Shown here: piece after piece, positions 1-64,000 of the stretch
Numbering within the stretch: the stretch's first letter is position 1
How the letters are laid out: every line of letters starts with the position of its first letter
Source: Dendrobates tinctorius
Taxonomy: Eukaryota
Assembly: GCF_039654945.1 (NCBI RefSeq)
Contig: NW_027361753.1
Span: 558,001-622,000, forward strand
Length of the DNA: 64,000 bases
Direction of reading: 5' to 3'
Translations under genes and position numbers: made by a program
The notes under the pieces: generated by a model
Told to the model about the DNA's origin: nothing
Database searches by the model: none
What the model saw: only the letters and a program-made list of their open reading frames with translations

Positions 1-454
1 GTGTCTCTATGAAGACCCCTTAAGAGGAGGTGGGGGGCACCGGTGCAGCTCATCCTGTTACATTTCATGGCCCTGCTTGTTACCCCCCTCTTTATTTTTG
101 AGTCTTCTCCTCTCCTGTTCTTGGTGTGTGGGGAGGCTCTGCCGCCACCGCCAACAAAGGGTTTAAGGAGGAATTTGAAGTCGTGGATGGATTTTATGGG
201 TGTAGCTTGAGAAACTCTTACAAAGACGCCGAATTGGTGACTAACTGTGCTGTTGTGTAACTCATTCACATGGTCAGTTAAGGTCTCGTGTAAAGTTTTA
301 TTTATTTATTTTTTCTACCGTGAAATATGATTACGGTTAATCGTAACGTTATTGGAATTCATTTTTCTAAGTGCTCGATATATTTATAGTATAGAACGTT
401 TCCAATCCTGACCACCAGGGGCGCTGTTCTATTGCAGTCTTTGCACATGTTGCT

Positions 455-910
455 AAGGGGTTGTCCACTTTTTAAATTACTTATTTTTTTTTTTATTTAC
501 ATGCTTATATCTAGGGTTAAGAATAATTTTTGTAATTGGGTTTCATTAAAAATTTCCCATTTATTTTTTTCTTTTTTGTTAGATCAGCATTGAGTCCATG
601 GTGCTGTACATAAGAAAGGGTTACATACAAGATACAAATATAAAGGGGGCCATAAGTTTGCCTTCTACGACCTCTTGTGTTGCAAGGTCTGTTTCCGGCT
701 GCAGAATGAGTTAACTGAGAAACCTATCAGTGAGCTCCTTTTTCTAGTAACTCTTTTTTCTGAGCTCCTGTCATCTGAATTATGACCACATCTAAGTTGA
801 ACTGGTGAAAAAAGGATGAAAAAGGTTAATAGAACCTAATATATCGAAAATTATTTTAAGCTCGGAATACATGTATATGAAGACCCCCAAATGTGGGCAA
901 TCCTTTTTCA
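455..910. mobile_element. Degenerate T2/Kolobok-type MITE
   Basis: Starts TAAGGGGTTGTCCAC, ends GTGGGCAATCCTTTT, with diverged subterminal inverted segments. Confidence 0.4.
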
Positions 911-1589
911 GATGGCAAATATCTTCCTACATAGTGTGATATGGATTTATCTGGGTGTCTTTTAGCCCATTATGATTAGCCATAATGGTGTTTTTTTTCG
1001 TACACTACAACCCCCTCTTCAAAAAAAAAATAAAAAAAGTTGGTGTGTAACTTAAGCTTGCTCTTGTAATGAGGTTCTGATAAGTGTTGATTCATGGAAG
1101 GAAGGAGCTTGACTACGCACAAGCCATGAAAAAGCCCAGCCACCACCACATGAAACGGCATTTGTTTTGCATTAGCCCTGATTTACAAGCGGCCCTATTC
1201 TGCGTGCTCGCCTTCTGCTTTAATGTTGAACCCCAAGAGGAGGCGAATTCTGCAGGAGAGAGGAGTCGAGGGGGGATGGCGGAGCTGTCGTCTCCTCTCT
1301 TCTTTCTATTTGTTGGTCTTGATGTGACTTGTTACATTGTGCCACTAATCATGTACAATGACCTGCTGGGTGCTTTGTATGGGCTGTTTGGGTACAAGGC
1401 TTATTTACATGGAGTTTTTGCCAATAAGCGATTGCCAAGTTATGGAATTGTTCCAGTCACTTTGCTGCTTCTTCTTTCTAGATATTGTGCAGTTTTTGGT
1501 GGAACCAAATAGAAAGGAGAAATCCTTCCTATTTGTATTTCCCTGTTTCTTCCAACTCCACTTTTGGCTAAAAAAAAATTGCTATAAAA

Positions 1590-2683
1590 TCTGCACCATC
1601 CAAGGAGGTCTTCGTAGAATTGTCCCTTTCTCTCTGCATCATCCAAGGAGGTCTTCGTAGAATTGTCCCTTTCTCTCTGCACCATCCAAGGTGGTCTTCG
1701 TAGAATTGTCCCTTTCTCTCTGCACCATCCAAGGTGGTCTTCGTAGAATTGTCCCTTTCTCTCTGCACCATCCAAGGTGGTCTTCGTAGAATTGTCCCTT
1801 TCTCTCTGCACCATCCAAGGTGGTCTTCGTAGAATTGTCCCTTTCTCTCTGCACCATCCAAGGTGGTCTTCGTAGAATTGTCCCTTTCTCTCTGCACCAT
1901 CCAAGGTGGTCTTCGTAGAATTGTCCCTTTCTCTCTGCACCATCCAAGGTGGGATTCATAGAATTGCCCCTTCCTCTCTGCACCATCCAAGGAGGTCTTC
2001 GTAGAATTGTCCCTTCCTCTCTGCACCATCCAAGGTGGTCTTCGTAGAATTGTCCCTTCCTCTCTGCACCATCCAAGGAGGGATTCATAGAATTGCCCCT
2101 TCCTCTCTGCACCATCCAAGGTGGTCTTTGTAGAATTGCCCCTTCCTCTCTGCACCATCCAAGGTGGGATTCATAGAATTGCCCCTTCCTCTCTGCACCA
2201 TCCAAGGTGGTCTTCGTAGAATTGTCCCTTTCTCTCTGCACTATCCATGGTGGGGTCCATAGAGTTGCCTCTTTCTCTCTCTCTCTACCATCTAAGGTGG
2301 GATTCGTAAAATTGCCCCTTTCTCTTTCTGCACCATCAATGGTGGGATCTGTAGCGTTGCCCCTTCCTCTCTGCACCATCCATGGTGGGATCCGTAGAGT
2401 TGCCCCTTCCTCTCTCTGCACCATCCAAGGTGGGATTAGTTGAATTGCCCCTTTCTCTTTCTGCACCATCCATGGTGGGATCCGTAGTGTTGCCCCTTTC
2501 TCTTTCTGCACCATCCATGGTGGGATCCGTAGTGTTGCCCCTTTCTCTTTCTGCACCATCCAAGGTGGGATTCGTAAAATTGCCCCTTTCTCTTTCTGCA
2601 CCATCCATGGTGGGATCCGAAGCGTTGCCCCTTCCTCTCTGCACCATTCAAGGTGGGATCCGTAGAGTTGCCCCTTCCTCTCT
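1590..2683. repeat. Minisatellite, 43-bp unit (45-bp variants at the 3' end), ~25 copies
   Basis: Unit CTGCACCATCCAAGGTGGTCTTCGTAGAATTGTCCCTTTCTCT. The ORF track shows 43-aa and 15-aa periodicities. Confidence 0.95.
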
Positions 2684-4833
2684 TTTGTTGTGCAGGTTTC
2701 TGGATACAACCAATGAGACTTGCTCTCTGCTTCTTTTTTTTTTTCTTTCTCTCCCCTGCTTTTTTTTTGCCTTGGGCCTCGCTGCAGTTAGCTGGCTTAA
2801 TGAATGGGGCACAGTTCAGGGGGGTGGGATGAAGGTCGGGACTTGGGAGACTGGAGCCAGAGATTTGATTCCTTTGGCAAAGCAAGAAAAAATGTAAATG
2901 CTAAAAACCTAATCCCTGGCGGGCCTCTCACAAAAGAGCTGGTTCCTCCTGCAAAGCACAGAGGTGACCTTTAATTCACTTTTGCTGCCCTTTCATGTTG
3001 TATATAAAACTCCCCCTCCTCCTGCTGCGTTTTTTTTTTTCCTTCGTTTTTTTCCTTTAAAGAATCTCCTCTTGGCACAGAAACGACTCTTGGGGGCAAT
3101 CTTTAATGACCCCTCCTGTGGTTTGTCTCTTATCAGAGCCTTCCCTGTCGTCTTCTCGCCTTTTAATAACCTCCTCCAACAAACGCAAAGAAAAAAACCC
3201 AAAATATTCATATGGCACCAAACTGCCGAATAAGTGGCTGCATTTTGTTTTTGCCCTTTTTTATTATGTTGGCGCCTGTCATAGGGGCACTCTGCGACCT
3301 ACAGGGGTAGATTAAGGAGCTACCTCAGATTTAGGCTTTACCGACTTATTTTTTTTTTTTTTTTTGTAAAAGGGAAATTCAATTCTATTGTCATTATTGT
3401 GACCAGACTCCATTGTACATAAATAATACCGCCATACAATACTGGCCAAAGTATTTACATAATACTGCCTACTCCATATCCCTGCAGAGAATGAAGCAAA
3501 TAGTGCAGTACCATGATGAATATTGGTAGTCTACATCATCCCTTCCCCCTTACTAGCTACATAATACTGCCATACAGTGCCAAGTAATATAACCTACTCC
3601 ATACCACCGCAGAGAATCAACCTTGCGAGACTCGTCCGAGTTTCTCGAATGTGAGTATGAGCCCTAATAGTGCACTATCATGCTGAATACATGCACAATA
3701 CTTCTGTAGAGTACCTAAATAAAAGCTTTACATACTTTAAATACTTTACATGCACAATACTTCTGTAGAGTACCTAAATAAAAGCGCCATATAGTGCAAG
3801 CTAATGGCACCATACAGCACCCATACACTGCTATACAATACTAACATAACTGTGCTATATAATACTACTATAGAACACCCACCTAATGCGACCATAGAGC
3901 CATACATTGCCTATACACCCTTACAATACAACCTTAGTATGCTAGCATAATGGCGCCATACAGTTTCCAGTAATGTACCGTATAGTACCCACAAAATACT
4001 GCATTAAAGTACATATATACTAGAGCCATGATGATGTCTCGCCATATTAGAAGCCATTCCTGGACCATATGATTTTTTTGTTGTAATGTGGGAACTTTTC
4101 TTTGCACCTCAGTGACAACCTGAGGTGATGCCTCACGGAGCGAGGTGATGCCTCACGCAGCGAGGTGATAAATTCATTTCTGCTACATATGTCGGTTCTC
4201 TAAATCCAGCTTGGGGCCTATTCTCTTGCAGCGAGCACGCTGCTGCCGGTGGGTTCTGCTTCTTCCCTTCTACAAAGGTCCTGGCGTCTTTCGCCTTAAG
4301 CTTCATTATGACATGGCAAACAAGCCAGGAATGTTTGTCTGCGCCTTTGATCCTCTGGTAACTCTTCATGTCGCGGAGCAGCCGCTCACTCACCGAGGCT
4401 CCACAATGCGCTGCCTGGGCACATATCCTGTTAATAATGAACTAAAAATGTCTTTTTTTTTTTTTTTTTTTTTCCTATCGTGTCTGTGCTGAGGCCTAAA
4501 TCGAGCGGAGGTCAAACTCTGTGATGACTTACTTGTGTTTAAAGGTTGTAGGAACTAAACCTGCTTTAACATAGGGATGTTATAACAGGGCTGGTTATCA
4601 TGTGCTATGACATAGGGGTGTTCTGTGTATCTACACGTTATTACATAGGGGTGTTACAACAGAGGTGTTTGTATCCACATGTTATAACGTAGGGCTGTGC
4701 CTTGTGTTCACACGCTATCACATGGGTATGTACATTGGGTCCACATGCTATAACATGGGTATTTGTACCTACATGCGATTTTGTAGGTTTGTTCTTTCTA
4801 CCCACATAACATAAGATTATTTTTGTGTCCATG

Positions 4834-5469
4834 TGCTATAACATAGGGGAGGCCTTTGGGCCCGCATGCTATAACATAGGGGAGGACTTTGTGCCCGCAT
4901 GCTATAACACAGGGGAGGCCTTTGGGCCCGCATGCTATAACACAGGGGAGGCCTTTGGGCCCGCATGCTATAACATAGGGGAGGCATTTGGGCCCGCATG
5001 CTATAACATAGGGGAGGCCTTTGGGCCCGCATGCTATAACATAGGGGAGGCCTTTGGGCCCGCATGCTATAACATAGGGGAGGCCTTTGGGCCCGCATGC
5101 TATAACATAGGGGAGGCCTTTGGGCCCGCATGCTATAACATAGGGGAGGCCTTTGGGCCCGCATGCTATAACATAGGGGAGGCCTTTGGGCCCGCATGCT
5201 ATAACATAGGGGAGGCCTTTGGGCCCGCATGCTATAACATAGGGGAGGCCTTTGGGCCCGCATGCTATAACATAGGGGAGGCCTTTGGGCCCGCATACTA
5301 TAACATAGGGGAGGCCTTTGGGCCCGCATGCTATAACATAGGGGAGGCCTTTGGGCCCGCATGCTATAACATAGGGGAGGCCTTTGGGCCCGCATGCTAT
5401 AACATAGGGGAGGCCTTTGGGCCCGCATGCTATAACATAGGGGAGGCCTTTGGGCCCGCATGCTATAAC
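4834..5469. repeat. Minisatellite, 33-bp unit, ~19 near-identical copies; degenerate precursors at ~4560-4830
   Basis: Unit TGCTATAACATAGGGGAGGCCTTTGGGCCCGCA; 11-aa period in the ORF track. Confidence 0.95.
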
Positions 5470-7089
5470 AGAAGGCTGACATTACTGCCACCCAACTTTT
5501 CCAGACTCTTGAACGTCATATTTTGGTTTGCTCGTCAGTAGGGCTGTATACATCACTGACACGTCTAGTTTAGCTCCGTGACGACTGGTCCACCGGCGGT
5601 CATATTGGTTGTCACCCAGCGTTTCAGAGAAAAGCTATGGTTCTATAGACTTGGTTGAAGATGGCTGTAGGACGGGGCCCCACAATGGCCGCCTTTGTAT
5701 TCTAGGGGTTGATTCTTATAGTGGATGTTCAGTTTTGGGACCGATTGTTGCATTTCTGACTCTTTGGATTTCTATACGTTTTTTTTCTATTTTATTTTTT
5801 TTTTAAAGGTGGAAAAAGGGAGAGACCAGAAACTTGAGCTTCTCCTTGTAATTTCTTTGGCAGTAGAAAAACATGTTACTGGAGGATTATGTGAACTGCG
5901 TGAGCGGAGAGCGAAACGCTGAATTGGCCGCTACAAAGTGAGGTTATCGTCAGGGGTTAATGGCAAGACGACAGAGTAAAGGCTTGGGATGAGACTAGGC
6001 CGCCTGCCAGACTGGGAGTACGGCTGTAAAGTACACACCATCTGACCGTCCCCGCTAGAGGCCAGGCCGGCGGAGAGGAGGGAGGCTGGCTCTTGGCAGG
6101 GGCCTCCTATAGCTTTTGGCCTTCTTGTGTCCGACTCTTTCCTGGCAGAGGCTTCTCCAGGCAGCTAGGGTGGGCTCTGCAAGGCTGTGGGGGCTGTTTT
6201 GAAAGCTTGTTTTATTATTTTTTTTAAATAAAAATGACGGCAACAATTTTTTTTTTTTATTTGCATTTTCTTTTTTTGTGTGTTTTTTTCACTTTTTAAG
6301 GGTTTGCCAGGTAACATGGAGTCTGTAAAACTAAAGGGTGTTTTTTAAACCTTAATTTTCAGTTAAAAAAAACTGTAATTTTTTTTTTCTTTTTAGTAGA
6401 TGGTTTTTATGCTTTTTTTTTTTTATTTTTTATTTTTTTTCTTCTTCTTTGTATGTTTTATGATTTTCTGGCCACATGGAAACTTCTTGGCTCCATTATT
6501 GCAGCCCTTTTGGATGTTGTCATTCTTAAGACTATAGGAATGTGCGGTGCCGCTCCGGGCATAGCTGTCTGGGCGGATCACTTCGGCGCTCGACGTCGCG
6601 GTGGTGCCTTTTTAATGTCCCCTCGCTTCGTGCTATCAGTCTGCTGCCTGCATTATCTGCTACGTGACTGCACAGTTTAGAAAATGAACATTTGAATTCC
6701 TACTGGTGCCTCTCTTGATGACCCGAGAATGAGCTGTCTAGGAGAGTACTGTAACAGGCCACGCCGAGGTCACTGCCAACACAACCATCTTTCTTAAGCA
6801 GGATTAAATAACTCACACAGCAGTCTGGCTGACTGCCTACTGTCACCGAGCAGCTTCCTCGCAGTTTATTTTCAGCTCCAAAGATTTGGGCTTCTTATCC
6901 GCAGCCTCAATTTAGTCGTGACACATGAATAAAACTTAAGTGAACATTCACATTGGGGCACAGACGACTTCTTCACATCGAGAGGTCCTATTTCCAGGTG
7001 GCAAACGCCCACGTGCACCCGTCTAAAAGCTCGGACATGGCGGTCCAAGAATCGGGGGCACAAACAGATTTTTAACGAGTGCCACTTTT

Positions 7090-7765
7090 TTTTTTGAGGC
7101 GTTAGGCCAACTAAACGGATTGCCCCTCTTTTGGGGTGTTAGGCCAACTAAACGGATTGCCCCTTTTTTTGAGGCGTTAGGCCAACTAAACGGATTGCCC
7201 CTTTTTTTGAGGCGTTAGGCCAACTAAACGGATTGCCCCTTTTTTTGAGGCGTTAGGCCAACTAAACGGATTGCCCCTTTTTTGAGGCGTTAGGCCATCT
7301 AAACGGATTGTCCCTTTTTTTGAGGTGTTTAGTTGGCCAAACAGATTGCCCCTTTTTTTTGAGGCGTTAGGCCAACTTAACTGATTGCCCCCTTTTTTTG
7401 AGCTGTTTTGTTGGCCAAACGGATGGCCCCTTTTTTTTTTTTTTTTGAGGTGTTTGGCCAACTAAACTGATTGCCCTTTTTCTGAGGCGTTAGGCCAACT
7501 AAACGGATTGCCCCTTTTTTTGAGGTGTTTGGCCATCTAAACTGATTTCCCCTTTTTTTTGAGGTGTTTAGTTGGCCAAACGGATTGCTCCTTTTTTTGA
7601 GGCGTTAGGCCAACTTAACTGATTGCCCCCTTTTTTTTTTTTTAGGCGTTTGGCCAACTAAACGGATTGCCCCTCTTTTGGGATGTTAGGTCAACTAAAC
7701 GGACTGCCCCTTTTTTGAGGTGTTTGGCCAACTAAACTGATTGCCCGGTTTTTGGGGTGTTGAGT
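7090..7765. repeat. Minisatellite, ~39-42-bp unit with variable poly-T, ~16 copies
   Basis: Unit (T)nGAGGCGTTAGGCCAACTAAACGGATTGCCCC. Confidence 0.92.
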
Positions 7766-10599
7766 AGCTAAATATTGGATGTTTCTTAATTTTTTTTTTT
7801 TTCTTTTATTGTATTAACGATTCCAGGATGAAGTCAAAATATTGCCAGTGACTCATTTCATGGGCCCGCAATAGTTTTCACCTTACTAGTTAACAGGAAA
7901 TATTAAGCGAGGGGAGGAAGCTGCATCATTCCTCGTGTGACATCCCTGCCAAAAACTCTTCTTAAGAAAGTGAATAAAAGCGCTTTTAAAATTCCCTTAG
8001 TGAAAGTTACTAAAAACCCCAAAAAAAAATTGCCTTGCAATTTAATCATATCACCCTCTATATCATAGCGCCACCCCCAATCCCTATTTTATTTTTGTGC
8101 CATTTTACAATTTATTTTTTTTTTCTTGTTTTTCTGGTTTCCTTCCCCAAACTTTTTCAGGCCAAGAAAGTTATTGGCTGTGATCTAATTTTGGTTTTGG
8201 CGGCTGTAGACTCACACGGGTCCCCACCCAGCATCATTATCTTGGGTTTAAGTTATAAAAATGAGAATTTTTTTTTTTTTTCCTGTAAGGTTTCAGTTGC
8301 CTTTTACCCTTTCGAACTCCTTCTGCAAACAGAAGCGTCATTTTGTAAATTCGGAGGTGATACAAGTTTTAGCCTTTCTATAGCTGCCCTGCTGTAAACT
8401 TTTCGTTGCTTTTACCCAGGGCCATTCCCTCTTTGTAACATTTCGGTCCTAGATCCCCAGATATATACTGTATATATAATGCTGTGTTTGCCCTTCAGGC
8501 TACAGAAAATCCCACCATGAAGCCCACCAGTAAGACATATGGCGGGGCTTTTCTTTTCGCTATAGAAATGTCCTTCCCCTAGTCTGGCATGCGAGCGCTC
8601 CCCTCCATCAGAGGCCTAGGTAGCACTGATGAGAGTATTGATGAGATAATAGCGTTCATCCGGGGAACACGTGCTCACGAAAGAATAGACCTCAGTAACC
8701 CAGTAACCTTACGGCAAGGAGATGATGAGGCCGGAATGTGTCACAATGGGCTCCGAGCGTCACTGCTACACTGAAAGCCATTACACGTGGCCTGCCATTT
8801 CTAAATCATTTTATCACTTTGTTCCCACTACCATTTTTCGCTGCTAAAGAGTAACCGTCGTTTTAATTTTTATACCATAAATCAATAGTACACATGAAAA
8901 TAGGAAACTTTATACTATATCTTAGAAGATTAAATCTGCTTTTTTTCCTGTTGGACTGAGTTTTGTTTTTTTTTACACTCAATTCAGAGGTAAAATCATT
9001 TGTCTTCATTGAATACAGATTTTCATATGACTGAGATAGATGACAGCTGGTGCCTATTACGTTCTATGGAGAAGAAGAGGAGGGAGGAGTTAGAGACATT
9101 TCGATGCTCAACAGCCGCAACACATGCAGGGACTCCTGTTTGTTAGGCAATCCCTTCATGTGTTTCGGCTGTCAAACAGCCACGAGACATGCAGGCGCAG
9201 GGACTCCCCAACATATTCTTAAGCATGCCAAAGACACTCTGTTAGCATGCAACCTGTCCAAGTACGTTCGCTCATCACTATTGAGATAGATAGATAGAGA
9301 GATATATATATATACATACACATATACACATTTTTTTCAGATTTTTATTTATTGTTTTGTCACGCAATGCTATTTATGCATTTTTATTTGACTTTTTTTT
9401 TACCTTTACATAACCCTCTTTTCTTTAACTCACTCTGAGATCTTTTTTTTTTTTTTTTTGGTAAAAGGAGGAAGAAAAGCTCCTTAAGGGAGTTAGAAAC
9501 TTGGGTTGTGTATATGTAAAAAAAAAATTTACAAAAAAATTACCATTTACTCTAGGAACCTATAGAGTAAAGTATAGAAACCTTTTTTTTCGTACGTCCC
9601 CCAAAACGTGTTTTTCGCTGCACTGCCTCGCATGTACCTGTAATAGGTAAATTGGATTATAAACTCTGCTGAGGCAGCAAGAATCCCGAATAAAGGACTG
9701 GTATAATAATAATAAATGAAAAAAAAAAAGTCTCATCCCAGCTGGCAGTCAGTGTTAATAAAACCTGTCTGGGTTATATTAATGTAGTAGACAGGAGGGT
9801 GCAGGAGAGCATTAAACCAGAGAGCTAGTTACATTTTAACCTCGCCGGCCGCTGACGTCTGTGGTCGTTAGACATTTGTCTGGCTTCTTGCAGTGTGATC
9901 TGGCTGTCCTGTCTCCTGGAAATTACTATTATAATCTTGGAAGGTCATACCCCGCCCCTCTACGCAGGATGCGTGTACACAAAGAGTTAACAATATGTCT
10001 ATCCGGATTGGATTTTAAAGCACAATGCATTAAAAAAAAAAATTGACAAAAATAAAAAATACTGAATAATTTGAATTTATTTATTTATTTTTTTTCCATT
10101 TTTATGTTTCTCTCTCGCGGGCGCCTATCGCAGCTGCTGTGACTGTGCGTGGATGTGAGTGTAGCATGTGCTGAGGGGACTTGATTAGATTATGAAGGCA
10201 GACATAAGTAATGATTAACTTTTAAAGTCTGCACACTGTCTCCAACCTGGCTGGTGGTAAAGCTTTTTTTTTTTTTTTTTTCCATTCCCTTCTAGCTAAG
10301 TAGTCTGTGACCGCCTGGTATTGCACTGCAAGGGATGGAAAGGGAACGGTTGTACAATAGGGGGGAGGTAAGGAGGGACTGTTTTTGTTTTTTTTGTTTT
10401 TTTTTTTTTTTTTTTTTTTTCCCCTCCTCCTCTTTCTTTATCCCATTCAGCAGTGGAATTTATTGAGTGGAATGTAATAAATGCTGCAAACTGTCTGGAA
10501 AGGAAGAGGTTAATTTTTTTCGGTTTATGTAGACTATATGGGTTGGATATTATTTATCTCGCAGCGATCACCTTGATTGTAAACCAGAGGTGCAGGTAA

Positions 10600-10977
10600 A
10601 GCCCCCTTTTACGTTTAACGATGCACCAGCGATCCCGACAGCGATATGACCTGGTCAGGATCGCTGGTACATCGCTAAATTGTCGCTAGTGAGCTGCCAA
10701 ACGGGCAGATCTCACCAGTGATGCAGCAGGGGTCGGGGGTCGCTACTTACCTGTCAGACGCGGCGATCCTGACGTCCGCCCGCGTCCACGCGTCGCTCGT
10801 CGGCGCCAGCAGGAAGCGGCCGACGAGAAATGGACGTGGACGATCTTGCGCGATCAGCGATAGCCAGCGGGGGATCCGGTCGGAGGTATCACACATGGCG
10901 ATATTGCTGCTGCGTCACAAAATCGGTGACGCTTTAGCGATATTGCTAGCGATATCGCTATGTGTAAAGCCCCCTTA
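10600..10977. mobile_element. PIF/Harbinger-type MITE fragment (CpG-rich, AGCGAT repeats)
   Basis: Right end ...GCGATATCGCTATGTGTAAAGCCCCC-TTA; internal repeated AGCGAT/ATCGCT motifs. Confidence 0.55.
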
Positions 10978-12370
10978 AGGGTCCAACTTGGGGGGGGGGG
11001 GGGGGGCACAACATGACTGGGCCCCATATTGGTAATACCGATTACAACTATGGTGGCGTGCTGATATTACCGCCATATGGTGACCAAGTAGTGGTAGATA
11101 CCAGTCCTGCAGATCATATAGGAGATTACAGCACAGTTATTGATGGTGACTTACCGCTGACATTTTTTCTTATGGAATCGTTCCGTTTTCCCATCTTTTC
11201 CATCTGGCCCAGACCGACATGACAACTTCTCCAGCCAGGGCTCATCTGGAGAGGTTACAACAAGAACACATTTGACGTCTTTCCAGCACTGTCCCCAATG
11301 GGACTATTCCCAACCTGCTGATACCCCAATACTGAGACTCTGCCGTATGTGTCCCTATCACTGCACCTGCTGTTTGGCACAATAACAGCGCTCCTCTTAC
11401 TGCCCCACATAGTACTGCCACCACTGTGCCCCTTACATAGTAATAATGCCCTGTGAAAATGCCGTAGAAATCAGTGTCCAAATTTTGCCCCTTTGACGAC
11501 AATACTGAGTGCCCCCCTATATACAGTATATTGCCACAGCTCCCCCGAGACACAGTATAACAACCCCTACAGAAGCCCTCAAACTGTCTAATGGCCCCTA
11601 CATTAGCTTCCAGGTAGTGTAATAGCCCGAAACTGTTGGACGGCCCTCACAATGACCCCTGAGCTGTATAATGGCCACTGCATTAAAGTGAACCTGTCAT
11701 TATTAAACTAAAGGCACGGCCATAATGGCGCTGGTATATTGATAGAATACATACTTTCAGTGAAGAAATCCGCAGTCTGGTTGTTATAAAGTCCTCATTA
11801 GGAGTTGTGGTCTCCGTGCATCGGGGCGGGCCTGTGAGTAGGGTCTTCAGCTCTGCTGTCTATCTCCTCTTCCTTATTTAAATTCCGCGCCGGCGCTGTC
11901 CTTCCCCGCGGCCGACGCTTGCACAGATTGATCTCTTGATGGGCTTCAATAAAATAGTGACGTTAACGTCGCGTGCGCAGATTCATCTTCGAAGTCTTTG
12001 GGGGAAATGGCAGATTGAGACCTGTGCATGGCCATACACGTAGCGGGCCCCTCTGAGCGCGTGGCCCGGGCTTGCAATAATTTTTAGAGGTTTTTCTAAA
12101 CTTTGTGTACCCTGAAATAAACTTCCTTCGTAGACCGCGCAGTTATTGGATGAGCAGATTACCCTATCGCTGCGTCCTGTTATTAAATCGGCGCCTGATA
12201 ACCCATGTAAACACATTGGGAATAGGAGGTGAACAAGTCCACGTATTTTTATGGTAATATAATATTAGAAAACATTTCACCACTTTTTTTTTTTTATTTT
12301 TTCCAGACTTTAATAAAAGACGTCTCCATGTCTTGTTAGGAGTTTCCTGCCTGACTGAGGTTATTATATA

Positions 12371-13962
<1,592 letters not shown>

Positions 13963-14619
13963 TACATATTTTTTTTTTCCCTGCAGACAATTTGTACTTT
14001 GAGGTTGTTTTATAGGCTGAAATTGTCTTCAAACATGAAACTGCGCTCGCTTGATCATATACATTTTCCTGCCTGTTCGGCTTTGAGGTTCGGCAGCGTC
14101 TCTCTTCCGTATCAAGGATTTTGACCACAGACTGAACCTTACGTTAAATAGGTTCTCGTTGGGCAAGATCCAGGTTTTCTTTAGCAGTAATATGGGGAGG
14201 ACTAAAAAGTGGGAGCCTTCTTAGTTTATCGTAGCCATCTTCCGTGCCGGGCGGCCTTCAGTCCTAATGGCGGACTCTTACCATATACATGTATTTTTGT
14301 GATGTTTTTCCTTGACATTTTGGTTGTGGTTTTCTTTTTTCTTGGTTTCTATTCTGAGGCTCCTTTTGCTTGTTTTTCCTTTGTTGATACATGGTGTGTT
14401 ACATCTATTGTGTACGACTTGGTGCTATTTTGCATAAGTCATGGCGCCTTTGTCTATGGTGTCCTGTACAATGACAGGGCTGTTTGTTATTCGGAGACTG
14501 AAGATGAGCGAGCGGCTGGAACTTGGGAAGTTTTGGAGACGTCGTTAGGCCTGATCCACTAAGTAGCATTGTCCGGTGCTTGAGATACCTCATGTAAGGT
14601 GACACAGGTACATCTGATG

Positions 14620-15035
14620 CTTAAGGGGGTTATTCCCGCCTCCATAGATAGATAGTACTTGAAAAAAAACAGCACTTTTGCAATTTATTGTTTCTTACAA
14701 TTCTCAGCCATTCTAGAGATATTCACTTTTTTGTTTAGCTTAGGAGCCCGACCACCGCTACTGACCAACAGCGGTGGCCGAGCGCATACTCAGTGCATTT
14801 ACAAGCTCTTTTCTCCTTTTTGAGCCTGGAAGCACTCCACTGAAGCTGGCCGGGATCGCTTTAGTGCAATGTTAACTCCTACTCCCGGCCAGCTTCACTA
14901 GAGTGTTTACAAACTAGACACCAATGGTGGTTGGTCTCCAAGGCAACGAACTGGGAAAAATAAGAAAAATGTTAATATCTCAAGAACGGCTGCAAATTTT
15001 AACCCAAAGTAAAGTGCCAAAGTGCACGTTTTTAC
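14620..15035. mobile_element. Degenerate T2/Kolobok-type MITE
   Basis: TTAAGGGGGTT start; inverted arms (GCACTTTTGC...CAGCCATTCTAGAGATATT / AATATCTCAAGAACGGCTG...GCCAAAGTGC). Confidence 0.5.
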
Positions 15036-17890
15036 AATTAGGATGGGATGGCGTCATCCCTCTGGTGTTCCTCCTGGCAATGTATGAATAAACGGACACT
15101 ACAGTATATAACCGGTCCTTTCCAAGGTCCTTGCCTTGTCCAATCGGTGATGATGTAGGAAAACGCCACTTTTGACAAGAAGTTTTACAAGCCATTTATT
15201 CATAGGTTTGCAGGAGGAGATAACTTGGAAAGACACAATGGAGATTTCTCTAGAATTATTTCATGATGTGGGGGGGGGGGGGTTACAATTATTTACTAAA
15301 CCAGATTTGTCAGGAGGGGAGGACAGATTCTCTTTTAAGTGATGAAATATAAGGAAAGCTTTTTAAAAAAAAAAAAAAGTTTTGTAAAACTTTTCTAAAA
15401 CTCTGGCAATTGTTCTTCTGCGGTAGAGGAGGTCAGTCCAAAGGGTTAAAATCACTCGGCATCTCATACGAATACTGTAAATACAATGTGGATGGGTTTT
15501 GGCTTCCTAATAGATCCCACCCTTCCTCCAAGGCATTTTGCTCTTAAGAGGCTCAACTTCAACCTAGAAAAAAAAATACACTATAATTTGCATGGCTGAT
15601 GAGACTCCTAGTCCTGGGACATGGGCAGACACCGACAAAAAAAAAAATCGGCTGGTTCCTTTGTTACCCTGGAGTTGGGCAGACTTTTTTTTTTTGTCTC
15701 CTGCCTTGTCTGAGAGGCGGAAAGAACTGTTTTGTTTAGTCTCGGGTTGTCTCCTAATGAATATTGACTACTGAGCCAACCTCGGTGACCCTATGGGTTC
15801 ACTTGGAGCTCTCATGCCTCTCGCTTGATTAAAAAAAAAGAAAAGCAAAAGTCTTGGTCCTACCAGATGGCGGCGCTGTGGAGTATTACTTAACCCCTTA
15901 CCTCCTGTGAAAACCTCCCCCCCCAAAAAAAACAAAAAAAAAAAACAAATATACAAGCATAAATTCTAACCATGTGCTCCCTGAAGAAGGCAATTTCTTT
16001 TTTCTTTCCAGAGGCCAATCACAGGGAAGTCATTGTTCCCAATCGCAGTGACTAGACACCCAGTCAGCACCGCCTGTCCCTTAAAACGGAACTGAGTAGA
16101 CATATTTATAGTGTACCTTGGCTTGGAACCATTAAATAAAAAAAAAAAAAAAAAAGTTTGGCAATTACCTGCAAAAAAAAAAAAAAAAAAATTGTCCTTA
16201 GAACTCGTTGTCATTGAGGAAGCTGGTAAAAAAAAATTCATTCATAAAGTGGGCCCTCTGTTCCTATCACTGGCCCCGTTCATTGCCAGCCCAGGGGTAG
16301 CTCGTTTTCTACGCGCTGCCAATTAAATAAGCCTTTGTATGTGGCAATGAGCGGCTTGTTATGTGGTATTCACTAATGCATACACAAACACACACAGACT
16401 AGTCTAGCTCTATCCCCCTAGCACCGCCGCCGCTACACCTCCTCCTTTCCTGGAAGGCCTCCTTTCATGTTGGGGAGTAGAGAAAGGATGTGAAAATAAG
16501 TTTAAAAAAAAAAAAAAAAAAAAAGTTTAAAATTAAAAATGAAGAAAAAAGTTAACTTTTCTTTTGGTGGACGTTCTAAAAAAAAAAAAAAGTTAGAAAG
16601 TTCTCAAACTCTGTATTATAAGTTCTAGTAGTAAATGATCACATGGACTAATATCTTTATTGGGTGTTGCCTTTCTGGATTTTTTTTTTTTTTTTTTATG
16701 GTGGGGGGGAGGGGGCTGGCCAAAGAGATCTTCTCATGGTCCTGTTTATGGCCTCCTCTTGTCAAATGCGAATGGATGGTTGCAGTATAAATTAGTCAAG
16801 ACGGTAGGGGGCGTCTGCTGCCCCTGCTGAAAAAGTGACCACAGGTCAGCTGAGCTAGCAGACAATAGTATTAAGTGTACAGGTGTTTTTTTTTTTTAAA
16901 TTTAAGATGGACCTAAAGGGGGGGGGCATAGGATTAAAACTTTTAAGACCACCTTCAGTATTCGTTCCACTCCTGATGTAAAATACTTTCACAATCAGAG
17001 GAAAAGTAGAATAGAAACACGCATTTATCACCCACTCCTGGTTTTGGCTTACAAATACTGATGTAAAATACTGGACATGTGAATGTAGCCTTAGTGTGTG
17101 ATATTTGTTTGTTGGGGGGGATTTTTTATTTTTTTTTTACTTCCAGAAACCTTAAAAAGGGGGCACCAATAACTTGTCTTTTAACTTTAAGGCCAGGAAA
17201 AGGTTAATACGAGAGTAGGTTACACTCGCCAAGCCTGCAATTTATTTTGGCTAGGCAATTACAATAATCTGAAAACTCCTCTCTTTACTGACGTCTGTCT
17301 GAAAATTGCAGGGTGTACTGGCAGGGCCCTTGAGATGAAAGGGAGAAAAAAAATGCAGTCTTAAGGATTTTCTTTCACGCAACAGGCTGGCTACAGCCCT
17401 TCCATTTACAGATATTTCCTGCCCTTTTTTTTTTTTTTTTTTTTTTTTCCTTACTATTCATTTTCATTAAGTTTACAAACAGCGTTTTTGTTTGTTGTTT
17501 TTTCTATACCGTATATACTTTGGAATCTTTGTATATTTTTAGTCCCCTACACTCCACAATAAGGGTTAAGTAACTTACTCGCTCCCCCTCCGCCTCCTTT
17601 TTTTTTTTTTTTCCCTCTAGCCCCTTCACGCACACAAAAAAAGGAAAACTTGTGAACTTTTTAAACTTTCAGCTCTTGATTCTGCTTAGTGTTTCTTTGT
17701 TATTCTACTACGTGTGTTGTTTTTTTGTTAATTTGTGTTCTGATCACTTATAACTTTTTTTTTTTTTTTTTTGCTTTTCATAACTTTTCTTCTTTTCCTG
17801 GCTTTCTGTAAGAAAGCACTGTAGTTTCAAAAGGTTAGGTGAAAGGTAATTTGATAGGTTTCCTAGCCCTCTCCCTACATCCCTCCCACT

Positions 17891-17924
<34 letters not shown>

Positions 17925-18780
17925 CTTTGCTTCTGCCTTTTTTGGTGCCAGGTTTCAATTGGATAGAGATATTTGAAGAAAGTATTGTGAGGCACAATGA
18001 AGGGGGCGATACAGAGGCCGCGGCTGCGTACACACACCTAAGCTTGTCTGAATTCCTTCTGCTTATTTGATATGGAATTTTTCTAAACCTCCATCCCCTA
18101 TTCAGCTCTCTCCTCCCCCGCCTCAATATCATCAGTGCTGTGTGCAAGAATTCTTAAAGAAAGAAGGGAAAAAAGATGCCAATTTGCCTTTAGTCCATTT
18201 TTTATTTTTGTTTTTTAAGTAGATTTTTTTTAGGGCTATTTCAACTCCTTTTTATTCTTTTGTTTTCTTACATATTTATTGTCCTTTTTGCTACTGTGGT
18301 TTTTCTTTTGTTTGGCTCTGAATAGAGCTAAGCAAACTCCTTTCCAAGCAGAGATGCATGGAGGTTGTATTTCTAAGTACAAAAAAAAAATACAATTAAT
18401 ACTTCATTGCTCAACTTCCAGTCCCCACCCCGAGCACCGAAAACCATGACTCTAATTAGCTGTGCTTTTTTTTTAAAAAAAAAAAATAATAATAATTAAT
18501 TAAAGCACAATATTATTTTTTTTTCCCCTACCCTTCTGCTGATATATTGTTTAAATGTAATAACAAAAATTCTAATAATGTTTTATTTTAATGCCTATAG
18601 TATGTATCACTGCAGCCTCCAGGTGTCATTGTGATTATTATTTTTTTTTTATATCCTATTTTATAATGTAATATATTTTTATTTAATATTTTGTGTACAT
18701 TACTATATTTATAATGTATATTTATATTTTATTATTATTATATCTATTTTTCTAATACATTTTTTTTTTTTTATTCACAG

Positions 18781-19319
18781 ATTCCCAACTTCTCCAGGAG
18801 TCTGGGGACCTGTCCCATTGGTGCGTGGTTGCATACTGGGAAGAAAAGACACGGGTGGGTCGATTATATTCTGTCCAAGAACCTTCCCTGGATATCTTTT
18901 ATGACCTACCTCAAGGGAATGGCTTCTGCATTGGACAACTAAACTCGGACAACAAAAGTCAGCTGGTGCAAAAAGTACGCAGCAAGATTGGGTATGGGAT
19001 CCAGCTGACCAAGGAGGTGGATGGCGTTTGGGTTTATAATCGCAGCAGTTATCCGATCTTCATCAAGTCGGCCACACTGGACAACCCTGACTCTAGGACG
19101 TTGCTGGTCCATAAAGTGTTCCCCGGATTCTCCATCAAAGCTTTTGACTATGAGAAAGCTTACAGTTTGCAAAGGCCTAATGACCACGAGTTCATGCAAC
19201 AGCCGTGGACTGGATTTACTGTACAGATAAGCTTCGTGAAAGGCTGGGGACAGTGCTACACGAGACAGTTCATCAGCAGCTGCCCCTGCTGGTTGGAGGT
19301 GATATTTAATAACCGATGA
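18781..19319 (+). CDS. SMAD7: SMAD7 terminal coding exon (MH2 domain); upstream exons lie outside the window
   Basis: Polypyrimidine tract plus ttattcacAG acceptor ending at 18780. The phase-1 exon reads (D)SQLLQESGDLSHWCVVAYWEEKTRVGRLYSVQEPSLDIFYDLPQGNGF...SFVKGWGQCYTRQFISSCPCWLEVIFNNR*, essentially the vertebrate SMAD7 C-terminus. It lacks the SSXS tail, as expected for an inhibitory Smad. Confidence 0.97.
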
Positions 19320-19355
19320 CTTGGAACCAGTGGACTTTAGGACTCTCAGACTACA

Positions 19356-19363
19356 TGCTGCTA
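19356..19363 (+). promoter_or_regulatory. miR-15/16/195/497 8mer seed site (TGCTGCTA) in the SMAD7 3'UTR
   Basis: Exact 8mer inside a UTR block conserved with mammalian SMAD7, a known target of this miRNA family. Confidence 0.7.
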
Positions 19364-20823
19364 ATATTTCCTTCCGAGTGCTTGCTTCTTTGTGCAAAAT
19401 GTTTGTTTTTCACGTTTGTTTTTTATTTGTTTTGAGAAATAGCTTATGTCAAGATTTTTTTTTTTTTTTTTTTTTCGGTTTGGGGGGGTCCTACATTTTT
19501 CTTTTCTTTTACATGTGTGAATGAGAGTAAGAGGGGCAGGAGTGTGATGGATGGGAACTCCTCCATAGAAAAATATTTTATTAATGCAAGGGGGGAGTAT
19601 TCAGTATTTATTTTTTATGTAACGTTGACCCCCCCCCCCCACCTCACCATTTTTCTCCTTCCTGATGTCAGGGTACGGAATGTTGAATAGTCGTAATGTT
19701 ACCATCAGTTAAGGATTCTCTAGACATCTTGGAGGACATACCAGAACAGAACCTGATGACACCTGGAGAACCACCGCTTTGTCCTACGTCGACTTTTTGG
19801 ATGATCTCAAGAAGTTCTTGGGATGGTCCCAACCTCCAAACTGTGCTTGGACTTCCTAACTCAAGCTCTTGGTGGCTTCTACTGGGGTAACCCCTAGATT
19901 AGCTTTCTTTTGGCCAAATTATGGAGCCAGGGAACAATGTTAACCTTGAAGGAGCTGCCTTGGGCTTGAGTTGGAGGGTTTTCTTGTAGGAGGGCCCTTC
20001 ACGATGTGAGATGGTTATCTTTGGTTGCCGATTCCAGATGGTCAGTGTGAAGAGTCCGGTATGTGCTGCAGTCTGAGGTGAAGTGACTATGCTTTAATTT
20101 GATAAAGACCAAACCAAAAAAAAACTGCCAACCTCCCGGCAAACCCTCCCCCGCGTATGACGTCATCAACATTTTTTTTTTTTTTTTTTTGTTCTTTTCC
20201 GGCAGTGCATTAGGTTTGTTGTTTTAAATAAGCCGATGCAGGATAAAAGCTGCCGCTCTTTCTCCTAAAGCCATGGTCATATTTATCACCTTCACTTTTC
20301 TCATATATATGTATATCTAAAACCGGTTCTATACATATAGAAGTTTTTTGGGTTTTTTTTCCAATCCTTTCAGCCGTTCTGAGAGGCTCTCGATGGTCAA
20401 TGATTTAATTTATGATTTAGGGTATAAGAAGTGAGTAGTTTGTGCGGCAGAGTGGTGCGAAACAAACATTAAAAGGGGGCTGTCCAAGAATTGGAAAATC
20501 GTGCCTGATTCGGAGTCTTCATTGCTGAGTTTTTGGAGCAGAAATTGGGAATGTGCACATGATGTCTTTTACACTCAGGACAAGTTGACGTTCCTGGAAA
20601 TTCTGGAGTTTTTTCTTTTTCTCGATGCTTCTTTTGTGTCGTTTTATTTCGGTCATCTCCTGATCGTTTTATGGACTTTTTTTTTTTTTTCGTGCCAGCA
20701 TTTTGTTTGGGGAATGATTTTCCCATGGTTTTTTGTGAAGTATTTTTACTGTTGCTTTTAATTATTTATTTTTTTTACTATTTTTTCACTCCATGGAATA
20801 ACAAAAGATGCTACTAGCGTTTT

Positions 20824-21348
20824 TTAAAGGGAATCTGTCACCCTTTTTTGCCTTGCAGCTGCCGGCATAGACATCGGGGGCTTATCTACAGCATTCTGTA
20901 ATGCTGTAGATAAGCCCCTGATGTAACCTGAAAGAGAAGAAAAACAAGTTAGATCAGGGTTCCCCAACTCCGGTCCTCAAGGCCCACCAACAGGTCATGT
21001 TTTCCGGATTTCCCTTGTGTTGTACAGGTGATACAATTATCACCTGGGCAATACTAAGGAAATCCTGAAAACATGACCTGTTGGTGGGCCTTGAGGACCG
21101 GAGTTGGGGAACCCTGCGTTAGATTATACTCACCAGGGGGCGGTCTGGTCCGATGGGTGTCGCCGTCCCGTCCGGTGCCTCCCTTCTTCATGCGATGACA
21201 TCATCTTCTCCCGTCCTGAAATGTGTTTTTCTTCTCTTTCTGGTTACATCGGAGGCTTATCTGCAGCATTACAGAATGCTGTAGATAAGCCCCCGATGTC
21301 TATGCCGGCAGCTGCAAGGCCAAAAAAAAGGTGACAGATTCCCTTTAA
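20824..21348. mobile_element. T2/Kolobok-type MITE in the SMAD7 3'UTR
   Basis: TTAA at both ends; ~95-bp near-perfect TIRs AGGGAATCTGTCACC...TGCAGCTGCCGGCATAGACATCGGGGGCTTATCTACAGCATTCTGTAATGC. Confidence 0.9.
20955..21116. mobile_element. hAT-type palindromic MITE nested in the T2-MITE
   Basis: CAGGGTTCCCCAACTCCGGTCCTCAAGG... with ~50-bp TIRs; 8-bp TSD AGTTAGAT (20947-54) / CGTTAGAT (21117-24). Confidence 0.9.
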
Positions 21349-22392
21349 GAAAAAAAAAATTTGACTTGTATTGTTACGAGCGGAAAACTCCAGAAGAATG
21401 ATCATGTTTCGCCCTTCTATCTTTCACCGCCCCAAGGTTTCAGCATCCTGAAGTGGTTAAAAGTAGTATCAAAAGCCTCAACATGGGTACAGTAAATGTC
21501 ATTTTTTCCATGGACACTCTTTTGGTCACTCTTCTAACCGGTTTTCTGCTTTGGAAACCACCTGAAAAAGCGTCATGTGGAACCTCTCCCAATTCCTTCT
21601 TAAAAACTCAGCAAAAAGTGTGAATAGACCTTTTACCGTACTAGACCTTTATGCTTAAGTTGTCTGCGGTATTACTGCTCAGCCAGATTTGCAATACCAT
21701 ACACAACCTGTGGGGCAAGGGTGGCGCCTTGCTACAAACGGCATCTTTTTTTAACAACCCCTTTTTAATAACCATAAAGGCCCATTTACACGCAGCAATT
21801 TTGAGATTAATGGTTCCCTTCCAAAATAAATATATATATATATCTGGAAAAAGTTTGACACCTTCTTTACTTTTGGGTGGCTTCTTCTTGGAGTTTTTGC
21901 ACAGCCAATTTTTAAACAAAAGCTTTGGCAAAATGGCACTATATTGTGGAGGGAAAATTATCTCTATAATACAGTGTTCAATGTAGAGCATTACGGAAGA
22001 TATCAGACCTATGGGGGTGCAGCGTGACCCACAGGTGACATATTGCCATATTATGGCCATGTGCATGAGTTTTTATCGATATTCCCTATATGTCAATGGG
22101 CCTTTAGTTACCGGCTATAAGAAATTGCCATGTCTGCGTATGGTAATGGCGCCCCTAGTGAGCGCGCGCCTATCCGCTGGGCACTATGCTCGCCGCACAG
22201 TCTATCCTCCACTTGTTTTTGACACATAGGTTAGGAATTCTGCAGAATAGGTTTCTGTATCGTACAGTATTTTCTATTTTCCTCCTTCTAAGGTACAAGT
22301 TATGCACAGAGGACGTTCATTTCTTCTATGTGTCGTACGTGACGTATGATGCGTTGTCATTAGTTATGGCTCAATGAGCACGATTAATTAAC

Positions 22393-22400
22393 ATAAGCTA
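22393..22400 (+). promoter_or_regulatory. miR-21 8mer seed site (ATAAGCTA) in the SMAD7 3'UTR
   Basis: Exact 8mer in the conserved context ACATAAGCTATTTTTCTAA; miR-21 regulation of SMAD7 is established in mammals. Confidence 0.75.
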
Positions 22401-22637
22401 TTTTTCTAAAAACCCGAAGTTTAGATGAACAAGAGTAGGCACTCTGGATCTGTAAAGCAGTGTAGTGCTTTGGAAAAAAAAAAAAAAAAAAACAGGAAAA
22501 AAAAAATGGGACTCCTTTTAAGAAAAAAACGGAAAAAATCCTGAGATTTATTAAAGAAAATGTATTTTATGTTATATATAAATATATTATTACTTGTAAA
22601 TAGAAAGACGTTTTATAAGCATCATTATTTATGTATT

Positions 22638-22679
22638 GTGCAATGTGTATAAACGAGAAAAATTAAAAAGATGCACTTT
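22638..22679 (+). promoter_or_regulatory. miR-25/92 (GTGCAAT, 22638-22644) and miR-17/20/106 (GCACTTT, 22673-22679) 7mer-m8 seed sites
   Basis: Exact seed complements inside the conserved distal UTR block. Confidence 0.55.
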
Positions 22680-22978
22680 GCTTAATATAAATGCAAATAA
22701 CAAATGCCAAATTAAAAAAAAAAACAATCATTCTTGACTTTTGTCTCTTTTTAAAAAAAAAAAAAAAAATTTATTAAAAGGTGTGATATTGTCGTTTGAG
22801 CGAGGCTGAGCCACTCGTATGGTTGGCACTGTGCCTGGATGAAAAAAAAAAAAAAAAAGTGCACTGCAGCCTTTTTGTTGTACGGGATCAACCTTTAGAG
22901 ATCATGTTATGATGGCTTAGTCTAAGGGAAAGAGTTTGAAAAAGCAGAATGGTTTCCATCCCCTTTAAGATATGGTTA

Positions 22979-23400
22979 TTAAAGGGCTTTCTACTCAGTC
23001 CACTCCACACTAATTTTGAAAAATATACCATCAAAATGCCGAGGTCCCCATTTATTAAGTATGTAATGTTCTAGTTAGTGGAAAACCCCTTTAAAGAGTG
23101 TCACTTGCCCTAAATATGTCTGTTTTTTTTTGTTTGTTTGTTTTTTTTTACCCGGTATAAATGCCACCGTTCTCCTGAATCCGGCGATGCTTTTCTTATG
23201 TTTCTGCACCTCTCCGTTCCTGAGATATGGCCCCCTCTTCCCTTTATAGAAATCTAGTCTTGTTAGCTAAGCAGGGGTGGTCCTCCACTTTTGAAGACCA
23301 TGCCCACTTGTCTAATAAAGAACTAGATGGACACATAGGGGGAAAAAGGCCATATCTTGAGAATGGAGAGGCGGAGGATGTGATGGGTCCTTTTTTTAAG
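22979..23400. mobile_element. Two adjacent T2-type MITEs sharing a TTAA (22979-23094 and 23091-~23400)
   Basis: TTAAAGGG...CCCCTTTAA, then TTAAAGAG... with an internal palindrome (CCTCTCCGTTCCTGAGATATGGCC / GGCCATATCTTGAGAATGGAGAGG). Confidence 0.55.
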
Positions 23401-24938
23401 GCATTTTCATGAGCCAAATGCCATGTGAGTATACCGTAGTGGCCAAATCATACGAAATTCTCCTTTTAGGGAGAAATTTGGGTGGAGTTACCCTTTAACT
23501 TTTACAGATTCGTTTCTATTACGTGGTTCTAGTAGCCGGACTGTCCCAGTTAGGAAATGGAATAGATGTTACTATCCTTTGACCAGTAAAAAATTTAATG
23601 AGATTGTCTGGATTAGAAATCTCATTTTATACACCCTATTAGGGACTTCTATGTAGGTTGTTTTTTTTTTTGGACAGGATTCCCATCTCCTGAGTGGAGA
23701 GTGTTTGGAGAGTGTCTCGCACTCTGGAGGACTGTTCTGTGTTACACAAACCATTGATTTGCCTAGACATTGTGTAATGCTACATTTATCCTCTGGGTGT
23801 GCTGCAGGGAAACCGAAAACGTACTGCCTGATTTTTCCACGCACCCGATCGATGGTGGTCCAAGCACGGGGACACATAGGTAGCTCGTCAAGGGACCCTT
23901 CGAACAATTAGGGAGTTAAAAGGTAGAGAACTCCTTTACGTAGGTGGCACTGATAAACCAAAGGTAACATAACATGATGGGGGCTTGTGTATAACATTGC
24001 CATTGGGGGGAAAAAAAAAAAAAAAATTACCCAGACAATGGGGAACCACCAGTGGACGCAGACCATGCAGCAGCTAGCGGCCTCATGAGTTGAGCGACCT
24101 TGCCTGGTCCTGACTACCCATAACTTCTATGTACATCTCTGGCTGTAGAGCTGCACTAGGTGTACAGCAGCCAGAAATATGATGCGTAATGTAGATTTCG
24201 GGTCTTTCGATCATTTCTATCAATATACTGGAGAGGTCGGTTAGCTCTGATTAACCAGTTTCCCCACACCTCCCCGATCCTGCTATTCTCTGCCACTCAC
24301 AGCAAAGGGGCAAAAGAACTGCAGCTTCGTATCCCTCCTGCCCCTTCCTTCCTCTCCTCCTTATTCTATATTGCGACGTTGCTAAAGACCTGCTTTTTAT
24401 TGACCTGAGAGGGTTGTTTCATTGAGCTTTTTTTAAAAAAAAGTTTAATATTTGCAGACATTGCTGAGGCAATGAAGATGCCATTACGCCATCATGTTAC
24501 TCTATAAAGCTTCAAGGAGATGTGGGAGTTGCCTGTAATCCATAGAAAAATGACGTTCTTCCCACTGGTGATTGTGATGCGGTGCAGCTCTAACTTATAA
24601 AAAAAAAAAAAAAGTTTGCTTTAATCCCCGTAACCCTCATGCACTCAGGGTGTCACTAAACAATTTTTTAATGTGACATGTTGCCATGACGCCGCCGCGC
24701 TGAGACACAATAGAAACCCTCGCGTTCCATTCTTAGAATTCTGAGACGGAATCTGTAAAAAGATCACAATCTGAGATAAAAAAAGGACGTTTAGAAAATC
24801 ACGTCGATACTCTGTAGTGTAGGTGGAGGGTTCACAGCCGGGAGTTCTGCTGGGAAATACTTATGGAATTTTTTTTTTTAGATTCTTAATTTATTTTTTG
24901 CAATTACATATGTTTTAGAAACATTTTCTGCTCTTCAT

Positions 24939-25545
24939 TTAAAGGGGTATTCCCATCTCCCGAGATTCTATCCCAATATGTAGTAGGTGTACTACTAATA
25001 ATAATAAATTAATATTTGCAAATAAATCCAAATAGAAATGTAGTATAGTTCTTCTGATTTGCTTTGTCGCTTACCCCATGTAAGGGGGCTTTGCAGTAGC
25101 TTACGTATCCAAGGTTACAACCACAAACAACTAACTGCCACTATATGAATGGTCGGAACTAGAGTTGAGCGACTTTGGTCGGATCGGGTTTCGTGAAACC
25201 CGAATGAAACAAAATAAGTTTCAGATGAAACTCGTCCGACTAGAGCAAAACAAAGTCGGAGTTTCGTCCGAAACCCGACCCCAATGCAAGTCAATGGGAA
25301 ATAAAAGTCGGACGAAACTCCGACTTTTTTGCTCTAGTCGGACGAGTTTCATCTGAAACTTATTTTGTTTCATTCGGGTTTCACGAAACCCGATCCGACC
25401 AAAGTCGCTCGACTCTAGTCGGAACCATGGATACCTATGCTAATGCAATGCCCTGCACATGGGGTTAGCGATATAGAAAATCAGAAAAACTATACATTTC
25501 TAATTGGAGAGATTTCCTAATATTATTATTACTACACCCCTTTAA
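24939..25545. mobile_element. T2/Kolobok-type MITE
   Basis: TTAAAGGGGT...ACCCCTTTAA termini with diverged inverted arms. Confidence 0.75.
25160..25417. mobile_element. hAT-type palindromic MITE nested in the T2-MITE
   Basis: TAGAGTTGAGCGAC...GTCGCTCGACTCTA with ~110-bp near-perfect TIRs; perfect 8-bp TSD GTCGGAAC (25152-59 / 25418-25). Confidence 0.93.
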
Positions 25546-26859
25546 ACTCCAAACTCAAGGTCTCTTAGAGGGAAAGTATGCTATGAACTTGCATCGACTT
25601 TTTTTCTGTTTTATCCAAGCTAATATCAGTAAAATATGGAGTTCTGACCTCTGGGACCCCTGCAAATCATGAAAATTAAGGATCTGAGGTCTCCTTGGCT
25701 TTTTCTCTGTGCAACGCCACTCTTGGCAACCTGCTATGCCCTACTAAGGGTTTGAAAAAAAATTATATAGTTGCTTTCTTCTAAAAATGGCAACCACATT
25801 CGCTTTAATGGAGCTGCAATACCAGATCAATCTTCTGGTGGCACTATTTCTGGAAAAAAAATACAGCCATATTTTTTTCTAATCCTGTACAAAAAGGAAA
25901 AATCGCCGTGTCCGGAAAGGTTTAACTAATGCTTATTAGTCTTTGAAGATAAATCTTATTTTTCAAACATTTTTTTTCATTTTCTTCAGGCCACTAGGGG
26001 GCAGCCTTTTCAGTTTGGTTTTCATTTGCATACAGAAGGTTGCCGATTCCTAGCTGCAGAGTCTCCGCCTTGTCCGCGCTGCAGACGTACAGACCTTGCT
26101 TCTACGCCTGATGTACTTTCTTTTTCTTTTAAAACTGTTGGATGATAATTTGCGCTGTAACGATGACAGTCCGCACTCCATATATCAGGCGACACGTAGC
26201 GGGACGGAGAAGAAGATGGTCGCGGAGTGGAATATTTACGCTGGCATGCTCTTTTCCTCGGAATATTTGAGGGTTGGCGTAATGCTCGACGCAAAGAATT
26301 ATGGCAGAAAAATGTGACCGGCGACCATGAGACCCTCAAACTGTATGTTCCGCTGCCGCCTAAATACACACTGCATCCTAAACGTGGCCCAGCTGGCACG
26401 TCTCCTGGATTCTGGCTGCTGTCTAGCGAGGGAAACATATTACATTGAATACTTGGATGTTAAAAAAAAAAAGAAAGATTTAGGCTGACGACAGACGCAA
26501 CTATCATGATGGGTGTTGTAGTTCTGGGCTTGGCTAGCGCTAACCCTACTCAGACAAGTGTTTGTCATCATCACCTAGGCTTTACTCTATGGGCAGCTCT
26601 GCTGGTTGGCACCTGGAATGACCAGTTCAAGGCAGGAGAAGACTTGGGAAGAAACTTTTCATAATATCTTTGGCCAAAATTAGATAAAAAGTTAATGAAA
26701 CCGGAATGTAGGATTCTTGGATGACACCATAAAAAACACCAGTATCTGAACCAGGTGGAAAAACTGCAACTGGAAAGGTGATACTTCAACCCATTTAGTT
26801 CCTGGCCGGTTTTTGGGTTTTTTTGTTTTTTTTTTGCACTTTCGTTTTTGTCGTCCCCC

Positions 26860-28283
26860 CCAATAGATCCTGCCACACACAGTATGATGCCCCCACAGTA
26901 GATCCTGCCACACACAACATGATACCACACAGTAGATCCTGCCACACAGAGTATGATGCCCCCACAGTAGATCCTGCCACACACAGTATGATACCCCCAC
27001 AGTAGATCCTGCTACACACAGTATGATGCCCCCACAGTAGATACTGCCACACACAAGATGATACCCCCACAGTAGATCCTGCTACACACAGTATGATGCC
27101 CCCACAGTAGATACTGCCACACACAAGATGATACCCCCACAGTAGATCCTGCCACACACAGTATTTTGCCCCCACAGTAGATCCTGCCACACACAGTATG
27201 ATGCCCCCACAGTAGACCCTGCCACACACAAGATGATACCCCCACAGTTGTTCCTGCCACACACAGTATAATGCCCCCAAAGTAGATCCTGCCACACACA
27301 GTATGATACCCCCACAGTAGATCCTGCCACACACAATATGATACCCCACAGTAGACCCTGTCACACACAGAGTATGATGCCCCCACAGTTGTTCCTGCCA
27401 CACACAGTATAATGCCCCCACAGTTGTTCCTGCCACACACAGTATAATGCCCCCACAGTAGATCCTGCCACACACAGTATAATGCCCCCACAGTAGATCC
27501 TGCCACACACAATATGATACCCCACAGTAGACCCTGTCACACACAGAGTATGATGCCCCCACAGTTGTTCCTGCCACACACAGTATAAAGCCCCCACAGT
27601 AGATCCTGCCACACACAGTATTTTGCCCCCACAGTAGACCCTGCCACACACAGTATGATACCCCCCCACAGTTGTTCCTGCCACACACAGTATAATGCCC
27701 CCACAGTAGATCCTGCCACACACAGTATGATACCCCCACAGTAGATCCTGCCACACACAATATGATACCCCACAGTAGACCCTGTCACACAGAGTATGAT
27801 GCCCCCACAGTTGTTCCTGCCACACACAGTATAATGCCCCCACAGTAGATCCTGCCACACACAGTATTTTGCCCCCACAGTAGACCCTGCCACACACAGT
27901 ATGATACCCCCCCACAGTTGTTCCTGCCACACACAGTATAATGCCCCCACAGTAGATCCTGCCACACACAATATGATACCCCACAGTAGACCCTGCCACA
28001 CACAGTATAATGCCCCCACAGTAGATCCTGCCACACACAGTATAATGCCCCCACAGTTGTTCCTGCCACACACAGTATAATGCCCCCACAGTAGATCCTG
28101 CCACACACAGTATTTTGCCCCCACAGTAGATCCTGCCACACACAATATGATACCCCACAGTAGACCCTGCCACACACAGTATAATGCCCCCACAGTAGAT
28201 CCTGCCACACACAGTATGATACCCCCACAGTAGACCCTGCCACACACAGGATGATGCCCCCACAGTTGTTCCTGCCACACACA
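26860..28283. repeat. Minisatellite, ~35-bp unit, ~40 copies with variant shuffling
   Basis: Unit CAGTAGATCCTGCCACACACAGTATGATGCCCCCA, with variants GTTGTTCC, AGACCC and ATTTTG. Confidence 0.95.
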
Positions 28284-30513
28284 GGCATCCCACTTGTCTG
28301 TGTGACCTGCTTCTCCGATGAGCTGGTCTCTGCTGCCATGGGAATGTCACATGACTGAAAGGTCCTTGAGTCTCTACTCAAACTGAGCAGTGGAGAAGGG
28401 ATTTGATGGCTCCCTGCTCCACCGATGTATTTACCTGTATCTGTGTCCTGAGGACTTATACAGTTGAAGGTGGGGCATACCCCTGAACTCCCAGGCAGCT
28501 CCCAACCTCTAGATCAGGAGGTATGGTAACAGAACACCCCTTTATAATGATTGTTGCCTCCTCACCCGTTATAACAGTACAATATACAGTAGCGACACAT
28601 TATAAGATGGGTGTTTCCTGTGAAGTCAGGGTCCAACCTAAATATTAAACCTGAGACCCTTCCTTAAACCATGAGATTATGCTTCCTAGCATTCCTGACT
28701 TTCCAGCGGTTTCCTTTTTACCGCAGGCCCTTAAATGAATCCAGCACAAAGCAGAAGAGACGCGGCAGCTGGCGCGGGTTACACCATTACAGCACAGTGG
28801 CCTCTTTTCATAGGCGGCAGTTCCAGGGGTGACGGTGGGATTAGCCAAAGGGTAATCAAAGACGACTTCAGGCAAGAAGATTGGGTTTCAAAAATCCTTG
28901 AAGAATTTCATTCTTTAGGGCTGGAGAGGTAGTATAAAAATGAGAGAGATTACCTACCGAGGCAGGCGACACGTCATATCATTATATATATTTGTATCAA
29001 CAATATTATTTTAATCTAGTATGAACCCAACTGGATTATGAAATATTCTGGCTTATCTGACAGCCCTAGATTAGTGCAGAAGGAACTTTTAGAGGTTTTT
29101 TCTAGCGCATCTGCTCAAAAAAAGCCACAAAAATTGGCAAAAAATGCTTCAAAGACTCTTCCTATTTATTTCATTCTTAATCCACTTTGCTGTTCAAATT
29201 TTGTGGGTTTTTTTTCCACATTTTAAAACCTCTGGTGGGAAAGAAAAAGCTGCGTCTGACTCTGATGAAATCCGCTCCAAACATAGCACCGTCTAGTAAA
29301 AAAAAAATATTCCAAAACGGTTTATTAAATGTTTGAGGAAACAAAAAACTCCTCAAACAAATGTGTTTCCCGAATCAGTTTCCACTTGAAAACCTACTGT
29401 TTTTGATCCCCTTAAACAAACCCTCCACCTACTCGTATCCTGCACAAGTTTTTAGAGGAGTTTTTGGAACAAAAACTCCAAAATCCTCTTCAAAACTCCT
29501 AAAATCCTTGGAGATTATGTTCACTTTCGGCTATAAAATCATAGTAGAAAGACTTCGCATGAACACACCTTTAGGTAATGTGCACATGGGGGTTTGGTGC
29601 AGAAGCTAAGCCAAAACTTTTTGAGAAATTTTGATATTTGAAGGAGGATTTAGACACTTTTCGATCAGTTTCTGGTCCAAAAACTCCGAGAAAAACTCTT
29701 TGTGTACTCAGCCTTAGGGTAGAGTCATATGACCGCTTTCTGTACATCAGAAATTGGGCATGTTACCGATTTTTTTTCCCCAAACCAAGTGAACAAAAAA
29801 ATTTGCACATCGCCATAGAATAACACGGGTACGAGTTCAATCTGTGAAAACACGGATAGCACTCGCCTGATATAATCGGTCGTGTGTACGAGCCCTTAAA
29901 AAAATAGAAGCATTTCCAAAATGCCCCATCTGATGCTCCCATTTTGGGAGATTCTTTTTAAAATGAAGCAGCACAGGGATCAGCTGGTCGCCTCCTATAC
30001 AACTTATCTTCTCCTATGTGATTGTATGTGCCGGGAAGTTCTCAGTACCTATGTAAAAGATATCCCTGCCCCTATTCACCCAACAAAGGCAAAAAGAGTG
30101 TCCATTTGGCTTCTGCCCGGCTGGTATACAATGGTACAACTTCTTGTGTGGTGCAGTCTGCTGACCTATTGCGCATAAAAGGAATGTAGGAACCTATAGG
30201 CAATTCATGAAACATTGGGGTTTACATCGGGACATGCTTTGATGTACGCAGCGAACATAGTGTGAATAGATTTTTATGGGCGGACATATCACCGAAGTAG
30301 CTGCGACATGGCCCTGAGCTGGAGGGGGCTCGCCACCAACAGCGACTACTTTAGCTGGATGTGCATCCAGAGACGCCGAAGTCATCTGCCGCCTCCCGCA
30401 CCAGCTATAGAATAGGAGCCCCTGCGGCGTGGAAGTGTGGGGTACGGTGAGTAGTATCATTTTTCAAAAAATGTATTAGAGCAAAGCAAAATGTCTGACA
30501 TACATACAAAAAT

Positions 30514-32008
30514 AGGACACATGTACCAGGATGGGGTACATCTACTGCATATGAGGATGAGGGACATATATACCTGGATGGGGGACATATACTGTATATG
30601 AGGATCATATATACCTGGATGGGGCACATTATACCAGGATGGGGTACATATACTGTATATGAGGATGAGGGACATATACTGTATATGAGGATCATATATA
30701 CCTGGATGGGGGACATTATACCAGGATGGGGTACATATACTGTATATGAGGATGAGGGACATATATACCTGGATGGGGGACATATACTGTATATGAGGAT
30801 CATATATACCTGGATGGGGCACATTATACCAGGATGGGGTACATATACTGTATATGAGGATGAGGGACATATACTGTATATGAGGATCATATATACCTGG
30901 ATGGGGGACATTATACCAGGATGGGGTACATATACTGTATATGAGGATGGGGGACATATACTGTATATGAGGATGAGGGACATATACTGTATATGAGGAT
31001 CATATATACCTGGATGGGGCACATTATACCAGGATGGGGTACATATACTGTATATGAGGATGGGGGGATATACTGTATATGAGGATCATATATACCTGGA
31101 TGGGGGACATTATACCAGGATGGGGTACATATACTGTATATGAGGATGAGGGACATATATACCTGGATGGGGGACATATACTGTATATGAGGATCATATA
31201 TACCTGGATGGGGACATTATACCAGGATGGGGTACATATACTGTATCTGAGGATGAGGGACATATATACCTGGATGGGGGACATATACTGTATATGAGGA
31301 TCATATATACCTGGATGGGGGACATTATACCAGGATGGGGTACATATACTGTATCTGAGGATGAGGGACATATATACCTGGATGGGGGACATATACTGTA
31401 TATGAGGATCATATATACCTGGATGGGGCACATTATACCAGGATGGGGTACATATACTGTATATGAGGATGAGGGACATATATACCTGGATGGGGGACAT
31501 ATACTGTATATGAGGATCATATATACCTGGATGGGGCACATTATACCAGGATGGGGTACATATACTGTATATGAGGATGAGGGACATATATACCTGGATG
31601 GGGTACATATACTGTATATGAGGATGAGGGACATATATACCTGGATGGGGGACATATACTGTATATGAGGATCATATATACCTGGATGGGGGACATTATA
31701 CCAGGATGGGGTACATATACTGTATCTGAGGATGAGGGACATATATACCTGGATGGGGGACATATACTGTATATGAGGATCATATATACCTGGATGGGGC
31801 ACATTATACCAGGATGGGGTACATATACTGTATATGAGGATGAGGGACATATATACCTGGATGGGGGACATATACTGTATATGAGGATGAGCGACATATA
31901 TACCTGGATTGGGGACATTATACCAGGATGGGGTACATATACTGTATATGAGGATGAGCGACATATATACCTGGATGGGGGACATTATACCAGGATGAGG
32001 GACATATA
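30514..32008. repeat. Homogeneous higher-order minisatellite; typical 108-bp unit of five GGATG-started monomers (15, 20, 26, 21, 26 bp)
   Basis: 36-aa period in the ORF track (MRIIYTWMGHIIPGWGTYTVYEDEGHIYLDGGHILY). The 26-bp monomers contain TACTGTA. Confidence 0.93.
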
Positions 32009-33614
32009 CAGTGGGGAAAAAAAGTATTTAGTCAGTCAGCAATAGTGCAAGTTCCACCACTTAAAAAGATGAGAGGCGTCTGTAATTTACATCATAGGTA
32101 GACCTCAACTATGGGAGACAAACTGAGAAAAAAAAATTCAGAAAATCACATTGTCTGTTTTTTTTTCATTTTATTTGCATATTATGGTGGAAAATAAGTA
32201 TTTGGTCAGAAACAAAATTTCATCTCAATACTTTGTGATATATCCTTTGTTGGCAATAACAGAGGTCAAACGTTTTCTGTAAGTCTTCACAAGGTTGCCA
32301 CACACTGTTGTTGGTATGTTGGCCCATTCCTCCATGCAGATCTCCTCTAGAGCAGTGATGTTTTTGGCTTTTCGCTTGGCAACACGGACTTTCAACTCCC
32401 TCCAAAGGTTTTCTATAGGGTTGAGATCTGGAGACTGGCTAGGCCACTCCAGGACCTTGAAATGCTTCTTACGAAGCCACTCCTTCGTTGCCCTGGCGGT
32501 GTGCTTTGGATCATTGTCATGTTGAAAGACCCAGCCACGTTTCATCTTCAATGCCCTTGCTGATGGAAGGAGGTTTGCACTCAAAATCTCACGATACATG
32601 GCCCCATTCATTCTTTCATGTACCCGGATCAGTCGTCCTGGCCCCTTTGCAGAGAAACAGCCCCAAAGCATGATGTTTCCACCACCATGCTTTACAGTAG
32701 GTATGGTGTTTGATGGATGCAACTCAGTATTCTTTTTCCTCCAAACACGACAAGTTGTGTTTCTACCAAACAGTTCCAGTTTGGTTTCATCAGACCATAG
32801 GACATTCTCCCAAAACTCCTCTGGATCATCCAAATGCTCTCTAGCAAACTTCAGACGGGCCCGGACATGTACAGGCTTAAGCAATGGGACACGTCTGGCA
32901 CTGCAGGATCTGAGTCCATGGTGGCGTAGTGTGTTACTTATGGTAGGCCTTGTTACATTGGTCCCAGCTCTCTGCAGTTCATTCACTAGGTCCCCCCGCG
33001 TGGTTCTGGGATTTTTGCTCACCGTTCTTGTGATCATTCTGACCCCACGGGGTGGGATTTTGCGTGGAGCATCAGATCGAGGGAGATTATCAGTGGTCTT
33101 GTATGTCTTCCATTTTCTAATTATTGCTCCCACAGTTGATTTCTTCACTCCAAGCTGGTTGGCTATTGCAGATTCAGTCTTCCCAGCCTGGTGCAGGGCT
33201 ACAATTTTGTTTCTGGTGTCCTTTGACAGCTCTTTGGTCTTCACCATAGTGGAGTTTGGAGTCAGACTGTTTGAGGGTGTGCACAGGTGTCTTTTTATAC
33301 TGATAACAAGTTTAAACAGGTGCCATTACTACAGGTAATGAGTGGAGGAAAGAGGAGACTCTTAAAGAAGAAGTTACAGGTCTGTGAGAGCCAGAAATCT
33401 TGATTGCTTGTTTCTGACCAAATACTTATTTTCCACCATAATATGCAAATAAAATGAAAAAAAAACAGACAATGTGATTTTCTGGATTTTTTTTTCTCAG
33501 TTTGTCTCCCATAGTTGAGGTCTACCTATGATGTAAATTACAGACGCCTCTCATCTTTTTAAGTGGTGGAACTTGCACTATTGCTGACTGACTAAATACT
33601 TTTTTTCCCCACTG
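32009..33614 (-). mobile_element. Full-length young Tc1-like transposon (DD34E) with ~205-bp TIRs
   Basis: TA at 32007-08 and 33615-16; TIRs CAGTGGGGAAAAAAAGTATTTAGTCAGTC... almost identical. Confidence 0.96.
32225..33247 (-). CDS. Tc1 transposase, uninterrupted 340 aa, DD34E
   Basis: [25 protein letters not shown]. The AT-hook-like linker reads RSDAPRK, versus RSGAP in the related fragment at ~59450. Confidence 0.95.
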
Positions 33615-34137
33615 TATATGAGGATGGGGCACATTATACCTGGATGAGTCACATACATACCTGGATGGGCTACATATATAAATGGATGGGGCACATACTG
33701 TATATGTCAACAATCCTGGTATAATGTACCCCATCCAGATATATATGTGCTCCATCCAGGTATATTTGTCCCCATTATGGTATAATGTGCCCATCTTCGT
33801 ATATATGTTCCCCATCCTGGTATAATGTACCCCATCCAGGTATATACAGCTCTGGCAAAATTAAGAGACCACTGCACAGTTTTATAAAAATCAGCTTCTC
33901 TCCATGTCTGACAGCCATTCCATTCCAGTGTCAGTTGAATTCCAACCAGAGTACACCTCATTCTACTTAATGTGCTTCTGATTAGGTGATCATCTGAACC
34001 AAATCTTATTTAACGAAGGAAAGTATAAAATACCCTGCTGTGGTGTTCACAATCCTCTTGGAATAGGACAAGCTGGATGGCAAAACAAGTGCTAGTAATA
34101 TCCCAAAAGTAATAGGACTGAAAAATAACTTTTAACC

Positions 34138-35170
34138 ATGCCAAAGGAGTTGAAAAGAAAAGTCTTGAGTGAGGAAAAGAAGGGCTCAATTCTGGCTTTA
34201 CTAGCTGATGGATACAGTGAATGTCATGTTGCCACCATCCTTAAAATTTCTAAGACAGCAGTCCATTACAACAAGGTCAAGCAGCAGATATTGGGGACAG
34301 CAAAGCTACAGACTGGAAGAGGGCAAAAATGACTCTCCGCTGACCGGGATGACCGTCCTCTTATTCGAATGTCACTCAGCAACCGCAGGATGACATCAAG
34401 TGACCTACAAAAGGAATGGCAAATGGCAGCTGGGGTGAAGTACACGGCAAGAACAGTTTGTAACAGGCTCCTAGAGGCAGGGCTCAAGTCATGTAAAGCT
34501 AGAAAAAAGCCTATCATCAATGAGAAGCAAAGGAGAGCCAGGCTGAAGTTTGCCAAAGACCATAAGGATTGGACCATAGAGGACTGGAGTAAGGTAAACT
34601 TCTCTGATGAGTCTAATTTTCAGCTTTGCCCAACACGTGGTTAGACGGAGACCTGGAGAGGCGTACAACCCACACTGTCTTGCGCCCACTGTGAAATTTG
34701 ATCTTTGCGAAGGACGTATGAATCAAGCTGCATACAAGGTTATCCTGGAAAAACAGTTGGAAAAAAGTGCTGCGGAATATGTCGGTGCTATAGAAATAAA
34801 ATTTATTATATTATTATTATAGTTGATTCCTTCTGCTCAGGCAATGTTCCCCAACTCTGAGGACTGGTGTTTCCAGCAGGACAATGCGCCATGCCACACA
34901 GCTAGGTCAATCAATGTGTGGATGAAGGAGCACCACATCAAATCCCTGTCATGGCCAGCCCAGTCTCCAGACATGAAGCCCATTGAAAACCTCTGGAATA
35001 TAATCAAGAGGAAGATGGATAGTCATAAACCATCAAACAAAGAACTGCTTACATTTTTGTACCAGGAGTGGCATAAGGTCACCCAGAAGCAGTGTGAGAG
35101 ACTGGTGGAAAGCAGCCAAGACACATGAAAGCTGTGATTAACAATCATGGTTATTCCACAAAATATTGAT
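34138..35170 (+). pseudogene. Disrupted Tc1 transposase
   Basis: ORF pieces 34138-34332, 34369-34644 (FSDES) and 34823-35128 (QQDNAPCH...SPDMKPIE), broken by a stop, deletions/frameshifts and a 61-bp insertion. Confidence 0.9.
34760..34820 (+). mobile_element. Extremely 5'-truncated L2-like LINE 3' end inserted in the Tc1 transposase
   Basis: AAGTGCTGCGGAATATGTCGGTGCTATAGAAATAAA plus an (ATT)n tail, flanked by a 5-bp TSD AGTTG (34755-59 / 34821-25). The L2 assignment is from recalled amphibian L2 3' ends. Confidence 0.65.
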
Positions 35171-35447
35171 TTCTGAACTCTTCCTGAGGTAAAACATTAG
35201 TATTGTTGTTTCTAAATGATTATGAACTTGTTTTCTTAGCATTATTTGAGGTCTGCAAGCACTGCATTTTTTTTGTTGTTTTGACCATTACTCAATTTCT
35301 GAAAATAAATACAAAATTTATTGCTTGGAAATTCGGAGACGTTGTCAGAAGTTTATAGAATAAAATAGCAATTTACTCAAAAATATAAAGAGAAAAATCA
35401 GACAAACTGAAAATGTTGCAGTGGTCTCTTAATTTTTGCCAGAGCTG

Positions 35448-35935
35448 TATATATACCTGGATGTGGCACATTATTCCAGGATGGGGCACAATATAGTAGG
35501 AAGGTGTACATATATATGAGGATGGGGGAATATATACCTGGATGAGGCACATATATACAAGAATGGGGCACAGTTATACCAGGATGGGGTGCATATATAC
35601 GAGGATGGGAGCTATATACACGAGGATGGGGCACATATATACCTGGATGGGGCACATATATAACTGGATGGGAGACATGTGTACAAGGATGGAGGACATA
35701 TATACCAGGATGGGGGATATATATACCTGGATGGGGCACATTTTCCCAGGATGGGGGGCATATATGCTAGGTTGCGGGGACATATATATACCTGGAAGGG
35801 GACCAGGATGGGGCACATTATTCCAGGATGGGGCCCAGGATAGAGCTAGAGCACATTATACCAGGAAGGGGACCAGGATTGGGGACATTATACCAAGAAG
35901 AGGACCAGGATGGGAGACATTATCCCAGAAAGGAG
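35448..35935. repeat. Degenerate 20-21-bp minisatellite, ancestral form of the 30.5-32 kb array
   Basis: GGATGGGGCACATATATACC[A/T] monomers; 7-aa period (MGHIYTR); no TACTGTA. Confidence 0.88.
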
Positions 35936-36159
35936 TACAGTATGTAGGACGTTATTATTGGCAGGGGCGTCCCTTGTTACATATCATCCTCTCTAGTTAT
36001 GTATGGGGCGGTCCCTTATTATGTAGAATCCTCTATTGTTCTGTACAGTGCTGTCCCATTATCACAAAGTATTATGTCTTGTTATATATAGCACCATCCC
36101 TTAGATAGCCTATTCTCGTTATTTTTGTTATTCAAAATGAGAGGAGACTATGTAATATA

Positions 36160-36199
<40 letters not shown>

Positions 36200-37838
36200 T
36201 GGTGGCCATAAAAGGTGAAGGGCCCAGCCCAAACACATTCTTGCACAGGGGCCCTAAGCTCTCAGTGTCTGCCCTTGTATTTCAACCCACCATGCCCCTA
36301 CATTCAAGAAAATAGAAAAGATGCCTATCCCCTTCTCTCCTAGGAAAAAAAAACATTAAGCGCTCATTCAGATGTCCAATTTTCTTGTACAAGGGATATC
36401 TGTGGTTTTCATTGATAGCTCTCGCACCTGTGATAGTCTGTTGGGTCATTCACATGTCCGTGATTTTCTGGGGACCGTGCGGTCCGTGGAAAATCACAGA
36501 AGCATGCAAAACCGGCAATGCAAATACGGTATGTGAGTCATTGAAAAAATTGTACCGCACTTGGATGACATTCACGGACTGTCAGAATGGAGAAGGTGAA
36601 GAAACGGGGTTTTTTTCTCCACGTATAAGTAAAACTGAATACACTGGGATCAAACTTTGATCAAAAAATCTTTGCACGTGGAAACATCAGATGTCTGAAT
36701 GAAGTTTAAGGCAAAATGTAATCTAAATTAATCTGTTTTATGGGGGGGTTCCTATTCAGCAGTTGGGTTTATAAGGTAGGGCCACCGGTCAGTCCGTGCA
36801 CGACGTTCCAATCTCACGCCGATTTATACGGCCGTCTGACTGCGCCATTACACAACTGGTGCAGCTCTAGAAAAGTTTCGCAGAAACTTCTTACAACACC
36901 AACACCAAATAACTTTAATATTTGCACCCTGATCAAGACAAGGCTTTCCGGTCATGGTGGAAGTGAGGACTTTCCGCTTTGGAGAGCAAGGATGGGAAGC
37001 AGATTTGTGTGTCTAGTGCAGACGTGTGCGTTGTGTCCTAAATAAGTCATTAATCTACCGCTGGAACAGTCATTGTATCATCACCGTAAACTGCGCTCCA
37101 TCAACAAGTTTAGACTTGGGCAGAACATCCAGGGAGAGTAGCTGAGTATTATGTCGTAAGTGTAATTGAGGCTCTTTAGGCTACACAAACAGCGTGTAGA
37201 GACAACACAAGAATAAGCCAAGTCACTTCAGTCTGCGCCTTGTAAAGCCAAGAGCCGAGGACCTTTCTGTAAATTCCTGCTCCACTCTTTAAACCTGGAA
37301 TGTTTGCAATGTCTTTGTTTCCATCTTCTCGGCTGGATAATGGGCCGGCGTATTATTATTATTATCGCTAGTTTTCTTAATACGCCAGTGTAAAGGAGGG
37401 AGGTGGATCAGATCCAGTTCTTGTGTTACTTTATCAAAAGTATCTTATTGCAAGGACAGAGATGTGCGGCAAAAACTTTTCTTTTTTCATTACTGTTTAA
37501 CAAATACAAACATTTGTGCCGAGAGATGAAGGAGGGAGAAATATTTGGAGCGGGTTTGAGGCTGGGGTCGAATTTGCATTTTTAGGAGGATGTTTCCTTT
37601 GTTAAATAAATAGTAACATCAAAAAAAGTTTCTGGAATTATTAATCCTGGAAAACATTTTATTTTAAATTTGACATCCTTTATGCATCACAAAGAATATA
37701 ATTGTTATAAAAGGGTTTTCTAGAATTAAAATATTGATGACCGATCTGCAGAATATCAGATTGGGGGGATCCGACACCTGGCACCCTCAATAATCAGTTA
37801 CTTTCAGCTCTGAAGGTGGCTGGACAAAAACAATGTAA

Positions 37839-38164
37839 GGGTGTGTGCAGACGCTGCGGAATCCGCTGCGGATTAATCTGCACAGATTTTGCAAAAAACG
37901 CAGATTATCTGCGGTTTAGCCTGCGGTTTGGTCCTGCGGATTCACCATCTCCACAATGGTGGAGATAGGAACCCGCTGCGGATTCCGCAGAAAGAATTGA
38001 CATGTCAATTCTTTCTGCGGTTTCAAAACCGCAGGAAATCCACAGCAGTTTTTGTTTACCATTCATTTGAATGGTACTGTACACCGCAGCTAAAACTGCT
38101 GCAGGTCCGCAGCGGCCAAAACCGCTGCGGAACCCAGCGGAATCCGCAGCGTGTGCACATATCC
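37839..38164. mobile_element. PIF/Harbinger-type MITE
   Basis: TAA TSDs (37836-38, 38165-67); TIRs GGGTGTGTGCAGACGCTGCGG / CCGCAGCGTGTGCACATATCC; internal TGCGG repeats. Confidence 0.85.
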
Positions 38165-38611
38165 TAAGGAGTCAGGGTAGTCCATCTCGGTACACTGTGC
38201 TGATACTGCAGCTCAGCTCCTATTGAACTGAATAGGCGATGTTATGTATTGGTCATCAATATCTTAAACTTGGAGGTGAATGTTCAGTTCAGGTCACGAA
38301 AGCCATCGGACAAAGGTTGGAGTATTGCATGCTTGGAAGTGAGACCCCTCCGGGGTCATCGTGTCCAACCCCCTGCTCAATGCAGGATTCACTATACCAT
38401 CTCAGACAGATGTCTGTCCAGCCCCTGTATGAAGACTTCCATTGATGGAGAACTCACCACCTCTCGTGGCAGCCTGCTCCACTCATTGATCACCCTCATT
38501 GTCAAAAAGTTTTTTTTCTAATATTTAATCTGTATCTTCTTCTCCCCTTGAGTTTCATCCCATTGCTTCTTGTGTTTCCATGTGCAAATGAGAATAATGT
38601 TGATCCCTCTA

Positions 38612-40178
38612 CAGTCATGGCCAAAAGTTTTGAGAATGACACAAATATTAATTTTTACAAAGTCTACTGCTTCATTTTTTCTAATGGCAATTTGCATATA
38701 CTCCAGAATGTTATAAAGAGTGATCAGCTTAACAGCAATTACTTGCAAAGTCAATATTTGCCTAGAAAATGAACTTTATCCCCCAAAACACATTTCAACA
38801 TCATTGCAGCCCTGCCTTAAAAGGACCAGCTAACATGGTTTCAGTGATTGCTCCATTAACACAGGTGTGGGTGTTGATGAGGACAGGGCTGGAGATCAAT
38901 CTGTCATGATTAAGTAAGAATGACACCACTGGACACTTTAAAAGGAGGCTGGTGCTTGACATCATTGTTTCCCTTCTGTTAACCATGGTTATCTCTAAAG
39001 AAACACGTGCAGTCATCATTGCACTGCACAAAAATGGCCTAACAGGGAAGAGTATCGCAGCTAGAAAGATTGCACCTCAGTCAACAATCTATCGCATCAT
39101 CAAGAACTTCAAGGAGAGAGGTTCCCTTGTTGCCAAAAAGGCTCCAGGGCGCCCAAGAAAGACCAGCAAGCGCCAGGACCGTCTCTTAAAAGTGTTTCAG
39201 CTGCGGGATCGGGCTACCAGCAGTGCAGAGCTTGCTCAGGAATGGCAGCAGGCAGGTGTGAGTGCATCTGCACGCACTGTGAGGCGGAGGCTCTTGGAGC
39301 AAGGCCTAGTCTCAAGGAGGGCAGCAAAGAAGCCACTTCTCTCCAGGAAAAACATCATGGACAGACTGATAATCTGCAAGAGGTACAGGGAGTGGACTGC
39401 TGAGGACTGGGGTAAAGTCATTTTCTCTGATGAATCCCCTTTTCGATTGTTTGGGACATCTGGAAAACGGCTTATTCGGAGAAGACCAGGTGAGCGCTAC
39501 CACCAGTCTTGTCTCATGCCAACTGTCAAGCATCCTGAAACCATTCATGTGTGGGGTTGCTTCTCAGCCAAGGGAATGGGCTCTCTCTCAGTCTTGCCTA
39601 AAAACACAGCCATGAATAAAGAATGGTACCAGAATGTCCTCCAAGAGCAACTTCTCCCAACCGTCCAAGAGCAGTTTGGCGATCAACAATGCCTTTTTCA
39701 ACATGATGGAGCACCTTGCCATAAAGCAAAGGTGATAACTAAATGGCTCAGGGAACAAAACATAGAGATTTTGGGACCATGGCCTGAAAACTCCCCAGAT
39801 CTTAATCCCATTGAGAACTTGTGGTCAATCATCAAGAGACGGGTGGACAAACAAAAACCTTCAAATTCAGACAAAATAAAAGCATTCATTTTGCAAAAAT
39901 GGACTGCTATCAGTCAGGATTTGATCCAGAAGTTGATTGAGAGCATGCCAGGGAGAATTGCTGAGGTCCTGAAGAAGAAGTGTCAACACTGCAAATATTA
40001 ACTTGCTGCATTAACTCATTCTAACTGTCAATATAACCTTTTGCTACTCATAATATGATTGCAATTATATTTCTTTATGTGATAAAAACATCTGACAAAC
40101 ACACATAAAAACCAGAGGGCAGCAGATCATGTGAAAATATAATATTTGTGTCATTCTCAAAACTTTTGGCCATGACTG
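38612..40178 (+). mobile_element. Full-length Tc1-like transposon, DD35E (Traveler-type)
   Basis: TA at 38610-11 and 40179-80; ~39-bp TIR CAGTCATGGCCAAAAGTTTTGAGAATGACACAAATATTA. Confidence 0.95.
38985..40001 (+). CDS. Tc1-family transposase, uninterrupted 338 aa, DD35E
   Basis: ATG at 38985; PGRPRK, FSDES, QHDGAPCH...SPDLNPIE with a 35-residue spacing. Confidence 0.93.
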   Translation: MVISKETRAVIIALHKNGLTGKSIAARKIAPQSTIYRIIKNFKERGSLVAKKAPGRPRKTSKRQDRLLKVFQLRDRATSSAELAQEWQQAGVSASARTVRRRLLEQGLVSRRAAKKPLLSRKNIMDRLIICKRYREWTAEDWGKVIFSDESPFRLFGTSGKRLIRRRPGERYHQSCLMPTVKHPETIHVWGCFSAKGMGSLSVLPKNTAMNKEWYQNVLQEQLLPTVQEQFGDQQCLFQHDGAPCHKAKVITKWLREQNIEILGPWPENSPDLNPIENLWSIIKRRVDKQKPSNSDKIKAFILQKWTAISQDLIQKLIESMPGRIAEVLKKKCQHCKY

Positions 40179-40874
40179 TACACTGTGACATCCCTTCAGA
40201 TATTTGTAGACAGCTATTAAGTCTCCTCTTAGCCTTCTTTTTTTTTCAAGCTAAACAGATCCTTTAACCGTTCCCCATAGAACATACTTTGCAGTCCACC
40301 CACCATCCTGGTAGCTCTTCTCTGAACTTGCTCCCATTTTTCAATGTCCTTTTTAAAATGTAGTGCCCAGAACTGGACACAGTATTCCTGATGAGGCCTG
40401 ACCAAGGAGGAGTAGAGGGGGATAATTACTTCGGGTGATCTAGACTCTATGCTTCTCTTAATACATCCCAGAAATGTGTTTGCCTTTTTTGCTGCTGCAT
40501 CACACTGTTGACTCATGTGCAGTCTGTGATTTATTAGTATACCCAAGTCTTTCACACATGCTCTTGCTTAGTTCTATTCTTCCCATTCTGAGGATGGAAT
40601 TTTCGTTTTTCTTGCCCAGACATAGAATCTTGTATTTCTCCCTGTTAAATATCATTCTATTAGTCGCTGCCCATTGTTTAAGCTTATCTAGATCCTTCTG
40701 AATCCTTTCTCTGTCTTCTCTAGTTAACTATCCCTCCTACCTTTGCATCATCTGCAAATTTGATTAGTGTAGTGCTCCTATAGTGCTGGCAGAATGCTGA
40801 TGAAGAGAAACCACCCACTGAAAAAGAGTGAAAGAGTGGATGGCAAGTTACAGAGCATAAGAATTGGGACCACT

Positions 40875-43255
40875 GCATGGGAGATTTCAACTATCCAGAC
40901 ATTTGTTGGGAATCTCTCTCAGGCAAAACTAACAGGTCAAGGAAATTCTTATCCTCTCTTGCTGACAACTTTATCTTCCAAAAGGTAGGGGAGAAAACAA
41001 GGGGAACTGCTACCTTGGATCTAATCCTTATAAACAGGGAGGAAATGGCTGAGGAGGTAAAAGTGGCTGGGACCCTAGGAGGTAGCGACCATGCTATTTT
41101 AGAATTTTGGATAACTAGAGGAGGAAGACCTGTGAAGACTCAGACGTCAAGGTTAGATTTCAGAAAGGCAGATTTTAAGGGATTCAGAAAGAGAATTGGA
41201 GGGATCCAATGGCTGGATATCCTTAAGAACAAAAATGTCCAGGAAGGATGGGAAATCTTGAAAAATGAAATTATCAAAGCACAATTGTTAACAATTCCAA
41301 AAAGAGGGAAGAATAGGAAGCATTTAAGGAAACCAGGATGGATGAACACAGAACTTAAGCACATGCTAAAGAGGAAGAAAAAAATGTTTATAAAATGGAA
41401 AGAGGGAGGCATATCTAAAGAAGAATATAATGCTGTCTGCAGAACTTGCAGGGCACAAATCAGATTTTCTAAAGCTGACAATGAATTGAGGCTTGCAAGA
41501 GACGTCAAAAGCAATAATAAAGGATTTGGGGGATATGTCAAAAGTAAAAGAAAAGTCAAAGATGCTATAGGATTTTTACAGGATGAAAATGATGAAATGG
41601 AAAGACAGGATTTTGAGAAGGCCGAACTTTTAAATTCCTATCTGTTTTCTCTCAGAAAGGAAATGTAACATCAACTGTTCTTCACTGTCCTATTAAGGGA
41701 ATAGAAGAAGCCAGGATATCAATAAACAGAAATATAGTGAGGAAACACTTAGCTAACCTAAATGAATTCAAGTCTCCAGGTCCAGATGAATTACACCCCA
41801 GAGTATTGAAGGAGATAGCAGAAGAAATTTTTGAAACGCTCTCCATAATCTTTGAAAATTTGTGGAGAACAGGAGAAGTCCCAGAAGACAGGAGAAGAGC
41901 AAATGTTGTTCCTATCTTCAAAAAGGGGAAGAAGGTGAACCCAGGCAACTATAGGCCGGTGAGTCTGACTTCTATACCAGGAAAGATCTTTGAACAAATT
42001 ATTAAACATGTATGTTAGTACCTGGATAAGAATGAAGTGATTAAACAGAGTCAGCATGGGTTTGTAACTAATAAGTCATGTCAGACTAACTTAATTTCCT
42101 TCTATGACAGAATCACTGATTGGGTGGATCAGGGAAATGCTGTAGATATAGTATATCTTGACTTCAGCAAAGCATTTGACAAAGTATCTTACACAATCCT
42201 TATTGAAAAAATGACTAAGTATGGAATGGACAAGGCAACTGTTAGGTGGATTCATAACTGGCTTAGTGATTGGACCCAAAGAGTGGTCGTAAATGGCTGC
42301 ACATCCAGTTGGAAGAATGTCTCAAGTGGGGTACCACAGGGCTCTGTCCTGGGCCCTGTATTGTTCAACATCTTTATCAACGATTTAGATGAAGGAATTG
42401 AGGGTAAACTGATTAAATTTGCTGAAGACACAAAGCTAGGAGGGATACCTAATACTAGAGAAGAGAGAGAGAAGATTCAAAAAGATATAAATAAACTGGA
42501 GCAGTGGGCAGCAACTGGGAATATCTGGGCAATAAAAATGAAAAAAAGCATATACAGAATGGGAGGAATAGGGCTAAGCAACAGCACATGTGAAAAAGAC
42601 TTGGGTATACTAATAGATCACAGACTGTATATGAGTCAACAGTGTTATGCAGCAGCAAAAAAGGCAAATGCAATTCTAGGATGTATTAACAGAAGCATAC
42701 AGTCTAGATCACGTGAAGTCAAAATTGCCCTCTACTCCTCTTTGGTCAGACCTCATCTGGAATACTATGTCCAGTTTTGGGCACCACATATTAAAAAAGA
42801 CATCAACAAACTGGAGCAAGTTCAGAAAAGAGCAACCAGAATGGTGACCGGTCTGCAAACCATGTCCTATGAGGAATGGTTACAGGATTTGGGAATGTTT
42901 AGCTTGCAAAAAAGAAGACTGAGAGGAGACTTAATAGCTGTCTACAAATATCTCAAGGGCTGTCACATTGCAGAAGGATCATCTTTATTCTCATTTGCAC
43001 AAGGAAAGACTAAGCAATGGATGAAACTGAATGGGAGGAGACAGATTAGATATTAGAAAAAAGTTTTTGACAGAGTGATCAATGAGTGGAACAGGCTGCC
43101 ATGAGAGGTGGTGAGTTCTCCTCCAATGGAAGTCTTCAAACAGAGGCTGGACAGACATCTGTCTGGGATGATTTAGCGAATCCTGCTTTGAGCAGGGGGT
43201 TGGACCAGATGGCCCTGGAGGTCCCTTCCAACTCTACGATTCTATGATTCTATGA
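40875..43255 (+). mobile_element. 5'-truncated CR1 LINE, ORF2 pseudogene (endonuclease C-terminus plus RT) with 3' tail
   Basis: MGDFNYPDICW, SDH, NYRPVSLTS, YLDFSKAFDKV, GVPQGSVLGP, KFAED (for FADD); stops and frameshifts; (ATTCTATG)n tail at 43239-43255. Confidence 0.96.
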
Positions 43256-43827
43256 ATGCATTACACAGGGCAGATCTTACAGATAGACAGAACACGCTGT
43301 ATTGTTACCGTATCAGTCTCCAGGAATCTACATACAAGTATGACGCCTGGAGCACTTGGACTTTTCCCAAACATAGAAGGTGTTGTCCCATAGACACAGG
43401 AGGACGACCTCAACTCAAGCAGCGATCTATGGCCTAAGGGATTTATTCTAAAATCGTGTATGATTCAGTTAACTCTTCCTGTGGGCACAAGGCCAATAAA
43501 ATGTAAAGAAACAATGAGATTATAATCTGCGTTACATACTCCTACTAAACATTTGTAACTATACTGAAGTTCTTACAAAAGTTTCAGAATTTGGAAATCC
43601 TTCATTTGGTACAAGGGTCCCATGATAAAAGTTGATATCAGGCTGTCCCCCTCCTCTAGTGATCAACTGTAATCAGTGGCGGATTTTTGCGACAGTTGTT
43701 TAATTTCCCTGCAGCACCTCCACAGGGGAAATGAGGAATTACATCATAACTGTTAAAACCAATACATGATGGGTCCTCCAAAGTTTAAGTTGCTCTTTAT
43801 AGACAGAAGAGGGTCCTGAGTGAAAGC

Positions 43828-44529
43828 TTAAAGGGGTGGTCCAAAACCAACAATGATTTTAATACTAAATCTCTATTCATTGTAATAATCTAATCTCTTT
43901 GTAATACACTTTAATTAAAAAGTCCCTATCCTTCCCTCTCTAATGTAACTGCTTTATTTTTTTCGTTCCCTACTACATGTTTGATGCTTCATTTGAGAAT
44001 TCCCAGTGCATGATGGGATACTTAAACAAGTCGTCATCAGGGGGCAGAAGCTGTAGTCATTGTCACAGTCACTGCCCCATCCTGAAATGAAGCATTATTA
44101 GAGACTAATGACTGGTTTCCTGGGCTGGGCCAGTCCTTGCTGTACTGGGCATGCATCAGTTGTCAATTCTGATGTATGCTTAGTAAGATCTTGTCACTGT
44201 ACAATATTCTTTTCTGAGCACAGTGACAGTGCGCTCCCTCTCTAGCTCTGATGAGAAGTGACGAGCCGGCAAGAGAGAGCACTGTCAGGGCACATTGCAA
44301 GGAGAGAACCTGGAGAGCAACAAGTGCAGAGGCCAACCCCACCCCCGAAAGAGGCATAACTTTCATGGGTTGGGCTTGTCCCTGATCACCACATTCTCCC
44401 TTATAATATACACTGACAGTGCACTCTCTTACTGACTCATCACTTCTTATCAGGCAGATTAGATTGTTACCATAAATAGATAGTTATTTTGGAATAAAAT
44501 CAATATTACCTTTTTTACCACCCCTTTAA
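43828..44529. mobile_element. T2/Kolobok-type MITE
   Basis: TTAAAGGGGTGGT...ACCACCCCTTTAA termini with diverged inverted arms. Confidence 0.8.
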
Positions 44530-46339
44530 TAAGTATTCCAATCCAATATCTGTCTTTATTCCTCTTCTTAGTATTTTTTTTTTGCCGGGAGCTGTAGATT
44601 AGATAAGGCTCTGTGCACATTGCACTTTTGTCCACTGTTGGACACTCAGGATGGACATCCCTGACATTGGCCACAATCTAAGTATCCGTCTAGCACAGTG
44701 CGCCCTTGCAGAAAAATGTATACTACTCGCCATATCTTTTTTTTTTTGCCTTCTCTATAGGAAAACTTTTCTGCACTTCCCTGTGCAAATGACATCCTAT
44801 GCTAGCATTTAAGCGCAAGAACACAGTATGCACTTAGACTTACTTAGCATTTTTGATAGCTACGATTTTTGTATTTGTAGCTAATCAAAAGAGGGTTATA
44901 TCTGCTATACAACAGACTGCCCCTTTAGGCTACACAGACTTGTTTCAGGTCACTCCCATTCAACAATTTGGGTGAATGAAAAAAAAAATGCAATTAACCT
45001 CTATGGTCGTGATAAATTACTGTGCAATTAGGTTTCTTGGAAAATCACTGTAAAAATACAGGTGGAAATCTGCACTGAAGCAAACAGTCCATGAAAACAG
45101 CAACAAACAGGAGATAATGACCTTCATCGAACTGAGAGTTTACAAGAGTTTGCTAAAATACTGAGATGAAATACGATCTTTAATCCCCAAGAAATAAAAC
45201 AAAGAAATTAAAAATGATCCCGGCGGCTCACGTCTGCTGCAGCAGATTATTGTTTTGTCTAATACATTATGTTCTTACAAGTCAGCAGGTCGGCCATTAT
45301 CAAGGGCGGCCCCTTTAAAATTATATTTTTACAACTAGTGAAAGCTAAATGCATCCAATTATTTTGGAAAACCATTAAAACCATAGTTGCTGAGAGCAAT
45401 GTCAGCCATATTAGTTCTCATGGGACAAATTTCTTTGTCACTAATGCCCCGATTTTTAGCTGCCTATGACAGTGAGTATACTCTCCTATCCCTCTCATTG
45501 TGTAGGTACTAAAATGCCCAATACACTTTGGGTGAAGCCAACTGCGGCAGGGTTAGCCGACCATTAAATGTGCATGGGCATGTCCTGACTGTCAGCGACA
45601 TGATCGGGCATGTGGGATTTCAATATGCCCAACCCTTTTGTTATTGGAGAAGATAAGCAGCCATCAGTGGTTTACTTCTCTGTCCCCATTGAAAATCCAT
45701 GCACATTCTGCCAAACTGAGCAAGCACGTGCATAAGGGAGAAGAATCTAGAGCATCCACACCAATGTATAGTTTATACTATTAAAAGTTGTTACAGGGGT
45801 TGAGTTAGGACGACAACTACTGTCCATATACAGTATGATGGCATATGGACATCAAGAAGGGGGATCCTCAATTTGGGGTCATTTGCTACTGGACAGAACG
45901 GAGAGCTGCTCTGCAAACCTGCAGAGTTCATGCATTTAGTTAATTTTCAGCTATGGCGTCATCTGATGAAAATAGCTACGGTAATTTCTTGAGTGAGACA
46001 TTTCCTTTAAAGAGGACCTGTCTGATCTCCCGACATGTCTGTTTTACTAAATACTTGCATTCTCCATAATATATTACTTCTGCATTGTGTTATCTATACC
46101 TTTCGTCTGTGATTCCTCCTAGAAGTGTATGAATAAATTGACAACTGGGCGTTATCAAATACGGGGAGGTGTCATAAACAATTTGACAACGTCCAATCAG
46201 TGCTGATACTACCAGACAGATTAGAAACACACTCAATAACAAGTAACAAGTGCTTTTGATATTCATATTCTGTAACTTACCATCCAATCTTAGAAATGTA
46301 CCTTCAAGTCCAGTAGAAAGGTGAAGACGTGTTTCCTCT

Positions 46340-47388
46340 TCCTGCAGAGAGATAAAGACTGACCCAATTCCTGTTGAAAGACAGACCTGCACCTATTTCC
46401 AGTAGATACTAAGATCATCCACGACTTCCTGTAGAGACAAAAACCCACCCCTACTTTCAGTAGAGAAAAAGACCCATCCAAACTTCCTGTACAGACAAAA
46501 CCCAGCCTACGTTTCCTGTAGAGAGACAAAGATCCACCCCCACATCCTGTAGAGACATAAAGACTACCCCATTTCCTGTAGAAAGACAAAAAACTCACCC
46601 TCACTTCCTGTAAAAAGACAGAAACCCACCCTCACTTCCTGTAGAGAGATAAAAACCCATCTCGACTTCCAGTAGAGAGATAAAACCCTACCTACATTTC
46701 CTGTGGAAAGGCAAAGATCCACACCCACTTCCTGTGGAGAGATAAAAACCCACCCGACTTCTTGTATGGAGACAAACCCAGCCTATATTTCCTGTACAAA
46801 GACCAAGATTTACCCACTCTTCCTGTTCAGAGACAAAACACTACACATATTTTCTGTAGAGATCTGAAGGCCCAACTTCAGTGCCTATAGAAAGATGAAG
46901 ACCCGCCCCACTTCCTGTAGACAGATTAAGACCCACCCACTTCCTTTACAGATATAAAGACCCACCCCATTTCCTGTAGAGAGATAAAGACCTGCCAAAA
47001 TGTCCTGTAGCCAGATAAAGACCAACCCCACTTCCTGTACAGAGATAAAGACCAACCCCACTTCCTGTACAGAGATAAAGACCAACCCGACTTCCTGTAC
47101 AGAGATAAAGACCAACCCCACTTCCTGTACAGAGATAAAGACCCACCCCACTTCCTGTAGACAGATAAAGACCCACCCCACTTACTGTACAGGGATAAAG
47201 AGCCACCCCACTTCTTGTACAGAGATAAAGATGTGCCCCTACTTCCTGTACAGAGATAAAGACTCGCCCCTACTTCCTGTACAGAAATAAAGACTTGCCC
47301 CTACTTCCTGTACTGAGATAAAGACCCACCACACTTCCTGTGCAGAGATAAAGATATGCCCCAACTTCCTGGACAGAGATAAAGACTT
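46340..47388. repeat. 30-31-bp minisatellite; degenerate on the left, homogeneous from ~47000
   Basis: Unit CACTTCCTGTACAGAGATAAAGACCAACCC; 10-aa period. Confidence 0.9.
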
Positions 47389-47933
47389 TATAGATAAATG
47401 AATAGCTACTGTGCTTAGAGTCACTGATATCTATTGTCTTACTCAAATGGATTTGAAGAGAAAAAAAATCAAAGTCCAGAGCACAATAAAAGAACCAGGT
47501 TTGGACAGAGAACAACAATAAGTAACACTAAAAAAGTCATATATATATATATCCCTTTGGATGCTTAATGCCAATTGTAGTGCAAGAAACCAAGATTACC
47601 TTGTAAAGCAGTAGGGGTTAACAGCCACAGAGGGGGAGGGCGGGCTCAGTCTCACAAGTGAAAGCTGATTCTGTGTTTGGAGATCCCAAAAGTCCATCTG
47701 TAAATAATAACACTCCTCCGGTGGGTTGCTGATTAAATGCTTCTTGCTTAAGAACTGCAGTAATCCTGTTAGCGATGCAACCCCGGCCGGTGGTAGCAGT
47801 CGCACTAATGGTAGGCTGGGTGGGAAAACACACTGAACTAGGTGCCTGAACTTCACACTATCCTCGTCAGCACAGGACCTGTGTGAAGTCAGAGACACGT
47901 GATGCACTGGGCTGCAGCCTAGATATTGCAATG

Positions 47934-50900
47934 AGAGATAAAGACTTGCCCCTACTTCCTGTACAGAGATAAAGACTCACCCCTACTTCCTATACAGAGA
48001 TAAAGACTCACCCCTACTTCCTGTACAGAGATAAAGACTTGCCCCTACTTCCTGTACAGAGATAAAGACTTGCTCCTACTTCCTGTACAGAGATAAAGAC
48101 TCACCCTTACTTCCTGTACAGAGATAAAGACTCATTCCTACTTCCTATACAGAGATAAAGACTCGCCCCTACTTCCTGTACAGAGATAAAGACTTGTCCC
48201 TACTTCCTGTACAGAGATAAAGACTTGCCCCTACGTCCTGTACAGAGATAAAGACTTGCCCCTACTTCCTGTACTGAGTTAAAGACTCACCGCTACTTCC
48301 TGTACAGAGATAAATACTCACCCCTACTTCCTGTACAGAGATAAAGACTCACCCATACTTCCTGTACAGAGATAAAGACTCGCCCCTACTTCCTGTACAG
48401 AGATAAAGACCCAACCCACTTCCTAAGCAGAGATAAAGATATGCCCCAACTTCCTGTACAGAGATAAAGACTTGCCCCTACTTCCTGTACAGAGATAAAG
48501 ACTCGCCCCTACTTCCTGTACAGAGATAAAGACTCGCCCCTACTTCCTGTACAGAGATAAAGACTCGCCCCTACTTCCCGTACAGAGATAAAGTCTTGCC
48601 CCTACTTCCTGTACAGAGATAAAGACTCGACCCTACTTCCTGTACAGAGATAAAGACTCGCCCCTACTTCCTGTACAGAGATAAAGACTCACCCCTACTT
48701 CCTGTACAAAGATAAAGACTCTACCCTACTTCCTGTACAGAGATAAAGACTTGCCCCTACTTCCAGTACAGAGATAAAGACTTGCCCCTACTTCCTGTAC
48801 AGAGATAAAGACTCGCCCTTCCTGTACAGAGATAAAGACTCGCCCCTACTTCCTGTACAGAGATAAAGACTCGCCCCTACTTCCCATACAGAGATAAAGA
48901 CTTGTCCCTACTTCCTGTACAGAGATAAAGACTCACCCCTACTTCCCGTACAGAGATAAAGACTTGCCCCAACTTCCTATACAGGGATAAAGACTCGACC
49001 CTACTTCCTGTACAGAGATAAAGACTCGCCCCTACTTCCTGTACAGAGATAAAGACTCGCCCCTACTTCCTGTACAGAGATAAAGACTCACCCCTACTTC
49101 CCATACAGAGATAAAGACTCGCCCCTACTTCCTGTACAGAGATAAAGACTTGCCCCTACTCCCTGTACAGAGATAAAGACTCGCCCCTACTTCCTGTACA
49201 GAGATAAAGACTCGCCCCTACTTCCCATACAGAGATAAAGACTCGCCCCTACTTCCTGTACAGAGATAAAGACTTGACCCTACTTCCTGTACAGGGATAA
49301 AGACTCAACCCTACTTCCTGTACAGAGATAAAGACTCGACCCTACTTCCTGTACAGAGATAACGACTCGCCCCTACTTCCTGTACAGAGATAAAGACTTG
49401 CCCCTACTTCCCATACAGAGATAAAGACTCGCCCCTACTTCCTGTACAGAGATAAAGACTCGCCCCTACTTCCTGTACAGAGATAAAGACTCGCCCCTAC
49501 TTCCTGTACAGAGATAAAGACTCGCCCCTACTTCCTGTACAGAGATAAAGACTTGCCCCTACTTCCTGTACAGAGATAAAGACTCATTCCTACTTCCTGT
49601 ACAGAGATAAAGACTAATTCCTACTTCCTGTACAGAGATAAAGACTCGCCCCTACTTCCTGTACAGAGATAAAGACTTGCCCCTACTTCCAGTACAGAGA
49701 TAAACACTTGCCCCTACTTCCTGTACAGAGATAAAGACTTGCCCCTACTTCCCATACAGAGATAAAGACTCGCCCCTACTTCCCGTAGAGATAAAGACTC
49801 GCCCCTACTTCCTGTACAGAGATAAAGACTTGACCCTACTTCCTGTACAGAGATGAAGACTTGCCCCTATTTCCTGTACAGAGATGAAGGCTTGCCCCTA
49901 TTTCCTGTACAGAGATAAAGACTCACCCCTACTTCCCGTACAGAGATAAAGACTTGCCCCAACTTCCTATACAGGGATAAAGACTCGACCCTACTTCCTG
50001 TACAGAGATAAAGACTCGCCCCTACTTCCTGTACAGAGATAAAGACTCGCCCCTACTTCCTGTACAGAGATAAAGACTCACCCCTACTTCCCGTACAGAG
50101 ATAAAGACTCGCCCCTACTTCCTGTACAGAGATAAAGACTTGCCCCTACTTCCTGTACAGAGATAAAGACTTGCCCCTAATTCCTGTACAGAGATAAAGA
50201 CTCGCCCCTACTTCATGTACAGAGATAAAGACTCGCCCCTACTTCCTGTATAGGGATAAAGACTCAACCCTACTTCCTGTACAGAGATAAAGACTCGACC
50301 CTACTTCCTGTACAGAGATAAAGACTCGCCCCTACTTCCTGTACAGAGATAAAGACTTGCCCCTACTTCCTGTACAGAGATAAAGACTTGCCCCTACTTC
50401 CCATACAGAGATAAAGACTCGCCCCTACTTCCCGTACAGAGATAAAGACTCGCCCCTACTTCCTGTACAGAGATAAAGACTCGCCCCTACTTCCTGTACA
50501 GAGATAAAGACTTGCCCCTACTTCCTGTACAGAGATAAAGACTCATTCCTACTTCCTGTACAGAGATAAAGACTCATTCCTACTTCCTGTACAGAGATAA
50601 AGACTCGCCCCTACTTCCTGTATAGAGATAAAGACTTGCCCCTACTTCCAGTACAGAGATAAAGACTTGCCCCTACTTCCTGTACAGAGATAAAGACTCG
50701 CCCCTACTTCCCGTACAGAGATAAAGACTCGCCCCTACTTCCTGTACAGAGATAAAGACTTGACCCTACTTCCTGTACAGAGATGAAGACTTGCCCCTAT
50801 TTCCTGTACAGAGATGAAGGCTTGCCCATATTTCCTGTACAGAGATAAAGACTTGCCCCTACTTCCTGTACAGAGATAAAGACTCACCCCTACTTCCTGT

Positions 50901-53660
50901 ACAGAGATAAAGACTTGCCCCTACTTCCTGTACAGAGATAAAAACTCGCCCCTACTTCCTGTACAGAGATAAAGACTCACCCCTACTTCCTGTACAGAGA
51001 TAAAGACTCACCCCTACTTCCCGTACAGAGATAAACACTCGCCCCTACTTCCTGTACAGAGATAAAGACTTGCCCCTACTTCCTGTACAGAGATAAAGAC
51101 TCGCCCCTACTTCCTGTACAGTGATAAAGACTCGCCCCTACTTCCTGTACAGAGATAAAGACTCGCCCCTACTTCCTGTACAGAGATAAAGACTCGCCCC
51201 TACTTCCTGTACAGAGATAAAGACTTGCCCCTACTTCCTGTACAGAGATAAAGACTCGCCCCTACTTCCTGTACAGAGATAAAGACTTGCCCCTAATTCC
51301 TGTACAGAGATAAAGACTCGCCCCTACTTCCCATACAGAGATAAAGACTCACCCCTACTTCCTGTACAGAGATAAAGACTCGCCCCTACTTCCTGTACAG
51401 AGATAAAGACTTGCCCCTACTTCCTGTACAGAGATAAAGACTCGCCCCTACTTCCTGTACAGAGATAAAGACTTGCCCCTAATTCCTGTACAGAGATAAA
51501 GACTCGCCCCTACTTCCCATACAGAGATAAAGACTCGCCCCTACTTCCTGTACAGAGATAAAGACTTGCCCCTACTTCCTGTACAGAGATAAAGACTCGC
51601 CCCTACTTACTGTACAGAGATAAAGACTTGCCCCTAATTCCTGTACAGAGATAAAGACTCGCCCCTAATTCCTGTACAGAGATAAAGACTCGCCCCTACT
51701 TCCCATACAGAGATAAAGACTCACCCCTACTTCCTGTACAGAGATAAAGACTCGCCCCTACTTCCTGTACAGAGATAAAGACTCGCCCCTACTTCCTGTA
51801 CAGAGATAAAGACTTGCCCCTACTTCCTGTACAGAGATAAAGACTTGCCCCTACTTCCTGTACAGAGATAAAGACTTGCCCCTACTTCCTGTACAGAGAT
51901 AAAGACTCTCCCCTACTTCCTGTACAGAGATAAAGACTCTCCCCTTCTTCCTGTACAGAGATAAAGACTCGCCCCTACTTCCCGTACAGAGATAAAGACT
52001 TGCCCCTACTTCCTGTACAGAGATAAAGACTCGCCCCTTCTTCCTGTACAGAGATAAAGACTCGCCCCTACTTCCTGTACAGAGATAAAGACTCGCCCCT
52101 ACTTCCTGTACAGAGATAAAGACTTGCCCCTACTTCCCATACAGAGATAAAGACTCGCCCCTACTTCCTGTACAGAGATAAAGACTCGCCCCTTCTTCCT
52201 GTACAGAGATAAAGACTCGCCCCTACTTCCCGTACAGAGATAAAGACTTGCCCCTACTTCCTGTACAGAGATAAAGACTCGCCCCTACTTCCTGTACAGA
52301 GATAAAGACTTGCCCCTACTTCCTGTACAGAGATAAAGACTCGCCCCTACTTCCCATACAGAGATAAAGACTCGCCCCTACTTCCTGTACAGAGATAAAG
52401 ACTCGCCCCTACTTCCTGTACAGAGATAAAGACTTGCCCCTACTTCCTGTACAGAGATAAAGACTTGCCCCTACTTCCTGTACAGAGATAAAGACTTGCC
52501 CCTACTTCCTGTACAGAGATAAAGACTCGCCCCTACTTCCTGTACAGAGATAAAGACTCGCCCCTTCTTCCTGTACAGAGATAAAGACTCGCCCCTACTT
52601 CCCATACAGAGATAAAGACTCGCCCCTACTTCCTGTACAGAGATAAAGACTCGCCCCTTCTTCCTGTACAGAGATAAAGACTCGCCCCTACTTCCCATAC
52701 AGAGATAAAGACTCGACCCTACTTCCTGTACAGAGATAAAGACTCGCCCCTTCTTCCTGTACAGAGATAACGACTCAACCCTACTTCCTGTACAGAGATA
52801 AAGACTCGCCCCTTCTTCCTGTACAGAGATAAAGACTCGCCCCTACTTCCTGTACAGAGATAAAGACTCGCCCCTACTTCCTGTACAGAGATAAAGACTC
52901 GCCCCTACTTCCCATACAGAGATAAAGACTCGCCCCTACTTCCTGTACAGAGATAAAGACTCGCCCCTTCTTCCTGTACAGAGATAAAGACTCGCCCCTA
53001 CTTCCCATACAGAGATAAAGACTCGCCCCTACTTCCTGTACAGAGATAAAGACTCGCCCCTTCTTCCTGTACAGAGATAAAGACTCGCCCCTACTTCCCA
53101 TACAGAGATAAAGACTCGACCCTACTTCCTGTACAGAGATAAAGACTCGCCCCTTCTTCCTGTACAGAGATAAAGACTCAACCCTACTTCCTGTACAGAG
53201 ATAAAGACTCGCCCCTTCTTCCTGTACAGAGATAAAGACTCGCCCCTACTTCCTGTACAGAGATAAAGACTCACCCCTACTTCCTGTACAGAGATAAAGA
53301 CTCGCCCCTACTTCCCATACAGAGATAAAGACTCGCCCCTACTTCCTGTACAGAGATAAAGACTCGCCCCTTCTTCCTGTACAGAGATAAAGACTCGCCC
53401 CTACTTCCTGTACAGAGATAAAGACTTGCCCCTACTTCCCATACAGAGATAAAGACTTGCCCCTACTTCCTGTACAGAGATAAAGACTCGCCCCTACTTC
53501 CTGTACAGAGATAAAGACTCGCCCCTACTTCCTGTACAGAGATAAAGACTCGCCCCTACTTCCTGTACAGAGATAAAGACTCGCCCCTACTTCCTGTACA
53601 GAGATAAAGACTCGCCCCTACTTCCTGTACAGAGATAAAGACTCGCCCCTACTTCTTGTA
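47934..53660. repeat. 31-bp satellite, ~185 copies
   Basis: Unit CTTCCTGTACAGAGATAAAGACTCGCCCCTA over 5.7 kb. Confidence 0.97.
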
Positions 53661-53818
53661 ATCTGTCTTGCTGTCATGGCTGCTAAGGATAAATTGCACA
53701 TCAGGAAGTGGAAACCTAGTCACACAGAAGGCACTTTGGAGGGATTTTACAGGCTGAAAATGTTATTTTGGATAAATTACATTTTGGGTACATTGGGTAC
53801 TTAGCTTCTCCTCTTTAA

Positions 53819-53999
53819 GGCTTATTCACACATCAGTATTTGGTCAGTATTTTGCATCAGTGTTTGTAAGCCAAAACCAGGAGTGAAATTCACATAGGAA
53901 AAATAAAATTGAAAGATTTATACCTGTTCTGTGTTTTGGAGACACTCCTGGTTTTAGCATAGAAATATTGATAAAAAATTCTGATGTGTGAATGAAGCC
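53819..53999. mobile_element. PIF/Harbinger-type MITE
   Basis: TAA TSDs; TIRs GGCTTATTCACACATCAG / CTGATGTGTGAATGAAGCC. Confidence 0.8.
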
Positions 54000-54709
54000 T
54001 AAGGTGTCAGTACTAGAAATCTATATGGCTACACATTTTTAAAAGAACTTTTTAGCTCTTGGCCTATTTGCAACTATTGTTGTAGCTTTTCCCTATGATC
54101 AAGACGATGATCACAGTCCAGTCTGAATAGTTTCCGGTGTTACACAAGCGCCATGAAAATGCAACCCGTGCGCTTTATGCTAATTATTGGATTAATTAAA
54201 CAACAACAAGAAAGAAGTCATAAAAAGAAGTGCGTGTAATTACGAGGATTGTGTGTTACCATTAGAGGAGACTTTCCTCATTCTAACGCCCCAGACCTGA
54301 GATGAGTGTCTACATGTTCATTCATTCACCAGATAATGAGGTCTTTGTCTTGGGATGAAGGCAGAATGGCTTTTCCCGAGATTATTATTTTACACGGCAT
54401 GCCAAAGAGTGGAGTGTACAAAATGCTGTCTGCTCCTAGCTAATGACAATATTACACAGCAGTATACAGTGATGACGTGTCATTGAGAAGGATACACGAT
54501 GAGGACACAAGGGAGTCATAATAATATGTCTACCGATGGGTTTATAATGTACAAGAGGTTATTATAGTCAGTAAAAAAAAAGCAAGACCAAGTGATGTGC
54601 TGCTATCCTAGTGCTGCTATAATGTTATAGCTGTGTTATTTTTGTGTAAGGACATTGGTGAGGCACCCCTTTAAATTCCTACTGCACATCCACCATCCCA
54701 TCAGGGTCG

Positions 54710-54955
54710 AGTCTTTGTCTATCTACAGGACGTGGAGGTGGGTCGTTGTCTCTCTACAGAAAGTAGAGGTGGATCTTTGTTTTCCTACAGGAAGTGGGGA
54801 CACATTTTTGTCCCTACAGGAAGTGTTGATGGATCTTTGCCTTTACAGGAAGTGGGGGCAGTTCTTTATCTCTCTACCGGAAGTAGGATGGATATTTATC
54901 TCTACCGGAAGTTGAGGTGTGGTTTTGTCTCTCTACATCAAGTGGAGGTGGGAAG
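54710..54955 (-). repeat. Degenerate copies of the 30/31-bp satellite in reverse orientation
   Basis: TCTCTACAGGAAGTGGGG-type units, the reverse complement of CCCCACTTCCTGTAGAGA. Confidence 0.75.
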
Positions 54956-55177
54956 TGAGGGAAAGGAATTTCTAGCACATATAATGCTGGAAGAATGCAG
55001 ATAAAGAGATATAAACCACTTAGAAAGCGTGCATGGCAAATTAGAGAGAAGGAGAATATGGACAGTTCCAGTTCCTGGGCACATTAGACTGGTTTGTGTA
55101 CCAAAAGCAGTTTAATATTTAGAAAGTATTTGTTAAAATATTATGGGTCACTACTAGCATGAATAGAGATTTTAAAG

Positions 55178-55516
55178 TTAAAAAGGCTGTCCACTACTTT
55201 TACATTGATGACCCATCCTTAGGATAGGTCATCAATGTCTAATCAGCCAGGGTCCGACACTCTGCTGTTGCGACCTCTGCAGGGTACTACACATCCGCCT
55301 CCTATTGACTTGTATAGTAGGTGAATGTTCAGTACCAAGCCTTGCCCACTACAAGTAGACGGAGCAGCTCAGCAAGTGGGTACTTCCGGCCGGCGCCGGT
55401 GACACTGATATCAACTGACCGGCGGGGGTGCCGGGTGTTGGACTCGAGACGATCAGACATTGATGACCTATCCTATGGATAACCTAAGGATAGATCATAA
55501 ATGTAAAAGTAGTGGA
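55178..55516. mobile_element. T2/Kolobok-type MITE (right terminus eroded)
   Basis: TCCACTACTTTTACATTGATGACC...AGGATAGGTCATCAATGTCT and its inverted counterpart at 55455-55516. Confidence 0.7.
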
Positions 55517-57116
55517 TTTATGGAAGTTCTTACATATAGCATATTGGTCTGTAACATGCGGTACTTCAGGTGCTGCAAACTACAACTTTCAGCATGCTCC
55601 GACCACCATACGCTGACATGCTGAGTGCTGTGGTTTTACAACAGCTGGAGAACCATAGGTTGGAGGCCGCTGCTACTGGGGTTGTCATAATAACCCCCCT
55701 TCGATAACAGTGGCCTCCAACTTGTGATTCTTCAGCTGTTGTAAATTGTAAACCTAGAACACCCAGCTTTCCTGCCTGATATCAAAAAGAGCACTTTATG
55801 AGTCCAGGTCCAGCTGGACTCATAAAATTCTCATCAATATTATACAGCCATTCAGAAATTAATTTTCACAGTAAGTACACCAATCTAATCAGGTCTAAGA
55901 TATAAGTTTAATAATGTATGCAATTTGTTTTGTGAAATCTAGTGACCGATCCAAATTACTATTTGACTCTGATTGACAATTCAATGTAGGAGACTTATTT
56001 CTACAATATATCTCTACAATATATAAGCTTTGCACAAGTTTTCAGACTGGAATATTTCACAGCCAGACCGCAGAGATTTCAATAATGGTGAGAATCTGAA
56101 TATCATGTTATTTAAAAAAAAAATGTTATTTAAAAAAAAGGGGTCCCAGCGGACAATGGCTGGGACCCCTTTTAATCAGCTTCAATCTGGCAATAAATGA
56201 TCAATTTACTTGCAGCACCTCCGCAGTGGAGAAGTAGTACTACACCTGTGGCTAATCTAGGTAATGCAGGAGGACAGATCCCCCAGAGGGTTAAGGATAC
56301 TGAACAGATGACTCCCCTATTAACTCAAAATTTCCATATTCCACAGGGTATATGGAATTTTTTTTTAACTCCCTTAAACCGAAAAGCCCCTTTAATAAGA
56401 ATGTGTCTGGGATGACGTTGACTAATTTCGGGAGGGATAAAAGTCCTATTGTAGACCGGGAGGAACAATACATAGAATTACATATGGATTAATGTGGCAC
56501 AGACAGACTAGATAAAAGCCGGGAAGAGGCTACTGAGCTGTCTGGCTGCAGGCTGTATGGAAAATATAGGTCTCTGGTCTGGGGCGGCGATGATGCCTCA
56601 TCTTTACAGAGCGGAGCGGTCCTGGGACGGAGGAGCAGGGCGTACAGTGCACTGATTTACACGGCTTCATCTGGGTTCTCTATAAACACTAAGTGCTTCA
56701 TGAATGGAATGATTCATATTGTAATTGAGTGAGTGGCGGCAGCGCGGTGTCTTTGCAGCGAGCGCGAGGCCTGACATACCGGATTGTTGTGTCATCACAG
56801 CGTCGTAACCAGATCTCCGAAGCTCTTCATACAAATTGCCCTGAGTTGCTCATTAGCGAGTATTACTAGTCTAGGTGTGTGTTATTTATCCCTCTCTTTA
56901 CAGACATCGGGGCGAGCAACTGCGTAATACCTATTCTTTACCCATCCCGTCTTGTCTGCCGCATGACTTATGACCTTTTTAGGAATTCTATGGGATAATT
57001 GTCTGAGCACTGGAGAGGAGCGAGGCTTCAGAAATTAGAATTCGCCCAATTCTCCAAATTTTCCCAGGAAATTCAAATAACTTCAAATTGATTCGCTGTC
57101 AATCAAAACAGCTCCA

Positions 57117-57615
57117 AAGCATTCCCAGTCTCGGCTTTTTTTTACTGTGAATTGTGACATACTTCCACTAACCACATTTACCACAGAGTGCCTGCTGCAT
57201 TCCCAGCCCATGCCTTTTTACTGTGAATTGTGATGTCCCCCCACTATCCAGATTCACCACAAAGTGGCTGCTGCATTCCCAATCCCTGCTTTTTTTTTTA
57301 CTGTGAATTGTGATGTCCCCCCACTATCCAGATTCACCACAAAGTGGCTGCTGCATTCCCAATCCTTGCTTTTTTTTTTTACTGTGAATTGTGATGTCCC
57401 CCCACTATCCAGATTCACCACAAAGTGGCTGCTGCATTCCCAATCCATGCTTTTTTTTTACTGTGAATTGTGACGTCCTCCCATTATCCAGATTCACCAC
57501 AAAGTGGCTCCTGCATTCCCAGCCACTGCTTTTTTTTTACTATGTATTGTGACATCAACCCACTATCCAAATTCCCCACAAAGTGGCTACTGCATTCCAA
57601 ATCATTGCTTTTTTA
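57117..57615. repeat. ~80-bp tandem repeat, ~6 copies, probably internal to a degenerate hAT element (~57010-57873)
   Basis: CTGCATTCCC recurs at ~57195, 57271, 57351, 57433, 57512 and 57590. Confidence 0.88.
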
Positions 57616-58289
57616 CAGGCTATTATAGTCCCTCCTGATTGGCTGAGTTATACCATACGATATGACAGCTGTAAGGCGTTGTGGGGAAGTCACCCCGAGG
57701 TCTTGTGATTCTTCTCTGGCTGATGCAATTTTTTGGGAATGTGTAAAATAGCAATGGCAATTTTACGCAATAACTGTGAAGTAAGCCATAAATTGTTCAA
57801 ATTCACTGGTTCTCATTTACTAAAAAAATTACCAAAATTAAATTTGCTTTGAATCAATTCATTAATTTCTACTAGGCACAGAACTGCTTGGAAATGTTGG
57901 TAAAATTGCGACTGCAAATTGTTGCAGTCTTTTGTAACCATTACAAAAATGTTTACGATCCCCAACTGATTTAGTGACTTTTTCCTTATGCAAAAACATT
58001 GACAATTTGTAGAAATCTGTGCAGACTGCCACAGATGCTGAATGAGCTGAGCATGATGCCTGTCTGGGAAGAGTTAGGCTGGTTTCACATTTGCATTCAG
58101 GAGGGCTGTGGATGGCTGCCTTCTTCCTCCTTTCTTCCTCCCTGAAGCTCCGCCTACTTTTGGATGCGTCCTGCGTTTCCCTGCGTACCTATCTTTAACA
58201 ATGGGTATGCAGGGACATACATTGTATGCGGATGCGTCCGCATGCGGCGTCTTGACGTGTGCGACGACCACATGGAAACGCAACATTTC

Positions 58290-58929
58290 GGGTTTGGTGG
58301 TGCGAGACTCATATCTGTGTGAGGCCATAGGGTTATGGCTTATTTACAATCATCATTAGGAAAGGCCAGGTGATGCAAATTTCCCATATTTATAAAAACC
58401 CACCCTCCTGCAATTTTGTGCCAAAAAACAGCAGGCATGGGTTCTTCTAAGCTGCTGCCTAGCTTTCTAAAAAAGGAAAATGGTGGAAGTCCACAATACA
58501 GGAGAAGGATATACGAAGACAGCAAAGCATTTTCAAGTTGTCCTTTCCTCAGTTTGAAATGTAATTAAGAAATGGTCATTACAAGGAACAGTGGAGGTCA
58601 AGATAAGGTCTGGAACACCAAGCAAAATTTCAGTGGGAGCTGCTTGTAGGATTGCTAGAGAGGCAAATCAAAACCCTCGCTTGAGTGCAAAAGACCTTTA
58701 GAAAGATTTAGCAAACTCTGAAGTTGTACTACACTGTTCAGAGACACCTGCACAAACGTGGCCTTCATGGAAGAGTCATCAGAAGAAAACCTCTCCTGCA
58801 TACTCACCATAAAATTCAGCGTCAGAAGTATGCAAAAGAACATCTAAACAAGCCTGATGCATTTAGGAAACAAGTCCTGTGGACCGATGAGGTTAAAATA
58901 GAACTCTTGGGTCACAATGATCAAAGATA
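58290..58929 (+). pseudogene. Tc1 transposase 5' fragment, truncated at the next insertion
   Basis: ...HLHKRGLHGRVIRRKPLL...VLWTDEVKIELLG, ending at a TA immediately followed by another Tc1 TIR. Confidence 0.85.
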
Positions 58930-59661
58930 CAGTGGGGGAAAAAATATTTAGCACTAATTGTGCAAGTTCTCTCACTTAAAAAGATGAGAGAGGCCTGTAA
59001 TTTACATCACAGGGAGACCACAACTATGATAGTCAAAATGAAAAAAACAAATCCAGAAAATCACCTTATCTAATTTGGCAAGATTTATTTTGCAAATTAT
59101 GGTGGAAAATAAGTATTTGGTCACCTAAAAACATGCAAGATTTCTGGCTCTCACAGACTTGTAACTTCTTCTTTAAGAGGCTCCTCTGATCTCCACTCGT
59201 TACCTGTAGTAATGGCGCCTGTTTGCAGTTATCAGTATGAAAGACACCTATCCACAACCTCAAACAGTCACACTCCAAACTCCACTATGGTGAAGACCAA
59301 AGAGCTGTCGCAGGACACCAGAAACAAAATTGTAGCCCTGCACCAGGCTGGGAAGACTGAATCTGCAATAGGCAAGCAGCTTGGTTGATTAAATCAACTG
59401 TGAGAGCAATAATAAGAAAATGGAAGACAGGACCACTGATTATCTCCCTCGATCTGGGGCTCCACACAAGAGCTCAACCGGTGGGGTCAAAATGATCACA
59501 AGAACAGTGAGCAAAAATCCCAGAACCACACGAGGGGATCTAGTGAATGGCCTGCATAGAGCTGGAACCACCGTAACAAAGACTACCATCAGTACCACAC
59601 TACGCCGCCAGGAACTCAGATCCTGCAGTGCCAAACGTGTCACCCTGCTTAAGCCAGTACA
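58930..59661 (+). mobile_element. 5' half of a Tc1 related to the 32009-33614 family, decayed
   Basis: TA then CAGTGGGGGAAAAAATATTTAG; ATG at 59287 ([27 protein letters not shown]), followed by stops and frameshifts. Confidence 0.9.
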
Positions 59662-59838
59662 TTATAAACCAATATACCAGACCAGCACCCACAAGAAATA
59701 ATAGATAAATAGGGGTGCACAAATACATGGAAGAGCCAACGTGCAAAGTGTATAGAAAATCAAAAAAGAAAAATGCACAGCTCATACAAAAATACAAAAT
59801 TTATTGAAAACAAATAGGACATAATATACAAAAACATA

Positions 59839-61467
59839 CAGTACAGACCAAAAGTTTGGACACACCTTGTCATTCAAAGTGTTTTCTTTATTTTCATGAC
59901 TATGAAAATTGTAGATTCACTCTGAAGACATCAAAACTATGAATTAACACATGTGGAATTATATAATTAACAAAAAAGTGTGAAACAACTGAAAATATGT
60001 CTTATATTCTAGGTTCTTCAAAGTAGCCACCTTTTGCTTTGATTACTGCTTTGCACACTCTTGGCATTCTCTTGATGAGCTTCAAGAGGTTGTCACCGGA
60101 AATGGTTTTCACTTCACAGGTGTGCCCTGTCAGGTTTAATAAGTGGGATTTCTTGCCTTATAAATGGGGTTGGGACCATCAGTTGTGTTGTGCAGAAGTC
60201 TGGTGGATACACAGCTGATAGTCCTACTGAATACACTGTTAGAATTTGTATTATGGCAAGAAAAAAGCAGCTAAGTAAAGAAAAACGAGTGGCCATCATT
60301 ACTTTAAGAAATGAAGGTCAGTCAGTCCGAAAAATTGGGAAAACTTTAAATGTGTCCCCAAGTGCAGTGGCAAAAACCATCAAGTGCTACAAAGAAACTG
60401 GCTCACATGAGGACCGCCCCAGGAAAGGAAGACCAAGAGTCACCTCTGCTGCGGAGGATAAGTTCATCCGAGTCACCAGCCTCAGAAATTGCAGGTTAAC
60501 AGCAGCTCAGATTAGAGACCAGGTCAACACCACACAGAGTTCTAGCAGCAGACACATCTCTACAACAAATGTTAAGAGGAGACTTTGTGCAGCAGGCCTT
60601 CATGGTAAAATAGCTGCTAGGAAACCACTGCTAAGGACAGGCAACAAGCAGAAGAGACTTGTTTGGGCTAAAGTACACAAGGAATGGACATTAGACCAGT
60701 GGAAATCTGTGCTTTGGTCTGATGAGTCCAAATTTGAGAGCTTTGGTTCCAACCACGGTGTCTTTCTGCAACACAGAAAAGGTGAACGGATGGACTCTAC
60801 ATGCCTGGTTCCCACCGTGAAGCATGGAGGAGGAGGTGATGATGTGATGGTGTGCTTTGCTGGTGACACTGTTGGGGATTTATTCAAAATTGAAGGCATA
60901 CTGAACCAGCATGGCTACCACAGCATCTTGCAGCGGCATGCTATACCATCCGGTTTGCGTTTAGCTGGACTATCATTTATTTTTCAACAAGACAATGACC
61001 CCAAACACACCTCCAGGCTTTGTAAGGGCTATTTGACCAAGAAGGAGAGTGATGGGGTGCTATGCCAGATGACCTGGCCTCCACAGTCACCAGACCTGAA
61101 CCCAATCGAGATGGTTTGGGGTGAGCTGGACCGCAGAGTGAAGGCAAAAGGGCCAACAAGTGCTAAGCATCTCTGGGAACTCCTTCAAGACTGTTGGAAG
61201 ACCATTTCCGGTGACTACGTCTTGAAGCTCATCAAGAGAATGCCAAGAGTGTGCAAAGCAGTAGTCAAAGCAAACTATTGCTATTTTTAAGAACCTCGAA
61301 TACAAGACATATTTCAGTTGTTTCACACTTTTTTGCTAATTATATAATTCCACATGTGGTAATTCATAGTTTTGATGCCTTCAGAGTGAATCTACAATTT
61401 TCATAGTCATGAAAATAAAGAAAACTCTTTGAATGAGAAGGTGTGTCCAAACTTTTGGTCTGTACTG
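59839..61467 (+). mobile_element. Full-length Tc1-like transposon, DD38E (Intruder-type), with ~270-bp TIRs
   Basis: TA at 59837-38 and 61468-69; TIR CAGTACAGACCAAAAGTTTGGACACACC. Confidence 0.95.
60253..61290 (+). pseudogene. DD38E transposase, near full-length but damaged
   Basis: [19 protein letters not shown]...SPDLNPIE with a 38-residue spacing. The VMVWG motif is corrupted (GGGGDDVMVCF) and a TAA ends the ORF 5 codons early. Confidence 0.85.
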
Positions 61468-61876
61468 TATAATAAAAACAAGGATGACAGTGGTACAGAC
61501 AACTAGGAAGAGCCACGGCTAAAAAATAGCCAAACCATTCAGGACAGGTATATAATTGTCAATAGGGTCTGCTTGAAAAAGTGCAAATGCATTGGGCTGA
61601 CAAGAAAAACTATATAAATAGTAAGTATATAGTGTTATCCTTATCAATCAACACTGAGGTTGCAACAAAAGGTCCCAAAAGGGTAAATCATCATAAAGGA
61701 GAGCAAGCAAGACAAGAGTATGGTCCTAATTTGTAAGGACAGTGGCAGCAAATTCAGGACTTTGTCCAGCTAAAGCAGTGAAAAGTTGTCTGGCCTGAGA
61801 CCTGGAGTGCGGCTTTGATAGTTATGTTCTGTGATTTGGCTGGCTGAACAGGCACATGATCAAAGGGATGGGTTTT

Positions 61877-62736
61877 CAGAAGCATAACTATAATAGATTC
61901 AGGGGTTGCATTTTCTTCTGGGTCCTTGAGCCTTTGGGGCTCATATGATCTTTTTGGCAGCCCCCTTGAATAAGCCCACGCGAAACGCGCATAGGGGCTA
62001 TACCAGCTCATTTGAGTGGGACTATTATGGGTAAGAACCTAGATTAGGTGATTTAAAGCTTTTGGCAGCGCATGTATGTTAATGGGGGCAGTGGGACATC
62101 CACTATCTACTTTGGAATACTGGTGATTATTAAATCTATATTTGATTAAACCATATTGTATGCCCCTTAACAACATTATGTGGCATTTTTTGAACTGCTG
62201 GAAGCATTCGCACATCATTAAAGGAAAATTTTGTTAACAGTTTTATGAATTTACCTTCTAGTGTTTGCTTCCCATATCCACTTTACTTTTTTATAGATGA
62301 GTTGTTGTTTTGCTCTTACTATGCTCTCTTTTGTCACCTAGTTCATAGTTTTGTACCGGATGTTTTAGTCTCTTGTGATTTATGTATTTTTGTATAAATA
62401 AATTGTGACATTTCTATTGGACTACTACTACATTTTTTTTTCTGTTGTTTCTCATTGCATACATGGAGTGTCCTTAATATATTGGGCCAGCCTAGACTTT
62501 ATGTCTTAGTGGCGTTCCCAATTTTATGGTCAGCGTTACTATATTTTCTGCTTTAGTGTTATTGTTCTCTATAATAGGTGCAGGCGGTTCATTTTCTTCT
62601 GGGTCCTTGAACCTTTGGGGCCGATATGGTATTTTTGGCCCATATGAAAAGATGAATACTTTTAAAGATCTGTGATAGTTGGGGGCCCTGTTGGAATTTT
62701 TCCATTGGGGCCCACAAGTATAAAGTTACACCACTG
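61877..62736. mobile_element. Degenerate hAT-type MITE interrupted by a ~610-bp Penelope-like insert
   Basis: Ends CAGAAGCATAACT / AGTTACACCACTG with GGGCCC subterminal motifs; ~70-bp internal duplication 61888-61958 vs 62569-62639. Confidence 0.5.
61959..61999 (+). ncRNA. Degenerate minimal type-I hammerhead ribozyme motif (Penelope-like element associated)
   Basis: AGCCCC(C)-TTGAATA-A-GCCCACGC-GAAA-CGCGCA-TA-GGGGCT gives helix I, the core, a short helix II, GAAA, a near-palindromic helix III and UH. Two core/helix mismatches. Confidence 0.5.
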
Positions 62737-64000
62737 ATGGGCTCTTAGAAGAGTGAGTAAATTTGCAGGACCAAAGTTAGCATTCCATGGCCACTTGACA
62801 AGAGCTCTGTGAACCTCTTCCTATTGGATACCGGTGCACAAGAGGAACAGGGAACTCCAGCAGGTAGGAGGACTTTTACAGGGCTCCCGTCCAGTGGCTA
62901 CGGAATACTGACAAAGGTCCCCCAAGTCGATTGAATTATGAGATGACATTAGAATATGGCATGTTTCGAAAAGCAAGGAAAGCCTGGAAGTAACACACAT
63001 CTGAGGAAACTAAGGAGCAAACATGGACCACAAAAAGTTATAACTTTTGCATCCATGGTTCAAACAAAATCTCCACAAAGTGCACTGCAACCAACAAGTT
63101 GCCTTACCTACGGGAGATCTGTAACCATCAAGCCTGTTCTCTTAGTATCTGTGATGCTCTTCAGCTTTACTGATCTTCTTCTCTGTGACAAATAGTCACG
63201 TCTAACATGGAGTAGAGATAAACTGCTGATTATTTCCCAGGGCAATGAATAGGGTTGTGTAAGTTGCTTTGTATACATCATACACGCAGAAGGTGCCGGG
63301 AAAAACAAGACCTCCTGGACTCCAAGAAGAGATGTCAAGTCTCATTGGTGGAGCCTAAACCTCCCCATGTGACAAGCATTGACATAAATTGAGGGGGCAG
63401 GGATGGGGTGAAAATCAGGGTGGCAAAAATGGCATTTACTGTACAACAATATACAAAAGCTGCAAAACATGATATAAAAAGTAAAAAAAAATACATAAAA
63501 TTAACTAAATAAAAAAAAGAGAAAAGAATTGTGCAGATATTTATTTTTCTATTGCTTTTTTTTATATAGTTTTTGCTCTGTGTAAAGCATAACGTGGAGG
63601 AAAGTCAAAGCTGATCTAGATTGTTAAAATGCAAAATGGCCCACAGTGTATATATAATGTGCGTTTCCCCTCCCCCGGCGCCGTAGACAGACGGTGTGAC
63701 GGCATCAGTATTGTACGGTTATTTCTACACAGACTCACATTTAATGAATGCCCTGTATACAGTTATTGTCTCCTCTCTGCATACGAGTGCTCTCGGCTCT
63801 TTCATGTCTCTTCCTCGCATACTCCCTGCATTTTATAGTGTTTTTCTTAATTAAATTTCTAAAGTATAAGTTTATGGGAAGACAATAAAGATAATGGGAC
63901 AAAGTCCATTTGTTTTCTTCGCTGCTCTTCACGCTCGTATAAGATGTAAGATCAGATGTGTTGTATATTTTTGGCAAGAGATGGAAAAAAAAAAAAAAGG

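What the first reader, a model, noticed from the sequence alone, without database searches (positions are those of the whole stretch)
30514..35935. Minisatellite built from amplified Tc1 excision footprints; empty, filled and excised target states coexist in one array
Seen: the Tc1 at 32009-33614 sits in GGACATA-TA[CAG...CTG]TA-TATGAGG. Removing it gives the empty target CATATATATGAGG, which occurs verbatim in the old degenerate part of the array (35509-35521; monomers there are 20-21 bp). The homogeneous array 30514-32008 carries roughly 25-30 monomers reading CATA-TA-CTG-TA-TATGAGG (first clean one 30590-96). These are 26 bp, i.e. 21+5. Known: TA-C(A/T)G-TA is the canonical footprint of Sleeping Beauty-type Tc1 excision (3 nt of the end plus the duplicated TA). 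The young homogeneous block abuts the left end of this very young Tc1 (near-identical TIRs), and repeats to its right are degenerate. The junctions do not fit insertion into an existing footprint monomer. Inference: excision of a Tc1 from this monomer type left a footprint, and repair of the excision break, or unequal exchange with a still-filled chromatid, amplified it into a 108-bp higher-order satellite. That would be a transposon-driven route to satellite birth that also multiplies TA targets.
Basis: partly seen in the sequence, partly recalled or inferred. Interest (0 to 1): 0.8.

Follow-up and report, generated by a model that had tools for sequence, protein, structure and literature searches.

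The report
Transposon excision scar amplified in minisatellite
In a poison-frog minisatellite, 29 repeat units carry the 5-base scar that a Tc1-type jumping gene leaves when it cuts itself out, and an intact copy still sits at the same spot in a neighbouring unit; this is a tidy record of transposon traffic, but not evidence that the transposon created or expanded the satellite.

Summary
An intact ZB-like Tc1 element (32009-33614) has TA duplications and 206/207-identical terminal repeats. It sits in GGACATA-TA[...]TA-TATGA, the centre of an ATATATAT palindrome.

The array to its left (30529-32008) is a 108-bp, five-monomer higher-order repeat. It holds 29 monomers of 26 bp reading CATA-TA-CTG-TA-TATGA. 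That is exactly an empty-type 21-mer plus CTGTA at the TA where the Tc1 sits.

An empty version of that monomer survives in the old array (35499-35519), with similar neighbours. I put the excision-scar reading at about 0.8.

The wider interpretation is not supported.
- The 20-21-bp satellite existed first, and a relative is present in Ranitomeya imitator, so this is not satellite birth.
- The scarred monomer at the array's left edge has 2 changes in 26 bp. The resident Tc1 shows at least four (about 0.25%) in 1606 bp. The scar therefore probably predates this copy.
- Nothing ties the amplification to transposon breaks rather than ordinary unequal exchange.
- The scar destroys the preferred target rather than multiplying it.

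Read data could neither confirm the junctions nor give a genome-wide census.

The parts
30514..30554 (+). Left edge of the array: a degenerate partial monomer, then a diverged 26-mer (30529-30554, GGATGGGGTACATCTACTGCATATGA)
   Evidence: It has 2 substitutions against the E-type 26-mer, so the scarred monomer type predates the latest amplification.
30555..31992 (+). Young higher-order minisatellite. The unit is A(21) B(26) C(15) D(20) E(26) = 108 bp, with 87-, 113-, 47- and 114-bp variants. It holds 28 of the 29 TACTGTA-bearing 26-mers.
   Evidence: Five of the seven complete units are identical.
31993..32008 (+). Left half of the filled monomer, GGATGAGGGACATA + TA (target-site duplication at 32007-32008)
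32009..33614 (-). Intact ZB-like Tc1/DD34E transposon, 1606 bp. TIRs at 32009-32215 and 33408-33614, identical at 206 of 207 positions.
   Evidence: It is 98.0-98.6% identical in DNA to seven Ranitomeya imitator copies.
32225..33247 (-). Transposase ORF of 340 aa, with HTH_SB, HTH_Tnp_Tc3_2 and DDE_3 domains and catalytic residues D153/D244/E279
33615..33621 (+). Right half of the filled monomer: TA (duplication) + TATGA
33622..33700 (+). Short stretch of diverged monomers ending in GGATGGGGCACA-TA-CTG-(TA), a second TACTGTA (33696-33702) at a forward-to-reverse junction
33701..33846 (-). 146-bp block of the same minisatellite in inverted orientation, ending at the left end of the second Tc1
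   Evidence: period 20, reverse-complement consensus; I2-I15
33847..35447 (+). Second, degenerate Tc1-like element of another family (ends CAGCTCTGGCAAAA). TA at 33845-46 and 35448-49. The transposase is broken into pieces.
   Evidence: 32 listed positions (more not shown) differ from the family consensus, and it carries a 66-68-bp insert
35448..35935 (+). Old degenerate part of the minisatellite, grading into a 32-bp dimer variant at 35787-35933
35499..35519 (+). Empty-state monomer GGAAGGTGTACATATATATGA. It equals the E-type 26-mer without CTGTA (2 mismatches) and carries the intact ATATATAT target.

Best explanation
**What it is.** This is an ordinary 20-21-bp frog minisatellite that serves as a landing pad for Tc1-type transposons.

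**The target.** One rare monomer variant ends in TGA instead of CCT. That creates the palindrome C-ATATATAT-G, which is the preferred target of ZB/SB-type elements.

**Three events, as I read them.**
1. Some time ago a Tc1-type element with CAG...CTG ends inserted at the central TA of such a monomer. It later excised, and end-joining left the canonical scar TA-CTG-TA. This turned the 21-mer into a 26-mer.
2. The scarred monomer was then carried along when a five-monomer, 108-bp unit was amplified very recently. The amplification was by the usual array processes of unequal exchange and conversion. This gave 29 copies, all with the same CTG form.
3. Independently and recently, a still-intact ZB-like Tc1 inserted at the same central TA of another TGA-type monomer. 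That monomer lies at the right border of the amplified block. The insertion now marks, and probably sets, the limit of homogenisation.

A third TGA-type monomer in the old array was never hit.

**Shown:** the sequences, the states, the structure of the higher-order repeat and the integrity of the element.
**Inferred:** the order of events, and that the scar came from an earlier element.
For: **Exact fit of the scar.** Filled site minus the element, keeping 3 nt of the element end, gives GGACATA-TA-CTG-TA-TATGA. That is the 26-mer, letter for letter.

**An empty counterpart exists.** The old-array monomer at 35499-35519 is the E-type 26-mer without CTGTA. It sits in a similar order of neighbours: a D-like monomer two places before it, then GGGGGA-type and GAGG-type monomers after it.

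**The element belongs to a family with this behaviour.**
- It has D153/D244/E279 and aligns to the SB100X catalytic domain at E = 1.8e-83.
- Its size, TIR length and ORF length match Anura 'ZB-like' elements (PMC9777934).
- ZB leaves footprints of 0-3 bp, like SB and Frog Prince, and prefers ATATATAT with the central TA as insertion site (PMC7913693).
- The insertion here is at exactly that central TA (I1).

**Single origin.** All 29 copies are CTG.

**Such scars are enriched in these genomes.** I counted TATA-NNN-TATA in 315 kb (the window without the array, plus seven R. imitator loci). CAG or CTG filled 6 of 48 distinct sites, against about 1.5 expected. Two of them lie 31 and 166 bp from a Tc1 end.

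**The scar is older than this Tc1.**
- The edge 26-mer has 2 substitutions in 26 bp.
- The Tc1 has 3 internal differences from its consensus plus 1 TIR mismatch.
- Higher-order units are 99.1% identical on average.
Against: - No genome-wide census of the family was possible, so a non-transposon origin of the 26-mer at another locus cannot be excluded.
- The age argument rests on 2 substitutions in one edge monomer. Minisatellite edges may mutate or convert faster than unique DNA.
- The left half of the filled monomer is identical to the young A-type monomer. It could therefore belong to the amplified block rather than to an old empty monomer.
- The Logan contigs laid on the locus were swamped by tens of thousands of Tc1 copies. 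They did not confirm either array/Tc1 junction.
Confidence: 0.6

Rival explanations
1. The resident Tc1 at 32009-33614 is itself the source. It excised from one chromatid and left TACTGTA. Unequal exchange with the still-filled chromatid, or slipped repair of the break, placed the scarred and filled monomers side by side and drove the amplification of the 108-bp unit.
For: - The homogeneous block abuts the left end of the element, and the repeats to its right are degenerate.
- The a*-type monomer GGATGAGGGACATATACTGTATATGA occurs 3 times. It is exactly the scar this filled monomer would leave.
- Both the amplification and the element are very young.
Neither is verified.
Against: - The left-edge 26-mer has 2 substitutions in 26 bp, against about 0.25% for the element.
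- If it is a homologue, a TACTGTA monomer also lies in the diverged stretch to the right of the element (33684-33702), next to a much older Tc1.
- The neighbours of the filled monomer (a D-type on both sides) match no position in the higher-order repeat.
- Adjacency is equally explained if the insertion acts as a barrier to homogenisation.
- No mechanism needs the break in order to amplify the unit.
Confidence: 0.12
2. The extra CTGTA is not a transposon scar. It arose by an unrelated small insertion or by a palindromic template switch (CATATAC-T-GTATATG is a 7-bp-arm palindrome). The Tc1 simply chose the best ATATATAT target in the array.
For: - The 26-mer core is itself a near-perfect palindrome centred on the T of CTG (the reverse-strand matches differ by one base).
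- The array is TA-rich and contains inverted blocks.
- The young-array sequence looks multicopy in two species labels (depth in bin 31800-31926 is 21k and 78k, against 166-391 in the old array). The variant may therefore be old and widespread.
Against: - The position would have to coincide: the central TA, one of about 20 positions.
- The sequence would have to coincide too: CWG flanked by a duplicated TA, about 1 in 32.
- Those same 5 bp would also have to be missing in the one TGA-type monomer that holds a Tc1.
- No copy of CTGTA lies adjacent, so it is not a tandem duplication.
- A template switch would need two switches to return to the forward monomer.
Confidence: 0.15
3. The Tc1 inserted into an existing 26-mer at the TA before or after CTG. 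One copy of the resulting CTGTA-CTGTA (or TACTG) tandem repeat was then lost, by slippage, by gap-repair misalignment or by collapse in assembly or polishing. This would mimic a 'filled' state.
For: - Insertion at the TA before CTG would give ...CCCCA-CTGTA-CTGTA-TATGA, a perfect 5-bp tandem repeat, which is prone to slippage (derived).
- All other TGA-ending monomers in the young block carry the scar.
Against: - It needs an extra rare event within the short life of a young element.
- It leaves the match between CTGTA and the element end unexplained.
- The scar lacks the preferred ATATATAT target (PMC7913693).
Confidence: 0.05

Closest known systems
Canonical Sleeping Beauty / Frog Prince / ZB excision footprint (TA + 3 nt of the element end + TA)
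   Same: The 26-mers read TA-CTG-TA at the central TA of an ATATATAT palindrome. The resident element has CAG...CTG ends and a DD34E transposase of the ZB/SB group. ZB footprints are reported as 0-3 bp, like those of SB and Frog Prince (PMC7913693).
   Different: The footprint here is inferred from sequence, not observed after an excision. It is present in 29 tandem copies, because the scarred unit was amplified.
Satellites and tandem repeats derived from transposable elements (for example Tetris in Drosophila virilis, PMC4079207; MITE-borne repeats in Donax, PMC3879986; review PMC12628747)
   Same: Both link a mobile element to the make-up of a tandem repeat.
   Different: In those cases the monomers are pieces of the element itself. 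Here the satellite is older than, and unrelated to, the element. Only 5 bp per scarred monomer come from a transposition cycle. I found no description of an amplified footprint in the searched library.
ZB-like Tc1/DD34E transposons of Anura (PMC9777934)
   Same: Length 1606 bp against 1596-1618 reported. ORF 340 aa against 340-343. TIR 207 bp against up to 211. TA target-site duplication.
   Different: Nothing of note. This is an ordinary, probably active, member. I did not place it in a tree against ZB and SB.

Membership tests
Tc1/mariner DD34E (ZB/SB group) autonomous element | TA target-site duplication flanking terminal inverted repeats that begin CAG | tested here: met
   TA at 32007-08 and 33615-16. 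Ends are CAGTGGGG...CCCCACTG. TIRs match at 206 of 207 positions.
Tc1/mariner DD34E (ZB/SB group) autonomous element | Single ORF with a paired-like HTH DNA-binding domain and a DDE catalytic domain with 34 residues between the second D and the E | tested here: met
   Pfam HTH_SB 4.7e-23, HTH_Tnp_Tc3_2 2.3e-23, DDE_3 6.6e-16. Residues D153, D244 and E279. SB100X catalytic domain at E = 1.8e-83.
Tc1/mariner DD34E (ZB/SB group) autonomous element | Demonstrated transposition (excision and reintegration) | not testable with these tools
   Only integrity and youth were shown: no stop codons, about 0.25% from the family consensus, and very many near-identical copies in read data.
SB-type excision footprint | TA + CAG or CTG + TA replacing a single TA at a former insertion site | tested here: met
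   26-mer = empty-type 21-mer + CTGTA at the central TA. The empty type is at 35499-35519 and the filled type at 31993-33621.
SB-type excision footprint | Produced by excision of an element observed at that site (before-and-after evidence) | not testable with these tools
   This needs population or sister-species alleles, or an excision assay. Read contigs gave no informative joint.
Higher-order-repeat satellite | Multi-monomer units far more alike than the monomers within a unit | tested here: met
   The 108-bp units are 99.1% identical on average, and 5 of 7 are identical. The monomers within a unit have lengths of 15, 20, 21 and 26 bp.
   The 20-21-bp family flanks both Tc1 elements in degenerate form. 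A 32-bp relative occurs in R. imitator at L003 36200-37250 without any scar.

The most novel reading that the evidence does not exclude
Tc1 insertion and excision at hot-spot TAs inside minisatellites does more than mark monomers. The double-strand breaks it causes, repaired from misaligned sister arrays, trigger local expansion. Active Tc1 families would then be a recurrent driver of higher-order-repeat formation in large frog genomes. Under this reading, the two other first-reader notes in this genome and the nearby scar-bounded 146-bp inversion would be instances of the same process.
Probability: 0.12. Interest if true: 0.7.

Novelty: new variant of a known kind. Interest (0 to 1): 0.4.

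Why it matters
If the reading holds, this locus shows the empty, occupied and vacated states of one transposon target side by side in a single short stretch. It also shows that a 5-bp excision scar can become a fixed, multiplied part of a satellite's monomer.

That gives a cheap marker for two things. One is dating transposon traffic relative to array amplification. The other is finding insertion hot spots in very large, repeat-rich amphibian genomes.

It does not show a new mechanism of satellite origin. It bears on no gene or function in this window.

Tried and rejected
**Searches that gave nothing**
- *Exact-protein look-up of the transposase.* Not on record, because this copy has private changes.
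- *Array ORF (31294-31665) against the protein collection,* to find other arrays. No hit at E <= 0.001.
- *Two scans of metagenome contigs,* one for the 26-mer and one for the generic monomer pair. Both returned nothing, as expected for frog DNA.
- *Scan's earlier findings, searched by sequence.* Blank.
- *Four literature searches* for an amplified footprint or a footprint-derived satellite. I found no precedent in the library. Absence there is not proof of novelty.

**Read evidence that was uninformative**
- I laid Logan contigs of four runs on 31800-35600.
- The output is dominated by tens of thousands of Tc1 copies.
- It shows no listed contig bridging either junction, and no listed joint that removes the element.
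- It therefore neither supports nor contradicts the assembly.
- I used it only for the family consensus of the two elements and for a rough hint that sequence like the young array is multicopy.

**Explanations considered and rejected**
- *The Tc1 integrated across both TAs of an existing scar, with loss of CTG.* The stagger would be of the wrong polarity and length for this transposase family, and there is no precedent.
- *The 26-mer is a tandem duplication.* There is no adjacent copy of CTGTA.
Full report
**What is there**

The region 30514-35935 is one locus of a 20-21-bp minisatellite (family consensus GGATGGGGCACATATATACCW). Two Tc1-like transposons interrupt it.

The first element spans 32009-33614 and is 1606 bp long.
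- It is flanked by TA on both sides.
- Its 207-bp terminal inverted repeats (TIRs) differ at one position, 32138.
- It encodes an uninterrupted 340-aa transposase on the minus strand, at 32225-33247.
- That protein has HTH_SB, HTH_Tnp_Tc3_2 and DDE_3 domains and catalytic residues D153/D244/E279.
- It matches the SB100X catalytic domain at E = 1.8e-83.
- The closest proteins in the public collection are from the poison frog Ranitomeya imitator, at 98% identity.
- Seven R. imitator copies are 98.0-98.6% identical in DNA.
- Size, TIR length and ORF length fit the 'ZB-like' Tc1/DD34E elements reported for Anura (PMC9777934).

The second element spans 33847-35447. It belongs to another Tc1 family and is degenerate.

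**The array**

I split 30529-32008 at every GGAT, which gives 69 monomers. They form a five-monomer unit of 108 bp:

| Monomer | Length | Sequence |
|---|---|---|
| A | 21 | GGATGAGGGACATATATACCT |
| B | 26 | GGATGGGGGACATATACTGTATATGA |
| C | 15 | GGATCATATATACCT |
| D | 20 | GGATGGGGSACATTATACCA |
| E | 26 | GGATGGGGTACATATACTGTATATGA |

- Five of the seven complete units are identical, and mean identity is 99.1%. The amplification is therefore very recent.
- Twenty-nine monomers carry CATATACTGTATATG or a one- or two-mismatch version, against 0.14 matches expected by chance.
- All are the CTG form.
- To the right of the first Tc1 and beyond the second, the monomers are degenerate, with 0-7 mismatches per 21 bp.

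**The central coincidence**

The occupied monomer reads GGATGAGGGACATA-TA-[Tc1]-TA-TATGA.
- Removing the element and one TA gives CATATATATGA.
- This contains ATATATAT with the insertion at its central TA.
- The palindrome extends 6 bp beyond the element on each side (I1).

The 26-mers read CATA-TA-CTG-TA-TATGA. That is the same monomer with TA + CTG + TA in place of the single TA.

An unoccupied, unscarred version survives at 35499-35519: GGAAGGTGTACATATATATGA.
- It matches the E-type 26-mer minus CTGTA with two mismatches.
- It has a D-like monomer two places before it.
- GGGGGA-type and GAGG-type monomers follow it.
- It therefore looks like the unamplified counterpart of the higher-order unit.

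**Is it a footprint?**

Published work on the related ZB element reports two things (PMC7913693). [quoted passage not shown] It also prefers a palindromic ATATATAT target whose central TA is the insertion site. From established knowledge of SB, the usual product is TA-C(A/T)G-TA.

The 26-mers fit on every count:
- the position is the central TA;
- the content is three nucleotides of the element end plus a second TA;
- the host monomer is the only variant that offers ATATATAT.

The 5 bp are not a copy of adjacent sequence, so a tandem duplication is excluded.

The main non-transposon alternative is a palindromic template switch, because CATATAC-T-GTATATG is a palindrome. It would need two switches. 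It would also leave unexplained why the one TGA-type monomer that holds a Tc1 lacks exactly these 5 bp.

As an independent check that such scars exist in these genomes, I counted TATA-NNN-TATA in 315 kb. That was the window without the array, plus seven R. imitator loci.
- CAG or CTG filled 6 of 48 distinct sites, where about 1.5 are expected.
- Two of these lie 31 and 166 bp from a Tc1 end, in L004 and L001.

I put the footprint origin at about 0.8.

**Which element, and when?**

- The 26-mer at the extreme left edge (30529-30554, CATCTACTGCATATGA) has two substitutions relative to its type, and the partial monomer before it is also degenerate. Array edges escape homogenisation, so this copy suggests the scarred monomer existed well before the latest amplification.
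- The resident Tc1 is much younger. The listed rows show three internal positions that differ from the near-unanimous letter of its family in the best-matching runs: 32258, 32884 and 33072 (further rows were not shown). It also has the one TIR mismatch.
- Four differences in 1606 bp predict about 0.07 substitutions in 26 bp. Seeing two has a probability of about 0.002 under equal rates.
- The caveat is that edge monomers of minisatellites may change faster than unique DNA.
- The neighbours of the occupied monomer (a D-type on each side) match no position in the 108-bp unit. It is therefore not simply a unit member that kept its element.

The most economical history has three steps:
1. An earlier insertion and excision in a TGA-type monomer.
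2. Amplification of a unit containing the scar.
3. A separate recent insertion into another TGA-type monomer at the border.

The TGA type is the only monomer with the preferred target, so repeated use of it is expected rather than coincidental.

**Did the transposon drive the amplification?**

The only argument is adjacency: the homogeneous block ends at the element's left end. A 1.6-kb non-homologous insert is also a natural stop for unequal exchange and conversion, which explains the same picture.

Two further claims fail.
- 'Satellite birth' does not hold. The 20-21-bp family is present in degenerate form on both sides of both elements. A 32-bp relative occurs in R. imitator (L003 36200-37250).
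- 'Multiplies TA targets' is the wrong way round. The scar splits ATATATAT into ATATAC and GTATAT.

**What could not be done**

The decisive test is a genome-wide census of the family and its +5 monomers, and it is out of reach here.
- The laid contigs were swamped by the two multicopy elements. They gave no listed contig across either junction and no joint that removes the element.
- They hint that sequence like 31800-31926 is multicopy in two species labels. Summed depth there is 21k and 78k, against 166-391 for 35483-35600. If that depth includes the 26-mers, it would further support an old scar. The output does not show whether it does.
- Protein-based and pattern-based searches for other arrays found nothing.

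**Related notes in the scan**

- a 'Tc1 excision footprints in a minisatellite, at the same TA that holds a Tc1 insertion' on another piece of this genome;
- a 'TACTGTA 360 bp from an intact Tc1' on another piece;
- the 146-bp inversion in this window.

**Verdict**

The larger claims are not supported: the same element as source, break-driven amplification, and a route to satellite birth.

This is a clean natural example of a known process, Tc1 excision scarring, caught and multiplied by another known process, array amplification. I found no published example of an amplified footprint in the library. I class it as a new variant of a known kind, of moderate interest.

Noticed in passing
window 33684-33849: A 146-bp block of the minisatellite (33701-33846) is inverted. 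Its left junction reads GGGGCACA-TA-CTG-TA-TATGTC, which is a donor flank, 3 nt of a Tc1 end, a TA and then an inverted monomer. Its right end abuts the left end of the degenerate second Tc1. That is the pattern expected if one transposon end was cut and joined to a TA 146 bp away while the free donor end was rejoined by end-joining.
   Followed up: partly
window 32009-33614; runs X1-X24: About 55-75% of the sampled 31-letter words of a stretch that is 70% Tc1 are held by runs under ten different organism labels. Copies in Ranitomeya imitator are 98-98.6% identical. Fish transposases (Hemibagrus, salmonids, Prochilodus) are 87-90% identical in protein. The family is very young and abundant across dendrobatids, and it belongs to the ZB-like group for which horizontal transfer has been proposed (PMC9777934).
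   Followed up: partly
window 8460-8480 and 11518-11532: Two isolated candidate Tc1 scars lie in unique sequence: GATATA-TA-CTG-TA-TATATAA and CTATA-TA-CAG-TA-TATTG.
   Followed up: partly
L001 11380-11420; L004 11241-11300: In Ranitomeya imitator, TATA-CAG-TATA interrupts (TA)n tracts 166 bp and 31 bp from the right end of a resident ZB-like Tc1. This would fit local hopping with a scar left behind.
   Followed up: partly
window 34754-34821: The second Tc1 carries a 66-68-bp A/T-rich insert that most genomic copies of its family lack. Many contigs in three runs skip it (joints).
   Followed up: no
window 58930-59662: A further partial copy of the ZB-like Tc1 lies here: a 749-bp match at 85% identity plus a 200-bp TIR match at 81%.
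   Followed up: no
window 1590-2683, 4834-5470, 7089-7753, 26855-28284, 46424-53660, 57136-57614: The window is unusually rich in unrelated minisatellites, with periods of 43, 33, 38/75, 35/246, 31 and 79 bp. One of them is a 5.7-kb array of a 31-bp unit.
   Followed up: no
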